Source: Candidatus Poribacteria bacterium (lineage in GTDB: Bacteria > Poribacteria > WGA-4E > WGA-3G). Taken from it: a stretch of DNA of 64,000 bases. The stretch is taken from positions 3,712,001 through 3,776,000 of the forward strand of contig OZ242029.1 of NCBI GenBank assembly GCA_965205015.1, in the 5' to 3' direction. A program made the position numbers and the translations under genes. Of the stretch, positions 1 to 64,000 are shown in pieces. Positions within the stretch are counted from its first letter, which is position 1; each line of letters starts with the position of its first letter. Under the pieces are notes generated by a model. The model did no database searches. It saw only the letters and a list, made by a program, of their open reading frames with translations, and was not told where the DNA came from.

Positions 1-7
1 AACTGCT

Positions 8-844
8 TCATTGGAACAACTGCCAGCTTCTGCCGGGGAGATCGCTGCGGAACACCTCTACATTTCCCCTGTCTGCCATTGTGACATAACAGGTGCGTCC
101 GTCTGGACCGCCGAAAGCGATATTGGAGCAGAGTTTACCCGTTAACTGGACTTCCAATAACACCTCACCTGCGGGTGAGAGTTTCGCGACGGTGCCTTTG
201 CCGTGTCGGGTGATATAGAGATTGCCTTCAATATCGCACCGCATGCCGTCCATGTTGAAATCCGGGAACTGAATCAGGAGCCGTTTATTGCTAACCTCGC
301 CTTCAGGGGAGAGGTCATACGCCCAGACGTTCCGTTGTGCGGATTCGTTGACGTACAGCACCTTTTCATCGGGACTCACTTCGATCCCGTTTGTCGTGCC
401 CATATCCGCTTCCAGTAAGGTCACCGTTCCATCCGTATCGACCCGCCAGATTTGTCCGGTTGACGCGCCCCAATTCGGATCACTCGCATAGAGGATATCG
501 TTCGCGCCAATGGCGAGATCGTTCGGCTGATTCATTGTCGGTTCGTGGGCATGGACGGTGATGCTCCGTGTGTCCATATCCACTTTGAGGACATTGTGAT
601 TCGTGTAATCAGCGATGAACATAAAGCCTGCGCTGTCGAAACGGATGCCGTTGCCGATGCTACCGGTTGGGAGTTCGATAAAAACGCTGGCTGTGCCGTC
701 GGGTGTCACCTTACCGATGGTGTGTTGCCGTTCGTAGTTAACGGCGTATAGATTTCCCTCAGCATCACAGGCGGGTCCCTCGATTCCCGATGTAAATCCG
801 TTAACGGGTGTAAATTCTTGACTGACAAAAAGTTCTTCGTTCAT
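8..844 (-). CDS. SMP-30/gluconolactonase/LRE family beta-propeller protein
   Basis: EGP..D..GNLY, PNDL, NGIEVSPD and DGMRCDIEGNLY motifs typical of the SGL family. Confidence 0.85.
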   Translation of the reverse strand: MNEELFVSQEFTPVNGFTSGIEGPACDAEGNLYAVNYERQHTIGKVTPDGTASVFIELPTGSIGNGIRFDSAGFMFIADYTNHNVLKVDMDTRSITVHAHEPTMNQPNDLAIGANDILYASDPNWGASTGQIWRVDTDGTVTLLEADMGTTNGIEVSPDEKVLYVNESAQRNVWAYDLSPEGEVSNKRLLIQFPDFNMDGMRCDIEGNLYITRHGKGTVAKLSPAGEVLLEVQLTGKLCSNIAFGGPDGRTCYVTMADRGNVEVFRSDLPGRSWQLFQ

Positions 845-861
845 TGTTCAATTCCTTAAAT

Positions 862-2034
862 TCAGTTTGTGGTGCAGAGCACAAATACGCCGGTATAGGC
901 ATGCGCGAAGTTGCGTCCACCGATCGGTGCAAACTCTGAATTCCCGAAAAACCCGATAACGGGGAGTCCCGGAAACTTCTCTTGGATAACACCGATGTCG
1001 TGATTTGCTGCGCCGTATAACCCTTTACCGCGACCTAAGCAGTTAAAATAGAGTCCGAATGCGGGTGGCTGTTGCCGCGTTTTCTCGGCTAACTGTGTGA
1101 GAATCACCTGTATTTCTTCTGCAGCGGCGTTTGGATTTCGCAGATGGAACTGCACCAATTGCCCTTCCGTTACCTCCTCGGACACAGCCAGGGCATCGTG
1201 CTCCTCGTTAATACCGATCAGATTGCGAATCAGAAAATCTCCGCGGATCGGATTTTTATTTTCGGGATCCATTGCGATCCCGACGAAAACTGTGCCGCCT
1301 GAGCGACGAATATCATCCTGTGTTAGCAGTTGCAAGGTTCCCTTAAAGTTTTCCAATGCAGGCTCACCGTCCAATTCAAAAATAACGCGGCCCTCTGCTC
1401 TTGTAACCTCACGGGATCTACCGATGGGTTGACACCCTTGTGCTACACCGATCTCCGTGTTGAAATCTCCGGTGAGGAGGATACCCGTCAGTCCGCCTTC
1501 GGTTGCCTCTTCGCCTTTCCAATGATACATCTGCGCCCCGGTTGCATCACCAGAAACGGCAGCACCGACGACAGGCAGTTCCGTTCCATCATCACCAATA
1601 TGTGTTACGAGTTCTGCTGGGTTCACAGTCCGAACATCCGGGAAGATGACGAGAAGGGCGTCATCGTCGAGTTCAGGCTGAATGTCTTTTTGTATCTGCT
1701 CGCCTACCTCAGCTGCCGTGCCTCGCGCGCTAAAGGATACCGCCGAAAGTTGCTCGCTACGGATCACCATTACCGCGAGCGCGGGTTCTTCCTCAAACTC
1801 TCCTGCTGACGTCAAGACACTCATGCCACTGCATCCAATGAGTTCATCACAATTGGCGTTAGATTGGACTGCTTGGTACAAGTCTCCATATTCCGTTTGA
1901 TAGTTGATGGTCGCAAAGACGATTGCGAGATCCGCTTTGGCGATACCGGCGTTCCCCATTGCCATAATTGTTGCGCGCTCGGCGGCTTCCGAAGTGGAGA
2001 GGCTTTGCGAATGTCCGACACCTACATGAATCAT
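862..2034 (-). CDS. FIST N/FIST C domain protein
   Basis: LIGCSG..GE, VAQGCQPIG and YFNCLGRG...GFFGNSEFAP motifs; start moved to ATG 2034 (MIHVGVGHS). Confidence 0.85.
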   Translation of the reverse strand: MIHVGVGHSQSLSTSEAAERATIMAMGNAGIAKADLAIVFATINYQTEYGDLYQAVQSNANCDELIGCSGMSVLTSAGEFEEEPALAVMVIRSEQLSAVSFSARGTAAEVGEQIQKDIQPELDDDALLVIFPDVRTVNPAELVTHIGDDGTELPVVGAAVSGDATGAQMYHWKGEEATEGGLTGILLTGDFNTEIGVAQGCQPIGRSREVTRAEGRVIFELDGEPALENFKGTLQLLTQDDIRRSGGTVFVGIAMDPENKNPIRGDFLIRNLIGINEEHDALAVSEEVTEGQLVQFHLRNPNAAAEEIQVILTQLAEKTRQQPPAFGLYFNCLGRGKGLYGAANHDIGVIQEKFPGLPVIGFFGNSEFAPIGGRNFAHAYTGVFVLCTTN

Positions 2035-2276
2035 CTTTCTCACCTGCCTTTTTGCGATAATAATACAGTATCCACAAGAAAAGGTCAACAATTACTCTCC
2101 GAAAAAACAGTGCGTGAAAACAGAGATATATGGTATACTAACCAGTATATGGCAGATTTACGGGAGAATGCGTTGGAATATTTGGTTTTCATTTTTATTT
2201 GGAAGTTCCAGGAGGACCGAATGATTCTGCGATAACATATTGCGTCAAGAGAAGCGTAAATTGGAGGAATAGGGAT

Positions 2277-3110
2277 TTGTCAGCCGAACTCCTTAATGGT
2301 AATCAACTTGCGAAGCGCGTCCGGAGCCAGATCCGGCGAAAATTAAAAAAACTCACATTCACACCGGGTCTCGCTGTTGTTCAAGTCGGCGATGACCCTG
2401 CATCAACGCTCTATATCAAACACAAACAACGTGATTGTGAAAAGGTGCATTTCCATTCCGAAGTCCACCGCTTACCGGCAGACACTCACCAAGACACCCT
2501 GATTGAACACGTTGAAGCTCTCAATGAACGGACGGATATCCATGGGATACTGGTGCAAATGCCACTCCCAGAGGGGATAGATAAAGAGGCAGTCATTGAC
2601 ACGATTTCTCCGGAGAAAGATGCGGACGGGCTGAACCCCGTCAATTTAGGGAATCTCCTCATCAACCGCGAGGGTGTGACCCCTTGTACACCCACAGGGA
2701 TTATTCGTCTGATTGAATTAACAGGTGAACAGATTGAGGGCAAGCACGCTGTCTGTATCGGTAGAAGTCCGTTGGTCGGTAAATCTGTTGGATTGATGCT
2801 CCTGAATCGAAACGCTACCGTTACGTATTGCCATTCCCGAACGATAGATTTGACAGCGGAGGTTCAGAAAGCAGATATCCTCGTTGCTGCTGTCGGTAGA
2901 CCGGAGTTTGTAACTGTGGACATGGTGAAACCTGGTGCTATCGTCATTGATGTCGGTATTAACCATGTCAATGGCCGCGCTATCGGGGATGTCAAATTTG
3001 AGGGCGTTAAAGAGGTGGCAGGATTTATAACCCCCGTCCCCGGGGGTGTGGGTCCTATGACACGCGCAATGTTATTAGAAAATACTTTGAAATTAGCGAT
3101 TGGAGGCTAA
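2277..3110 (+). CDS. folD: Bifunctional methylenetetrahydrofolate dehydrogenase/cyclohydrolase
   Basis: VQVGDDPAS, GILVQMPLP, PEKDADG, PCTPTG, IDVGIN, TPVPGGVGPMT; TTG start after GGAGGA. Confidence 0.95.
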   Translation: MSAELLNGNQLAKRVRSQIRRKLKKLTFTPGLAVVQVGDDPASTLYIKHKQRDCEKVHFHSEVHRLPADTHQDTLIEHVEALNERTDIHGILVQMPLPEGIDKEAVIDTISPEKDADGLNPVNLGNLLINREGVTPCTPTGIIRLIELTGEQIEGKHAVCIGRSPLVGKSVGLMLLNRNATVTYCHSRTIDLTAEVQKADILVAAVGRPEFVTVDMVKPGAIVIDVGINHVNGRAIGDVKFEGVKEVAGFITPVPGGVGPMTRAMLLENTLKLAIGG

Positions 3111-3114
3111 CATA

Positions 3115-3879
3115 ATGGCGTTTCCAGGATTTGAATTGAAAGATAAGGTCATGTTAATCACGGGTTCCGGCAAGGGCATCGGCAGGGGAATCGCGCTCGC
3201 CGCTGCTCAGATGGGTGCGAAAGTCATTTTGAACAGTCGCACGCCGTCTGATCTTGAGGAGGTCGCGAGCGAGATCCGTGCGGACGGAGGTGAAGCGGCG
3301 TCGGTTGTGTTTGACGTTAGCGATATGACACAGGTTGCGACAGGTGCACAAGCGGCACTTGATGTCTGGGGGAGAGTGGATGTTCTCGTGAATAACGCCG
3401 GCACCAACCGTCCGAAACCCGCACTTGAGTTAACTGAAGACGATTGGGATGCGATCTATGATCTGAATCTTAAAGGACTGTTCTTCCTAACGCAGACGCT
3501 TGTGAAACCGATGATAGAGCGGGAGAGCGGAAAAATCATCAATATTTCCTCGACGATGGGCTTGGTAGGTGGACCGTTGCGGACTGCGTATTCAGGGAGC
3601 AAAGGCGGTGTCGTGTTGTTAACGAAAGGACTCGCCGTTGAATGGGCACCGCATAACGTTACTGTGAACGCTGTGGCACCGGCGTTTACGCGGACACCGC
3701 TTGCTGACGTTCTGTTACAACGCAAGGAATTTTATGAAGATGTTGTCCGCCGTATCCCGATGGGACGTGTCGGTGAGGTGGACGAGGTTGTCGGCGCAGT
3801 GCTGTTCTTAGCATCAGAGGCAGCAAACTGGGTGACTGGACAAACGATCGCCGTTGATGGCGGTTGGGTGGCTTGGTAA
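3115..3879 (+). CDS. SDR family oxidoreductase
   Basis: TGSGKGIG, NNAG, YSGSK catalytic motif, VTGQTIAVDGG. Confidence 0.92.
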   Translation: MAFPGFELKDKVMLITGSGKGIGRGIALAAAQMGAKVILNSRTPSDLEEVASEIRADGGEAASVVFDVSDMTQVATGAQAALDVWGRVDVLVNNAGTNRPKPALELTEDDWDAIYDLNLKGLFFLTQTLVKPMIERESGKIINISSTMGLVGGPLRTAYSGSKGGVVLLTKGLAVEWAPHNVTVNAVAPAFTRTPLADVLLQRKEFYEDVVRRIPMGRVGEVDEVVGAVLFLASEAANWVTGQTIAVDGGWVAW

Positions 3880-3882
3880 TTT

Positions 3883-5010
3883 TTACCAATTTTGACACAC
3901 AACCGGTTTTCGTTCGGCATAGCACCTCACTATGTCAATAATGAGTGCGATATCGTTCCGCGCAGATTCCAGTGAGGTATAACACGGTTCACCTTCTGTG
4001 ATACACGCATGGAAATGACGTAGTTCCCGGACAAACGCGCTTTCCCATTCAACAGCGGGTGTCTTGCTATAGGTCGTGCCATCGGGGTCTATCCCGTGTA
4101 TTGTTACCTCTGACAGGATACCGCGTGAAAAGCCGGTCGGATAGGATACGATCACGCGTTTGGTATCGCCGTAGATTTCTAAGGTCTCTTTAAAGTCCCA
4201 GAGGTCTGGCAGATCGACCCATGTCGCGACACAGCGGGCACCGTTCGGATAGCCAAACACGATCGTCACACCGCGTCCTTCGGACCAGACTTCGGCGCTA
4301 ATCACCTCGCTCGGCGAACCGAGCATTACCCGCAGACTGTAGATGTCGTGGATCATGCTGCCGGCAAGCAGGTAGAACACACGTGCGGCTTTGCTTTGGA
4401 TGTCGTTTTCGAGTCCGGTTTCTGACAGGACATCACCGATGGCTTCTGCTTGTGCTTTTTCTCGCGCCGCGCCCGCAGGCTTAAAGGCATCCGCAGAAAC
4501 ATCGTCAAAACGTTCAACATCAAATTGGCTCAGGTGTAAACTATTATTCGGATGGAGATGATTGATCTGCACAAAGCGGTAACTCTCCATTGTATCCACT
4601 TCGCGCTTGGCGAGTTGGAAGGCTGGATCATGTACCTTCATATATCCGGCTTGTGCGACGGTGTCTGCCGCACGCTGTGCAGCGAGCATCGCATCCATTT
4701 CTTGAAGTGAAAAACAGACGGGTTTTTCAATAAAAACGTGTTTCCCTGCCTTAAATGCAGCGAGTGCGACTTCCGTCTTTGGATCGCCGTGACACAGCAG
4801 CACGGCATCTACATCTGTGTTGAGCAATTCATTGACATCTGTCACGAATTGCGGAACATGGAACCGCTTTGAAACGGCTTGCGCTGCCCCCCGCGAAAGA
4901 TCACAAACGATGGATACTTCAAATTCTCGATGAAGTGCGGTAAGGTTGGGGAGATGATGTACTTGCGCGATGGCACCACACCCGACAACACCTATTCGGA
5001 CACGACTCAT
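3883..5010 (-). CDS. Gfo/Idh/MocA family oxidoreductase
   Basis: GVVGCGAIA Rossmann motif, AGKHVFIEKP, IHD. Confidence 0.88.
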   Translation of the reverse strand: MSRVRIGVVGCGAIAQVHHLPNLTALHREFEVSIVCDLSRGAAQAVSKRFHVPQFVTDVNELLNTDVDAVLLCHGDPKTEVALAAFKAGKHVFIEKPVCFSLQEMDAMLAAQRAADTVAQAGYMKVHDPAFQLAKREVDTMESYRFVQINHLHPNNSLHLSQFDVERFDDVSADAFKPAGAAREKAQAEAIGDVLSETGLENDIQSKAARVFYLLAGSMIHDIYSLRVMLGSPSEVISAEVWSEGRGVTIVFGYPNGARCVATWVDLPDLWDFKETLEIYGDTKRVIVSYPTGFSRGILSEVTIHGIDPDGTTYSKTPAVEWESAFVRELRHFHACITEGEPCYTSLESARNDIALIIDIVRCYAERKPVVCQNW

Positions 5011-5151
5011 ATCTTTTACCTCCGATAGATAATGCTTCCTATACGTCTATCGTATCATATACCTGAAATAGATGCAATGTTTGGTTATCGGTTTTCGGTT
5101 GTCAGCGGTCGGCAGTCGGGATTCTACAGAAAGATTGACACCGTTGGGAAG

Positions 5152-5180
5152 TTGACAATAAAAGTAAAAACTCTCATAAT
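5152..5180 (+). promoter_or_regulatory. sigma70-type promoter
   Basis: TTGACA-17 nt-CATAAT upstream of ORF 5219. Confidence 0.6.
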
Positions 5181-5218
5181 AGATGCAACAGATTCTGTGA
5201 AGAATAGGGGGTATAGGT

Positions 5219-6835
5219 ATGGACTTGGCAATGATCCCGTGGCAGATGGTTCTTTTGTGTGGTTTGTCGGTTTGTGTTGGATGGGGGATACGCGGTAACT
5301 TTGGGCATGAATATGGTGCAGCACTCGCCGGTGCGCTTGGAGCGGTGGCAATTGCCCTGCTCTCTGGGCGTGAGGACTGGTGGCGACATGTCCACTATTT
5401 CGCTTTGTTTGGGGCAATCGGTTGGTCCTTTGGCGGAAGCATGTCGTATATGATGGTCGTCGGATATAGCCATTCTTCACACCCATTGACGGTGTTTTAT
5501 GGGTTTGCGAATCTGTTCGTTATCGGTTTTCTGTGGGCGGCCCTCGGTGGTGCTGGGACCGCGCTGCCTGCGTTCCTGACGCATTCCCAACTCTCGCTCC
5601 TCTTTACACCAATCCTGGCAGTCTTCATCGGTTGGTCGCTTCAGGCTGTGATTATCGATCGGGTCCTTGCCCCGAAACGGATGCAACGGCATGAGAGTCC
5701 GCTGTATTGGTACGACACGGATTGGGTGTCGGCGCTGGTGGCAATCGTTTCGGCACTTATCGTCGCGCTCTTCCGTGGTGGTTTGGACATGGGTACAAAC
5801 CTCGTCCTGTATCTGGGCATCTGTTGGTTCGGTGGGTTTTTGTTGCTGGTAAACATTTGTCGTCTCCGTATGACACCCCCGCGTGGGGATAACTGGGCGG
5901 GTTGCGTCGGTATGGTTATCGGGATCTTGGGATACTGTTCGCGTTATGAACTCAGCGGGGTCGCTTTCGCTACCTTGATGACGGGGTTCGGAGGCGGTAT
6001 CGCCTTTTCATTTGGACAATTGCTGAAACTCATCTACATCTGGACGGGTAACAAAATAAATTGGCACACGAATTGGCACAGTGTCATGGAGCAGACGCAA
6101 GGCTTCCTATTCGGACTCGGTATTGCAATACCGTTTGGTCTCCTTCTTAACCGAGCCCCACTGTTAGAAACCGGCTCGAATCTCCCGCAATGGATGGAAA
6201 TATTCGCTGTGTTCTGTGTGCTGATTCTACTGACCTACGTCAATTATCGGAAGGCAGCCGGAACGTGGGTGGATTTGGTCGAGGGTTTACCGGAGCGGTT
6301 CTTTGGGCTGCCGGTTGTCGGTTGGTTTCGGCATTCGCGAGGATGGATAGGCTGGTTCGAACTCTTTTATATCGGGCTCGGTATCGCCTGTGTATGGCTT
6401 TTGTCGGTACATTTCCGAGAACCGCTTGCCTTTCTCCCGACGAGTTGGTTGGGGAAGGGGCAACTGCTCTATTTTGTATTCCTGTGGTGGGTGGTTATCT
6501 TCAACTTTGAACGCGCTTTGGTCGGTTTCAGTCCACATCGATTGGTAACGGAAGGTGTGATTACGCTCAACGCGATTATCTGTACCGTGCTGATGGCACT
6601 CGGTCCACTATCGGTGCCGAAACAGACGGCTGGTCTCTTTTCATTTAATGAATGGGTTCTACAGACATTGATCTGGGGGCTTGTCGTGCTGGTAGGATCC
6701 ACCGTTGTTTTTTGGGGTGTGAAGCATCTGCTTTTCGGAAAGGCACACGCGCCGGGTGCGTCATTACATATCCGTTTCGGACCGGATGCCAATGCCCCGA
6801 AAGAGAAACCGAAAGCAGGGGAACAGCATCCGTAA
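5219..6835 (+). CDS. Multi-pass membrane protein, function unknown
   Basis: 538-aa ORF with many hydrophobic Gly/Trp-rich helices (GWGIRGNFGHEYGA). Confidence 0.75.
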   Translation: MDLAMIPWQMVLLCGLSVCVGWGIRGNFGHEYGAALAGALGAVAIALLSGREDWWRHVHYFALFGAIGWSFGGSMSYMMVVGYSHSSHPLTVFYGFANLFVIGFLWAALGGAGTALPAFLTHSQLSLLFTPILAVFIGWSLQAVIIDRVLAPKRMQRHESPLYWYDTDWVSALVAIVSALIVALFRGGLDMGTNLVLYLGICWFGGFLLLVNICRLRMTPPRGDNWAGCVGMVIGILGYCSRYELSGVAFATLMTGFGGGIAFSFGQLLKLIYIWTGNKINWHTNWHSVMEQTQGFLFGLGIAIPFGLLLNRAPLLETGSNLPQWMEIFAVFCVLILLTYVNYRKAAGTWVDLVEGLPERFFGLPVVGWFRHSRGWIGWFELFYIGLGIACVWLLSVHFREPLAFLPTSWLGKGQLLYFVFLWWVVIFNFERALVGFSPHRLVTEGVITLNAIICTVLMALGPLSVPKQTAGLFSFNEWVLQTLIWGLVVLVGSTVVFWGVKHLLFGKAHAPGASLHIRFGPDANAPKEKPKAGEQHP

Positions 6836-6871
6836 TGAGATTTAGCATTTTGATGACTTTTTTGAAAAAGG

Positions 6872-6900
6872 TTGACATCTGTTAGGGATTCGGTTATAAT
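6872..6900 (+). promoter_or_regulatory. Perfect consensus sigma70 promoter
   Basis: TTGACA-17 nt-TATAAT, followed by AAAGGAGGT RBS before ATG 6945. Confidence 0.8.
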
Positions 6901-6944
6901 GCTTCTATATTGTTGAGACTACTGCTAAAAGGAGGTATAAAGTA

Positions 6945-7334
6945 ATGAATAAAGAGGACCTTATCCTTCAGAAACTGGAATCTATGGAGACTGAGATAAA
7001 AGATACTCGTTCGGAGATAAAGGATGTTCGTTCGGAGATAAAGGATGTTCGTTCGGAGATAAAGGATATTCATTTTGAACTGAAGGATATCCGGGAAGAT
7101 GCATCAGAAATGAAAGTAAATCAAGCCAAACATGAAGGCAGTTTGCATACTATGGAGACCAAAATGAATGGTGAGTTCCAAAGGTTGGAGACCAAACTTG
7201 ACGGTCTGATCGAAAGTATGCGCGAGCGAAAATTGGACACAAACGAGCGTTGGAAAATAGGGGGCATCATCATCTCGTGTGGAGTTGCTGTTGTGTCGCT
7301 GATTCTCTCCATCCTTACGAGAATGGGACAGTAG
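6945..7334 (+). CDS. Small coiled-coil protein with C-terminal transmembrane anchor
   Basis: Heptad repeats (SEIKDVR), hydrophobic C-terminus, strong promoter and RBS. Confidence 0.8.
   Translation: MNKEDLILQKLESMETEIKDTRSEIKDVRSEIKDVRSEIKDIHFELKDIREDASEMKVNQAKHEGSLHTMETKMNGEFQRLETKLDGLIESMRERKLDTNERWKIGGIIISCGVAVVSLILSILTRMGQ
7008..7070 (+). repeat. 21-bp coding tandem repeat, 3 copies
   Basis: CGTTCGGAGATAAAGGATGTT x3 (last copy has one mismatch). Confidence 0.9.
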
Positions 7335-7365
7335 GAACTACTGCTTTGTCCAATCCAAACTGAGT

Positions 7366-7396
7366 GTTGGGTTTCACTACGTTCAACCCAACCTAC
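7366..7396 (-). repeat. GTAG-type REP-like palindrome
   Basis: Reverse complement is GTAGGTTGGGTTGAACGTAGTGAAACCCAAC; the same motif recurs at 16393-16638. Confidence 0.7.
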
Positions 7397-7443
7397 GGGT
7401 TTTCCTCCTATCATTTTAATCTGGACAGAACACTACCAGCTTA

Positions 7444-8589
7444 CTATAAATGCCGTTGGCGATACACCTGTCCGCCCTTGACAACGACGACCGGTTCCAG
7501 TATCTGTTTGCCGATTCTCACCTGATCATTTGCATCTACGAGTTGAAATTCACCCTCACGCAGTTCAAAAATTACCGCATCTCCCCACGCATCGACAGCC
7601 AAGGTCCCAACCTGCCCCGGCATCAAGATGGTATCTGCAGGAATGCTCGTAACTTTCGCCAAGGCATCGTCAAGCGACATACCGAGATACAGGAATTTGT
7701 TGACGACATTGACGAGATCGTAGACGGGACCCTTGACGTTATAGATGTGCAGGTCGGACGAGATGGTCGTCGGTTCAACGCCTTGCGCCATCGCTTTCTG
7801 AACGACATCCCAACTGAAAGAACCTGCTCCGTGTCCAACGTCGAAGATGACCCCGCGCTCGATCGCAGCATGGACGGCGTCCCGAATCCTACCGTTTTCG
7901 TCCAAGATACCGCACGCCATATCGTGGAAGCAGTGTGTTAGGATGTCCCGCTCCCCCATCAGTGCCAATATATCGTCTATGGATTCACACCATGCGTCTT
8001 GTGGATGAACCATTAGCGGTAACCCAGCGGCATCGGCGGCTTCGCGCGCCCTGTGCAACGGCACCATTTTCGCTCTCGCACCGACGATCGTCTCCCGCGT
8101 TAAACGGACCTTGACCCCCAGAATGATGTCGCGATGCTGCTCTATCATCCGACACGCTTTTCCGACATCGGCATAGTCAGGGTTTTCCAGTTCCCCAATC
8201 TCCTGTGTAAGCATGCCTTGTGAAGAGATGTTCAACTGTGCGAGGATACGCGTATCGCTCACGTCAATGACGTATTTACGGAAACCGGGAAACGTATCCG
8301 CTCCCGCTGAACCCGCATCGACGACTGTCGTTGCGCCGCGTGCTAAACAGGTAGGATCGGGTTCAATCCCGAAATGGCTCACGCCGTAGAAGACATGCAC
8401 GTGTAAATCGATTAAACCGGGTGTGACGAAACATCCCTCGGCATCTAATACTTCCCGCGCTTCAGATGAGGGTATATCGTCGCTGATCGCCGAGACGTGT
8501 CCATTCGCGAATGCGATATCTTTACGCGCATGGATACCCTGCGCAGGATCAATGACGGTTCCGTTTTTAATGATGAGTTCATAGTTCAT
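7444..8589 (-). CDS. Amidohydrolase/deacetylase family metallohydrolase (dihydroorotase-like)
   Basis: PGLIDLHVH, GATTVVDAGSAG, THCFH, FDVGHGAGSFS, ISSDLH. Confidence 0.88.
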   Translation of the reverse strand: MNYELIIKNGTVIDPAQGIHARKDIAFANGHVSAISDDIPSSEAREVLDAEGCFVTPGLIDLHVHVFYGVSHFGIEPDPTCLARGATTVVDAGSAGADTFPGFRKYVIDVSDTRILAQLNISSQGMLTQEIGELENPDYADVGKACRMIEQHRDIILGVKVRLTRETIVGARAKMVPLHRAREAADAAGLPLMVHPQDAWCESIDDILALMGERDILTHCFHDMACGILDENGRIRDAVHAAIERGVIFDVGHGAGSFSWDVVQKAMAQGVEPTTISSDLHIYNVKGPVYDLVNVVNKFLYLGMSLDDALAKVTSIPADTILMPGQVGTLAVDAWGDAVIFELREGEFQLVDANDQVRIGKQILEPVVVVKGGQVYRQRHL

Positions 8590-8600
8590 GTGCGAAGTCC

Positions 8601-10112
8601 TTAGAATGTGCTTTCACGATTTGTAATCGGACACCACCGTGCCATGAGCAGGTAATCAAACAGTGCTGACTCTGCTTCTGGGGTGTCGATGCGTTTCAGC
8701 GCCAAGACGGCGTTGTCTCGGACGTACCGGTTTTCGTCGCTAAAGGCGTTTGCGAGCACTGGGACGGCATCGTTTGCAGCGGGTCCAATTTGCGCTAATG
8801 CTAATGCGGCTTCAAATCGCGCCTGCCCATCCTCATCGCTCGCCACCATATCGGTCAGGACAGGTACAGCGGGAGCGGCAATGGGTCCTAAGCCTCCGAA
8901 GGCTTCGGCGAGATAACGACGGACCTCAACGCATTCGTCTTTTGTGCGTTCCATCAATGCGGGGATAGCAGACGCTGCAGGATTTCCAATTTGCGCTAAA
9001 GCGTAGGCGGCTTCAACTCGCACGGCATCTTCGGTATGTTGTAAGGCTTCGCTCAAGGCAGACACAGCGGGTTCACCGACCGCAGCGAGCGCATACGCTG
9101 CCATTCGTCGCATGATTGGGTCTTCCGTACCGAGTGTTTCAATTAGTTGGGACACAGCGGGTTCACCGATCGATCCGAGGGCATACGCGGCGTTCAAACG
9201 GACAGGTTCATACACATCACACAGTGCTTGGATGAGGTGTGGAATTGCTTCTGCACCGGATTCGTCCAACATCCCTAAGTCGTCGGCGGCACGGGAACGG
9301 ACAGTGGCATCGTCATCACCTAATGCAGCGATGTGGTTTGCCAAATCTCCGTTGGCAACCGATTGGGCAGAATTCCCGTTGGACGTGCCTGCCACCCAAT
9401 TCCAGACATGTTTCCACGTTCCTTGATGCGTCGGAGTCGCTGAATCAACATCTCCCAGTTTCCAGTGCGGATCCGTTACGTTCCACTCCGGTTTCTGCGG
9501 TGCGTCCATCCGAATGAACTGGAATTTCATCATGTAGCGGGTCTTGTCGGTCAGATTTGCCATTGCGCGGTGCCAGAGATCGAAGTGAATAATCGTTAGG
9601 GTACCCGCTTCGCCGCTGAGCGCTAATTCACCCTCGTTGTCCTTCGTGATACGCGTATCGTAGTACTGCGTTCCCGGTAAAACTGCTGAGGGTCCGATTT
9701 CGAGCGGCGAGTCTTGGGGATAGTAGAACGCCATTGCCCAGCGGGGACAGTGGTGGCGGACTTTTTGATACCCCCAGTAGCTATCCTTGTGGAATCCTTG
9801 TCCATCGCTGTGAGGGCGGTTCTGATGCGGATGTCGATGGGAATGCATGGCGTAATTCTCGCCCAGAATACTCGTAAACGCGCCACGGACAGTAGGTTCC
9901 TCAAAAACGGCTTGCAATTCGGGGACGCGTGGCAAGATATTATTCCCTAAGTTCCCTTCTTTTGCTGTGAGTTCCTGTGTTTTGCGATAGATCGTTTCGT
10001 GGAAACTGCGCGGCAGATCGGCTTTTACGGTGAGATGTCCGTTCACAATAAATTCTCGCATCTGCGCGTCGGTCAGTTTGTGGCTTTCCTTTAGTTGTGA
10101 ATGCGTTTGCAT
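8601..10112 (-). CDS. Phytanoyl-CoA dioxygenase (PhyH)-like domain fused to HEAT repeats
   Basis: FHKD (HxD), VLPGT, WHR..AN and RYM motifs; C-terminal VR..AA.ALG.IG repeats. Confidence 0.85.
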   Translation of the reverse strand: MQTHSQLKESHKLTDAQMREFIVNGHLTVKADLPRSFHETIYRKTQELTAKEGNLGNNILPRVPELQAVFEEPTVRGAFTSILGENYAMHSHRHPHQNRPHSDGQGFHKDSYWGYQKVRHHCPRWAMAFYYPQDSPLEIGPSAVLPGTQYYDTRITKDNEGELALSGEAGTLTIIHFDLWHRAMANLTDKTRYMMKFQFIRMDAPQKPEWNVTDPHWKLGDVDSATPTHQGTWKHVWNWVAGTSNGNSAQSVANGDLANHIAALGDDDATVRSRAADDLGMLDESGAEAIPHLIQALCDVYEPVRLNAAYALGSIGEPAVSQLIETLGTEDPIMRRMAAYALAAVGEPAVSALSEALQHTEDAVRVEAAYALAQIGNPAASAIPALMERTKDECVEVRRYLAEAFGGLGPIAAPAVPVLTDMVASDEDGQARFEAALALAQIGPAANDAVPVLANAFSDENRYVRDNAVLALKRIDTPEAESALFDYLLMARWCPITNRESTF

Positions 10113-10145
10113 GGTCAAACTCCCTTTTAAGGGTTATCAGTTGTT

Positions 10146-10250
10146 GGGATTCCGAGATCCCTCCTACCAGATATCCAAACGTTCTTAATCTATTTTACGT
10201 GACACGCGTTTATTTGTCATCTATTTTAATTTTTAGGTATCGGTTATCAG
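10146..10250 (+). repeat. Left copy of the decayed direct repeat flanking the CRISPR island
   Basis: 43/51 identity of 10146-10196 to 35839-35889 by manual alignment; similarity continues to about 36015-36073. Confidence 0.7.
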
Positions 10251-10546
10251 TTTTCAATTATCAGTTACAAGATATTTTTGACGGTATCAGAATCCTCCGT
10301 AACCGACGACTGACAACCTGTGTCGGATAGTTTAGAAGGTTGGAATATTGACAGGATGTGGAATGGAAAACTGGAAGAGATACAAGACGCGAGCGAGGTT
10401 GAAAAGGGTCTCCATCTGCCCTTTGAAATGGGAAGGCACAAGGTGGCATCGTGTTCAGCAGTTAGCACGCATCGGTAGGCGATCAGAAGACCCGTTATTC
10501 AATGGAAATCTCTTTAGCTGACAACTGATAACCGAAAACTGACGAC

Positions 10547-13362
10547 TATCACATTCCCTACGAACGGGAAGGCATATCCAAAGCATGGAATAACCAGGGA
10601 CAGGCTATCCAACAGTACTTGTTTCAATTCCCTACGAACGGGAAGGCATATCCAAAGGCACGAATTACTGATTGACTGTTATGAAAGGAAGTCGTCACGT
10701 TTCAATTCCCTACGAACGGGAAGGCATATCCAAAGGTCACGGCAGGGCTGATGCACTTTCCTACTCTAAACTGGTGTTTCAATTCCCTACGAACGGGAAG
10801 GCATATCCAAAGTTAGCAATCGTAGCAGGTGTATCGACGAAGGATGTTTCAATTCCCTACGAACGGGAAGGCATATCCAAAGTATCTCGTGTATTTTCAG
10901 TAATCCACATAAGCGTAAGTTTCAATTCCCTACGAACGGGAAGGCATATCCAAAGGAAAATGTTGGAGCGCAAGTGGATACCATCAAAAGCCGCATGTTT
11001 CAATTCCCTACGAACGGGAAGGCATATCCAAAGTTATCACGGTTAACGGCGTTGAATACACGATAACGTTTCAATTCCCTACGAACGGGAAGGCATATCC
11101 AAAGCCAAAGATGGCTGAACCGATTACGGACTTTCTAATGTTTCAATTCCCTACGAACGGGAAGGCATATCCAAAGTATCGCTTTTATTGCTAATTCTTC
11201 TTGACTTTCATTGGCAATGTTTCAATTCCCTACGAACGGGAAGGCATATCCAAAGGATCCATGCGAATGAGATCAAGAGCCGACCTCACTTCAAGTTTCA
11301 ATTCCCTACGAACGGGAAGGCATATCCAAAGGGATATCTTTAATGAGCCCGGGATGATCACAAAAGTGTTTCAATTCCCTACGAACGGGAAGGCATATCC
11401 AAAGTCCTAAAGGAGAATTGTAAAATGGCATCAACACCGACCGCGTTTCAATTCCCTACGAACAGGAAGGCATATCCAAAGAGTACAGCCAGCAGTTCTC
11501 TGGCGTCCACTGGTAGAATCGTTTCAATTCCCTACGAACGGGAAAGCATATCCAAAGTCAAAATTGCGGAGACGTGTTGGTGGAAAAAGACAAGTGAGTT
11601 TCAATTCCCTACGAACGGGAAGGCATATCCAAAGTATTACAATCTCAATTATCACAATTATCCTGAAAAGTTTCAATTCCCTACGAACGGGAAGGCATAT
11701 CCAAAGTCTACATAAACGACGGGCATCATGACCCCTATTAGGATGTTTCAATTCCCTACGAACGGGAAGGCATATCCAAAGTCAGTGTCTTGGGAAGATA
11801 TGCAGCATGGCTTTAGCATTGTTTCAATTCCCTACGAACGGGAAGGCATATCCAAAGCTCAGGTCAATGCAGTTTTTCACTCTACGCACGTTGAGATAGT
11901 TTCAATTCCCTACGAACGGGAAGGCATATCCAAAGAATGTTATTGACAACGAAAAAAGACGCTGGCATCATGTTTCAATTCCCTACGAACGGGAAGGCAT
12001 ATCCAAAGCTCTTAATCGTTACGGCGGATGCAAAGAAGCCAGAAGCGTTTCAATTCCCTACGAACGGGAAGGCATATCCAAAGTTGTTGCATTCCTCGCA
12101 GTAACGACCGCAACAGCAAAGAAGCCGTTTCAATTCCCTACGAACGGGAAGGCATATCCAAAGAACACCCGTTTACCCCGCAGCGAAAAAAAGTAAACTT
12201 ACTGTTTCAATTCCCTACGAACGGGAAGGCATATCCAAAGGGTAGTACTCTCTTATCCTTATTAAGAAAGTATACCGTTTCAATTCCCTACGAACGGGAA
12301 GGCATATCCAAAGAAGAGTATAGGAAGATTGAGGAAGAGGTGCGAAAGCAGTTTCAATTCCCTACGAACGGGAAGGCATATCCAAAGACCACACATCCCG
12401 GCTGGGGTCTCGTTTGGCAGTGCCACAGTTTCAATTCCCTACGAACGGGAAGGCATATCCAAAGCAAACCCTGTCCGGCGAAACTGCTCAACATAGAACT
12501 ATGAAGTTTCAATTCCCTACGAACGGGAAGGCATATCCAAAGTGGGCAGAAGAATTGGAAAGCGAACCCAAAGGAAGTTTCAATTCCCTACGAACGGGAA
12601 GGCATATCCAAAGATTAGGTCGTGTTGTCATCAGACTATCTTGGAAACAAGTTTCAATTCCCTACGAACGGGAAGGCATATCCAAAGTTAAAAAATAGAA
12701 GAAACGAGGGTTGCCGCCCTCAAAAGTTTCAATTCCCTACGAACGGGAAGGCATATCCAAAGACTGCGTTGCACCCCACCCTTGTTGTCATAAATTAATG
12801 AGTTTCAATTCCCTACGAACGGGAAGGCATATCCAAAGGCAGTCATTAGGGCTATTGCCACATTTCGAGTTTTCACTTGTTTGTTTCAATTCCCTACGAA
12901 CGGGAAGGCATATCCAAAGGGTGACGGAATAAAGGTCGTCCGGGAGCCCGGACAAAAGTTTCAATTCCCTACGAACGGGAAGGCATATCCAAAGTTAAAG
13001 GGTCTACGGGCATTAATTTTATGGATATCACTATTTGTTTCAATTCCCTACGAACGGGAAGGCATATCCAAAGTCAAAAAGGAGACTCTCATGGCAACCG
13101 CAACCGCGTTTCAATTCCCTACGAACGGGAAGGCATATCCAAAGGCTGAAAGTTCTCAATACCGATATGGAGCGTATCCAGTTTCAATTCCCTACGAACG
13201 GGAAGGCATATCCAAAGCTATAACTGCGATCCAGACCATCTGTTGATGCACCTGTTTCAATTCCCTACGAACGGGAAGGCATATCCAAAGTTTTTTATAA
13301 AAAGGAGAATAATCATGTTATTTGAGTTTCAATTCCCTACGAACGGGAAGGCATATCCAAAG
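10547..13362 (-). CRISPR. CRISPR array 1, 38 repeats / 37 spacers
   Basis: 37-bp repeat GTTTCAATTCCCTACGAACGGGAAGGCATATCCAAAG; the minus strand ends in ATTGAAAC; degenerate terminal repeat at 10547; leader on the right. Confidence 0.98.
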
Positions 13363-13630
13363 AGACCCCATTTTGCACCCAGTCGGGCCGTGGCTCCGGA
13401 TACCCCAAAACCAAACGCGAACTGCGCAGGGCTTTTTTTGCGCAAAAATTCATCCCTAAAATCCCACAAACCCTTATGAACATTGACCCAAACGCGATTT
13501 TTTAGCAAAATCGGTATGGAAGTCAGTCCACATCTATGTTCTTGGACGAATTAAGCCGTGCTGGAGTCCGAGGGATGAATCGTGTTTGTTTTTATAAGTA
13601 TACACAAAATTCGGAAAAATGTCAAATTTT
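13363..13630 (-). promoter_or_regulatory. CRISPR leader 1 with promoter
   Basis: Highly similar to 35546-35815; minus-strand TTGACA(13625-13620)-17 nt-TATACT(13602-13597). Confidence 0.85.
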
Positions 13631-13672
13631 TTGTATTCTTTTTAGGAATTACTAAGATTTTCTGAGTACTCC

Positions 13673-13701
13673 TTGACAAACAGGCTAACATCACTCATAA
13701 T
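13673..13701 (+). promoter_or_regulatory. Promoter of the cas2 operon, divergent from leader 1
   Basis: TTGACA-17 nt-CATAAT. Confidence 0.6.
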
Positions 13702-13735
13702 GATGAATATATCAGCGAAATGGAGGGTCAATTCG

Positions 13736-14011
13736 GTGTTCTACGTCATTTCTTACGATATTCCAGACAACCGGCGGCGCAATCAACTCGCCAAAGTCCT
13801 CAAAGGGTTCGGGACGCGAGTCCAATACAGTGTGTTTGAAGCACATCTCAACAGGACACAGTATGAAGAACTCAAACGCGCCGTTGCGCGTGTTATTAAT
13901 GCTTCCGAAGATTCAGTGCGCTACTATGCCCTCTGTGGGGCATGCGCGACGCGGATTGAAGTGCCAGCCCTCGGAGATGTAACCCCGGATCCGCAAACAA
14001 TTGTGGTTTGA
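13736..14011 (+). CDS. cas2: CRISPR-associated endonuclease Cas2
   Basis: YVISYDIPDNRRR...GTRVQYSVFE...DSVRYY; GTG start after GGAGG. Confidence 0.95.
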   Translation: MFYVISYDIPDNRRRNQLAKVLKGFGTRVQYSVFEAHLNRTQYEELKRAVARVINASEDSVRYYALCGACATRIEVPALGDVTPDPQTIVV

Positions 14012-14012
14012 T

Positions 14013-15425
14013 ATGCGACTCCCTGACCTCACGCTCGACCAAATCCGGCAACGGTGTACAGCACAGAGTTTCACGCGCGGCACGGAATACTTTCACGCCG
14101 GGATGATTGGAAACCCAATCTCTCAGGGTTATACATTGTCGGCAACATGTGAGGGGACAGACATAGATCCGTATCACGTCTCTGTGGAATTGATGCCGAC
14201 TGGAATCGCTACCACCTCTTGTTCGTGTCCTTATGCCGGTGACTCTGGCGGCCACGGGGATTGTAAGCATACCGTTGCGCTTTTGTTGACCTATGTCCAT
14301 ACACCCGATATCATCTCCTCTATCGATACCTTAATGACCATGCTCGCGGAAAAACCGAAGGAAAGTCTTTTACGCATTCTCTCAGAGGTGCTGAAACATG
14401 CACCAGAGGTGGAACCCGTTGTGCGAGTCTACGCCGATAGGTGTGACAAGGAAACGGAGACGACACCTACGGTGCTTCGCGTATATCTCGAACGGATTGA
14501 CTGCATCTTCGGGGACGGTTTTCTGGAACAGCATCAGCTTCGTAACGTCCTCATTCAACTTGAGAGGTTAGTAGAGCAGGCAGCATCGCTTTCAGAAATC
14601 GGAGAAACAGAACTCGCGCTGTCAATTCTTCACGCCTTGATACACCAATCCATCGTCCGTTATCCCGATACACTCCAGAAACAGGAATTACCGAGATTCG
14701 TTAAGAAATGCACAACGACGTTTGCGGAGATTGCTATGGAGGCGCGAGAATTGGATTCGGTAGGCCTCGGCATAGAAGTTCTGCCGGTTCCCTTACGTGA
14801 ACACTATCAGATGTTGTTGGCACTGAGCTTCGAGGCGGCACCCGTCTTCACACCGCTCCTGACACGCCTCCTTCAGCAGTGCTGCACTACGCCAGAATCG
14901 GCAGATTTACAAGCAACAATTGAACAACGGCTCGATGAAAGTCCCGATCGGCAGGCACATGTTCAACTCCTCTTTGCTTTGTCTCTCCAGTCCGGTAGCA
15001 TCGGAGAGTGTCTTCGGCTCGCACGCCGCGAAGGAGAAAATTATCTCCTGATCCATACGCTCTTCACACACCAGCAAGACGCTGCCGCATGGCAGGCACT
15101 CGAAACGCACCCTTTGTCGGTTGATGAACATTGGTGCCTTTTGGAAAGCCCGATTGCCACGCGTATTCCAGGGTTTACTGATAAATTGCTCATGTCCGTC
15201 AGGCATTACGACTCCGACACCGCGATTGCCCTATATCACAGACGCATTGAAAAGACCGTCCTTCCCCGAAAGCAGAAGGATTACAAAAAAACTCGGAACT
15301 ATCTGGCTGATTTACGGGAACTCTATGAGGCGTGTGATCAGGAAAGCCAGTGGACCTCGTACCTGACAACCTTCCGAAAACAGCATGCACGCAAACGCTT
15401 GCTGCTGCAAATAATTGATGTATAG
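14013..15425 (+). CDS. SWIM zinc-finger protein with long alpha-helical C-terminus
   Basis: SCSCPY...CKH (CxC-n-CxH) SWIM motif; ATG lies 1 nt after the cas2 stop. Confidence 0.8.
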   Translation: MRLPDLTLDQIRQRCTAQSFTRGTEYFHAGMIGNPISQGYTLSATCEGTDIDPYHVSVELMPTGIATTSCSCPYAGDSGGHGDCKHTVALLLTYVHTPDIISSIDTLMTMLAEKPKESLLRILSEVLKHAPEVEPVVRVYADRCDKETETTPTVLRVYLERIDCIFGDGFLEQHQLRNVLIQLERLVEQAASLSEIGETELALSILHALIHQSIVRYPDTLQKQELPRFVKKCTTTFAEIAMEARELDSVGLGIEVLPVPLREHYQMLLALSFEAAPVFTPLLTRLLQQCCTTPESADLQATIEQRLDESPDRQAHVQLLFALSLQSGSIGECLRLARREGENYLLIHTLFTHQQDAAAWQALETHPLSVDEHWCLLESPIATRIPGFTDKLLMSVRHYDSDTAIALYHRRIEKTVLPRKQKDYKKTRNYLADLRELYEACDQESQWTSYLTTFRKQHARKRLLLQIIDV

Positions 15426-15444
15426 CACGCCCCTGGAGCGGAAA

Positions 15445-15615
15445 TCTCCCTTTTTTTAAATTTTTTACTATCCTTTTTATCCCCTGTAGACTCTATACAA
15501 ATGTCCGTCCCTTGGTTATCCACTGCGCAAACTAACAGTTTACGCTACAAGAAGTCTCTTTTTTTAAATTTTTTGCTATCCTTTTTACCCATTGCAGACT
15601 CTATACAAACGTCTG
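15445..15615 (+). repeat. Imperfect ~60-bp direct duplication upstream of the RT
   Basis: TCTC(T)nAAA(T)n.CTATCCTTTTTA....TG.AGACTCTATACAAA.GTC at about 15445 and 15555. Confidence 0.75.
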
Positions 15616-15849
15616 ATCACTGTCTAATGAACCACCAACTCCTTTCTCACTTAACCTGCAACAATTCCTAAACCTTAAACGACTCTTCTGTCGAGTTTCA
15701 AATTAAAGGGATCTGTTTTCGTTTGTAGTAGGGCAATTCATTGCCCGTTTTGAACTTGCGAACGTGCGATAAATCGCACGACGACGAATCTTACCCTAAA
15801 AGTCAAAGTAGACGCATCACCAGCACACAGATAAACAGGAGGATTCCGA

Positions 15850-16406
15850 ATGTTCGATTACACACCGAGCCCTTCACTCTCCACACAACTCTGCGAACCT
15901 GAAACACTACATGATGCTTGGCGAAAAGTCCGGAGCAATAAAGGAAACCCCGGCATTGATGGGGTTACGATTCAACAGTTTGAGGTAAACCTGACAAAAC
16001 ATCTCCGTCAGCTCTCACGTGAACTCACTGAAGACCGGTATTATCCGCTTCCTGTTCAGAAGTTCACAATCAAAAAATCAAATGGCACCACCCGTGAGCT
16101 CTCTGTCCTGACGCTGAAAGATCGGATTGTTCAACGCGCCGTTTGTGATCTCATCAAAAAACAGAAATTGTGGACTTCAACACCGGGATTGAATTCCTTG
16201 GACACATCTTTGACAGGGACGGCTGTTACCAACCCGTTCCTGAGTCCCGGTCAAAAAGTTTACAGAATCAGGTCCAACGCGTCCTGAAAAATGGCGCAGC
16301 ACACGTCGTTCATTCTGGACAACATGTGACACAGCACGGAAAAAATATCGCCACGCACCTCAGTGAACGTCTCAAACGCGGAAACAATTCTCGTAGGTTG
16401 GGTTGA
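15850..16406 (+). pseudogene. CRISPR-associated reverse transcriptase (group II intron-like), internally deleted and frameshifted
   Basis: LHDAWRKVRSNKGNPGIDG (RT0), IKKSNG..RELSV..LKDRIVQRA (RT1-2), then in another frame KTEIVDFNTGIEFLGHIF (RT6-7); no YADD. Confidence 0.85.
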
Positions 16407-16638
16407 ACGGGACTGTGAAATACGATCCGTCCTTCAAACACCCAGCAAACACGGGATTCTGTTATAGGTCTTCACGGATGTAGTGAAACCCAACAGCTTA
16501 TACCGCTATATCCGTAGAAGCCTTACCGGAAAAGCGTTGGGTTTCGCTCTGTATTTCTAAAAGGGTAAGTATAGGAACCTAACACCAATAATGTTTAAAA
16601 GTGTAGGTTTCAGTGTTTATCCGCTCAACCCAACCTAC
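16393..16638. mobile_element. REP-doublet/MITE-like element with terminal inverted repeats
   Basis: GTAGGTTGGGTTGA ... TCAACCCAACCTAC ends and internal GAAACCCAAC / GTTGGGTTTC; supplies the stop codon of the RT remnant. Confidence 0.65.
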
Positions 16639-16718
16639 GGTGCAGTGTTTTAAATTGACACCTATGGGTTAAACGTGAGCGGAATCCAACGTCTCATTCC
16701 TTACTTAGGAGGTATCAA

Positions 16719-17711
16719 ATGGCAATTCTTTACATCACGCAACAAGGGGCAGTTCTCCACAAATCCGGCAACCGAGTCATTGTGAAAAAGGACCGCGATG
16801 TGCTTCAGGAAATCCCGATCGTCCAACTCGACGAGGTCGTCATTTTCGGGAACGGAAACATCACAACCCCGACAATAGGATACCTACTCCACAAAAACAT
16901 TCCTGTCTCTTTTCTCTCTTCACAAGGGAAATACAAAGGGAAACTTCAACCCCCTTATGCCAAGGACACCCTCATTCGGCAACATCAATACGCCGTTGCT
17001 GCGGATCCGACGCGGTGCCTTGAATTCGCCAAATGTTTCGTCCGAGGCAAACTCACGAACGCTATCCGATTCTCCCGACGGCAACGCTCCCAAAACGCCG
17101 AAGTGAAATCCACTCTGGATGCCGCCCATCAAACTTTGGAAAGACTGGAACGTGCCGAGAATTTAGAATCGCTGCTCGGATACGAAGGCACCGGCACCGC
17201 TGCCCATTACCGGGCATTCCGACAATTCTTGACACACGATTGGGGGTTCACCACGCGACAATTCCGACCGCCACCCGATCCAATTAACGCAATGCTTTCA
17301 CTCGGTTACACGCTCCTGCACAATCACGTCTATACCTTCATCAATGTGGTTGGGTTCGATCCATACTGCGGATACTTCCATCAACCCAGGCACGGACACG
17401 CCGCACTCGCCTCCGATCTCATGGAGGAGTTCCGACAAATCATCGTGGATGGTTATGTGCTTTCGCTCGTCAACAACAATCGTATCAGACCCGACGACTT
17501 TGAGCGAACCACCAAAGGCATCCGTTTTACCAAGGAGGCGTTGGATCGGTTCCTTGTTGGCTACTACGGGCGGATGCAACAGACGTTTCAACATCCAACC
17601 CGCAATGAGAAAACGACCTACCTGCGCTGTATTGAACTCCAGGTCCGGCACTTAGCGCACGTAATCACAGGCAAGGCCCCCACATATAAACCGTTTCTCA
17701 TCCGGACCTAA
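16719..17711 (+). CDS. cas1: CRISPR-associated endonuclease Cas1
   Basis: LYITQQGAVL, LLGYEG, RPPPDPINAMLSLGY, DPYCGYFH, LASDLMEEFR; AGGAGG RBS. Confidence 0.97.
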   Translation: MAILYITQQGAVLHKSGNRVIVKKDRDVLQEIPIVQLDEVVIFGNGNITTPTIGYLLHKNIPVSFLSSQGKYKGKLQPPYAKDTLIRQHQYAVAADPTRCLEFAKCFVRGKLTNAIRFSRRQRSQNAEVKSTLDAAHQTLERLERAENLESLLGYEGTGTAAHYRAFRQFLTHDWGFTTRQFRPPPDPINAMLSLGYTLLHNHVYTFINVVGFDPYCGYFHQPRHGHAALASDLMEEFRQIIVDGYVLSLVNNNRIRPDDFERTTKGIRFTKEALDRFLVGYYGRMQQTFQHPTRNEKTTYLRCIELQVRHLAHVITGKAPTYKPFLIRT

Positions 17712-17777
17712 GGGGCCACTTTGTAGTATAATCTTTAGATTGAGTCTCCTATGAACACGCATAAGAAATAAATCTGA

Positions 17778-17850
17778 GGAATGGAAGGATGGAAGATAGG
17801 AAGCATGGGGAACACCCTCTCCTTCTTCCACGCTTCCACTCTTCCAACCC
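17778..17850. repeat. GGAAG/CTTCC octamer palindromic element
   Basis: (TGGAAGNN)n arm and (CTTCCANN)n arm; related copy at 58542-58616. Confidence 0.65.
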
Positions 17851-18100
17851 ATCTGAAACCTAAATATCGCTTGGGATGAGTATAGCCGTCTGGTGGCACT
17901 GGCTGAGAAGTGGAAGCAGTTGGGATGCTCGCACAAATGGTTGGATACACCCCGGAAAAATCGAGTGGCGTGTTTCCTTCGGTGGCACAGGAACAACGCT
18001 CTACGGCGTGAAGATAGGCTTGGAAAAGGCATGCCCGGGGCCCCTCGAAAACGGTACCCCAGAAACGTGTATTCTCCAAATATTTGCAAGGTATCAAATT

Positions 18101-18301
18101 ATGCCTGAATTCATCACTTCCCCAATATTTTTGATAATCGCAGCAATACTCGGCATATTTCTCCTAATCGCTATTATCAAGGGAGCGGTCCGCCTCTTCA
18201 TCTGGCTCGCGATTATTGCTGTGCTCCTTATCGGTCTCGGCATTACCACACAAACCGAGCTGCGCGAGTGGTTCGAGAATCTCCTCAAAAGTATACAGTG
18301 A
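18101..18301 (+). CDS. Small two-helix membrane protein
   Basis: 66-aa ORF from ATG 18101 with two hydrophobic stretches. Confidence 0.6.
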   Translation: MPEFITSPIFLIIAAILGIFLLIAIIKGAVRLFIWLAIIAVLLIGLGITTQTELREWFENLLKSIQ

Positions 18302-18340
18302 CGGGCGGTGCGACTCAGCGCGTCGTTCTTCATCCATCTC

Positions 18341-19320
18341 TCAATCCACCTCGCGATCGGATCTGATGCGGTAGTGTCCGTATCCAAACGCAGTGTGATG
18401 CCCGATATGCAGATGTTCACCGAGGCAAATAAACGGCAGAAAAGGTGCCAACTCGCCTTTAAACCGGATGTTACCCATGAATCCGTTCATCGGAACCCTT
18501 GCTTTCGCGCGGTGAGAGTAGCGCCCGCGCTGCAGCCACTGTAAACGGGATGTATGCCTGACGGACTGTGCCGCCTCGATTAAAGCGCGGGCATCTACCT
18601 CTGTATCCAAGTCTTCCTCACAATGAAAATAATTGAGGAAACGGATGCGCCGGAGCAGATTCCGGATGAGGTGTTCAAACGTCATAGTGCGTGCCCAGTG
18701 TCCGTTGATCTTGATACTCGTGAGTGTGAGAAACGCCAATTCAATCTCGTCCGTGACGTGCGGGGCGGCTTGCATCACATCGTCAAGTCGAAGAACGATG
18801 CCGTCATCTGTCAGCATCTCGGTCTCCGCTGTGAAAATTGTCTGAGGTTGATCGCTACCGCGCCCAGGCAGGCTTTCGACGCGAGTGAGTTGACACTGCC
18901 CGCGTTTGTCCTGGAGTCCGATCCTGCGTTTCCCCATCTGATCAAAGGTAAACACCATCCACGGTAACAGATGGATTGCCTCACCGATGAGCGTCAAGTT
19001 GCAAGTGAAGGTATCGCCCGGTGCAAAGTCCGATTTCCCAGTGTGTGGGGGTTCAAGGATAAAGGGGTGTGGTGCATACGTTTGACCTCGGAGCATTGGA
19101 CTCTCGTCTGGGACAGGCGTTTCAAAGCATTTAGAATAGACGCACCGTTCTGGGAACTGGCACCGTTCCTCACATTCCTGTGTAGTGCCGACGCAGGTGA
19201 TGTGGCGCAGGATATACCCGAATCTTCCCCGGAATACGTTGCCTTTGTAGAACGGCATCTTCAGCGGTTCTTGGACGGTGTAAGTGAAGCGGTAACGTGC
19301 AAAGCGAAAGTTTTGAGCAT
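18341..19320 (-). CDS. cas6: Cas6 pre-crRNA endoribonuclease with an apparent 1-bp frameshift after codon 2
   Basis: FRGRFG, C-x6-C-x3-C-x5-C cysteine cluster, PHPFI, C-terminal GEHLHIGHHTAFGYG loop; the open frame extends to NFRFARYRFTY but ATG 19320 is out of frame; first in-frame ATG is 19258. Confidence 0.88.
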
Positions 19321-19327
19321 AGCGTAT

Positions 19328-20425
19328 TCACGCCCAACCGAAGGCAGTGCGGACGTATTGATGAAACCTTTGCTGGAGGTAATACCACATATCTTTTCCC
19401 CAGATTTCTAAAGATGGGCTTGAATGCCCTGTCTCTTCTTTCAATTCGGCTTGGATAAGCTGCTGTGCTTTTCGCGAAGCCCTGCACAACACGATGGCAC
19501 GTGCTTCAATACCGCCAAGTTGCCGCATCCGTAAAATAGCCTCCATCCCTTTTTGCTTCACCAGGGCGTGTTCCCGGGCAAGGGTGCATGAAACGACAAT
19601 GGTTTGGTATCCGAGTACTGCCACTACATCAAGTTCAAACGGTTTTACACTTGCGTCTGGGGCATCAGCTCGCCGGACATATACTTTATGGAAAAGTCTA
19701 TAGTTGTCTCGATCTGAGCACTGTCGAGAGATGTCTGCTAAAGCATGTTGAAAGGCAGCATACGCCCCATACTCAAGCAATTCGGGGCTCGTGAAATATC
19801 CGCTGCGGAGTGCTGCCCTACCCTGAGTCACCTGTTCAGCACTGAGGGTTCCGGGAGCAGGACAATTTCTCGTTCGATTGTTACCCGATTCATCCGAGTA
19901 ATCGTAAGGAAATGGCCCGAGTTCGAAACCGTTGAGTTCGGCAATCCGCCGCAAACATGGCTCGATTCCTTTACGAGTATCTGAGACTAAGGCATTTCCG
20001 TTCCGGTCCATGAGGGTTGCGCCTGCGTCGGCACGTGGATCCAGATAGGAGGTTTCTATATCCATATTTCGTGATAAAACCGAAACCTGAATATTTTCTG
20101 CTGCAGCGACGGTTTCAACGCACATCACCTTCGTACCACCGGTATAATGCACGTGAATGCAAGTGGTATTATCCGGTAGATTGTGTATGAGATTCTGGGT
20201 TATGTCGTCGCGTACGGTAGATGGATTTCCCGACACCGTTTCGACCGTGTCAATAGGGAATGCAGCGCGGCTATATTTCAGGAGTCGGTCTCGTTCGGGG
20301 CTTGTTTCTTTCGTATGCACAAGTCGTACATGGATAGGGTGTCGCAGGTTATATTTCAAATGGTGGAGAGCCACCCAGACAGGTAATGGATTGGTGCCAA
20401 CTGTTAGCATGAGGAGTGTTTCCAT
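19328..20425 (-). CDS. CARF + PD-(D/E)xK-like nuclease (Can2/Card1, DUF1887-like)
   Basis: LTVGTNPLP and HYTGGTKVM CARF motifs; C-terminal FELDVVAV...VSCT. Confidence 0.75.
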   Translation of the reverse strand: METLLMLTVGTNPLPVWVALHHLKYNLRHPIHVRLVHTKETSPERDRLLKYSRAAFPIDTVETVSGNPSTVRDDITQNLIHNLPDNTTCIHVHYTGGTKVMCVETVAAAENIQVSVLSRNMDIETSYLDPRADAGATLMDRNGNALVSDTRKGIEPCLRRIAELNGFELGPFPYDYSDESGNNRTRNCPAPGTLSAEQVTQGRAALRSGYFTSPELLEYGAYAAFQHALADISRQCSDRDNYRLFHKVYVRRADAPDASVKPFELDVVAVLGYQTIVVSCTLAREHALVKQKGMEAILRMRQLGGIEARAIVLCRASRKAQQLIQAELKEETGHSSPSLEIWGKDMWYYLQQRFHQYVRTAFGWA

Positions 20426-20475
20426 GAGAGCAGTTTCCTCCGTTTTCCTACAAATTTTTGCCTTTGGCTGCAACT

Positions 20476-20558
20476 GTTGTGCTTGTGTTGCGGTATCTTT
20501 AGTGGTTCTTGACGGTATAGGTGAAGCGGTAGTGTACAAAGTGAAAGTCTTGGAGCCT
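20476..20558 (-). pseudogene. Decayed duplicate of the cas6 5' end
   Basis: Reads LQDFHFVHYRFTYTV/EPLKIP; about 75-80% nucleotide identity to 19238-19320 by manual alignment. Confidence 0.8.
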
Positions 20559-20867
20559 GATAAAAATCTATAAACCGGATCAATCTAACCTACGCGACAC
20601 CATTTTGTCAGGACGTGGTTTTCGGTCAAAAGCGGACACACCTGTTCTTCGAGCGATGTGTTGGAATCTGCCGCTTCGCAACCGCCTTCTATCAACTTTG
20701 CTGCCGTGAATGTGCCTTGAAACCTTCATTTTTTTAGCATTTCATGTAGTGGAAAAGAGGATTTATGATTGTAATAATCTACCATGTGGTCCCAGTTATC
20801 TTGCCATTCTTGATAAACCGGATGTGACTTATCTTTTAAATCTTTTAAAGCACATGAAGAAAGCAAT

Positions 20868-21491
20868 TCACGGAATTACTCCGTTAATTTTACCTGTGTT
20901 ATCAACAGCAATAACCCTCAGTTTCACCTTTGCTCCAATTACACCAGGATAATAGGGACGTTCAAAGACAAGGACCCCACTCTCATCAATATCCAATTGA
21001 ACCGTTACCTTAAATCCTTCCTTTTTCAGAATCGTTGCGTTGACTCTATCACCGACTTTGACTTTCGGTTTTTCCGGTTCTTTTGGTGGCTGAGGTATTT
21101 GTGTCGAACGCTGTTTCGGTGTTTGCTGCTGTGCTTGTTGAGGACGTTGTTCCTCTACAGCCCGCTCAGGCTCGACGCGATAGTAACGCATCAACCGCAA
21201 ACTCCAACCGAGAATCGTCAGGATTTCACCGGTGTCGTTGACATCATGGAGGTGCGTTTCACAAGCTTCTTGGATATTCCGATAAAACCGCTGCGTCTGA
21301 CGGCTTCGGATGAGGGCGTTTCGTGTATTTGCCAACCGCTGAATGAGGGACATAAGCCGATTTTTCGCCTCACCTTCATCTTTGTGGTGTCTCATGAAAG
21401 CGACCACTTTACCGAGCTCATTCGGATCGGTGCCCCAGTCGACTAAATCAAAGGCGATGTCATGGGCAATTGACCACTGTTTTTTATCCAT
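20868..21491 (-). CDS. Type III-associated protein: helical domain, Gln/Pro linker, S1/OB-like domain
   Basis: Last gene of the RAMP operon; LGWSLRLMRYY helical region; KVKVGDRVNATILKKEGFKVTV beta-rich tail. Confidence 0.65.
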   Translation of the reverse strand: MDKKQWSIAHDIAFDLVDWGTDPNELGKVVAFMRHHKDEGEAKNRLMSLIQRLANTRNALIRSRQTQRFYRNIQEACETHLHDVNDTGEILTILGWSLRLMRYYRVEPERAVEEQRPQQAQQQTPKQRSTQIPQPPKEPEKPKVKVGDRVNATILKKEGFKVTVQLDIDESGVLVFERPYYPGVIGAKVKLRVIAVDNTGKINGVIP

Positions 21492-21503
21492 CGAGTACCT
21501 CCA

Positions 21504-22487
21504 TTAGTAAAGCCCAGAGGGGCAGTTGCGATCATTGGGATAGCGAAGGACTTGTGCGAGCTCTGTCAATAAATCCCGCTTGATGAGCGAATTTGCCGCT
21601 TGATTGGTGCATTCGCTCTTCCATACTTCCAATTGCTCACCTGTTCTCGCTGCCTCGGCTTGAACGTTCCAATCCAAGTAGCGATCACGAGTTTGTTCTT
21701 CAACTTGTATTTCATCCATCTGAACATCAATTGAACCGAAACAAATCGGCTTCGCTCCACCGATTTTGAGTTTAAACGGGTGGTCAGGATGATGCCCCAA
21801 TGCAGTAAAAAGTAACCCCCATTCTGACCTTTTCAGATTATCTACTTGGATAACAAAACGAAATTTTGAACCCTTTTTACACGCTTCGACGGGGGTTTCA
21901 CCAGAAGTTACCTCTCCGTGCATGTAAAACTTGCGTCCCGGAATATCCCGCATTCTCCGTTGATAACGCCCTGGTGCATAAAGTTCTGGCACAAATTCTG
22001 TGCCGATTTCTCCTTCAATGTGAGGAGCATCCTGTATCGCGATATTCCCTTGAAATCCCATCGCGCCAAACATTCTGCACGCCACACACAACCTGTTTTT
22101 TTGACGACACTCTGCAAAATCTCTCGGTACTGATCGGCGAATGCGATTGGAAACTTTGCAGACACAACTCTCCGAAATCGCTTCGGCGACACTTCGAATA
22201 GCCCCTTTAAGGGAACTACCGGGAATCACAATATTTCCGCCAGTTCGGACTGCCGTTTTGATGAGTTCTACATTTTGCCCGATGTCTATGATGCCGCTAC
22301 CAATATGGATTGGTGATAGTGCCTCAATTGTTCCATGAATCTGACCTGATATGTGATCCGCGTGATATTGGTCATGTCCGGTTGGATGTTTTTTATCAAT
22401 GCGTTTGGGAAGCGGTATGTATGCAAAAGGCTTTGGTGCGGCTTGCTCTCGATTTCTGCTCTGTTTACTGCGTTGGTATTGTCCCAT
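21504..22487 (-). CDS. cas7: RAMP Cas7/Csm3-family protein
   Basis: SPIHIGSG, IPGSSLKGAIRS, CVACRMFG, GRKFY, KIGGAKPICFG. Confidence 0.9.
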   Translation of the reverse strand: MGQYQRSKQSRNREQAAPKPFAYIPLPKRIDKKHPTGHDQYHADHISGQIHGTIEALSPIHIGSGIIDIGQNVELIKTAVRTGGNIVIPGSSLKGAIRSVAEAISESCVCKVSNRIRRSVPRDFAECRQKNRLCVACRMFGAMGFQGNIAIQDAPHIEGEIGTEFVPELYAPGRYQRRMRDIPGRKFYMHGEVTSGETPVEACKKGSKFRFVIQVDNLKRSEWGLLFTALGHHPDHPFKLKIGGAKPICFGSIDVQMDEIQVEEQTRDRYLDWNVQAEAARTGEQLEVWKSECTNQAANSLIKRDLLTELAQVLRYPNDRNCPSGLY

Positions 22488-22499
22488 GTTCCATACTCC

Positions 22500-22985
22500 T
22501 TATCTTTCAACAAATTCCGTATATCGCGTGAATCGGATGGCCTGCGACTTAAGGTCCCTATACTGAATTATCCTAACCTTTGGAAACTTACACCAATCCA
22601 TTGGGTAGTCAAGTTCTCGAGGGATTCGCGTGTCTCGCCAAGGTTTTGTTTCACCACCCCCGAGTAGAAAAACTTTCTGCGGCGCGCTTGTTTCCCATTT
22701 ACCTTGTCCAGTGAATCCTTCTGGCAGGAATCCCTCAGACAGCCAAAGCAACACATAACCATCCGCAGTTTTTTGCCAACGGATCTCGCGTTTTTTATCA
22801 AACAACCTGCCGTGTGTATATTTTTCGATTTTTGCTGCATTTGGAATGCCTTTTTTCCAATCGGTGATTCTATTCGGACGTTGGAGCAGATAGTATGACA
22901 ACTCATTAAATTGTATACTTGTCAATAGTTCATTAAGTGCCGAAACATCAGATACACGTGCTGTTGCAACAATTGCTTTTCCCAC
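22500..22985 (-). CDS. csx19: Csx19-like type III-D subunit
   Basis: GRLF....EIRW motif, size and position between cas7 genes; GTG start after GGAG. Confidence 0.65.
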   Translation of the reverse strand: MGKAIVATARVSDVSALNELLTSIQFNELSYYLLQRPNRITDWKKGIPNAAKIEKYTHGRLFDKKREIRWQKTADGYVLLWLSEGFLPEGFTGQGKWETSAPQKVFLLGGGETKPWRDTRIPRELDYPMDWCKFPKVRIIQYRDLKSQAIRFTRYTEFVER

Positions 22986-22989
22986 TTGG

Positions 22990-23919
22990 TTATTCTCCTT
23001 CGATCCTGTTTCGCCATGAACCGACACATTCACGCCACAGCGCGGTGAGGTCGTCCGATTCCTCAAAAGATAGTGTGGCACCGAGTCCATAGTCATCTGC
23101 TTGGGCCTGAACGTTCGTATTGACAGAATCAGGGTTGGAAAACCCGTAAGCCTCCGCATCCCCCGCATCATTGACAAGTTGCCCAGCTCCGACAACAATA
23201 TTGTTGTCAAATGGAGCAATTTGATTCCCTACCGGACGCAATTGATTATTTTCAACAACCATTGTCGGATAATAAATTGTGACCCGATTGATTTTCATGT
23301 TCACCTGTCCTAAACCGCGGGATTTTGCGAAACCGATACCGATACGCTGCTCGTCAAAATCGCGGATGGCGAGTGCAATAAGTGCCAGTTGTGCAATTGT
23401 AAAGTTTTTTACACGAATTGTCGTCTTAAAAGCACCTGCTGTAATAACCTCAAAATTGAATGGACCGACTGCAACTGAACCGAAGACACGGTCAATGGCA
23501 ACACCATTTCGCTCTTCTCGGCGAATCTCTCCCGGGTTGACAGGATACGCATCCTCAATACGGGCATGTGCTGAGATTTCTGTGCTGCCAAAAATTTGGC
23601 AAACCGTACAGGTCTTTTTGTAGAGTGCAGCCCTGTTTTCTTCCGTCAAATTTCTACATGGTGAGTTCCTTTGCAATGGATCACATGCTGTTACGTTGCC
23701 ACCGACCGTCCGCACAATACGTTCACAATGGGCGCGGATCGCACCTTTCAACGAGGAACCCGGAAGATAAACGCTTCTATCACCTTCATGGTAGGTTTCA
23801 ACGAACTCCATATCTGGCTTGGTCGGGTCTGCCCCTTGGTCGCTTGCTTTGATAAGCAAGGGTCCGACGGGAGAGATCGTTATTTCAATAATGGCTTGGT
23901 TGACCATCCGTTTGTGCAT
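22990..23919 (-). CDS. cas7: RAMP Cas7/Csm3-family protein
   Basis: YLPGSSLKGAIR, CTVCQIFG, RNGVAIDR, GIGFAKSRGLG. Confidence 0.9.
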   Translation of the reverse strand: MHKRMVNQAIIEITISPVGPLLIKASDQGADPTKPDMEFVETYHEGDRSVYLPGSSLKGAIRAHCERIVRTVGGNVTACDPLQRNSPCRNLTEENRAALYKKTCTVCQIFGSTEISAHARIEDAYPVNPGEIRREERNGVAIDRVFGSVAVGPFNFEVITAGAFKTTIRVKNFTIAQLALIALAIRDFDEQRIGIGFAKSRGLGQVNMKINRVTIYYPTMVVENNQLRPVGNQIAPFDNNIVVGAGQLVNDAGDAEAYGFSNPDSVNTNVQAQADDYGLGATLSFEESDDLTALWRECVGSWRNRIEGE

Positions 23920-24755
23920 TAGTTTCCCTCCAATTGATTATTAATTTTGGCTTGAAACGCATTTATCCAAGAGGCCCAGTCAGCATTTTCGCCTGCATAG
24001 TCTTCGGTCAAATACTTTATGATATTTGAACTGTCGATGTAGGTAGCAGTTTCAAGCGATAACTCAATTACGCCAAGTCCTCGGCTACTCCCGCCACCGA
24101 TCGTCAATTCGCCTTTCTCAAAAGCGGATAGACCGATGTAAAGCATACCGAGTTGCCAATCTTCAGCGTTATCAACGATTGCTTTAAAATCAAATAGGAC
24201 ACCTGCCGGGACGACTTCATAATCATAGAGTTTCCCCTCGGAAGCAGTTTCCGTATCTCGATCAATAGCGACTCCATCTCTTTGCTGATACTGGTCAAAC
24301 CAAATATCTGGTTGCACATGCAAGTCGCGGATTTGCAACTTAGAAGCGTACCACAACGATCCAAAAAGTTGGCACACCCAACAAGTATCCTTCAAAATTT
24401 TCTTGCTAAATTCTTGGTCTGTCCAGTTGTGCCGTTCCTGAGGATTTTTAAGTCCTGCCTCTCGTTTTTTTCGCAAATCTTGCATATTACTTCGGTTGAT
24501 ACACTGTTTGTCGTCATCAACAGGATTACAAACGATGTGTTTGTCATTTGTAAAACTCCGCAGCACACTTTCGACGTAAGACCGCAGCACGCCCTTAAAA
24601 CTTGAACCCGGGATATAAGGAAATCCCGCTGTATCCCGGACAACAGGAAGATCAGAGCCGACAACTGCTGTGGAACGACCAGCACCGATACGAATTGCTG
24701 TTAACGTTTCCACCTCGCCAGACAAATTGAGCCGAGATCGGAATTTATTAAACAT
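23919..24755 (-). CDS. cas7: RAMP Cas7-family protein (Csx7-like)
   Basis: IRIGAG, PYIPGSSFKG, CWVCQLFG, RDGVAIDRDT, IGGGSSRGLG. Confidence 0.9.
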   Translation of the reverse strand: MFNKFRSRLNLSGEVETLTAIRIGAGRSTAVVGSDLPVVRDTAGFPYIPGSSFKGVLRSYVESVLRSFTNDKHIVCNPVDDDKQCINRSNMQDLRKKREAGLKNPQERHNWTDQEFSKKILKDTCWVCQLFGSLWYASKLQIRDLHVQPDIWFDQYQQRDGVAIDRDTETASEGKLYDYEVVPAGVLFDFKAIVDNAEDWQLGMLYIGLSAFEKGELTIGGGSSRGLGVIELSLETATYIDSSNIIKYLTEDYAGENADWASWINAFQAKINNQLEGN

Positions 24756-25225
24756 TAGTTGTTTCTCCTTTCGTTTGCCAGAAAAACTTGATACCGTGCC
24801 AGGTTGCCCAAGTAAAGCTGCATGAGACGTAAGTGAACTTGTTGAATCCGATCTTTACCCGAATCCGTGGATGGATCTTCACCTATTGATTGGACAATAT
24901 TCTCAGCATCTTCACCTAATGTTTCGATCTCTTTAACTAATGCAACGGCAAAACTTATGTCGCCCCCACCAGTGTCGCTCCACATCCGGTTCGCACCGCT
25001 CCGACCAAGTTGATAACGGATATAGTTCTTGGTAACCTCAATCCCACTTCCGGGTTCTGTTGCCACATTCAAGACATTCCGAAATGGTGAACGTTCGTTT
25101 CGGAGATTATAGCTTTTCGCCAATTCCTGCATCTTTGGAATAAGTATTTCCATCTGCAAACCAATTTCCCGCTCTATTATCAGATTTTTCTGTTTTTCAG
25201 TGGCAACTTGCTCTGTTTGGCTCAT
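24755..25225 (-). CDS. cas11: Small subunit Cas11 (Csm2-like)
   Basis: 156-aa helical protein with NYIRYQLGR motif, translationally coupled within the RAMP operon. Confidence 0.7.
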   Translation of the reverse strand: MSQTEQVATEKQKNLIIEREIGLQMEILIPKMQELAKSYNLRNERSPFRNVLNVATEPGSGIEVTKNYIRYQLGRSGANRMWSDTGGGDISFAVALVKEIETLGEDAENIVQSIGEDPSTDSGKDRIQQVHLRLMQLYLGNLARYQVFLANERRNN

Positions 25226-27054
25226 TCTGCTTCCTCCTTGTTTTCTGATTTGACTTTATCTTTCATTTGAAGATGGAACCGGTCACAAATCAATATTTGT
25301 CCGAATCCCTCTTCACGTCGATTGCCGATGCCGATACTTTCGAGTGTTTGCAGTTCAGGCAGCCAAGTGTCAATGTCTGGCGTATGAAATACAAAGACAC
25401 TTCCCATACGAGTGCCAAGGTCTACTTCTTTTGGCAACCCCCATACCGCGTTCCACCCACTGACATAATCGTAACTCGCAAAACTGCGAATGAGTGTTAC
25501 CTCAGCCTTACAATCTGCTATCTTTTGAAGCATCGGTGCAGTGAGAACCATGCTCCGTTGCCACCCATCTTCTGCTGTCAGGATGGTATCGGATTGCAAA
25601 TTAACACTGAAGTAAGTGCCCTTGAAAGCATCCATTTCGACAGTTGATAAGTGATGGTAAGCCCCCCATAACCGTTTCAACTCTTCGTTAAATTCAGAAA
25701 TACGTTCTTCTAACGAATCTCGGTCTGAAGGTTTCGTCACCTTTACGCGAATCTGTCCAAGTCCTCGGGATGTGCCGCCGCCGAGCCGCCGAACCTGCTT
25801 CTGCAAGGTATCAGCAACCTGACTTACGAGATCCGATGGAACTCGTGCGGAACCTTGCAAAGTCCCTTCTTTTTCATCTGCTGTTAACGGATCAACGGCT
25901 GTGAGGTGATAAAGTAGTTCATCCTCAGCCACTTTACGCTGTCGGTTGATTGCGACTCGGGTAAGCAATCGTGTGTTTAAGGCTCGCCTTTCATAAGATG
26001 TCCCAACATGCTCATAAAATCCGCCTTGTGATTCAACCCGTCCACTGCAGCATGGACAATTGGGCTGATACATCGATTCTGCCTTTTCTGAAACGATTCT
26101 CTCAAGAAGTGTGTCGAAAATTCCGTGTTTATCTTCATCTCCCTCTTTCAAAAATCCAGAAAAATCCTTACAACCTACAGCTGTTGCGGGTAGGACTTTT
26201 GAACCCGGATAACAGTTTCGGAAGATTCCAGCATCTTCATTGAGAAACAATTGTTGAAAATCAGCGTCAGGTTCGCTATTCTCCGAATCTGCCCGCCATA
26301 CCTTTGCAATCGCACCGCGTATTAATCCTCCGCGAATATATTGAACTGCCTCGGCTGCCTGTCCGGTAGGTTTGCGTCCACCCGGGAGAAGAGGCGATTT
26401 CAGCGTGATTTTGATCTGTAACTCAGTGAAATCACCTGGGTCTGATTTTATCGATGAAACTGTTGGCGGTCTCATCTCAAGTTCTTCTCGTTCAATATTC
26501 AGCCAACCGAGTCCACGAGATTTTCCAGTGCCTACCGCATGAATATAGTTGAGTCCTGCCCGTAGCAATTTAAGCTGATCATTTGTGATTCCACCATCAA
26601 TCGTCACATTTCCAGAGAATTCAATACCGGCATTTGCCAAACTCGTCTCGATAAAATAGAGGCGTTGGTCCTCTGCGACTCGCCGCCGCCGATTGATAGT
26701 CACGCCGTTCCGAATTTCTGTTGATTCTACTACTAAATCTGTAGTCATCACCAAATCATCGATAAAAATTCTTGATTCTTGATCCGGCGCACCAAAGATC
26801 TGACAGATAACGCAGTGGTCAATTCTGCACATCGTCTCGGCACGTGGACTGTTGCACACATGTTTACCTTCCCCTCTTGCAATTGCCTCACAAGCGTGCC
26901 GCCAGATACCTTTCAGAGTTGAAGCAGGGATGTAAAGCTTCCCATCACTGGTTTTAACCGTAGACTTGTCGGCACGGATTTCACTTGAGCCGCTATCACC
27001 GATGCAGAGCGCGGTATCAATCGTCGCTGTAATTCGCCACCGTTTTTCAGTCAC
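25222..27054 (-). CDS. csx10: Cas7 (Csm3)-Cas5 (Csx10) fusion RAMP protein
   Basis: N-terminal IPASTLKG...GTGKSRGLG RAMP; then YIRGGLIRGA, LGGGTSRGLG and GIGNRREEGFG. Confidence 0.8.
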   Translation of the reverse strand: MTEKRWRITATIDTALCIGDSGSSEIRADKSTVKTSDGKLYIPASTLKGIWRHACEAIARGEGKHVCNSPRAETMCRIDHCVICQIFGAPDQESRIFIDDLVMTTDLVVESTEIRNGVTINRRRRVAEDQRLYFIETSLANAGIEFSGNVTIDGGITNDQLKLLRAGLNYIHAVGTGKSRGLGWLNIEREELEMRPPTVSSIKSDPGDFTELQIKITLKSPLLPGGRKPTGQAAEAVQYIRGGLIRGAIAKVWRADSENSEPDADFQQLFLNEDAGIFRNCYPGSKVLPATAVGCKDFSGFLKEGDEDKHGIFDTLLERIVSEKAESMYQPNCPCCSGRVESQGGFYEHVGTSYERRALNTRLLTRVAINRQRKVAEDELLYHLTAVDPLTADEKEGTLQGSARVPSDLVSQVADTLQKQVRRLGGGTSRGLGQIRVKVTKPSDRDSLEERISEFNEELKRLWGAYHHLSTVEMDAFKGTYFSVNLQSDTILTAEDGWQRSMVLTAPMLQKIADCKAEVTLIRSFASYDYVSGWNAVWGLPKEVDLGTRMGSVFVFHTPDIDTWLPELQTLESIGIGNRREEGFGQILICDRFHLQMKDKVKSENKEEAE

Positions 27055-29647
27055 TGTTGTCCTCCTCCGATTCAGCATGAGGTCCAGAGATAAATTCGTA
27101 AGCTTCAATCAGGTCCAGCAACAAGGTCTCGTAGGATTTCTCATTTTTTTTATTTTTCTGTAGCATTGCATACCAAGGTCCGGGACTGTTCATAACATCA
27201 GGCCCCCCTTGCCAGTTCTGCTCTAACTCATCTCGGAGGATTTTCTCATTGCCACTTTCGAGACGACTTCGGAAATAGAGATATTCAAGTGTAGAAGTCT
27301 GTCTACCCAATTTGAGCGATTGTCGAAGTTGGTAAAGCTGTGAACGTGGGAAATCACTTTCTTTCAAGACTTGGACAGTATCAATGAAACCACAAAGTTC
27401 ATGCAATGTAAACGGACGCATGGTTAGCGAATCCCCTTTATCAGTCTTATAAAACTGCTGGCGAAAATCGTTTAATTCACTGGCAATCATTAAGAGTGAT
27501 TTGAGGGAAAAAAAGTCAACCGTTCCACCAGAATAACCAAACTTCGTTTTTAGCATCTTTGCCCTGGTTTTCGCAGATTTGAGTAATTTGCCAGCAAGGT
27601 CTTCCATAAATGCAATCGGCATATGCTCATTTGCAATTACTAAACCGAGAGACATGCTAAATTGTGGCAATTGACTATCTGCCCCGTTTTCCCACTGTTG
27701 GCGTTGGTAGCGTTGTGCTGTATTTGGACATTTCGCTTTTTCGTTTTCGTACACTGAACGACTCATGAAGGTTTCGTCAAAGTTGATTCCGATCTCGTAG
27801 GCGATTTCGAGTGCCTTATCGCCTGGGACAATTAGAATAAGATCGTCACCACCAATACTAATGATTTCAAATGGGAAAACGTATCGGGGGTTATCGTCTT
27901 TTATTTCGATCGGTTTAAGTTTCGCCAATGCCTTAAACGTTGCCTCCTGCATTGCAACAAAAACCCGTTCGGAGAATTGACGATATTGTGCTGCGGTTTG
28001 GATCTTCTCCAAATAGCCTCCCATATTGTTGCCATCTGCATAGATAAATGCGATGAAACCCTCCGGATCGCTTGCCTTTCCAATATCACTTAAGTCGTTT
28101 GGACCATCAGGCGGCTTCTTATAATTTAGCGACAAGTCTGGAGATGATGCAACATATTCGTTGAATAACGAGATCCAATCAGTCAAACGATAATTTCCGC
28201 CTCCATCTTGCTCTGCTGGTGACCATTGAAGCCCCTTGGTGAAAGGAACTAACTCGTTGATTTTCAGCTGCTTTTTTGATGCCCGCCCCGTAATGTATTT
28301 ACGCCAGCATGCTTCACACAGTTGTTGATCCGTTGAGATTTCGGGAATATGAATAACAGGCCGACGGTCACAACTATTACATGTTTGGCTATAGGGATCG
28401 CGTTCAATGAAAACGGGCAAATCACGGCTTGTTTTTCGATGCAGCATTTGATTTCCCTCTCGCCGCTTGAATTTTGCCATCGCCAATTTTGACGTTAGTT
28501 CTCCGAAAGTCTTTTTACTGAAGAAGTTTGGTGCCTCTTTTCCACCGAAGTAATTCTCTATGACTCGGCCTACTTCAGTTTCTGCACTTTGTCCTGTCTC
28601 GTGAAATTCTTCAATCCAAAACCGTTCAGGGTTCAAACCATACTGTAGCTCAAGTAAGTCAAACGTGTTCCCAACGGCAACACTGTTTGAAGTAAGTGTT
28701 TCCTGCGTATAAATCCGTTCAATTTCATCAGCAATATCGTGAACGATCGAGGCAGGCGTAAAGGCGAGACAATCACCACCGGCGGAATAGATAACACATT
28801 CTCGGGCAGACAAACTATGTCCGCTCCGTTTTCTGAAGTTTTTTTGAATATCTTCTGACCGTTTGGGATCCTCAAGGGATTTGCGTCCTAAGAGAGCAGG
28901 GAGGTATTCAATATTAATGCGGTCAAGTAACGTACTTGCTCCGCGAATTTCGGGCAACTTTGCAGATTCAAAAACATAGCCCTTAATCTTCGTGGCACCC
29001 CCCGATACAAGCCCTACCTGACGCACTTTCAACGCAGTATACTGTTTCAACTGATGTGTGGAAAACGACGCTCGAGCATCCACGGGAGAGTGCTCAGATG
29101 CCACTGTTTTCGCCGCATGCACAATCTGTGCGCACACATCGCCGTCTGATTCTGGGGCGATCGCCGAAGTCAAAAGTCCAGCCCACACAGCATCGTAAAC
29201 ATCGTCGAGCCCATCCTCTTTCCATGTTGCTGTCAATGCAGAGAGGCGTAGTTGATCCAAGATGTCAGTATCAGACTTGTAACCGTTGTCATAACCCAGG
29301 CAATACGCGATCGCTGAGGCGGTTAGCGCATGATCCGCAACCGTTGCCCCCGGGAGTGAACGGCACGGCATCCACCGGAATGATCGGAATGATAATTCAC
29401 CGTCTGCCCCAACTCTTCCTTGCCATAATACATCCAGTTGGGGAAGCAGCAACTCGATCATGAAAGAGACACGCTCGGTGATACGCTGCTCGGGCCAGTC
29501 TCGAATATGTGCAGCGGTTTGCTCAACAACAGTGTCCCAATCTTCTTGTGTGATGCCGAATTGATCTCCCAAGATCAGATCTGTCCAACAATAATGTATT
29601 TGTTGCCCTTCTTTAAGCAGTTTACCTGTTTTCCAATCTCTGGTCAT
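27047..29647 (-). CDS. cas10: Cas10 large subunit with intact cyclase palm, no HD motif seen
   Basis: IKGYVFES.KL.EIRGAS, YSAGG, CNSC/CEAC, YADGNNMG, IGGDDL. Confidence 0.95.
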   Translation of the reverse strand: MTRDWKTGKLLKEGQQIHYCWTDLILGDQFGITQEDWDTVVEQTAAHIRDWPEQRITERVSFMIELLLPQLDVLWQGRVGADGELSFRSFRWMPCRSLPGATVADHALTASAIAYCLGYDNGYKSDTDILDQLRLSALTATWKEDGLDDVYDAVWAGLLTSAIAPESDGDVCAQIVHAAKTVASEHSPVDARASFSTHQLKQYTALKVRQVGLVSGGATKIKGYVFESAKLPEIRGASTLLDRINIEYLPALLGRKSLEDPKRSEDIQKNFRKRSGHSLSARECVIYSAGGDCLAFTPASIVHDIADEIERIYTQETLTSNSVAVGNTFDLLELQYGLNPERFWIEEFHETGQSAETEVGRVIENYFGGKEAPNFFSKKTFGELTSKLAMAKFKRREGNQMLHRKTSRDLPVFIERDPYSQTCNSCDRRPVIHIPEISTDQQLCEACWRKYITGRASKKQLKINELVPFTKGLQWSPAEQDGGGNYRLTDWISLFNEYVASSPDLSLNYKKPPDGPNDLSDIGKASDPEGFIAFIYADGNNMGGYLEKIQTAAQYRQFSERVFVAMQEATFKALAKLKPIEIKDDNPRYVFPFEIISIGGDDLILIVPGDKALEIAYEIGINFDETFMSRSVYENEKAKCPNTAQRYQRQQWENGADSQLPQFSMSLGLVIANEHMPIAFMEDLAGKLLKSAKTRAKMLKTKFGYSGGTVDFFSLKSLLMIASELNDFRQQFYKTDKGDSLTMRPFTLHELCGFIDTVQVLKESDFPRSQLYQLRQSLKLGRQTSTLEYLYFRSRLESGNEKILRDELEQNWQGGPDVMNSPGPWYAMLQKNKKNEKSYETLLLDLIEAYEFISGPHAESEEDNSD

Positions 29648-29711
29648 ACGCCTCCTCCACTTTTCATTCATCCATCATGACGTGAAAGTTCCCGCTTTGT
29701 ATACTTTGAAC

Positions 29712-30854
29712 CTACTTTATATCCAACCAGTCGTTGAGATCTGCTACAACACCTGCTAATTGGTCCAAGTCCTCTGTCGTTGTGATGACTCTAAACTTCA
29801 CACACCACGTCCCATTCGAGTATATGCCTTGAACATCTCTGCCTGAGAGCCGAAATCGCGTTGATTCCGACAGATCTGGATTCCAATAGGTTGAGTGGCA
29901 GTATCGGACATAGGACCTTGCCTCGGTGACCTCTTGCAAAAAGTGTAAAACAAAAGGGCGGGCTTGGTTGTAGCCGTGTTTGCCCAACTCTGGTTTTTCT
30001 TTTTCACGATTATATGCAGCACGCGGGAGACTTGTCTCCTTCAACACTTGAAAACGGGAACGGAAGGTCTCGTGGAAAATCTGTCCCGTGGCTGAAAGTT
30101 CAAGATAGTCCTCGCCTTCGATTTTCACGCGATTGATCAGTGGTTCAAAGCGTTCATCCCAATCCTCACTGAAATCTTTCCAAGGTTCACAAGCATTAGA
30201 CCGGCTCAGCGCCATAAACATACCGCTTGCACGTTGCCAGAGTGAAAAATCGAGTGCTACTGGCATGGGTGGAAAAGGGATAATCGCATCAAAACGTTCG
30301 TGCTTATAATATACTGGAATGTCAAGGGCTTGCCCCATGAGGACAGCAATCGCGATCTGGGCTTTATACCCGCCTGTTGCATTAATCGCGCATGGCGTAT
30401 AATTCTGTCTTGATTCACGCACCCGTTCACCGAAAAGTTTGGCAAGATTACGCAAACCTTGGGTCCGAAATAGGTTGGGATCATCGTCACGTAAACCCTC
30501 CACACAATGAATTTCTACCTGCCAACCGTCCTGTGTGAAGTAGAAGTGTAAAATCTGAGCGATTGCTGATCCATCACCTGTCTCAGAGTGAAATAGATGA
30601 AGGTAGCCTTTCTCAATAATCCCTTGTTTAAGGAGATCCGTCACAGAGTTAATTTCTGCACCGCAGAGTCGCTCGGTCGGATTGATTTGATGTAGTTGAG
30701 TCGCTACTTCTAACCAATTTTTGTCGGAATACGCCTGAGCCAGGGCAGCACGGATCGGGTCAGTTTGTTTTTCCTTAATAAGATTGGATAGGTTGGGATA
30801 TACCAGACTTGTTCCAATTGTACAGAGGAGTGTGTGGGGTCGTGATTTGGACAT
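29712..30854 (-). CDS. CARF protein of APE2256 type with extra C-terminal domain
   Basis: CTIGTSL, GAEINS, HSETGDG and NATGGYKAQ motifs. Confidence 0.8.
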   Translation of the reverse strand: MSKSRPHTLLCTIGTSLVYPNLSNLIKEKQTDPIRAALAQAYSDKNWLEVATQLHQINPTERLCGAEINSVTDLLKQGIIEKGYLHLFHSETGDGSAIAQILHFYFTQDGWQVEIHCVEGLRDDDPNLFRTQGLRNLAKLFGERVRESRQNYTPCAINATGGYKAQIAIAVLMGQALDIPVYYKHERFDAIIPFPPMPVALDFSLWQRASGMFMALSRSNACEPWKDFSEDWDERFEPLINRVKIEGEDYLELSATGQIFHETFRSRFQVLKETSLPRAAYNREKEKPELGKHGYNQARPFVLHFLQEVTEARSYVRYCHSTYWNPDLSESTRFRLSGRDVQGIYSNGTWCVKFRVITTTEDLDQLAGVVADLNDWLDIK

Positions 30855-30897
30855 TAAATATTCCTATATTTACTATATCATTGCTTATTTTCGTCGG

Positions 30898-32229
30898 TCA
30901 GTTTAGTTCCTTTAATAATTTATTCCAAAAATTCTGAACGCTCTGAAGAGATGTAGGAGACTCGTCAAGTGCATCTATCCGCATTGCATGATGATGCCAT
31001 GCATTGCGTAATTCTTCCGTCAGTTGATTCCAGAAATTACCAAATCCTTCCGGCACCGATGATATAGGTGTGGATGTGGATACCTCCCCTCTTGCAGCAG
31101 CTCCGATAGCACCGAGTTCTTTGCTATACCATTCCCGCACATCAAGTTCCAACCAATTCTGAATATCCTTACAATTGTCTGATTTCCAAATTACCCAAGA
31201 GACCACCCACTCCCGCATCAAACCGACTGCCAGTGAAAGTTGATCTCGTTCCAGATACAAATTGATCATATAAGCCTGACGCTTTAACTCATCTTCATTC
31301 AAAGGGATCTCCTCTTTCCATTTTCCTTTACGCGGCGGAGATTCTTCAAAAGCTAATTGTTCTGTCGCGCTGGTGATGCTCTTGGTGAGTTCGCCAACAA
31401 GGGGTGGGAGACTGGGACTGTCTATTGTGGGAAGTGCTTGAACTGAATCTATGAGCCCTCTACTGGCTTTTTCCAATTCTAAAGGCAAGGCAGACTCATA
31501 AGCAAACGCATACTTTTCGAGCCACTTAACAGAACTCCTGACCTGTGTGGCCTGTTCCGAACGTTCTTCCCCCGCATCCTTCTTACCTTCCTTAAATAAT
31601 TGTCCAGTTTCTTGACGTAGCACCGCCGCTAATGGCTGGAGGAGACCCGCTATGGGCTTTGTCGTGCCCTGATCGCGGAACATCCGAACTGCATAGAACC
31701 ATTCTGGTAATTCCAGGAGTGGCTGTAGGTCAATGATGGGTTTGGGTTCATCTGGCGGTATCCCTTCAAACATACCGTAGTAGGCACCGCGGATATTGAC
31801 GCCACGAAGCGATGTAAGGTAGAGCACCAAGGCATAGAAGATAAAAGGAAAGTGTCGGAACCCCTGTGTGACATCGAGCGTTAGGTCAGCCCCTTCTGGA
31901 ATCCTATTAGCAACGGACTCAAGAATCTGACGAATTTCGTCGGTGCTGCTTCCGTCAGGGATCTCAATTAACTCGGGACTTAGTTTAAGGGTTCTACAGA
32001 TTTCTGCTCGAAAAAGCTGCCATGTTTCACGCTTAGCCCCTTGCGTAACCACCGCGACAACATGGTTGGGCAACTGGGATTCCTCAAGTAGTTTTACCAA
32101 TGCCAATGGCGTGAGGTCGGTCTTGACTGTTCGTCCATTCCATCGATACTCTGTTTCAGTCGCTCGCATTCCGAGGCTGGTCAGTAAAATATGTTCTTTA
32201 CCTGACGATTCGTAGATTGCCTTCTTCAT
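30898..32229 (-). CDS. csx1: Csx1/Csm6-like CARF-HEPN ribonuclease (TM1812 family)
   Basis: LLTSLG, LDVTQGFRHFP CARF motif, C-terminal RNAWHH (RxxxxH) HEPN motif. Confidence 0.85.
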   Translation of the reverse strand: MKKAIYESSGKEHILLTSLGMRATETEYRWNGRTVKTDLTPLALVKLLEESQLPNHVVAVVTQGAKRETWQLFRAEICRTLKLSPELIEIPDGSSTDEIRQILESVANRIPEGADLTLDVTQGFRHFPFIFYALVLYLTSLRGVNIRGAYYGMFEGIPPDEPKPIIDLQPLLELPEWFYAVRMFRDQGTTKPIAGLLQPLAAVLRQETGQLFKEGKKDAGEERSEQATQVRSSVKWLEKYAFAYESALPLELEKASRGLIDSVQALPTIDSPSLPPLVGELTKSITSATEQLAFEESPPRKGKWKEEIPLNEDELKRQAYMINLYLERDQLSLAVGLMREWVVSWVIWKSDNCKDIQNWLELDVREWYSKELGAIGAAARGEVSTSTPISSVPEGFGNFWNQLTEELRNAWHHHAMRIDALDESPTSLQSVQNFWNKLLKELN

Positions 32230-32674
32230 AAGAATTGTTTCAATTGTTGTCTCAAACGTTCTGAGGTTTCATCCGTAATAACGTAGCACAATGTGGTTTT
32301 GCTAAAGTTTGAACAGTCTTTAAGAAAGCTCAGGGGTTACCTAAGCAAACGACGTTTGAAAAATCAAGCAAACTATGGTGAGACACATTCATGACTCGTA
32401 TTAGGAGCTAATACAATATCCCTGCATAGCAAGCATAGCATAATTTGATTTATTAAGTCAAATCAAATTTTCAAAAAAGTGCTTAATTGGGGCGAAGAAT
32501 TCTACTGATTTTTTCCGAATTTCAGAGTGATATTTTTATCCACTGTTTGTGGGTTGGTAAAGGGGAGCTGTCAAAAGGTATGGAAATATAGGTTCGACTA
32601 AACTAAAGAAGGGGATCGGAAAAGTGCTACGGGATAGGTTTCCAATCCCTTCAAGCAGGAAAGCACGGGGAAGT

Positions 32675-32760
32675 AGCAGTCGGCAGTCAATTATCAGCAG
32701 CCAGTTATTGGACAGAGTCCCTCTTTAACTAACAACTGATAACCGAAAACTGACAACTAT
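32675..32760. repeat. Heptamer-based palindromic intergenic element at the trailer of array 2
   Basis: Reverse complement ATAGTTGTCAGTTTTCGGTTATCAGTTGTTAGTTAAAGAGGGA closely matches 60112-60154; a related copy abuts array 1 at about 10455-10549. Confidence 0.7.
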
Positions 32761-35545
32761 CACATTCCCTACGAACGGGAAGGTGTATCCAAAGTGGATC
32801 ATCGTTGACCGGTTTCGGAGGTAAATATTGGTTTCAATTCCCTACGAGTGGGAAGGTGTATCCAAAGCGAATACATTATGCGGACTTAATAGTAAGAATT
32901 AATTCGTTTCAATTCCCTACGAGTGGGAAGGTGTATCCAAAGCATTATCAGAAGTGGAGTTTATCCAGAATGATGTGTTTCAATTCCCTACGAACGGGAA
33001 GGTGTATCCAAAGCATTCAAGGATGGCGATGAGGTCCGAAGGATAGAAAGAGTTTCAATTCCCTACGAGCGGGAAGGTGTATCCAAAGTGTTGGTGTGTC
33101 GGAAAGTGTCTCTGATATGGAGATACAGTTTCAATTCCCTACGAGCGGGAAGGTGTATCCAAAGCCTAATCCTCTATTGCCACGACAACAACATCGAATT
33201 CAGTTTCAATTCCCTACGAGCGGGAAGGTGTATCCAAAGCAAAAACTTCACAACGGGGCAGTTATTGAGAATTATTTTGTTTCAATTCCCTACGAGCGGG
33301 AAGGTGTATCCAAAGCAAATACAGGATGTGGCACAGGGCAGACAACCAATGTTTCAATTCCCTACGAGCGGGAAGGTGTATCCAAAGTAAGTATCGTGGC
33401 GGACAGCAGTGGTATTACTTGTTTCAATTCCCTACGAGCGGGAAGGTGTATCCAAAGTTAAAAACGCAGACGCAGGAAGTCAATGAAAAATCCAGTTTCA
33501 ATTCCCTACGAGCGGGAAGGTGTATCCAAAGTTGCCAACAGGACATCACAGCCCTCGGTAAACACATGTTTCAATTCCCTACGAGCGGGAAGGTGTATCC
33601 AAAGGCGATGTGCTTCTCAGGTTAGCGATTGAGCCAGTGTTTCAATTCCCTACGAGCGGGAAGGTGTATCCAAAGAAACAATGAAAGCAATACCGTCATC
33701 GCGGTTGGAAAGCTGTTTCAATTCCCTACGAGCGGGAAGGTGTATCCAAAGAATAAGATTGGAGATTGCGCTGCAAGGGCATTTACGTTTCAATTCCCTA
33801 CGAGCGGGAAGGTGTATCCAAAGCTTGCTATCGACGCTACCGTCTCCATTGACATCATGTTTCAATTCCCTACGAGCGGGAAGGTGTATCCAAAGATACC
33901 GAAGTCCTAACAGTTGGCCTTGACTATCCAGTCCAGTTTCAATTCCCTACGAGCGGGAAGGTGTATCCAAAGCCGATCGACATCTCGGAGCAGATCGCAC
34001 CGCTCTTTGAGTTTCAATTCCCTACGAGCGGGAAGGTGTATCCAAAGGAGCCGTAGAAGGGTACAAAGACGCGATTGTCTACGTTTCAATTCCCTACGAG
34101 CGGGAAGGTGTATCCAAAGTCTCAAGCAAGCGGGCTCAACGGCGTGCAGATTGGAAAAAGTTTCAATTCCCTACGAGCGGGAAGGTGTATCCAAAGATAG
34201 GTTGAAGGGTGTACCTTAAAAAACCCTTATGTGTAGGAGTTTCAATTCCCTACGAGCGGGAAGGTGTATCCAAAAATGTTGGCTCACCGTGCAATGACCG
34301 ATGACACCCACTTGTTTCAATTCCCTACGAGCGGGAAGGTGTATCCAAAGATTTATATCTAATTTTTGCCGAACTCTTAGCATTTGAGTTTCAATTCCCT
34401 ACGAGCGGGAAGGTGTATCCAAAGGAATTAAAAAAAGCACCAACTCAGCCAAAATTCTTGTTTCAATTCCCTACGAGCGGGAAGGTGTATCCAAAGCACT
34501 GTCAAAGAGGTGGAGGTTTTACCTTACTATCGGTTTCAATTCCCTACGAGCGGGAAGGTGTATCCAAAGCTTTTTCATTCCTCTGTTGGAGGAAACCATG
34601 AAAAAGGGTTTCAATTCCCTACGAGCGGGAAGGTGTATCCAAAGATCTGAACATGGTGAGGAAGGGTGTTCAAGTCCTGAATGTGGGTTTCAATTCCCTA
34701 CGAGCGGGAAGGTGTATCCAAAGGGGATAAGTATCAGGATAACATCAAGAAACAGGAAATGGTTTCAATTCCCTACGAGCGGGAAGGTGTATCCAAAGGT
34801 GAACCATGATGATGAATTCGCCCTTTCGTGGGCAAACAGTTTCAATTCCCTACGAGCGGGAAGGTGTATCCAAAGACGAGATCGATGACTCTGATGACGA
34901 TGCGGATGACGCTGAGAGTTTCAATTCCCTACGAGCGGGAAGGTGTATCCAAAGATGGCAACCGACATACTAACAGGCATGAACGCAGAGTTTCAATTCC
35001 CTACGAGCGGGAAGGTGTATCCAAAGGCACTCGTCGTCGGTTCTTCATCAATAAACCAGTGCTGTGTTTCAATTCCCTACGAGCGGGAAGGTGTATCCAA
35101 AGAAGACCTTGACACAACCTTAATGGCAGTCACAGCAAGTTTCAATTCCCTACGAGCGGGAAGGTGTATCCAAAGTAGGCGTGAATTGTGCGTGTATCCG
35201 CTCGATGTTACCTGTGTTTCAATTCCCTACGAGCGGGAAGGTGTATCCAAAGATGGCATGTCTGACGACTTGCATGAGACGGATGAGTTTCAATTCCCTA
35301 CGAGCGGGAAGGTGTATCCAAAGTTTTGACAGCGAAACGCACGAGGATCGGCTTGAAGTTTCAATTCCCTACGAGCGGGAAGGTGTATCCAAAGTGAAGA
35401 TTGGGCAGCGGCACGGGAACAGTTTAGCAAGTTGAGTTTCAATTCCCTACGAGCGGGAAGGTGTATCCAAAGTTACATGTTCAGAACATTCACACATCGT
35501 TGTTCGAGGTTTCAATTCCCTACGAGCGGGAAGGTGTATCCAAAG
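32758..35545 (-). CRISPR. CRISPR array 2, 38 repeats / 37 spacers
   Basis: 37-bp repeat GTTTCAATTCCCTACGAGCGGGAAGGTGTATCCAAAG; degenerate terminal repeat at 32758. Confidence 0.98.
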
Positions 35546-35815
35546 AGACCCTATTTTGCACCCAGTCGGGGCGTGGCTCCGGATACCCCAAAACCAAACG
35601 CGAACTGCGCGGGGCTTTTTTTGCGCAAAAATTTCTCCCTAAAATCCCACGAACCCTTATGAACATTGACCCAAACGCGATTTTTCAACAAAAAAGGTTC
35701 GGAAGCAAGGCACTATCTATGTTCTTGGGCAATTTGTGTGGCATTCCCCCCTGATAGGGGAATCGCGTTTGTTTTTATAAGTATACGCGAAATTTGTTAA
35801 AATGTCAAGAAAAAA
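35546..35815 (-). promoter_or_regulatory. CRISPR leader 2 with promoter
   Basis: Paralogous to leader 1; minus-strand TTGACA(35808-35803)-17 nt-TATACT(35785-35780). Confidence 0.85.
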
Positions 35816-35838
35816 TTTATCCAGAGTTTTCAGAAGTC

Positions 35839-36073
35839 GGGATTCGGAGATCCCGCCTCCCAGAGTTCCAAACGTTCTTCACCTGTTTTGAACCCACGTT
35901 GCTACTTACAGGATTTTCGCTGTGAATCTGCATTTTTGTATCGTTTCCCGTGCGTTTTCGGACGCACAGGAAACCCAGACGCACAGTCTATGCTACAAAG
36001 ATGGCATCTCGCGTTATTTTGCTTGACACGAATTGATTTCTCATCTATTTTATTGTTAGTTTTCAGTTATCGG
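35839..36073 (+). repeat. Right copy of the island-flanking direct repeat, containing the promoter of ORF 36113
   Basis: Similar to 10146-10250 with a ~125-bp insertion; TTGACA-17 nt-TATTTT at 36023-36051. Confidence 0.65.
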
Positions 36074-36112
36074 TGAGTGGTTGCAAAACTGGACGAGGGA
36101 GGTTATACATAG

Positions 36113-36910
36113 ATGGGAATTTTATCGAAGGATCAGCGTAAACAGTGGAGGACAGAGGGATACTTCGTTTTGAAAGGGGTGCTCTCTCCTGAAGAAGTCC
36201 AAGCGTTGAGAGCAACAGTAGACGCAATGGATGCGGCGTTTCGGAAAGGTGAGAATGTCACCGCCGATTCCCTTTTTGACAAGCGGAATGTGATGGAAGA
36301 CAACGATATTTTCGTTGATCTGATGGACCATCCCGTGACGTTTCCGATTGTGCGGGAGTTGTTGGGCGACTACATCCAGCTGAGTATGTCGGAGGTGATC
36401 GTGCGTCCGCCGAACCCGAAAGACCAAGGGTATCTGCACACGGACGGCGGTCAAGCGATGCGAACCATTCGGGTCAGCAAATCGAGTTCACCGCTACAAG
36501 TGAAAATCCATTATTTTTTAACAGATCTTGAGGATCCCGATAGTGGTAACTTCACTGTTGTGCCGGGAAGCCATAATCGGACGTTTCCAGAGACGGGTGT
36601 CAAGGATGGTCCCTATATCCCTGAAGCCGTGCAGTTATGTGTGAAAGCAGGGGATGCCGCCGTTTTTCCGCATGCGTTATGGCATGGGGTTGTCGCCAAC
36701 CGCTCGGAACAAGCCCGAAAAACGCTTATCTACTGCTACAGCCATCACTGCTTCCGTCCGTTTGACTACGAAAAAGCGTCCCCCGAACTGATGGAGCGAT
36801 GCACGCCACGTCAGCGCAGGTTAATCGGGGACATCGGGGATTGGAGACCGGGATCTTATTTTTATTCGCCGGGTGATCAGGAAAAGTTAATCAGTGGGTT
36901 GGAAGAATAG
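36113..36910 (+). CDS. Phytanoyl-CoA dioxygenase (PhyH) family protein
   Basis: GYFVLKGVL, LHTD, VVPGSH, AGDA...LWHG..AN.S...RKT. Confidence 0.9.
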   Translation: MGILSKDQRKQWRTEGYFVLKGVLSPEEVQALRATVDAMDAAFRKGENVTADSLFDKRNVMEDNDIFVDLMDHPVTFPIVRELLGDYIQLSMSEVIVRPPNPKDQGYLHTDGGQAMRTIRVSKSSSPLQVKIHYFLTDLEDPDSGNFTVVPGSHNRTFPETGVKDGPYIPEAVQLCVKAGDAAVFPHALWHGVVANRSEQARKTLIYCYSHHCFRPFDYEKASPELMERCTPRQRRLIGDIGDWRPGSYFYSPGDQEKLISGLEE

Positions 36911-37090
36911 CACTCAGCGATTAGCAGTCGGCTATCAGTAAGAGTCAGGAAACGGAGTTCCGTCCTACAGGAATGATGTTGGTTGTATTGAGTGGAATTG
37001 GGAACGCTAACGGGCTTAGGACGCAAACTAACAGTTTGCGCTACAAGACGGTCGGGAAACAGGGGGTAGGCCTACAGCAGAGCGAATATT

Positions 37091-37528
37091 TTAGTCGATT
37101 TCGATAACGACGTACTGTTGTTCGACGGTAACTGGAAAGGTATCGGCGACATAAGGACCTTTTTCCGCTCCGGAATTGGATGCCTCGATATTCTCGCCGC
37201 TCTCGACTTGGACCTCGTATTTTCTGACGCGTCGTTGGGCGGGACTCCACCAGGATTGTCCTGTTTTGATGTCGAATTCCCAACTGTGCCATGGGCATCG
37301 GAGAATTTCACCGTGGCGGGTATAGTTATAGGTGCCCGGCGCGGAAGACTCTAAAAATCCAGTGACCAGCCCACTGCACAAGGGACCGCCTTGGTGTGGG
37401 CAGCTATTGCGGATAGCGAAGTACTCGCCATCAATATTAAAGACACCGATGGAGCGTCCGCCGATTTCGACGATTTTGCGTTCACCGGGGGGAATTTCGT
37501 CTGGGGTTGCTACTACGTATTTAGGCAT
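37091..37528 (-). CDS. Rieske [2Fe-2S] ferredoxin
   Basis: CPHQG and CPWH motifs. Confidence 0.92.
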   Translation of the reverse strand: MPKYVVATPDEIPPGERKIVEIGGRSIGVFNIDGEYFAIRNSCPHQGGPLCSGLVTGFLESSAPGTYNYTRHGEILRCPWHSWEFDIKTGQSWWSPAQRRVRKYEVQVESGENIEASNSGAEKGPYVADTFPVTVEQQYVVIEID

Positions 37529-37608
37529 TTAGGTATTGGTTATCAGTTGTCGGTTATCAGTAGGCGAGGTTGGGAAACCTCGCCTATCCATTTTAAAGGG
37601 AAATTGCC

Positions 37609-38685
37609 CTATAGTTTATCGAATGCGTAGAGTTCGCGGGCGTTGTCCGCTAAGATCTTGCGACGCAGTTCCGGTTTCAGGAAGCTGGGTAAAGCACGGT
37701 CAGGCGCATCGAAATCCCAATGCGGGTAATCGGTAGCGAACATGAGTTTGTCGTCCATGTCCATCTGCTCAAGCATCTGCTCGAAATACTCGCGTTTCGG
37801 TGGCTCTTCCATGGGTTGTGTGCTGAGCCAGAAATGATCTCGGATGTATTCCGAGGGTTTCCGTTTAAGGTCAGGCACTTCCACACGCAACTTCTCCCAT
37901 GTCGCATCAAGTCGCCAGATAAGCGGGGGAAGCCATGCGAATCCCCCTTCAATGAGAACAATCTTCAGCGTCGGGAAACGCTCAAACACGCCTTCCATGA
38001 CAAAACTAATGACTTGGGTATGGAAGGCTTGCGGCATACCGCCATGGTCTTCAATGTAATAGGAGGGCCATCCGGCACCTGTAATGGGACCCTGATTGCC
38101 TCCGAAGTGGATAGCGATAGGTAAGTCATACTCACAGGCGGCTTCGTACATTTTCCAGTATCTTCGATTTCCAAGCGGATCCCTCGTCCGTGCGAGGAGC
38201 AAGAGTTGAACAAACGCTGGGTTGGGACCGCAGCGGTGGACCTCCTCAGCCGCAAGATCTCCATCCTCATAAGGAGGAACAATAGAGGCGCGCAAGCGTG
38301 GGTCAACTTCCACCCAATCGGCGACCTGCCAATCGTTGACTGCCCGTGCGAGTGCATCACCAAATTCAAGATTCAGCTGTTCACCAACAGGCATAAGCGG
38401 GGTAAGCACGCCATACTCAATATCGAATGCGTCCAACAATTGCTCCTGCATGAACCCCAAATCTGCCCCCGGAGCGAGTCCTGAGGGGGGCCATGCGTCC
38501 CGTCGTGCGGCGTTCAGGAGTGCACGTGGATAATAGCCGCCGATGCGGCCGCGGAGCCCGAAAGTCTTGTAGTGCTCCTGCCATCGCTCGGATAGGTAAG
38601 GGGACAATCCGCCGGGGGGAACAGAATTGTGGATGTCGCAATCAATAACTGGGAATTTGGAACGTTTCGTCGTTGTGTTTTTCAT
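37609..38685 (-). CDS. Amidohydrolase_2-fold protein (possible dinuclear oxygenase subunit)
   Basis: IDCDIH, EGVFERFP, IEGGFAW, TQPMEEP, FATDYPHWD. Confidence 0.85.
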   Translation of the reverse strand: MKNTTTKRSKFPVIDCDIHNSVPPGGLSPYLSERWQEHYKTFGLRGRIGGYYPRALLNAARRDAWPPSGLAPGADLGFMQEQLLDAFDIEYGVLTPLMPVGEQLNLEFGDALARAVNDWQVADWVEVDPRLRASIVPPYEDGDLAAEEVHRCGPNPAFVQLLLLARTRDPLGNRRYWKMYEAACEYDLPIAIHFGGNQGPITGAGWPSYYIEDHGGMPQAFHTQVISFVMEGVFERFPTLKIVLIEGGFAWLPPLIWRLDATWEKLRVEVPDLKRKPSEYIRDHFWLSTQPMEEPPKREYFEQMLEQMDMDDKLMFATDYPHWDFDAPDRALPSFLKPELRRKILADNARELYAFDKL

Positions 38686-38723
38686 TGCGTTTTTCTCCAA
38701 AAGACTTAAAAAGTGAAGACAGA

Positions 38724-39794
38724 CTAAAGTTGATAAAAGGCACGTGCGTTCTCGTGTAGAATTTTACGAGCGAGTGTGCCCGGTAATTCTGTCGGGAAAG
38801 CATCGTTAGGCGTGTTGAACTGCCAATGCGGATAATCGGTTGAAAACATTAACATCTCATCGGATTCTAATTGCCCGATAATCTGAAGAAGTTGCTTCGG
38901 GGTCGGTGGTGCATCAATAGGTTGTAAAGTGAATCGAATGTGCTTGCGCATGTATTCAGAAGGTGGGCGTTTGACCCATGGGGTGTTGCTTCGCAGGCCT
39001 CGCCACTCTTTATCAATCCGCCACATAACAGCGGGAAGCCATGTAAAACCGCTTTCAATTAGCACGACACGCAGTTCCGGGAACTGATCGAAAATGCCTT
39101 CTGCAACGAGGCTAATCACCTGTGCTTGGAAGACTTGTGTCATCCCGCTATATTCCTCTATAAATGTAGAGGGCCAGCCAGTCGCAGAGGGTTGAGTGCC
39201 CGGAGCACCGCCGTAATGGATGCCAATAGCGAGGTTATTTCGGACGGCGGCTTCGTAAATCGGATGGTAAATGCGGTTCCCATAAGGGGTACGTGAACGG
39301 ACCGGGAGTATCGCTTGAACAAACCCGGGATGACTGCCAACTCTCTCAATTTCCTTCGCCGCGAGATCTGGAAGTTGGCTTGGAATCACAAGGGAAGCCC
39401 GGAGTCGGGGTTCAGGATCAAGCCAGTGTTCTATCTGCCAATCGTTTACCGCCTGTGCGATAGCCTCAGCGAGGTCAGGATTGTGGACGCTTTGCACGCG
39501 ATAGGCACAATTGAGAATACCGTATTCGAGATTCCAAGCATTAAGTAGGTGTTCACGGACATGTTCGAGATCCACATCCCACGGAGACGGTGCATCGGGA
39601 TGCGTCGTTAGCGGTGCCTGACGCGGATAATCATTTGCATCGGGACCCCTAAAGCCGGAGGTACTACAATAGTCGCACCAGAAATCAGACATGTAAGGGA
39701 AAAGCGTCTGTAAGGTTGGGACTTCGTTATGGATGTCGCAGTCGATCGCTTTGATGCCTGCTTGGACGAAATTCGGGGTATCCTTACTTTCCAT
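38724..39794 (-). CDS. Amidohydrolase_2-fold protein (paralogue of the neighbouring gene)
   Basis: IDCDIH, EGIFDQFP, IESGFTW, FSTDYPHW. Confidence 0.85.
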   Translation of the reverse strand: MESKDTPNFVQAGIKAIDCDIHNEVPTLQTLFPYMSDFWCDYCSTSGFRGPDANDYPRQAPLTTHPDAPSPWDVDLEHVREHLLNAWNLEYGILNCAYRVQSVHNPDLAEAIAQAVNDWQIEHWLDPEPRLRASLVIPSQLPDLAAKEIERVGSHPGFVQAILPVRSRTPYGNRIYHPIYEAAVRNNLAIGIHYGGAPGTQPSATGWPSTFIEEYSGMTQVFQAQVISLVAEGIFDQFPELRVVLIESGFTWLPAVMWRIDKEWRGLRSNTPWVKRPPSEYMRKHIRFTLQPIDAPPTPKQLLQIIGQLESDEMLMFSTDYPHWQFNTPNDAFPTELPGTLARKILHENARAFYQL

Positions 39795-39822
39795 CTACGT
39801 CTCCTCGATTTGACACAAACAA

Positions 39823-39895
39823 TGGGGCGTACTGGATTTGAACCAGTGACTTCTACCGTGTGAAGGTAGCGCTCGTACCCCTGAGCTAACGCCCC
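39823..39895 (-). tRNA. tRNA-Val(CAC)
   Basis: Cloverleaf GGGGCGTTAGCTCAG...CTACC TTCACAC GGTAG...GGTTCAAATCC...ACGCCCCA; CCA not encoded. Confidence 0.9.
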
Positions 39896-39906
39896 GCGTA
39901 GGGATA

Positions 39907-39979
39907 TGGGCCCACTAGGACTCGAACCTAGGACCAGCCGGTTATGAGCCGGCGGCTCTGACCACTGAGCTATGGGCCC
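39907..39979 (-). tRNA. tRNA with CAT anticodon, probably Ile2 (lysidine)
   Basis: GGGCCCATAGCTCAGTGG...CCGG CTCATAA CCGG...GGTTCGAGTCC; paired G1-C72 and no GGG/CCC anticodon stem, so not the initiator; lies downstream of rpoD. Confidence 0.85.
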
Positions 39980-40124
39980 CTTTTAGAACGATTTCAGTGT
40001 AAGAATTATATCATATTTCGCAAAAAATATCAAATTTTAATAGTTATCAGCCGTCAGCAATCAGGCGTCGAGAATCGGAGTGTTTTTGCTTGGGTATTTC
40101 CCCCTCCTACAGCAAAATTAGCCG

Positions 40125-41666
40125 TTAATTAACAAAATCTCGGAGTTTTCGGCTTCGCCTGGGGTGTCTTAACTTCCGAAGTGCTTTCGCTTCAATTTGC
40201 CGGATACGTTCCCGTGTTACTTCAAAGATATTGCCGACCTCTTCAAGCGTCCGTGGATATCCATCTTCAATCCCAAAACGGAGGGAAATTACCTTTCTTT
40301 CGCGTTCATTGAGTTCGGAAAGGACTTCCTGAATCTGCTCTTTGAGTATATTCAATTCGGCTTCTTGGACAGGGGACGGGGAATCAACATCCATAATGAA
40401 AGCCCCGAGAGGGTTCTCATCCTCTTCACCGATGGGGGTGTCTAAAGAGGCGGTTTCTGGTGCGACTGCCAAAGCTTCATTGACCTTATTGGTGGAAATC
40501 CTGAGATCAGCGGCGATCTGTTCAGCTGAAGGTTCAGTGCCTAATTCCTGTAAAAGTGAGCGTTGCACCCGCCTGATTTTGTTGATCCGTTCGTGCATGT
40601 GGACGGGAATGCGGATTGTGCGTCCTTGGTCGGCGATAGCACGTGTAATCCCTTGACGAATCCACCATGTGGCGTACGTGCTAAATTTATATCCGCGCTG
40701 ATAATCGAATTTGTCCACTGCCCGCATCAAGCCGATGTTCCCCTCTTGGATTAAATCGAGAAATTCGAGTCCCGATGCCCGGTGTCTATGTTTCTTGGCA
40801 ATGTTGATAACCAGTCGGAGGTTGGCTTCAACCATCGCCATTTTTGCGCCTTGTGCCTCGGATTCACCCTTGTCAATCTGCTGTGTGAGTGCCTTGAGTT
40901 GTTCCCTCGGGACTCCAATTTCGGTCATGTGCTGCCGGATATTACGTTGTAACCGAACGATGTTTACGTAGGCGGCTTTTACGGCATCGTTTTTAAACTG
41001 ACGATCCGTCCCGTTACTTCCGTTGAGCCATTCGTTCGGGATATCATGTGTCTGCTGAAGGTGCTGGATTTCATTTTCCCAAGTGCTGATCTGAGACTCG
41101 GCTTGCTTGACGAGATCAGAAATTTTGCTAATTTCCTCTCGATCAATCTTAAGTTCCTCAAGCGTCTTAATGAGATTGGTACGGGTTTTCGATTTCGCAG
41201 CGGTTTCCCCCCCATTTTTAGCAGTAGAAGTCGGGACAGCAGCGAGACGTTCCATCTCGAAGTTTTCAAGTACGACCAACGCTTTCTTGACCTGTTCGCG
41301 TAATTTGCGTTCCTTATTCTGTGTTGAGGAGTTCGAAACAGACTTATCAATAATATCAGAGGCACGCTTTTTAGCCGTGACGATTTTATAGAGAAGTTTC
41401 CGAACTTCAGTAATAGCGAGGGGTGTGCCGAAGGTTGCTTCATGAGCCGTCCGATGTCCTGCCTCAATCTGTTTAGCGAGTTCCACCTCTTGTTCCTTAT
41501 CAAGGAGGTCAAATTTCCCCATCTCGCGCATGTACACCTTCACGGAATCGTCGGTGTAATTTGTGCCAGTTGCAACGATTTCTCCCATTTCATCTTCGTA
41601 TCCGGGTTCATCGTTGCTCTCGGTATCCAGGTAATCAAGGGTAGGATGATCTTTGAAATCCACCAT
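40125..41666 (-). CDS. rpoD: RNA polymerase primary sigma factor
   Basis: [56 protein letters not shown]...[10 protein letters not shown]. Confidence 0.96.
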
Positions 41667-43504
41667 CAACTTCCTCCTTCATTTGGGGTTTCCTCGTGAG
41701 TGTCCACGATATCGCGATTATATAAGGCTCGTCTTTGGTTAGAGAGTTTCACCGATTCCTCAAGGATTTCCCTGTCATCTGTTCCCTCAGCACGTGCGTG
41801 CGAGCGAACACGCTGTTCAAGATCTCGCAAGAGGAAATGCCGTAGTTTTTTTAGGCATCCTTCCACCCGGGACTGTAGTAGCTTCGGTGGAAGTGTTCTT
41901 CGTAGAATGACACTTGAAATAAACGCGCTGAGTTTTTCGTCGGGGCATTCATTAATGAGGGTCTGGATATCTACGTTCTTATCGTCCGTACAAGATTCCC
42001 AGAGCAATTGTGCAATTCTACCAAAATGAGGTTCTGTGAAACTCTGATAGTCAAATTGAGATTTGACATAGGCAATTAACGTTGGACTTTGGATTAATGC
42101 TTCAATCAATTGACGTTCGATTTGTGCGCGGGGTGTCAATCGTTGGTTATTTGCCTTGGTTTGTCTCTGCCGACTGGGAGCGAGGGGTTCCTTGAATCCC
42201 ACATCTCGCAATTCCTGCCAAAATGCCGACGCCTCCACATGGAGTTCCCGTGCGGCATATTTGATGTATTCGCTCCGCTCTACCTGATTCTTGAGGTTTA
42301 TGAGCGTCTCAACAACCTCTTTGACAACCTGTGTTTTCACATCAACCCGATGAATGTCTTGCCGTTGGATAGCGGCTTGAATCTGAAATTCGATGAGATT
42401 TATTGCTTTGTCCGTGAGTTCTGTGAACGCGGCGGCTCCGTGTTGTCGCGTAAAGGAATCCGGATCTTCGCCTGTAGGTAACAGGGCAATGCGTACCCGC
42501 AACCCTTCTGTGAGGAGTCGGTGTAGTCCACGTTGTGCGGCTTGGAAACCTGAGACATCTCCGTCGTAGACAATGATAACTTCGGGCGCAAACCGCTTCA
42601 ATAATTTTGCATGATTTTCGCTCAGCGAGGTACCAGAGGACGCGACTACATTTTCAATCCCGGACTGAAAAAGCATCAAAACGTCCATATACCCCTCTAC
42701 AAGAAGGACATGTTGCTTTTTATAGATAGATTGGCGTGCTTTGTCGAGGTTGTAAAGGATATTACTTTTATCATATAGAACTGTCGCGGGAGAATTTAGA
42801 TACTTCGGTTGATGTTCTTCAGAGAGTGAGCGTCCCCCAAAACCAACGGGAATCCCGCGTTCATTGTAAATCGGGAAAAGGACCCTATTCCAAAATCGAT
42901 CCTGTGGACCTCGATCTTCATCCTTAATCAGTCCGGCATCAATAAGTTGCTGTATCGTAAATCCTTTATCTGTTGCGACTTTAATAAGATCGCGTCGCGC
43001 AGACTGTGCGTAGCCCAGCTGGAAGGACCGGAGCGTTTTCAATTGGACGCCTCGATGCTTGAGATACTGCATCGCTGATGCCCCCGCTCTATCAATCAGA
43101 AGTTGGTTGTGGTAGTATTCCACAGCAAACCGGTTGAGGTCTTCCAAAGTTGTGAACCGTTTTCGGCTCGCGCTCCCCTGACCCTCTCGATTCGGAAGGT
43201 CAATATTCAGCCGACTCGCTAACCACTCCAGCGTCTCCATGAAGTTTTTACCTTCATGCTTTTGCACAAAAGAGATGACATTTCCCCCCGTTTGACATCC
43301 AAAACAGTAGAACATCTGCTTTTGCGGTGAGACCGTGAAGGAGGGTGTTTTTTCATCGTGGAACGGGCAGAGTCCCTTGTAATCTCGACCGGCAGGACGC
43401 AGCGCGACACCACATTCGGAGATGACTTCAACAATATCGCTTCGGCTCTGGATCTCATCAATTGTTTCGCGTGGCACAGTGCCTCTTGCCTGCGGGGTGT
43501 TCAT
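41666..43504 (-). CDS. dnaG: DNA primase
   Basis: [15 protein letters not shown] zinc finger, KYLNSP, VEGYMDV, YDGD, GEDPD. Confidence 0.97.
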
Positions 43505-43516
43505 GGTGAATCTGCC

Positions 43517-45934
43517 TTACTCTTTGAATGTGACGACGGTTACGCCCTCACCGCCTTGGCTGAGTGGGGCGAGCTGGTATTTGGTTACACGGGGATTCTC
43601 ACGCAATTCGTCATGAACGGCTTTTCGCAATGCGCCCGTCCCTTTGCCGTGAAGAATACGAACTGTCGGGAGACCTGCAAGATATGCGTCATCAAGATAC
43701 TTATCGGTCAAGTCTAACGCCTCTTTTACAAGCAACCCTCGAATATTCAGTTCACTACTGATTGTATTAGATTTACTATATTGAATATCAAGTACGGACG
43801 TTGAAAGATTTGATGTTTTTTGTTTTGGGTGTACGGCATCAATTTCGTGGTAGGCGGCTTGCATTTGCATATTCCCAACCAGAATGTGAAGGGGTGTTTT
43901 ACCGCGCGGTTTAATAGCGGTGACTTCTCCAAATCGGTTGAGTTTCTTGACTCTGACTTTATCGCCGACGTTAACTTTGAGTTTCGGTTGGTTAGATTGT
44001 TTTTTAGGGGGTTCCTTTTTCAACGATTTTTTAGCAGCCTCTATCTCTGAAAAAGCGTTTCGAATACTCTCTTTAGAGGCTTGTTGTTTGCGAATATCAG
44101 CGACAAGTTTCTCTACAGTTTTACGGGCGTTGGCGACGATGTCGCGAGCCTCCCGCTCCGCTTGGTGTTTTAAGGTATCCCGTTGGGTTTCAAGGGTTTG
44201 AAGGAGTTGTGTATGTTTCTGGGATGCGTCCTCAGCTTCTTGAATCTTATCGTGCAAGCGTGCGCGTTCTGTTTCTAATTCATCTTGTGTTTCCTGCAAA
44301 CGCACAAGGAGGTCTTCAACAGCCACGTTATTATTCCCTAAATGCGTTTGGGCTTCCTCAAGAATTTCAGAGGGGATTCCGAGTTGTGAGGCAATTTTTA
44401 TGGCATTGCTACTTCCGGGGATACCTATCTGGAGTCGGTAGGTCGGACGCAGTGTCGTCCAGTCAAACTCCATTGAAGCGTTTTCCATACTTTGTTGTGT
44501 ATGGGCGTACGCCTTAAGTGCGCCGTAGTGTGTCGTGACGATGGTATTCACCTGTCTTTCACCGAGCCAATCAAGGAGTGCCATACCGAGGGCTGTCCCT
44601 TCACTGGGATCCGTTCCAGCCCCGATCTCGTCCAACAACACAAGCGAATGTTCGGCGTGCTCGATTTTCCGAAGCATCTCCGCAATCTTGGTGATATGTG
44701 AAGAGAAAGTACTCAGACTCTGTTCTATGCCTTGGTCATCCCCAATGTCGGCAAAGACATGATCGAAGATAGCGACCTGACTCCCGTGTTCCGCTGGAAT
44801 ATGTAATCCGGATTGTGCCATGAGCGTCAATAGCCCGACTGTCTTGAGAACAACGGTTTTGCCCCCGGTATTCGGACCGGTGATAACCAGCGTATTGAAC
44901 GTTTTGCCGATATGAACGTTTGTCGGCACAACATTCGCTGGTAGCTCCGCGCTTGTATCCGAATCCGGATCTGACGGTCGCGCGTTCTGAAGATGGAACT
45001 CCAATAAGGGGTGCCGTGCTTCAATCAATTTGACGACGCCTCGGGTATTCAATTTCGGTTCAACAGCGTTTAACGCGAAACTAAAACGTGCCTTTGCGTT
45101 CAAAAAGTCGAATTCTGCTAACAGGTTGAGGGACAGTTCCAATTCGTGTAAGTTGTCGCGCACGCGATCGGTAAGGTCGAGGAGGATGCGTCGAATTTCA
45201 CGTTGTTCGGCTTCAGCGGTTTCATGGAGTGCGTTGTTCATCTGGACGATTTCCAAAGGCTCTACAAAAAAGGTAGCCCCGCTTGTGGATTGTCCCTGAA
45301 CCACGCCTCGAAAAGATGAACGTGCTTCCTGCTTTATTGGAATGACATACCGATTGTTTCGAGAGGTGATGACCTGCTCCTGAATTGCTTTCTGATGCGC
45401 CGGTGAACGCAGCGTCGCTTCGAGTTTTTGGTGTATATTTTCACGAAGTCGCGACAATTTCCGCCGGAGGGCGCGCAACTCAGGACTTGCGCGATCCAGC
45501 AACATTCCCTCAGCATCGATGCAATGATTGATCGCCTCGACTAACTCTGGGAACACCGGCAGGGCATCAACAATAGCAAAGAGGTTGGGAAACTCCTCTC
45601 GATCGCGTTTCTCAAAGGTACGGTGGATGTCTTCGGGAATTTGTGCGACCTTTCGGACATCAAGGAGTTCCTCAGCGTCTAAGAGTGCGCCGACCTTTGC
45701 AGCGTGGGTTAGCGATTTGCGGATATCCTTTAAACCGTTGAGTGGTATTCCACCGTGAACTTGATGAAAGAATTTCGTCTCACTGCACAACGTGAGTAGA
45801 TAGCGAATTTTATCGACATCAGAAGATGGCGCGAAGGTGTCAACACGCGCTGTTCCGAGTTGAGAAGCGGTGTATTTTTTCAGGAGTGCACGGATTTTGT
45901 CGTATTCTAATACTTTTTCAACATTGGATAGCAC
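43517..45934 (-). CDS. mutS2: Endonuclease MutS2
   Basis: ITGPNTGGKT, DIGDDQGIEQSLSTFSSH, LLDEIGAGTDP, C-terminal Smr domain HGKGTG. Confidence 0.96.
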   Translation of the reverse strand: MLSNVEKVLEYDKIRALLKKYTASQLGTARVDTFAPSSDVDKIRYLLTLCSETKFFHQVHGGIPLNGLKDIRKSLTHAAKVGALLDAEELLDVRKVAQIPEDIHRTFEKRDREEFPNLFAIVDALPVFPELVEAINHCIDAEGMLLDRASPELRALRRKLSRLRENIHQKLEATLRSPAHQKAIQEQVITSRNNRYVIPIKQEARSSFRGVVQGQSTSGATFFVEPLEIVQMNNALHETAEAEQREIRRILLDLTDRVRDNLHELELSLNLLAEFDFLNAKARFSFALNAVEPKLNTRGVVKLIEARHPLLEFHLQNARPSDPDSDTSAELPANVVPTNVHIGKTFNTLVITGPNTGGKTVVLKTVGLLTLMAQSGLHIPAEHGSQVAIFDHVFADIGDDQGIEQSLSTFSSHITKIAEMLRKIEHAEHSLVLLDEIGAGTDPSEGTALGMALLDWLGERQVNTIVTTHYGALKAYAHTQQSMENASMEFDWTTLRPTYRLQIGIPGSSNAIKIASQLGIPSEILEEAQTHLGNNNVAVEDLLVRLQETQDELETERARLHDKIQEAEDASQKHTQLLQTLETQRDTLKHQAEREARDIVANARKTVEKLVADIRKQQASKESIRNAFSEIEAAKKSLKKEPPKKQSNQPKLKVNVGDKVRVKKLNRFGEVTAIKPRGKTPLHILVGNMQMQAAYHEIDAVHPKQKTSNLSTSVLDIQYSKSNTISSELNIRGLLVKEALDLTDKYLDDAYLAGLPTVRILHGKGTGALRKAVHDELRENPRVTKYQLAPLSQGGEGVTVVTFKE

Positions 45935-45989
45935 TTTTTAATTATTCCTTGCGGAACCTTTATGAATGAGGCGAAACCCTCTTAACCGA

Positions 45990-47012
45990 TTAATAGTTCT
46001 TACGCTTAAGGTTGCCCCACGTCGTGACTAACTTCTCTTGCGGTTCGACCGACAATATCTTGATGTCGCGCAACCAAGCAATGACAAAGACGCTACCATC
46101 GACCTCGACTATTACTTCGGTTTCGTCGGTGGCGAATTCATAAAGATAGATGGAGCCCCATCGAGAATAGGCTATATAGTCTCCTTCAGGCGACCAGTCT
46201 GCCCAATACCCGGTGGCTTTGTCGACATCGAACAACGCCTCAATTGTTTTGGTTTCGATGTCAATTGTGCAGAACGTATCGAACTCTCTGTTCCATCTGA
46301 GGAAGAGGATGCGCTGCCCATCGGGTGCCCACACAGGATAAAAATCTTTATGGAGTTCGGTCAAGAGTTCTATCTCTTTGGTTTCAACGTCTAAGAGGTA
46401 GAGGTGTTCCAACCAGCCGGGTCTGGAGAGGGAAAAGGCGATTCGCTTGCTATTTGGCGACCAGGACATTCCCCAAAAGGAGTAGGGCCATCCTTGGTGT
46501 GGCACTTGCGTCATGACTTCCATCTCACCCGTCTCGATATCCAGCACCCATATCTGATTTTCTTGCGGAAGTTGGTTTATTGTCCAACCGTTGAAGGCGA
46601 GTTTTTTGCCGTTCGGAGAAACGGAAAGAAACCGATACGTGCCAGCCGATGGGGTAATGAGTTTCTTATTCTTTGGATTTTCGGGATTAATGGAATAAAC
46701 GTTAGAGTGCCCAGCATCCCGTTGAATGAAATAGAGGAGATCTCCGTTCGGGCCCCACGCCGGATACATCCCTTTATGGTTCAAAGGGATCCCTCTTAAA
46801 TCTTTAGTGCCTTTGATTGGCGTTGTATAGAGATTCCAATCGAAGCGACCGAGATTTTCATCGAATCCGTTGACTGCATACGCGAGGTGTCCTGTCGGTG
46901 CTGCTTCACCTAACGAGGCAAAAGGAAGCAGGGTTAAAAAAAGCACTCCCAAAAGAGCGAATCCGACGGTTTTGGAAGCGAAGTAAGGTGGACGACTATA
47001 TTTATAAAACAT
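45990..47012 (-). CDS. Secreted TolB/PD40-like beta-propeller protein
   Basis: Signal peptide, WSP/SPNG repeats, C-terminal VEPQEKLVTTWGNLK. Confidence 0.75.
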   Translation of the reverse strand: MFYKYSRPPYFASKTVGFALLGVLFLTLLPFASLGEAAPTGHLAYAVNGFDENLGRFDWNLYTTPIKGTKDLRGIPLNHKGMYPAWGPNGDLLYFIQRDAGHSNVYSINPENPKNKKLITPSAGTYRFLSVSPNGKKLAFNGWTINQLPQENQIWVLDIETGEMEVMTQVPHQGWPYSFWGMSWSPNSKRIAFSLSRPGWLEHLYLLDVETKEIELLTELHKDFYPVWAPDGQRILFLRWNREFDTFCTIDIETKTIEALFDVDKATGYWADWSPEGDYIAYSRWGSIYLYEFATDETEVIVEVDGSVFVIAWLRDIKILSVEPQEKLVTTWGNLKRKNY

Positions 47013-47064
47013 CAGTGCTGCTCCCTAATATAAAGTAGAAAAAATGTGTTGGTAAAACCCCAAA

Positions 47065-48168
47065 TTATTGAGCAGATTCAAGGCGTTTGTAATGGAGCAT
47101 CGCGTTCTCATAGAGGCGGCGACTTAACCCCAGTTTTTCAAGATCAACGACCAGATCGTAGCTATAGAGTGCTGAACTTTCTCTGCCTTGGTCGTCGGCA
47201 CGACGGGCGTTTTGAACGTTATTTATGAGTGTGATCGCTTCTTTTTCAAAATTTCCGATCTGCTTTCGGAGTTCCGTGGACAGCCCACCCTGAATGTCTT
47301 TGTTGACTTTATAGGTGCGAATCGCGTCGGCATAGGCAACATAAGCGTCATAGTAATGCTTTTCGTTCTCCAATTTTTCAGCGTTTGAGAGGTCCAACGT
47401 TTCACTGATGGCAGCGATAACAACTTTCGCGTCTTCAATGACTTCAAGGCTTTTCTGGGCAATGCCTGCTTCAAGTGTTGTCCGGAATTCATCAATGATC
47501 TCTTTATATGCGGCACGCGCGCCATCGGTGTCCCCCAACTTTTCATAAACAATTGCCTGATTAAATTTGGCTTCGGCAAGCACGAACTTCCGAATCTCTG
47601 GTGGGAGTTCTGGTGTAGGCGGGTATACTTTTGCCTGATAGGCATCAATGGCTTTTTCGTAGTTGCCTTCCTGTTCGTAGGTGTTGCCTATTGCCTTTTG
47701 GGCGTACAGACTGTATATCTGATTTTCGGGTTGATGGTTTGTAATAATCTGTTCGAATTGTGAACGTGCTTCTGCGTAGTTGCCTTGATAGTAGAGTGAA
47801 CTTGCATATTGATACTGTGCTTTGTCAGCAAATGCGGTATTCGGATATTTCTCAAAGATCTGCTGCAGCTGCGTTTGTGCGGCTGCGAGAGACGCTTCAC
47901 TTTCCGCTAATTTATCTGCATCGAAAAGACTTTCCTCGGCGGTTCGATAGGCTTCAGTGGCTTCCCGCAGCGCGATTGTTGCTTCGGCGCGGCGGTTCTC
48001 CTGATTCTGATAATATGCCGCATAACCTGCGACGGCGATAAGGACTATTCCCACCACAATGACAATAGTTCGCAGATTCTCTTTAAGGAACTGGTAGGTT
48101 TTCAGGAGTCCTTCAATAAATTTATCTTCTTGGATTTCTTCTTTTGTCAATCGTTGGTTTCGTGCCAT
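47065..48168 (-). CDS. Membrane-anchored tetratricopeptide repeat protein (YfgM-like)
   Basis: N-terminal EDKF and TM helix, YP.T..A..A TPR motifs. Confidence 0.75.
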   Translation of the reverse strand: MARNQRLTKEEIQEDKFIEGLLKTYQFLKENLRTIVIVVGIVLIAVAGYAAYYQNQENRRAEATIALREATEAYRTAEESLFDADKLAESEASLAAAQTQLQQIFEKYPNTAFADKAQYQYASSLYYQGNYAEARSQFEQIITNHQPENQIYSLYAQKAIGNTYEQEGNYEKAIDAYQAKVYPPTPELPPEIRKFVLAEAKFNQAIVYEKLGDTDGARAAYKEIIDEFRTTLEAGIAQKSLEVIEDAKVVIAAISETLDLSNAEKLENEKHYYDAYVAYADAIRTYKVNKDIQGGLSTELRKQIGNFEKEAITLINNVQNARRADDQGRESSALYSYDLVVDLEKLGLSRRLYENAMLHYKRLESAQ

Positions 48169-48256
48169 GGATTTCCTCAGTTTTCGGCGATTTTAAGTCA
48201 AATATTCAACAAATAAGCAAAAGAATCCCAGGTTTCCTTTAGGCTTGGGTTTCTGA

Positions 48257-48328
48257 AGCGGGTGACGGGAATTGAACCCGCGACCCTCAGCTTGGGAAGC
48301 TGACGCTCTACCGCTGAGCTACACCCGC
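48257..48328 (-). tRNA. tRNA-Gly(CCC)
   Basis: GCGGGTGTAGCTCAGCGGTAGAGCG TCAGC TTCCCAA GCTGA GGGTCGCGGGTTCAATTCCCGTCACCCGCT. Confidence 0.92.
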
Positions 48329-48500
48329 GTTAATGGTATTATATCACATCTGTTTGGCGTTGTCAATGTTGTCACGTTAAAATGAAAAACGGGCGTTGGC
48401 AGGAGAGAATCACAGTTTGCAAGTTTCGCCAGATACCCGCTTTTCCATAGGTCGAGACACACGGACGGTGCTTACAGTCTCGGTTACGCTGGAGGGTCTA

Positions 48501-48965
48501 TTACAATTTATCCAGCTCGCCCAGAACTTGTTCAGCTGACAGCGTATTGTCCGGCGGTGCGGCTTCAACGTGTTTGAAGGCGACATTTCCAGACGTATCG
48601 ATAATAATGACACCTCGTGTAGTAATACCGACATCTTCGAGTGCCATACCGAACTGTTTAGAAACAGCAAGGTTCATATCTGCAAGGAGCGGGAAATCGA
48701 CACCGCCCAGTACTTCACTCCATGCCTTATGGGCAAACGTTGAATCGCGATTGATTGCGATGACTTCAGCATTTTTCGCTTGAATTGCTGACAAGCTTTC
48801 GTTGAAATCCGGCACCTGTTCAGCACAGACCGGGGAAAAAGCGAGCGGATAGAAAAGCACCACTAAATTTTTGCCTGCGTAGTCGCTCAATGAAACTTCA
48901 ACATCTTCTTGGTTAACTGCACCTGTAAGTGTGAAATCCGGTGCAGCATTTCCTACATCTGCCAT
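48501..48965 (-). CDS. Peroxiredoxin (AhpC/TSA, AhpE-like)
   Basis: APDFTL, FYPLAFSPVC, FPLLAD. Confidence 0.88.
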   Translation of the reverse strand: MADVGNAAPDFTLTGAVNQEDVEVSLSDYAGKNLVVLFYPLAFSPVCAEQVPDFNESLSAIQAKNAEVIAINRDSTFAHKAWSEVLGGVDFPLLADMNLAVSKQFGMALEDVGITTRGVIIIDTSGNVAFKHVEAAPPDNTLSAEQVLGELDKL

Positions 48966-49315
48966 GAAATTCCTCCTATGTGCGTTTGAAAAACGCATTG
49001 AGATAATGAGGGTGTTCTTTAAAAAATGTTACACCAGTGTAACATTGGGGTTGTATAGGTTATCGGCACAAAACCCAATAACTGTAAGGGTTTATAGACA
49101 TTTCGGGTCGGATCTTCCACGGTAAAAAAAAATAAAAAATCAAAAAGTGTAACGTTTTGTGAACGGTTAAATTTTTATTTCGTTTCGGTAGGTGTAAGTA
49201 ATATGCGGGCAGGCACAAGACCTGGGGAAACACCCAAGCAAAAACCCCCTACAATGTCTTTTTTGCCAGCAGTGCGGAATACGTAGTTCTCATGGACACA
49301 TTGCGTGTGTCCTAT

Positions 49316-49990
49316 TTATTTTCTTTTTAGCGCTGCCCATGATGTTGCGAGTTTTCCTCTGGGTTCAATTGCCGTAAGGGAGGCAGTCTTAGAACCGTCT
49401 ACGGTGACATCATCAAAACTGGCTTGTGTGTCCCACGTCCAGACGCCGACTTGCCCAACGGGATACGCATCATCAAAAAAGACGCCCTGTTCTATATCGT
49501 TAATAGCAACTGCGATGCGACTGCCTTCAACGACGACGCGGAGTGTGAACCACTCGTTGCGTGTAATCGTAAGTCCGATGGGTTCAATGTCGTGTTCGAT
49601 TTCATCGCGTGCTTCAAATCCGTCTTTAAAGGCGGTGCTGCGCTTGTGTCGCCACAACTCAGACTTGTTTTCTTTCGGGCAGATGAGGTACACATAGTAC
49701 TCAAATTCGTTTTGCGCTCGGAAGACGATGCCGCCCCAGTGTCCGTCATCAACACGGACCTTTGCTTGGAGTGTGTGGTCTACCCATGCTGCCCCGTCAA
49801 CCAATGCCTTCTGTGCTTCGCCCCAGCGCATTGTTTGTTTATAGACCCCTTCCTCGACTGACCAGCTGCCGTTCGCGGGTGTCCAATCGGAGGCATCGTT
49901 ATCAAATGTCCAAGTTTGCTCTTCAGCGGTCGCGAGAGGAACGGCATAGAGACTGATGCACATCAGAAGTAATGTGAGTCGACTTTTCAT
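49316..49990 (-). CDS. Secreted DUF1080/concanavalin-like domain protein
   Basis: Signal peptide, GIVFR, WFTLRVVVEG, GQVG...ASFDDV; C-terminal IEPRGKLATSWAALK. Confidence 0.7.
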   Translation of the reverse strand: MKSRLTLLLMCISLYAVPLATAEEQTWTFDNDASDWTPANGSWSVEEGVYKQTMRWGEAQKALVDGAAWVDHTLQAKVRVDDGHWGGIVFRAQNEFEYYVYLICPKENKSELWRHKRSTAFKDGFEARDEIEHDIEPIGLTITRNEWFTLRVVVEGSRIAVAINDIEQGVFFDDAYPVGQVGVWTWDTQASFDDVTVDGSKTASLTAIEPRGKLATSWAALKRK

Positions 49991-50073
49991 AACGTCCGTC
50001 ACGGTCAGAGACCACCGGTAACTTAATCTAAAATAGGGCGAAGCCACTTGGGTTTCGCCCTATCATCAAGCCC

Positions 50074-50841
50074 CTATTTCCGTTTAAGTTTTGCCCACTG
50101 CGTCGCGAGTTTGTCTTGCGGTCCAACATCGAGACTCTCGGGTTCCATTTCGTTAACTTCGGCTTCCGTCAACGCAACGGAGTAAATGCGGGATTCTGAA
50201 ATGTGTGCGTTGAGGTCTCCGGGGCCCGCGAGTCCGCCTGTATGCCGTTTTCCCCAAATTATTTCAGCATCGCCTGTGGGCCAGGTCTTGATCTCACCCT
50301 TTTCATAACTCCCCAGGCTCTTGCCGTTGCGGTATCCCGTAATCTTGTAAGTTCCACCCTTATCTTCGTAAGTGAAGGCTAAGTAGACCTCTTCACCTTC
50401 TTTCTTCTCGTTGTGGGCTTTTGGAAAGTCCTCAGTGCGATGGAACCAACTGCTTCCAGACATCCATTGATTCGGTTGACGTTCGGCGTAGACAATCGCG
50501 TTAAATTGGTCCTCTGTGACTTTATCTAACGTGAGTGCTGAGCCTTTCGTTGCGGCGAGGCTATCCAGCGCGACCCATGTCATCAATGTCTTCTCTTCGA
50601 TGTCGGGTCCATCGTATTCGAGGGCGTGCGCCCATTTTCCTGTCTCAACAATCAGCTGGCCGTCTTTGAGTTCGGCACCGTGGAGATCTATGTCGTCCCA
50701 GTTCCCGATCTCGTCTTTTTCGCTATCGAATAGCCACCATCCAAGCAATTTATCTGCTTGCGCGTCCTGTGCGAAGACTGCGGGTGTTGAGAGGCTCAAC
50801 ATCAGCAGGACAGCACAGATATAATAGACTTTTCCTCTCAT
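50074..50841 (-). CDS. Secreted LamG-like protein
   Basis: Signal peptide, GWWLFD start, ISESRIYSVALT end; C-terminal VGPQDKLATQWAKLK. Confidence 0.65.
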   Translation of the reverse strand: MRGKVYYICAVLLMLSLSTPAVFAQDAQADKLLGWWLFDSEKDEIGNWDDIDLHGAELKDGQLIVETGKWAHALEYDGPDIEEKTLMTWVALDSLAATKGSALTLDKVTEDQFNAIVYAERQPNQWMSGSSWFHRTEDFPKAHNEKKEGEEVYLAFTYEDKGGTYKITGYRNGKSLGSYEKGEIKTWPTGDAEIIWGKRHTGGLAGPGDLNAHISESRIYSVALTEAEVNEMEPESLDVGPQDKLATQWAKLKRK

Positions 50842-51301
50842 GGTCAATTGCTCCTCTTTGGGTTCGAATTGAGGTTCAGCGCGGATAGATTCCGTCAAGA
50901 ACAGAAAACAGGTTATGCTTCCACCCGCATCGGTAAATTATATACAATTATAACACATCGTTGAGACAAAAGCAAATGCATTTACATCACGGGTCGGGGA
51001 TATTCAGTTTTCAGCAATCAGCGGATAGTTTCGGGATTTGGAGGGTAAAATTGTCTGGATCAGGATTAAAGAATTTTCAGGATTAGAGAACCGTCTTGAT
51101 TGAGGATTGGCTTTTATAGAACAGGACTTACGCACATCGGATAAAAAAGGGATAGATTTCACCGAAAAAGGCGTTCCTTCAGTTGAAATTGTAAAGCGTA
51201 TTAATTGTTTGACACTCTCCGTTAGCGTGTGTTAGACTTTAATGACGCTCTGTTGAAGGTAGAAAAACTATCACCAAGTATAGCCAGAAAGTGTATCTGA
51301 T

Positions 51302-52276
51302 ATGACACAAGCCCCGGAACATCCGGCAGCGAGCAACCGACAGCAATACGATACTGTTTCAAAAGTCCTCATTCGTCAAAATCCCGACGACTGGGTCCGA
51401 TTTAGCCTCGGTATCCCAGATGCTATAGTGGTAAAGGTGCTTGAAAGTGAGCAGCCGACGGTCACATCTAACCGGGCAGATAGTTTCATACACGTGAAGG
51501 TTCGTGGCCAGGACCTCATTGTGCATTTAGAGATGCAGACGCACGACAGCACAGACGTGCCGATGCCCCGAAGGATGGCGGGTTATGTCGGTCGGGCGAT
51601 CGAATTCTTCGGGCTTCCGGTCCACTCACACGTTATCTATCTGCATCCGAGAGCTGGCAGCAGAGATCCCGGTGAATATAGGCAAAAGGTGCCGGGGTAT
51701 GAGATTCGCGTTCAGTATAAGGTTATCCGGCTGTGCGATTTAGAAGGCGAAGTGTTTCTATCATCTGGGATGAAGGGATTAATCCCGTTCACACCGTTGA
51801 TGAAACCTCCGATAGGTATGCCTTCAAACGACTGGCTTCGGGAATGTGTTCGGGTTGCGGAGTCTGTGCCGCAGGACGTGCCTGCAAAGGCGGATTATTT
51901 ATCAGATGTAGCGATTTTGAGCGGTTTAATATTTGATTATCCAACCATTCGTGAAACGATACGGGAGGCAATCATGCACGAATCATCAGTTATCCAACAT
52001 TTCTTGCAACAAGGCATAGAACAAGGCATAGAACAAGGCATAGAACAAGGCATAGAACAAGGCATAGAACAAGGGACGCGAAAAAGTCTTATTGAGAGTA
52101 TCCTCGAAAACTTGGAAATCCGTTTCAAGGTCTCCAACTTGCCAGTCGTGCGCGCAACGCTTGGAGATGTTGAAACGTTGCAGCAGCTGCGGCAATTGCG
52201 TCGCGAATCTCTGCAAGCACCGAGCCTTGATGCGTTCCGACAGGCTTTGGTTCGAAGCGTTAGCACCGGGGACTAA
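51302..52276 (+). CDS. Rpn family recombination-promoting nuclease/putative transposase
   Basis: YD...K, RADS...HLEMQ...MPRRM..Y motif and (QGIE)n C-terminal repeats. Confidence 0.85.
   Translation: MTQAPEHPAASNRQQYDTVSKVLIRQNPDDWVRFSLGIPDAIVVKVLESEQPTVTSNRADSFIHVKVRGQDLIVHLEMQTHDSTDVPMPRRMAGYVGRAIEFFGLPVHSHVIYLHPRAGSRDPGEYRQKVPGYEIRVQYKVIRLCDLEGEVFLSSGMKGLIPFTPLMKPPIGMPSNDWLRECVRVAESVPQDVPAKADYLSDVAILSGLIFDYPTIRETIREAIMHESSVIQHFLQQGIEQGIEQGIEQGIEQGIEQGTRKSLIESILENLEIRFKVSNLPVVRATLGDVETLQQLRQLRRESLQAPSLDAFRQALVRSVSTGD
52010..52074 (+). repeat. 12-bp coding tandem repeat, 5 copies
   Basis: CAAGGCATAGAA x5 plus a partial copy. Confidence 0.95.
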
Positions 52277-52367
52277 CGCATTTGATGCAGGTGGTTATAC
52301 ACTTAACCTAAGTCGCTACCTATCAGATTTTAACGATAAGAAAAAAATAGGTGAACAAGAATAAAAA

Positions 52368-55010
52368 ATGAAACGATTGATGCCGTTACGACTCATCGTT
52401 AGTATTGGGCTTATCGGTGCGGTTTTCTGCCAAGAAATTTTTGCCCAAGAAAACGCCGCTACTCGAAGGATGACAGCGACCCTATCCGGGAGTGTTATCT
52501 GGGAGGGGCATGACCTCTCCCACACGAGTGTCTCAGTCTACAGAGATGAGGCACTCAAAGTGTTGTATACCAGCGGGATTCCACAGCTCGGCGATGGGCG
52601 ATTCACGATTCGCGTTGAGCCGGGGCGCTACTATATCGTTGCCTACGTTGATGTAGATAAATCGGGGCAATTTGATGCGAGCGACGGTTTGGGTATCCTC
52701 GGTATCTCCGATTGGAACGACCAAGGGCAAGGGTACCAGTTAATTGCGGTAGATAACGGACAGAAGGTTCAGGGTTTAGAGATTCCGATAACGGCGCGTG
52801 CGGCACGTATTAAAGGGGAACTCAAAATTGTTTCAACTTCTCAATATGAACCGAGTCAACTCCAGCAATTCCAGACGGCTTTGCGGACCGCAACATCTGG
52901 GTGTCGCGGTTCACTCAAGTTAGGTCAAGGTCCTGTGAATCCGCAAGCCGGCCTTGGAAACCGAAAGGCATTGATTCTGGCGTATACGGATCTATCTTGG
53001 AAATATCGTGCAGGTATCGCCCCAGTGACGGATACAGGCGCGTGGGCGTTGAACCTGCTCCCAGGGAAGTATTACCTGATGGCGATTGTGGACAACAATA
53101 ACACGAACAAATTGGATACGGGTGATGACTTCGGGTTCTACGGTGTCGAAGATATGCGGAAGCGCGGCGAATTCCCTGAACCCGTGCTCATCTCACCGAA
53201 CAAGTTCACTGAAGATATTGAGATAGCGATTACGGCAACCTATCAGACACGTAGACGGACGGCGGCCGAAAATACGAGTATATTGACGGGACATGTATCG
53301 CTACCTGAAGATGCAACGGCACGTGTTGAAGTATACGCTGAACCTGCCCTCGTCACACCGGTTGCGAGCGGCGAAACAGCGGCTGGCGGTATATTCCGCA
53401 TCGCACTTCCGCCGGGGGAATACTACGTTATCGTTAATTCTGATGCAGATAAAAACGGTAGATACAGTGAAGGCGACGGCTTGGGCGGTTATGGGACAGT
53501 GGACATCACGACACAACCCCCGGCTCCGATCGTCCTTATGGAGGGCGAGAACCGAGACATCGAACTTGTGATAAGCGCGCGTTACGACACCAACGGACAC
53601 CTTCACGCGGCACCCCCCGGCATTGAAACACATATCGAACAGGGCAGGATCGCAGGACGCATAACGTGGGATGGGCATTCCGTTCAACAGGGCATTTTGA
53701 CCCTCTCTTATAGCCCCGACTTCGAGGCACCCATCGCCATGCCAATTTCTCTGAAAGGAGACGGTAATTATCAAGTGAGCGTCCTACCGGGTATCTACTA
53801 CGTTATGGCAGTGATGGATGCAAATGATGACGGAACAACGGGTATCACCGATGGGGTGGGTATCTATGGCACGCGTCGTCCTGCACGGGGTGAACCTATA
53901 GCGGTCGGTGTATTTCCCAGACAGACGACGGCACATATTGATATAGATATCCTTGCCAGTTACATCGACGAAAAGGGGAACATGGCGGAAATCGAGGACG
54001 GCGGACGTTGGGAAATCAAAAAACAGTATGGGGAACCTGAAGATATTTTTAGGCTCACTCGGAATGGACGCATGAACGAGGAGTGGAAATATTGGACAAA
54101 GGGCATCGGTTTTCTCTGGAGAGCCAACGGAGCGGGTTGGGAATTCGGTGATGAAGAGCGTTTTACGCCGAAAGATGGCATTACCGCAGCAGCGGTATCT
54201 TCAACGGGACAATTGCCGGCGCACATCTACTTTTCCTATGACGATATCATCTGGGGACTTGCCTCGGACGGAACCAATGCGCCATTGGGTGCCGGACATA
54301 ACCCATCCGTTGCGAACGATGGCACACTCATCTTTCAAGACAGGGAAGGAAACGTCATCGTCCGGAGTCGAGAGCATCTCAACGGTGCGCTGCTACTTGA
54401 CAGTCGACAGATGGCACGGGATGTGGCAATATCGCCCGATGCGGATTATGTTGCCTATGCGCGTCCTGAGTATGGAAATCGGAGTCGCGTTATCATCCGA
54501 CATATTCCGACGGAATCCGAGTTTATTGTGCCGTCAACGGCGTTACAAAGTTTTACACCGGCATGGAACAGCGACGGCACAGTGCTTGCTTACGTCACAG
54601 CGGGAACAATCGAAAATCCGGATGCCGAAAGACACGCTCGGAACATTTACGCTTTTGACCAAGTGACAAAAAGCGTAGAGCCGATTGTGGTGTCCCCTGC
54701 TGATGATACGGAACCGACATGGTCCCCCGCGAATCCGAACCAATTGGCGTTTACGAGAACAGAAGGCACCTATCCCCAGGTCTGGCTCATGACCTACTCA
54801 GATGTAGGGGAACCGACGGAGCGGCAGTTAACGCAAAAAGGTGGCTCGCATCCGGTGTGGGTGCCGCCGGAGGGACGCTGGATCCTCTACGAGAATAATG
54901 GACAACTCTGGCAGATTGATACGCAGAATCCGGAAACAACTGAAGCACCGATGATGTCCAACGGACAGGTTGTGTTTGGGCACGAACCCGCGGTTTTAGA
55001 TTTTAAATAA
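52368..55010 (+). CDS. Large secreted protein with four repeated beta modules and a C-terminal TolB-like propeller
   Basis: Signal peptide; four PGxYY...DxDxxG...D..G modules; PAWNSDG, PTWSP and PVW repeats. Confidence 0.7.
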   Translation: MKRLMPLRLIVSIGLIGAVFCQEIFAQENAATRRMTATLSGSVIWEGHDLSHTSVSVYRDEALKVLYTSGIPQLGDGRFTIRVEPGRYYIVAYVDVDKSGQFDASDGLGILGISDWNDQGQGYQLIAVDNGQKVQGLEIPITARAARIKGELKIVSTSQYEPSQLQQFQTALRTATSGCRGSLKLGQGPVNPQAGLGNRKALILAYTDLSWKYRAGIAPVTDTGAWALNLLPGKYYLMAIVDNNNTNKLDTGDDFGFYGVEDMRKRGEFPEPVLISPNKFTEDIEIAITATYQTRRRTAAENTSILTGHVSLPEDATARVEVYAEPALVTPVASGETAAGGIFRIALPPGEYYVIVNSDADKNGRYSEGDGLGGYGTVDITTQPPAPIVLMEGENRDIELVISARYDTNGHLHAAPPGIETHIEQGRIAGRITWDGHSVQQGILTLSYSPDFEAPIAMPISLKGDGNYQVSVLPGIYYVMAVMDANDDGTTGITDGVGIYGTRRPARGEPIAVGVFPRQTTAHIDIDILASYIDEKGNMAEIEDGGRWEIKKQYGEPEDIFRLTRNGRMNEEWKYWTKGIGFLWRANGAGWEFGDEERFTPKDGITAAAVSSTGQLPAHIYFSYDDIIWGLASDGTNAPLGAGHNPSVANDGTLIFQDREGNVIVRSREHLNGALLLDSRQMARDVAISPDADYVAYARPEYGNRSRVIIRHIPTESEFIVPSTALQSFTPAWNSDGTVLAYVTAGTIENPDAERHARNIYAFDQVTKSVEPIVVSPADDTEPTWSPANPNQLAFTRTEGTYPQVWLMTYSDVGEPTERQLTQKGGSHPVWVPPEGRWILYENNGQLWQIDTQNPETTEAPMMSNGQVVFGHEPAVLDFK

Positions 55011-55091
55011 TCGCTTCTTGACCGCTTTTCACTGGGGGAGGGGTTTGTAACCCCGATTCTCTTGGAAAAACGAATTAAAAGGGGCACGCAA

Positions 55092-56399
55092 TTGAATCGT
55101 TTAAAAATCTCTGTTTTCATATTAATATTGTGTTTGATGACGGTAAACGTGGCGGGTGCGGAATGGCTGCTGATACCGATGGAGATCGGTGCACAGACGA
55201 ACCACCTCAAGGCTTACGGGCTGACGTATTGGGCATTAGAGGTTCCGCGAGAGTACCGATGCTACTGGTGGCTGAACTATCGTGGGGGCGCGTTCGTCCT
55301 ACCCGACTCGCAAGACGTGCGGATACGCGCGGCGTTGATGGGGGTGCGCTTTGAACCGATAAACCACGCCGATTACCTCAGTATAAAGGAATCTGTTCTC
55401 GAAGGTAGCAACATGGACGAGATTCTCTTGGAGAAAGCTCCCAAAATCGCTGTGTATGCGCCATCAGAGGCATCGCCCTATCGGGATCCTTGGGACGACG
55501 CGGTCAAAATCGCCTTGGATTACGCACAGATTCCGTACGACGAAATCTGGGACAAAGAGGTCCAAAACGGCGTGTTAGAAATAGAGGGATACGACTGGCT
55601 ACATCTCCACCACGAGGACTTTACAGGTCAGCACGGCAAGTTCCACGCCGCATTTTCCACACAGGTCTGGTATCAGCAGCGGATGCTGATGTTTGAAAAA
55701 GCTGCCACAGCAGCAGGATTCCAACGGGTGGCGCGGCATAAAGGGCAGACGGCACAGATGATCTCAGACTATATCGTCAATGGTGGGTTTATTTTCGCCA
55801 TGTGTTCTGCCCCAGAAACCCTTGACATTGCTCTGGCGACACACGGTGGCGCAATCGATATCGTTGCGCCTGAATTGGATGGGACCCCGATTGATTCGGA
55901 TGCCCAGACGCGGCTCGACTTTCAGCGTACTTTGGCGTTTGAAAAATTTAGCCTTTACACGAACCCATACCGATACGAATTCTCGGACATAGACAACCCG
56001 AATCCTGATCGGGATGCCCAGAGCGGGGTCGAGGATTTCAAGCTCTTTGAGTTTGCCGCAAAGCACGACCCGATCCCAACGATGCTCACGCAGAATCACG
56101 TAAGTGTCGTGCCGGGGTATCTCGGACAGACGACATCGTTTAATATGGACAAGATTCGTGGCTCTGTCACCATCTTAGGGCAGGTGGAAGGTAGCAACTA
56201 CGCAAAATACATCCACGGCAAATTAGGGAAGGGAACCTTTACGTTCCTCGGTGGACACGATCCGGAGGATTACCGTCATCTTGTCGGTGAGGGAAAAATA
56301 CCGACGAATCTTGATCTGCACAAACATTCCCCCGGTTACAGGTTAATCCTGAATAATATCCTATTTCCGGCGGCGCGAAAGAAACCGCAGAAGACGTGA
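55092..56399 (+). CDS. Conserved secreted protein of the family often annotated 'asparagine synthetase B' (class I glutamine amidotransferase-like)
   Basis: LIPM..QTNHLKAYG, PWDDAV, DWLHLHHEDFTGQ, FAMCSA, GGHDPEDY, SPGYRLILNN. Confidence 0.6.
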   Translation: MNRLKISVFILILCLMTVNVAGAEWLLIPMEIGAQTNHLKAYGLTYWALEVPREYRCYWWLNYRGGAFVLPDSQDVRIRAALMGVRFEPINHADYLSIKESVLEGSNMDEILLEKAPKIAVYAPSEASPYRDPWDDAVKIALDYAQIPYDEIWDKEVQNGVLEIEGYDWLHLHHEDFTGQHGKFHAAFSTQVWYQQRMLMFEKAATAAGFQRVARHKGQTAQMISDYIVNGGFIFAMCSAPETLDIALATHGGAIDIVAPELDGTPIDSDAQTRLDFQRTLAFEKFSLYTNPYRYEFSDIDNPNPDRDAQSGVEDFKLFEFAAKHDPIPTMLTQNHVSVVPGYLGQTTSFNMDKIRGSVTILGQVEGSNYAKYIHGKLGKGTFTFLGGHDPEDYRHLVGEGKIPTNLDLHKHSPGYRLILNNILFPAARKKPQKT

Positions 56400-56420
56400 G
56401 AATGGTTATCGGTAAAAAAA

Positions 56421-58514
56421 ATGAAAACAGTTCTCGCAACGTGCAACCTGAATCAATGGAGTCTTGATTTTGAAGGGAACACGGCGCGCATCATTGAATC
56501 CATAGAAATTGCGAAAGAAGGTGGTGCTCGGTATCGGTTGGGACCGGAATTGGAGATTACGGGGTACTCCTGCGAAGACCATTTTCTGGAATTGGACACA
56601 CTTCTGCACAGTTGGGAATCACTGGCATGCATCCTTAAAAGCGGACGGACAGATGACATTCTGTGTGACATTGGGATGCCTGTTATGCATAAAAACGTCC
56701 GGTATAACTGTCGGGTTTTCGTATTAGATGGCAAGCTTCTGTTAATTCGTCCGAAGATGGTCTTGGCGAGCGATGGTAATTATCGTGAACATCGTTGGTT
56801 TACAGCATGGGAACGGGGGTGGACCACTGAACCGTATACACTTCCGCGCGAGATTGCCGAACTGACCGGACAGCGGGCGGTACCCATCGGCATCGCGGCG
56901 ATTGCCACCGCGGACACATGTTTGGCATCGGAGACCTGTGAGGAACTCTTTGTGCCGATGAGTCCACACATCCACTTCGGTAATGCGGGTGTCGAAATCA
57001 TAGCGAACGGATCAGGTTCTCACCACGAGTTACGGAAATTAGACACGCGCATCGCACTCATCAGAAACGCAAGTGCCAAAAACGGTGGGGTTTATCTCTA
57101 TGCCAACCAGCAGGGCTGCGATGGGGGTAGACTCTATTTCGACGGTTGTGCGCTGATCGCCCAGAATGGCGAGATTTTAGCGCAGGGTTCCCAATTCTCG
57201 CTCAAAGACGTAGAGGTCGTCACGGCGACGGTGGACCTCCACGACGTACGGGCATATCGTGGCGCGAAGGCGAGTCGGGCTGTACAGGCGAGCAAAATGG
57301 AACCCTTGCCACAGATAGATATTGACTTTGATTTTGGACCTGCGCACGGGAATAGGGTCCTGAACGTGAATCCAAAAATCGAGCCGCATACGCACGAACC
57401 CGAGGAAGAGATCGCCTTGGGTCCCGCCTGTTGGCTCTGGGATTATCTACGCAGATCGGGTGCGGCGGGGTATTTCATCCCGCTTTCAGGGGGTGCTGAC
57501 AGTGGTGCCGTTGCAACGCTTGTCGGTTCAATGTGTCAATTGGTGGCGAAAGCGATACGCGACACGGATGCCACGGTAATTCGCGATGTCGCGCGATGGC
57601 TGGACGCCGGTGAACCTCCGGACCTTTTCACGGATCCGCGCGTGCTTGCCAATCGGCTATTGTATACGTGCTACATCGGGACAGAGAATAGTTCTCGCGA
57701 CACCCAAAAACGCGCGAGGCAGCTTGCGGAACAGATCGGTGCCTATCATCTCAACATCAATATGGATGGACTCGTCAATGCACTGCAGAAGCTCTTTACC
57801 CGTATTACGCGGAAGACCCCTCGATTTAAGGTTGAGGGTGGTAGTTATAGAGAGAATCAGGCGCTTCAGAACATACAGGCACGGTTGCGGATGGTGCTGA
57901 GTTACCTGTTCGCGCAGATGATGCCGTGGGTGCGGAATCGGGAAGGCACGCTCCTCGTACTGGGGACGGGTAATGTTGATGAGGCATTGCGAGGTTACTT
58001 GACAAAATATGATTGCAGCAGCGGGGACATCAACCCGATCGGTGGGATTAGCAAACACGACTTACGCCGATTCCTGAATTGGGCTAAAGGTAACCTCGGT
58101 TATACGGTGCTCTCGGAAATTGTTGATGCACCACCGACAGCAGAACTGGAACCGATAACCGAAACCTATACGCAAACCGATGAAGATGATATGGGGATGA
58201 CTTACGCCGAATTGAGCCGTTTCGGTCAACTCCGAAAAATGGAGCAGTGCGGTCCTGTCAGTATGTTTGAAAAATTGGTACAGGAATGGGACCATCTGCC
58301 ACCGCACGAGGTTGCCGAGAAGGTCAAACGGTTCTTTAGGTACTACTCCATCAATCGACACAAAATGACGACGCTAACACCCTCCTATCATGCTGAATCT
58401 TATTCACCAGACGACAATCGCTTTGACCTGCGGCAGTTCCTCTACAATGTCCAATGGACGTGGCAGTTCAGACGTATCGATGCCTATGTTAAGAAGTTGG
58501 AGGCGGAGGTGTGA
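56421..58514 (+). CDS. nadE: Glutamine-dependent NAD+ synthetase, eukaryote-like
   Basis: Nitrilase domain ([18 protein letters not shown]) plus synthetase domain ([31 protein letters not shown]). Confidence 0.95.
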
Positions 58515-60112
58515 TGCAGCTGACTTCACAAAACAAAAAGGGAGAGATGGAAGGATGGAAGGATGGAAGAAAGGTGTCCCCAATTTTCCACCCTTCCACC
58601 CTTCCAATCTTTCTCTTGGCGTTCATGGTTATGCTGAGCACGGCGTTCGGGGCACCCGATGTTCCGTTGAATTTAGATGGTTGGGTGGCTGAGGCACTCG
58701 CGAAGTTGGAAACCGATGGTATCACAGGTGGGTTCCATCGACACACGGCACCGCTTTCAAGAGCAGACGTGGCAGCGGCGATACGACAGGCTGAATCGCG
58801 CATTCGCAGCGACGGTGTCGTTCTGTCAACGATAGATCGGAAACTCTTAGAAAAATTGAAACGGGAATTCGCGAAAGAACTCAGGGTTCACGACGGAGGG
58901 CGGATGCGATTCCTGCCACAACTTCGGATGATTGAAGAAAAAGCGGCTCCGGCGTTTGAATGGGGATTTCACTATACACTTGGGCAACTCGAAAAACGAG
59001 AAGCACCGCGTCTAACCCTCTACTCTGAATTTGAGGGACATAACTTTGAGAGTCCACCCCTGGACGGGAAGACAGCGGGTCAACGCCTTGAACGCTGGCG
59101 TGGAGACTACACTGGCGACTTCAAGAGAGGGTATCTCCAGGTCAATAGCGTACACCTCGATCTACTTGTCGGTAGAGATTGGCTTTTCTGGGGTGCGAGT
59201 CCATACAAAACGGTCGGCATCTCCGATCACTCGCCACCGTTTGACCAGGTCCGACTCACCAGTAGACTCGGAAAACGACTCAAGGCGACGGCTTTCACGG
59301 CACAACTCGATTCAACGTGGTACGATGATGGAGAAAAACGCTATCTCGCGAAACGTTATATCAGCGGACATCGACTCGATTACCAATTCAACGATCGCGT
59401 GGAAATCGGTGTTGCGGAGTGGATACTTTACGGTGGCGATGCCCAGACGCTTGAATGGAAATATGCAAACCCGATCACCCTCTATTATGCGCTACAATAT
59501 AATGCCAAAGCGGACGACAACGTTATGTTCGCCCTTGATGCGGCGATCCGACCGATTGATGGGGTGCGTTTGTATGGTGAATGGGTCATTGACGATATCC
59601 AATACGTTCCCGGTGCGAACGATCCACATGCAGTGGCGTGGCTTTTAGGGGCGACTTGGTATCCGCAATACTTGGGTCGGCACCTCGGAATTCACAGCGA
59701 ATACGCACGCGTCAACCGGTGGGCTTACACGCATTTGGTGCCGGATAATCAGTTCACACACTTCGGCTACGCAATCGGACATCCAATCAGCACGGATTCG
59801 GATACAGTCCGATTTTCAGCCACCTATCAATTGACTGTCTCCGTCGATGCAGAGATTGGCGCTGCGTTCACCCGGCAGGGAGAAGGCACAATCGCAGATC
59901 GGTTTTATGGGGAAGACTTCAGGGGGCTTCCCTTTCCGACGGGTGTTGTTGCAAGAACAACAGAAATTGGTGGGCGGTTCTCCTATCGTCCATTGAATGG
60001 ATGGAATGCCTCGTTCTTATACGTATGGCACTACACGCAGAATGCTGAGCATCGTAAAGGGATGACGCACCAAGAGCATCGGCTGGCGATTCAGATGGGG
60101 TATCTGTTTTAA
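58514..60112 (+). CDS. Capsule assembly Wzi family outer-membrane protein
   Basis: GRDWLFWG, SDHSPP, GHRLD, YGEWVIDD, GHP...DS; ends in Phe. Confidence 0.7.
   Translation: MQLTSQNKKGEMEGWKDGRKVSPIFHPSTLPIFLLAFMVMLSTAFGAPDVPLNLDGWVAEALAKLETDGITGGFHRHTAPLSRADVAAAIRQAESRIRSDGVVLSTIDRKLLEKLKREFAKELRVHDGGRMRFLPQLRMIEEKAAPAFEWGFHYTLGQLEKREAPRLTLYSEFEGHNFESPPLDGKTAGQRLERWRGDYTGDFKRGYLQVNSVHLDLLVGRDWLFWGASPYKTVGISDHSPPFDQVRLTSRLGKRLKATAFTAQLDSTWYDDGEKRYLAKRYISGHRLDYQFNDRVEIGVAEWILYGGDAQTLEWKYANPITLYYALQYNAKADDNVMFALDAAIRPIDGVRLYGEWVIDDIQYVPGANDPHAVAWLLGATWYPQYLGRHLGIHSEYARVNRWAYTHLVPDNQFTHFGYAIGHPISTDSDTVRFSATYQLTVSVDAEIGAAFTRQGEGTIADRFYGEDFRGLPFPTGVVARTTEIGGRFSYRPLNGWNASFLYVWHYTQNAEHRKGMTHQEHRLAIQMGYLF
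58542..58616. repeat. GGAAG/CTTCC palindromic element inside a coding sequence
   Basis: (GATGGAAG)3 ... (TTCCACCC)n arms; same family as 17778-17850. Confidence 0.7.
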
Positions 60113-60198
60113 TAGTTGTCAGTTATCGGTTATCGGTTATCAGTTAAAGAGGGATCTTGTCGCACCAAACCCTCTCTTGGCTGACAACTAACAACCAT
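60112..60198. repeat. Heptamer-based palindromic intergenic element
   Basis: GTTGTCA GTTATCG GTTATCG GTTATCA GTTAAAGAGGG ... CCCTCTCTTGG CTGACAA CTAACAA. Confidence 0.7.
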
Positions 60199-60213
60199 TT
60201 TGGGTGAACAGAA

Positions 60214-60885
60214 ATGCGGCGTAAACGGACACTTATTCTTATTCTCGCAACACTCGCTTTAATCCTCGGCCTCGGTTTGGTTATTAGCGTTCCGTTGGAC
60301 CTGCGGTTGCTTGTGCTGACCCCGAAGATGCTCAAGTATAAGGAGTTGATTCAGCGACACGCCACGAAAGAAGCATTGGACCCTCGACTGATTTGTGCCT
60401 TGATTGTGCAGGAATCTGGGTTTGACGAAAGGGCAGAAAGCGCGGTGGGCGCGCTGGGGTTGACACAATTGATGCCGACTACGGCGAAGGAACTCGGCGT
60501 GCAAGACCCGTTTGATGCGGATCAGAACATTGCGGGTGCGACGCGTCATCTACGGACGTTGTACAATGTTTTTCGAGAAAGCCCACACGAACATCGGCAT
60601 CGGTTAGTATTGGCGAGTTATAACGGAGGGCTCGGACGGGTTCGCGATGCCCAAGCACTTGTTCGTTACCATAAGGTGGGAGATCCGCTTCTCTGGGAGC
60701 CCGTGCGTGTTACGCTCAGCCAATTGACGAAACAGCACACCTCGATGCATCACGGGGTTTGGAAAGGCGACAAACCGCCCCACGGCTATTTTGAAGGTGC
60801 CAACCAGACATTGGCACACGTAGAACGGGTGATGCACTACTACGCACGCATCCGTTTCTATGAGAGGTTGCTGTTTTTCCTCTAA
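60214..60885 (+). CDS. Lytic transglycosylase (SLT domain)
   Basis: QESGF...AES.VGALGLTQLMP.TA, QNIAGA, ASYNGG. Confidence 0.88.
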   Translation: MRRKRTLILILATLALILGLGLVISVPLDLRLLVLTPKMLKYKELIQRHATKEALDPRLICALIVQESGFDERAESAVGALGLTQLMPTTAKELGVQDPFDADQNIAGATRHLRTLYNVFRESPHEHRHRLVLASYNGGLGRVRDAQALVRYHKVGDPLLWEPVRVTLSQLTKQHTSMHHGVWKGDKPPHGYFEGANQTLAHVERVMHYYARIRFYERLLFFL

Positions 60886-60889
60886 AACG

Positions 60890-61339
60890 TCAAGCCCGAT
60901 GGAAGATTTCATCTAACTGCTTGGAACGGTAAGCAAAAATTTTTTGTATATCTGGACGCACGAAAAATTTATCAACGAGTCCACCACCCCACACCGCATA
61001 TTCGACCACATCCCCCACAACAACACCTTCCTCAGTTTCATCAAAGGTATGCGCATGTCGCCAGAGTCGATACGGACCCCGACGTTGTTCATCTAAAAAA
61101 CTGTGAGGCGGATTCCACTCGGTAATCTCGGTCTGCCAGCGGATTGGGAAGCCGTGTAGTTTCAACCGATAGTCGATACGCGTTCCAACAAACATTTCAA
61201 TCGGTGCGGGGGTTAGGATTTCTAAGTTGACCCATGGCGGCGTAATTGCAGCAAGGTTATGTGCATTGGAGAAGAATTCAAAAACTTCTGGCAGTGGCTT
61301 CTTAATTGTTCGTTGTGATTTAAAAAGGAACGTTTTCAT
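60890..61339 (-). CDS. SRPBCC family protein
   Basis: VFEFFS...NL..ITPP, F.DEQRRGPY..WRH.HTF, IFAYR. Confidence 0.82.
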   Translation of the reverse strand: MKTFLFKSQRTIKKPLPEVFEFFSNAHNLAAITPPWVNLEILTPAPIEMFVGTRIDYRLKLHGFPIRWQTEITEWNPPHSFLDEQRRGPYRLWRHAHTFDETEEGVVVGDVVEYAVWGGGLVDKFFVRPDIQKIFAYRSKQLDEIFHRA

Positions 61340-61621
61340 TTTTTTTGCTCCTATTTTTGTATATTTACGCAAGTTGCCACTTATTTATAGACATAGCACG
61401 CCTCATGAAGATTAAGAACTTAATCGGGTAATTTTTACCGAATTTACGGAGCTGGATTCGTCTGCGTTATCTGACCCGATCAAGGAAATTTGGTCGTCCT
61501 CATCAAGAACAAAAAGGTAAGTTTGTAGCACTAAGGCCCCAAAAGTATTCGTGCCTCTGCAAGCCATTGTGATCTTGTCGTATTGCTTTCCATAAAGAGA
61601 GGAGGTTAAGTCTCAGTTTTT

Positions 61622-61939
61622 CTATTTTGTTGTGGGTTGACCTACTGGATCAAACTCAGTTTGAATGTTTATCCATGAATCCCATCTATAACTTTCCGCT
61701 ACACCAATAGCAAAATTTCTTCCGTTATCCGCAAATGTCTTTACGTTTTCTGGAGGCATATCGGCAAAATGCCTCATCCGCATTATAATAGTGTTTTCAT
61801 CACCTCCAAGTCTAAATGAATACATAGCGGGTTGATCTGGAATCGTATTTATGTAGTGAATATAAGAATTCAACATGACGACTAGCCACTCTAAACGGGA
61901 CGGTGTGTATTCTTCAAATCCGGGTGATCTTTCTGACAT
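61622..61939 (-). CDS. Hypothetical protein
   Basis: 105-aa ORF preceded by AAAGGAG RBS. Confidence 0.6.
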   Translation of the reverse strand: MSERSPGFEEYTPSRLEWLVVMLNSYIHYINTIPDQPAMYSFRLGGDENTIIMRMRHFADMPPENVKTFADNGRNFAIGVAESYRWDSWINIQTEFDPVGQPTTK

Positions 61940-61954
61940 CGTTTATCTCCTTTG

Positions 61955-62293
61955 CTACTTTTGAACAAGTAGAGTAACAATGATGCCTATGAGTGCAATA
62001 AGACTAGTAATGCCGAGCCCCATTAATGCCATCACTTGGGTTTTTACACCCTTGAGGTCATCCTGAATGCCCTTGAGGTCATCCTTAAGATCAGCCTTGG
62101 CTTCTCTGAGGTCATCCCTGAGATCCGTTTTGACTTCCCTAATGTCTTTCTCAAGGTCTGTTTTGACTTCTTTAACTCTCTCCTCTAAGTGGGATCTTAC
62201 CTCAGATAACTCCCGACTATACTGTTGTTCTTTTTGGGTGAGATAGCCTTCAAGCCCAGCAGTTATATCCTCACCTAATCTTCTGTTTTCCAT
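61955..62293 (-). CDS. Small coiled-coil protein with C-terminal transmembrane anchor
   Basis: 11-aa repeats (EVKTDLxxDxR), hydrophobic C-terminus, AGGAG RBS. Confidence 0.7.
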   Translation of the reverse strand: MENRRLGEDITAGLEGYLTQKEQQYSRELSEVRSHLEERVKEVKTDLEKDIREVKTDLRDDLREAKADLKDDLKGIQDDLKGVKTQVMALMGLGITSLIALIGIIVTLLVQK

Positions 62294-62557
62294 GAATTTC
62301 TCCTGTGAAGCAGCGTTTTGTGGTGATGTTCATTAGACAGTTATGAGTATACCACAAAAGGAAAAAAACAGCAAAGTGGCACTATCTGTCTGTAAGTTTC
62401 CGTCCCCATGTCTGTGGTTCTGGCAGTAGCATGAGAACCTCGTCCTGTTTCTGGGGTCTGTCGACTAAATCAATGCGTTTGGAATTTTCGTTGATGAGCG
62501 TGGTCTTCTGACCAGATGCCTGCGCGAGTTGCGCCTTGAGATCAACGATAAGGAAGA

Positions 62558-62917
62558 CTATTCTCTGTCAGGCTCGGAGAAAGAATCGTCAGATTCGTGT
62601 TCCAATTGTGCGAGGCGTTTGTCGAGTTCCTGCTGCTTCCGCTCCAAGTGAAGGACATATAGAATGAAGACTAACCAGATGACTAAATAGGCGGCGGCAA
62701 GATATTTGAGGCGTGTGCTTTGCGCCTTTTCCAGTTTCGGGACGGATAGTTGCACCCCCTGTGCTAAAAGGTCTTCATCCATAGGGGATTCTAATTCTGA
62801 ATTTACTTCTGTAACAACTTTGTTGACTTCATCGTCTGTTAAGGTGATCGGGACTTGGGTTGCAAAGATGAATACCCCCAAAATCACCCCAAAACTCACA
62901 AGAACCGCTATTTTCAT
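62558..62917 (-). CDS. CcmD-like heme exporter protein with N-terminal extension
   Basis: YLAAAYLVIW..F..Y motif; coupled to ccmC. Confidence 0.6.
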   Translation of the reverse strand: MKIAVLVSFGVILGVFIFATQVPITLTDDEVNKVVTEVNSELESPMDEDLLAQGVQLSVPKLEKAQSTRLKYLAAAYLVIWLVFILYVLHLERKQQELDKRLAQLEHESDDSFSEPDRE

Positions 62918-63594
62918 TGAGATACCTCCCCTAAATATTTCTGCCGGACGATTTCATAGCGCGCTTCTGCCTTTTTCATTCGATATCGCACGATAAGCAG
63001 TAGAACAAACAGCATAATGAGTGCGAGCAGTGCCACCATCCATGTATGCTGCATCGTCGCTTCCAGGTTCCATTTAGTGCCACGGTCTGGATGCAAGCCT
63101 CCGTGCCAGATGTCTACGGCATAATAGACGATGGGTACGTCAAGATAGGCGATGATACCGAGGACGGCGGAATAGAGTCTACGTTTATCGCCTTCCAAGG
63201 CGGAACGGAGAATAAAATAACCGACGTACATGAGCCAAAGGACGAGGGTGCTGGTGAGACGCGCCTCCCAATTCCACCATGTATTCCAGGCGTATCGCGC
63301 CCAGATTGGACCCGACAGGAGTGCGATCGTGCAAAAAACGAGACCGAGTTCCGCTGCGGCGACTGCGAGAAGATCGTCGTTGGGTTTTCGTTGGATGAGG
63401 TATTTGATACTAAAGACGCAGTTAACACCGAAAGCCACAAAAACGGTGAGTGCGGCAGAGACGTGGTAGTAGAAGATTTTTTGGACTTCAAGCATTGTGC
63501 CTTCAATGCGGGCGTATCCGAAGATGAGATAGAGCGAGATAAAGACGAGAATGGCAGTGAGAGTGCCTACAATTTTAGTGCTTAGTTGTCCCAC
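62914..63594 (-). CDS. ccmC: Cytochrome c biogenesis heme chaperone CcmC
   Basis: IFYYHV, GPIWARYAWNTWWNWEARLTS Trp-rich motif, LHP. Confidence 0.88.
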   Translation of the reverse strand: MGQLSTKIVGTLTAILVFISLYLIFGYARIEGTMLEVQKIFYYHVSAALTVFVAFGVNCVFSIKYLIQRKPNDDLLAVAAAELGLVFCTIALLSGPIWARYAWNTWWNWEARLTSTLVLWLMYVGYFILRSALEGDKRRLYSAVLGIIAYLDVPIVYYAVDIWHGGLHPDRGTKWNLEATMQHTWMVALLALIMLFVLLLIVRYRMKKAEARYEIVRQKYLGEVSQ

Positions 63595-64000
63595 AATGAA
63601 CTCCCCGTTAGAATTTCGGGTCCGTCCGAGAGGATCGCCACGGTATGCTCAAAGAGCGCGGACAGGGTGCCGTCAAGCGTTGAGACGCTCCAACCATCTT
63701 CGAGTATCTCGACATCAGGGAGTCCAACGTTCACCATCGTTTCAATGGCGAGAACCATGCCCGGTCTCAGACGTAGACCGCGTCCTGCAACCCCCATGCA
63801 GGGGATCTCTGGTGCCTCATGGAGATTCCGCCCGATGCCGTGTCCGGCAAAATCTTGGAGGACAGAAAACCCTTCGGATTCTGCACCCTCTTGTAACTTA
63901 GAAGAGATGTCGCCGATACGATTTCCCGGTTTCGCTTCGGCTATCGCATTGTAGAGAGAACTCCGAGTTACGTTAAGTAACCGTGCGGCTGTCGGTGAAA
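63582..64000 (-). CDS. map: Type I methionine aminopeptidase, 3' part (5' end outside the window)
   Basis: GHGIGRNLHEAP, AIETMVN, SALFEHTVAI. Confidence 0.92.
   Translation of the reverse strand, partial: SPTAARLLNVTRSSLYNAIAEAKPGNRIGDISSKLQEGAESEGFSVLQDFAGHGIGRNLHEAPEIPCMGVAGRGLRLRPGMVLAIETMVNVGLPDVEILEDGWSVSTLDGTLSALFEHTVAILSDGPEILTGSSLWDN

What the first reader, a model, noticed from the sequence alone, without database searches (positions are those of the whole stretch)
56421..58514. Eukaryote-type glutamine-dependent NAD synthetase in a bacterial operon
Seen: [94 protein letters not shown] and [28 protein letters not shown]. Established: from memory these segments closely follow human NADSYN1 and yeast Qns1 rather than typical bacterial NadE. 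The gene has no introns and overlaps the next bacterial gene (TGATG). Inference: eukaryote-to-bacterium transfer, plausible for a host-associated lineage, or a bacterial sister group of the eukaryotic enzyme.
Basis: partly seen in the sequence, partly recalled or inferred. Interest (0 to 1): 0.72.

Follow-up and report, generated by a model that had tools for sequence, protein, structure and literature searches.

The report
Eukaryote-type NAD synthetase in Poribacteria
This bacterium, from the Poribacteria lineage, makes NAD with an enzyme about 60% identical to the human and fungal version instead of the usual bacterial one; the swap happened once, long ago, in the ancestor of most Poribacteria, but the data cannot yet show whether eukaryotes or bacteria were the donor.

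Summary
ORF 56421-58514 (+, 697 aa) is an intact two-domain glutamine-dependent NAD+ synthetase. It matches human NADSYN1 end to end (920 bits). Solved bacterial enzymes score at most 227 bits, and it fails every full-length bacterial NadE model in NCBIfam. It carries the Tyr and His residues reported as eukaryote-specific.

It is not contamination. It sits in a compact bacterial gene array on a contig that also encodes DnaG, RpoD and MutS2, and the same neighbourhood recurs in 56-60 of 80 related loci.

157 of 175 genomes of the phylum carry it. 16 of the other 18 keep canonical NadE, and the 12 of those placed on a DnaG tree all fall outside one fully supported clade of carriers. The NADS and DnaG trees share the same subclades. 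This points to one ancient replacement followed by vertical descent.

A few Chloroflexota (1 of 401 sampled) carry copies that nest inside the Poribacteria copies.

The direction of the inter-domain transfer is not resolved. An AU test cannot separate "bacteria nested among eukaryotes" from "bacteria sister to all eukaryotes" (p 0.46 vs 0.54). Gene distribution favours eukaryote-to-bacterium transfer. A sponge-host donor is not supported. No report was found in the literature searched.

The parts
56421..58514 (+). Gene for a 697-aa two-domain glutamine-dependent NAD+ synthetase of the eukaryotic NADSYN1/Qns1 type
   Evidence: ORF. Human NADSYN1 6ofb 920 bits over residues 2-694. 71-94% identical proteins named Candidatus Poribacteria.
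56433..57260 (+). N-terminal nitrilase-like glutaminase domain (residues 5-280), with catalytic Glu43, Lys112 and Cys173, and the loop DGNYRE at residues 118-123
   Evidence: Pfam CN_hydrolase E 5.9e-39. Residues mapped onto human Glu45/Lys114/Cys175 through the alignment and the passages of PMC6946656. Invariant in 30 of 30 Poribacteria rows and 10 of 10 Chloroflexota-clade rows.
57432..58229 (+). C-terminal NAD synthetase (N-type ATP pyrophosphatase) domain (residues 338-603), with PP-loop SGGADS at residues 356-361 (bases 57486-57503)
   Evidence: Pfam NAD_synthase E 6.5e-28. NCBIfam domain model TIGR00552 95.3 bits, above its cut-off of 63.65. PP-loop S, G, G, D, S invariant in all 55 aligned rows.
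55062..56399 (+). Upstream same-strand ORF, 445 aa, no family match. Context only, not part of the enzyme
   Evidence: Adjacent to NADS in 57 of 80 related loci. Also present in 4 of 4 basal Poribacteria that lack this NADS.
58511..60112 (+). Downstream overlapping ORF, 533 aa, Wzi-like outer-membrane capsule assembly protein. Bacterial context
   Evidence: Pfam Caps_assemb_Wzi E 5.8e-10. Overlap GTGATG. Downstream of NADS in 60 of 80 loci.
52368..55010 (+). 880-aa ORF with DUF2141 and PD40 matches. First listed member of the conserved block
   Evidence: Present upstream in 56 of 80 loci.
60214..60885 (+). Lytic transglycosylase (SLT domain). Last member of the conserved block
   Evidence: Pfam SLT E 5.7e-24. 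Present in 47 of 80 loci.
40125..45934 (-). RpoD (40125-41669), DnaG (41666-43504) and MutS2 (43517-45934). Bacterial housekeeping genes about 13 kb from NADS, showing the contig is bacterial. DnaG was used as the species marker
   Evidence: Pfam matches. DnaG lies 14-18 kb from NADS in several complete chromosomes too (coordinates).

Best explanation
The gene encodes the cell's working, and only, NAD+ synthetase.

Mechanism, inferred from the human and M. tuberculosis enzymes:
- The N-terminal nitrilase-like domain hydrolyses glutamine with a Cys-Glu-Lys triad.
- The ammonia passes through an internal tunnel to the C-terminal PP-loop domain.
- That domain adenylates nicotinic acid adenine dinucleotide with ATP and amidates it to NAD+.
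- The enzyme probably forms an octamer with within-subunit tunnels, as the human enzyme does.

Evolution:
- It is a xenologue. In the stem of a large crown clade of Poribacteria, a NADSYN1/Qns1-type enzyme replaced the canonical bacterial NadE that basal Poribacteria still have.
- It has been inherited vertically since, and was later passed to a few Chloroflexota.
- The rest of the pathway (NadA, NadC, NadD) stayed bacterial.
- The source was most probably a eukaryote, an ancient protist and not the sponge host. That last step rests on gene distribution, not on a rooted tree.
For: Identity and integrity:
- Two Pfam domains.
- 920 bits to human NADSYN1 over the full length, against 227 bits or less for bacterial structures.
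- All five full-length or subfamily bacterial NadE models of NCBIfam fall far below cut-off, for example 153 vs 473 and 129 vs 479.
- Catalytic triad, second Glu and PP-loop are intact in 40 of 40 bacterial sequences of this type.
- Tyr123 and His203 (human numbering) are stated in PMC6946656 (passages read) to be conserved in eukaryotes, with Phe and Pro in prokaryotes. They are Tyr and His in 40 of 40, and Phe and Pro in 2 of 2 canonical basal-Poribacteria enzymes.

Sole enzyme:
- In three complete chromosomes (G001-G003) it is the only full-length PF02540 match.
- NadD, NadA and NadC are found above curated cut-offs in 5 of 5 chromosomes.

Genuine bacterial gene:
- DnaG, RpoD and MutS2 lie on the same contig.
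- GC is even, 0.51-0.53, across 54-60 kb.
- The block PD40 / 445-aa ORF / NADS / Wzi / SLT recurs in 56, 57, 80, 60 and 47 of 80 loci respectively.
- 73 of the 80 loci are titled Poribacteria, many of them 5-7 Mb chromosomes.

One replacement, then vertical descent:
- 157 of 175 genomes of the phylum carry it at 66-95% identity.
- 16 of the other 18 have canonical NadE. Those checked are PRK13981-type fused (750 bits, cut-off 479), or PRK13980 (323 bits, cut-off 255) with a separate nitrilase-like gene next to it.
- On a DnaG tree rooted on a Chloroflexota genome, 30 of 30 carriers form one clade (SH-aLRT 100) and 12 of 12 canonical genomes lie outside it. That is one change of state.
- The NADS tree recovers the same subclades.

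Secondary spread to Chloroflexota:
- Found in 1 of 401 sampled Chloroflexota and 1 of 56 genomes in the order of that genome.
- Their copies form one clade (SH-aLRT 97) inside a Poribacteria group (SH-aLRT 96).
- Poribacteria monophyly is disfavoured: delta lnL 18, p-AU 0.027.

Eukaryotic source:
- No bacterial lineage examined has the gene as an ancestral trait, whereas named animals and fungi and three EukProt sequences carry it.
- In the free ML tree the bacteria sit beside the EukProt clade, and that group is sister to fungi plus animals.
- The nearest large Atlas clusters are 97-100% Eukaryota (a lead only).
Against: Direction is not shown by phylogeny:
- The only outgroup I could obtain (canonical NadE) sits on a branch of 4.7 + 4.7 substitutions per site and joins long-branched sequences.
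- A tree forcing all 51 non-bacterial sequences to one side, which makes the bacteria sister to the rest, is as good as the free tree: lnL -64503.5 vs -64504.8, p-AU 0.54 vs 0.46.
- A count of polarised characters gave 0 sites for bacteria-basal and 1 for bacteria-derived.

Labelling is weak:
- 36 of the 51 non-bacterial rows are unnamed cluster representatives, so I cannot show that they are eukaryotes.
- The only named non-opisthokont, a Lupinus model, is a tandem of two truncated copies and useless as a label.
- The three EukProt transcripts carry no species name and could in principle be contaminants.

Other gaps:
- The distribution survey covered only two phyla in depth. The genome scan used peptides specific to this sequence, and 40 of its 120 hits were not shown.
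- The AU rejection of Poribacteria monophyly is borderline. A fuller but unfinished constrained search reached -26256.5, delta lnL 14.6, and was not AU-tested.
- Activity, glutamine use and oligomeric state are inferred, not measured.
- One crown genome (G004) also has a PRK13981-type NadE on a small extra contig.
Confidence: 0.58

Rival explanations
1. Bacterial donor or sister group. The NADSYN1/Qns1-type enzyme arose in a bacterial lineage at or near the stem of crown Poribacteria and was passed to the eukaryotic stem before the last eukaryotic common ancestor. On this reading the Poribacteria enzymes are the closest living bacterial relatives of the eukaryotic one, not a copy of it.
For: - The tree with bacteria as sister to all other sequences is not rejected and is marginally better (p-AU 0.54).
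- In that tree the long-branched sequences fall inside the rest and do not sit at the root, which looks less like a long-branch artefact.
- The bacterial sequences are short-branched and consensus-like. They score as high as real eukaryotes against a profile built only from non-bacterial representatives, and they are the best named match for many divergent representatives.
- The gene's divergence within Poribacteria is as deep as the fungus-animal split.
- De Ingeniis et al. 2012 (PMC3376133, passages read) argue that the eukaryotic branch came from bacteria.
Against: - Basal Poribacteria have ordinary PRK13981 or PRK13980 enzymes. The crown enzyme scores only 129-153 bits against such models. 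It would therefore have had to diverge enormously on one stem branch, or to have come from elsewhere anyway.
- In Chloroflexota it is sporadic.
- In the free ML tree the bacteria lie several supported nodes away from the outgroup attachment.
Confidence: 0.22
2. Third-party source. Both the eukaryotes and the Poribacteria stem obtained the enzyme from another bacterial lineage that is unsampled, or that I could not reach.
For: - The survey of prokaryotes was limited. The one genome-collection scan used peptide patterns taken from this sequence and showed only 80 of 120 hits.
- Only two phyla could be searched genome by genome.
- 36 unnamed representatives in the tree could include bacteria.
Against: - Among the 120 best of more than 5000 hits in three word-index searches, every named bacterial hit is Poribacteria or Chloroflexota.
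- The unlabelled long-contig sequences added to the tree all fall in those two clades.
- The large Atlas clusters of this family are 82-100% Eukaryota.
Confidence: 0.12
3. Recent capture from the animal (sponge) host by a symbiont.
For: Poribacteria are known mainly as sponge symbionts (recalled, not from a call). The best PDB match is an animal protein, but that is the only eukaryotic NADS in the PDB.
Against: - Animals plus fungi form a clade (SH-aLRT 98) that excludes the bacteria.
- The window protein is 64% identical to a fungus and 59-60% identical to animals.
- The gene is fixed in 157 of 175 genomes, tracks DnaG, and has a deepest split (1.45) exceeding the fungus-animal distance (1.14).
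Confidence: 0.03
4. Artefact: eukaryotic contamination or a chimeric assembly.
For: None found.
Against: - There are no introns, and the gene overlaps a Wzi-like gene.
- DnaG, RpoD, MutS2 and a type III CRISPR-Cas module lie on the same contig.
- The same locus occurs in dozens of independently assembled genomes, including complete chromosomes.
Confidence: 0.01

Closest known systems
Human NADSYN1 (PDB 6ofb), glutamine-dependent NAD+ synthetase
   Same: - Same two-domain layout and length (697 vs 706 aa), and nearly collinear: 920 bits over residues 2-694 with four small gaps.
- Same Cys-Glu-Lys triad, second Glu, Glu176 equivalent and PP-loop.
- Same Tyr123 and His203, reported as the eukaryote-specific tunnel-constriction residues.
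   Different: - Encoded in a bacterial chromosome, without introns, in a bacterial gene array.
- Leu at the position of human Tyr58, which the paper says is peculiar to the human enzyme.
- Asp for Glu120, and Gln for Lys609 (read from the alignment).
- PP-loop reads SGGADS where the human has SGGVDS.
- Oligomeric state and substrate preference are untested.
Fungal Qns1-type NAD+ synthetases (named sequences from Umbelopsis, Basidiobolus and Saitoella; yeast Qns1 itself was not compared)
   Same: 62-64% identical to the window protein over about 695 residues. That is the same level as fungus vs animal, 62-66%.
   Different: The fungal sequences form a clade with animals that excludes the bacterial sequences.
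Canonical bacterial fused NadE, PRK13981 type (NCBIfam NF010588), as in basal Poribacteria
   Same: Same reaction, and the same order of nitrilase-like and synthetase domains. The triad and PP-loop are conserved.
   Different: - About 545-590 aa. It scores 750 bits on NF010588, against 129 bits for the window protein.
- Phe and Pro at the two signature positions.
- Separated from the window's clade by about 9 substitutions per site.
M. tuberculosis NadE (3dla) and Cytophaga hutchinsonii NadE (3ilv)
   Same: Two-domain glutamine-dependent enzymes. 3ilv is the nearest solved bacterial structure, 227 bits with both domains aligned. The M. tuberculosis type is octameric like the human enzyme (PMC6946656).
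   Different: Far more distant than the human enzyme: 89 and 227 bits vs 920. The M. tuberculosis type uses between-subunit tunnels and Phe130/Pro204.

Membership tests
Eukaryotic-type (NADSYN1/Qns1) glutamine-dependent NAD+ synthetase | Fused N-terminal nitrilase-like glutaminase and C-terminal NAD synthetase domains, about 700 aa | tested here: met
   Pfam CN_hydrolase 5-280 and NAD_synthase 338-603 in a 697-aa protein.
Eukaryotic-type (NADSYN1/Qns1) glutamine-dependent NAD+ synthetase | Full-length sequence likeness to eukaryotic members well above that to any bacterial type | tested here: met
   920 bits to human vs 227 bits or less to bacterial structures. 59-64% identity to named animals and fungi.
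Eukaryotic-type (NADSYN1/Qns1) glutamine-dependent NAD+ synthetase | Glutaminase triad Cys175-Glu45-Lys114 plus Glu125 (human numbering), and the PP-loop SGGxDS | tested here: met
   C173, E43, K112, E123 and SGGADS at 356-361. Invariant in 40 of 40 bacterial sequences of the clade.
Eukaryotic-type (NADSYN1/Qns1) glutamine-dependent NAD+ synthetase | Tyr123 and His203 at tunnel constriction 1, stated to be conserved in eukaryotes where prokaryotes have Phe and Pro (PMC6946656) | tested here: met
   Y121 and H201 in the window protein. Tyr/His in 40 of 40 of the bacterial clade and all 13 eukaryote-side rows. Phe/Pro in 2 of 2 canonical enzymes. The paper's supplementary alignment could not be seen.
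Eukaryotic-type (NADSYN1/Qns1) glutamine-dependent NAD+ synthetase | Falls in the same clade as eukaryotic enzymes, apart from other bacterial NadE | tested here: met
   The canonical NadE outgroup is separated by a branch of 4.7 + 4.7. Whether the bacteria lie inside or beside the eukaryotes is unresolved.
Eukaryotic-type (NADSYN1/Qns1) glutamine-dependent NAD+ synthetase | Glutamine-dependent NAD+ synthesis, and an octamer with within-subunit ammonia tunnels | not testable with these tools
   Inferred from about 60% identity to 6ofb. No assay or complex prediction was run.
Canonical bacterial NadE equivalogs (NCBIfam NF010588, NF002730, NF010587, NF001979; subfamily NF002048) | Score above the curated whole-protein cut-off | tested here: not met
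   128.8 vs 479, 153.2 vs 473, 78.7 vs 255, 61.7 vs 250 and 27.8 vs 313. Only the domain-level model TIGR00552 passes (95.3 vs 63.65).

The most novel reading that the evidence does not exclude
The Poribacteria enzyme is not a copy of a eukaryotic gene. It is the closest surviving bacterial relative of the lineage that gave eukaryotes their NAD+ synthetase before the last eukaryotic common ancestor. That would name a concrete bacterial donor lineage, outside Alphaproteobacteria, for a universal eukaryotic core-metabolism enzyme. The AU test leaves this topology fully open.
Probability: 0.2. Interest if true: 0.8.

Novelty: new member of a known kind. Interest (0 to 1): 0.58.

Why it matters
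A universal, essential last-step enzyme of NAD synthesis has been swapped across domains of life and then fixed for a very long time in most of a bacterial phylum. The rest of the pathway stayed bacterial.

- It is a clean, datable case of single-gene xenologous displacement of a core enzyme.
- It gives a bacterial, intron-free, easily expressed stand-in for the human NADSYN1-type enzyme, with the same reported tunnel-constriction residues, for mechanistic work.
- It flags a lineage that must be included in any attempt to trace where the eukaryotic enzyme came from. Published work places that origin in bacteria (PMC3376133) without, in the passages I read, naming relatives this close.
- It shows that automatic naming as plain "NAD(+) synthase" hides this. 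No NCBIfam full-length model covers the type.

Tried and rejected
- **Own genome:** none is held for this window, so all genome-wide statements come from related genomes reached through loci.
- **Naming the unnamed cluster representatives:** The Atlas gave only coarse cluster taxa. Best-named-hit BLAST was uninformative, because the short-branched bacteria are the best match for many representatives. The one named plant, a Lupinus model, is a tandem of two truncated copies and was dropped as a label. It is present in the FastTrees only.
- **Closer outgroup:** none of five genomes searched had an M. tuberculosis-type NF002730 enzyme above cut-off. The two most divergent representatives tested are still nearer to human than to 3ilv.
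- **Rooting:** the treekit AU test with the full mixture model did not finish in four calls. I ran the test myself under PMSF on the two saved trees.
- **Polarised characters:** 0 vs 1 sites, so no signal. A PP-loop position (A/S in the bacteria, the EukProt sequences and four representatives; I in Opisthokonta and the outgroup) hints at nesting, but it is a single site and did not pass my thresholds.
- **Empty-site test:** in four basal Poribacteria the conserved 445-aa gene has different neighbours, so no pre-insertion site could be shown.
- **Fuller constrained search for Poribacteria monophyly:** unfinished.
- **Rows left out:** of the 150 representatives, 96 did not cover more than 640 residues of the query in one BLAST segment and were never used. 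Of the 54 that did, 18 were left out of the 78-row tree to save time: P0136, P0173, P0175, P0177, P0183, P0185, P0188, P0194, P0195, P0197, P0199, P0209, P0211, P0215, P0231, P0237, P0264, P0270. The DnaG and NADS trees use 42 and 30 of the 175 phylum genomes, picked to span the identity range.
- **Literature:** no paper linking Poribacteria to this enzyme was found. Searches were judged from listings only. One search found 0 papers with both "Poribacteria" and "glutamine-dependent". Subscription-journal papers and all supplements were not searchable.
- **Not run:** structure and complex prediction were judged unnecessary at about 60% identity to a solved structure. Sequencing-run tools were not used.
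Full report
**What is there.** It lies in a same-strand, tightly packed array:
- an 880-aa DUF2141/PD40 protein (52368-55010)
- a 445-aa protein with no family match (55062-56399)
- the ORF itself, after a 21-base gap
- a Wzi-like protein whose start overlaps the stop within GTGATG (58511-60112)
- an SLT lytic transglycosylase (60214-60885)

GC is even across the region (0.51-0.53). About 13 kb away the contig encodes RpoD, DnaG and MutS2, and further on a type III CRISPR-Cas module. This is a bacterial chromosome.

**What the protein is.** Pfam finds a carbon-nitrogen hydrolase domain (residues 5-280) and an NAD synthase domain (338-603).
- Against all PDB sequences, the best match by far is human NADSYN1 (6ofb): 920 bits, E 6e-276, nearly gap-free over residues 2-694.
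- The best bacterial structures reach 227 bits (Cytophaga, 3ilv), 89 bits (M. tuberculosis, 3dla) and 53 bits or less.
- All five full-length or subfamily NadE models that NCBI uses for bacteria are missed by wide margins, for example 153 vs a cut-off of 473. Only the domain-level nadE model passes.

From the passages of Chuenchor et al. 2020 that I read (PMC6946656), the human glutaminase triad is Cys175-Glu45-Lys114. The same passages say Tyr123 and His203 at the first tunnel constriction are conserved in eukaryotes, while prokaryotes have Phe and Pro. Mapping through the alignment gives C173, E43, K112, Y121 and H201 in the window protein.

An alignment of 55 sequences shows:
- The triad, the second glutamate and the PP-loop S, G, G, D, S are invariant in all rows.
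- Tyr/His is present in 30 of 30 Poribacteria rows, 10 of 10 Chloroflexota-clade rows and all 13 eukaryote-side rows.
- Phe/Pro is present in 2 of 2 canonical enzymes from basal Poribacteria.

So the enzyme looks fully functional and, residue by residue, of the eukaryotic kind.

**Whose gene it is.**
- The closest database proteins (71-94% identical) are named Candidatus Poribacteria wherever a name exists, and they sit on contigs of up to 6 Mb.
- A scan of one genome per prokaryotic species found 120 relatives and showed 80. Of these, 73 are titled Poribacteria, 4 "uncultured bacterium" and 3 Chloroflexota.
- The block PD40 / 445-aa ORF / NADS / Wzi / SLT is present in 56, 57, 80, 60 and 47 of those 80 loci. 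That includes lineages whose NADS is only 68-74% identical. None of the three Chloroflexota loci share it.
- Contamination and chimerism are therefore excluded.

**Distribution and history inside the phylum.**
- 157 of 175 genomes of the phylum carry the gene at 66-95% identity.
- Of the 18 without it, 16 have canonical NadE with PF02540 scores of 186-281 bits, against about 100 bits for this type. Two examples were classified. One is a PRK13981 fused enzyme (750 bits, cut-off 479). The other is a PRK13980 single-domain enzyme (323 bits, cut-off 255) with a separate nitrilase-like gene directly upstream, the clustered two-subunit form described by De Ingeniis et al. (PMC3376133, passages).
- In three complete chromosomes the eukaryote-type gene is the only full-length NAD synthase match. 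One crown genome has an extra PRK13981 gene on a small contig.
- A DnaG tree of 43 genomes (IQ-TREE, LG+C20 PMSF, short search, rooted on a Chloroflexota genome) places all 30 carriers, the window included, in one clade with SH-aLRT 100. All 12 canonical-NadE genomes lie outside it, so the tree needs one change of state.
- The NADS tree for the same genomes recovers the same subclades.
- NadA, NadC and NadD of ordinary bacterial type are present in 5 of 5 chromosomes tested.

The simplest reading is a single replacement of the last-step enzyme in the stem of a large crown clade, followed by vertical descent.

**Chloroflexota.** Only the centre genome among 401 evenly sampled Chloroflexota has the gene, and only 1 of 56 genomes in its order. 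The Chloroflexota sequences, plus three unlabelled ones that cluster with them, form one clade (SH-aLRT 97) inside a Poribacteria group (SH-aLRT 96). Forcing Poribacteria to be monophyletic costs 18 lnL units (p-AU 0.027). A fuller, unfinished constrained search had reached a cost of 14.6 units, so I call this rejection borderline. Together with the distribution, it points to transfer from Poribacteria into a few Chloroflexota.

**Relation to eukaryotes.**
- An exhaustive HMMER search of 1.84 billion cluster representatives returned nothing above 59% identity. At 50% clustering, the Poribacteria sequences are absorbed into a cluster led by an animal-like protein, which scores 1082 bits to human.
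- A profile built from 17 non-bacterial representatives retrieved named animals, early-diverging fungi, Poribacteria and Chloroflexota at the same score level.
- The window protein is 64% identical to the fungus Umbelopsis and 59-60% identical to fish, amphioxus and a mollusc. The fungus is 62-66% identical to those animals.
- In a 78-row tree the 25 bacterial rows form one clade (SH-aLRT 84). It lies next to three unnamed EukProt transcripts plus P0134 (SH-aLRT 95) and two pairs of unnamed representatives. That whole group (88) is sister to fungi plus animals (98).
- The nearest relatives of EukProt sequence P0357 in the 5.8-billion-protein index are the bacteria themselves (65-70%) and the two other EukProt sequences (66-67%).

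**Why the direction stays open.** The only outgroup I could get, canonical NadE, hangs on a branch of 4.7 + 4.7 substitutions per site and attaches among the longest ingroup branches.
- The best tree with all 51 non-bacterial rows held on one side has lnL -64503.5. The free tree has -64504.8. The AU p-values are 0.54 and 0.46. In the constrained tree the long branches move inside.
- A count of polarised characters gave 0 against 1.
- 36 of the 51 non-bacterial rows are unnamed, and my attempts to name them failed.

So phylogeny alone cannot say whether the bacteria are nested among eukaryotes or sister to them.

**Why I still lean towards a eukaryotic source (about 0.6).** Inside Bacteria the trait traces back to one stem branch of one phylum, whose basal members have ordinary enzymes, plus sporadic secondary carriers. 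No bacterial lineage I could examine has it as an ancestral state. On the eukaryotic side it is present in named animals and fungi and in EukProt sequences, and from established knowledge it is the universal eukaryotic form. A bacterial origin would need the crown-Poribacteria stem to have remodelled a PRK13981/PRK13980-type enzyme almost beyond recognition, or an unseen third lineage.

A sponge-host donor is not supported. The bacteria do not group with animals, and the deepest split of the gene within Poribacteria (1.45) exceeds the fungus-animal distance (mean 1.14) on the same tree. If rates are comparable, which is an assumption, the transfer is older than sponges.

**Novelty.** The proteins are in public databases, named "NAD(+) synthase" or "glutamine-dependent NAD(+) synthetase". 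I found no paper that reports the eukaryotic affinity, the phylum-wide replacement or the Chloroflexota spread. Searches were judged from listings, and one search returned 0 papers. Supplements and subscription journals were not searchable. It is a known enzyme type in an unexpected domain, with a well-resolved history inside the recipient phylum and an open, testable question about its ultimate origin.

Noticed in passing
window 55062-56399 (+): A 445-aa protein with a hydrophobic N-terminal stretch and no Pfam or PDB match, even at E 1. It is as conserved as NADS: 71-97% in 57 of 80 loci, and 58-67% in 4 of 4 basal Poribacteria. It is absent from the Chloroflexota genome tested. This looks like a phylum-wide, strongly constrained protein of unknown function.
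   Followed up: partly
window 25222-29671 (-): A type III CRISPR-Cas module: a Cas10/Cmr2 palm-domain protein (27047-29671) and a RAMP protein (25222-27108).
   Followed up: no
window 8601-10118 (-): A 505-aa protein combining a PhyH dioxygenase-like region with many HEAT/Armadillo-type repeats, which is a eukaryote-like repeat architecture.
   Followed up: no
P0357, P0381, P0398 (EukProt transcripts, no species name): Three transcriptome-derived proteins form a clade (SH-aLRT 99). They are about as close to the bacterial clade (65-70% for P0357) as to each other (66-67%), and they have no closer relative in the 5.8-billion-protein index. They are either the nearest eukaryotic relatives of the bacterial enzyme or an unrecognised further carrier lineage.
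   Followed up: partly
L092 (G017:C2) 553-2274: A basal Poribacteria genome has the clustered two-subunit form: a 283-aa nitrilase-like gene directly followed by a 288-aa PRK13980 NadE. Other basal genomes have the fused PRK13981 form, and some have both a single-domain and a fused gene.
   Followed up: partly
L162 (G004:C5) 1300-3135: A crown Poribacteria assembly that carries the eukaryote-type gene on its 7 Mb chromosome also has a PRK13981-type NadE (720 bits) on a small extra contig. It could be a plasmid, a second gene or bin contamination.
   Followed up: no
window residue 359 (bases 57495-57497): The fourth PP-loop position is Ala or Ser in all 40 bacterial rows, the 3 EukProt rows and 4 unnamed representatives. 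It is Ile in 6 of 6 fungi and animals and in 2 of 2 canonical NadE (the human enzyme has Val). This is a possible shared derived character, but it is a single site.
   Followed up: partly
P0088 (Lupinus angustifolius model, 1201 aa): The plant entry that appears among the top hits is a tandem of two truncated NADS copies (residues about 1-640 and 687-1163). It is probably a gene-model artefact or a local duplication.
   Followed up: partly
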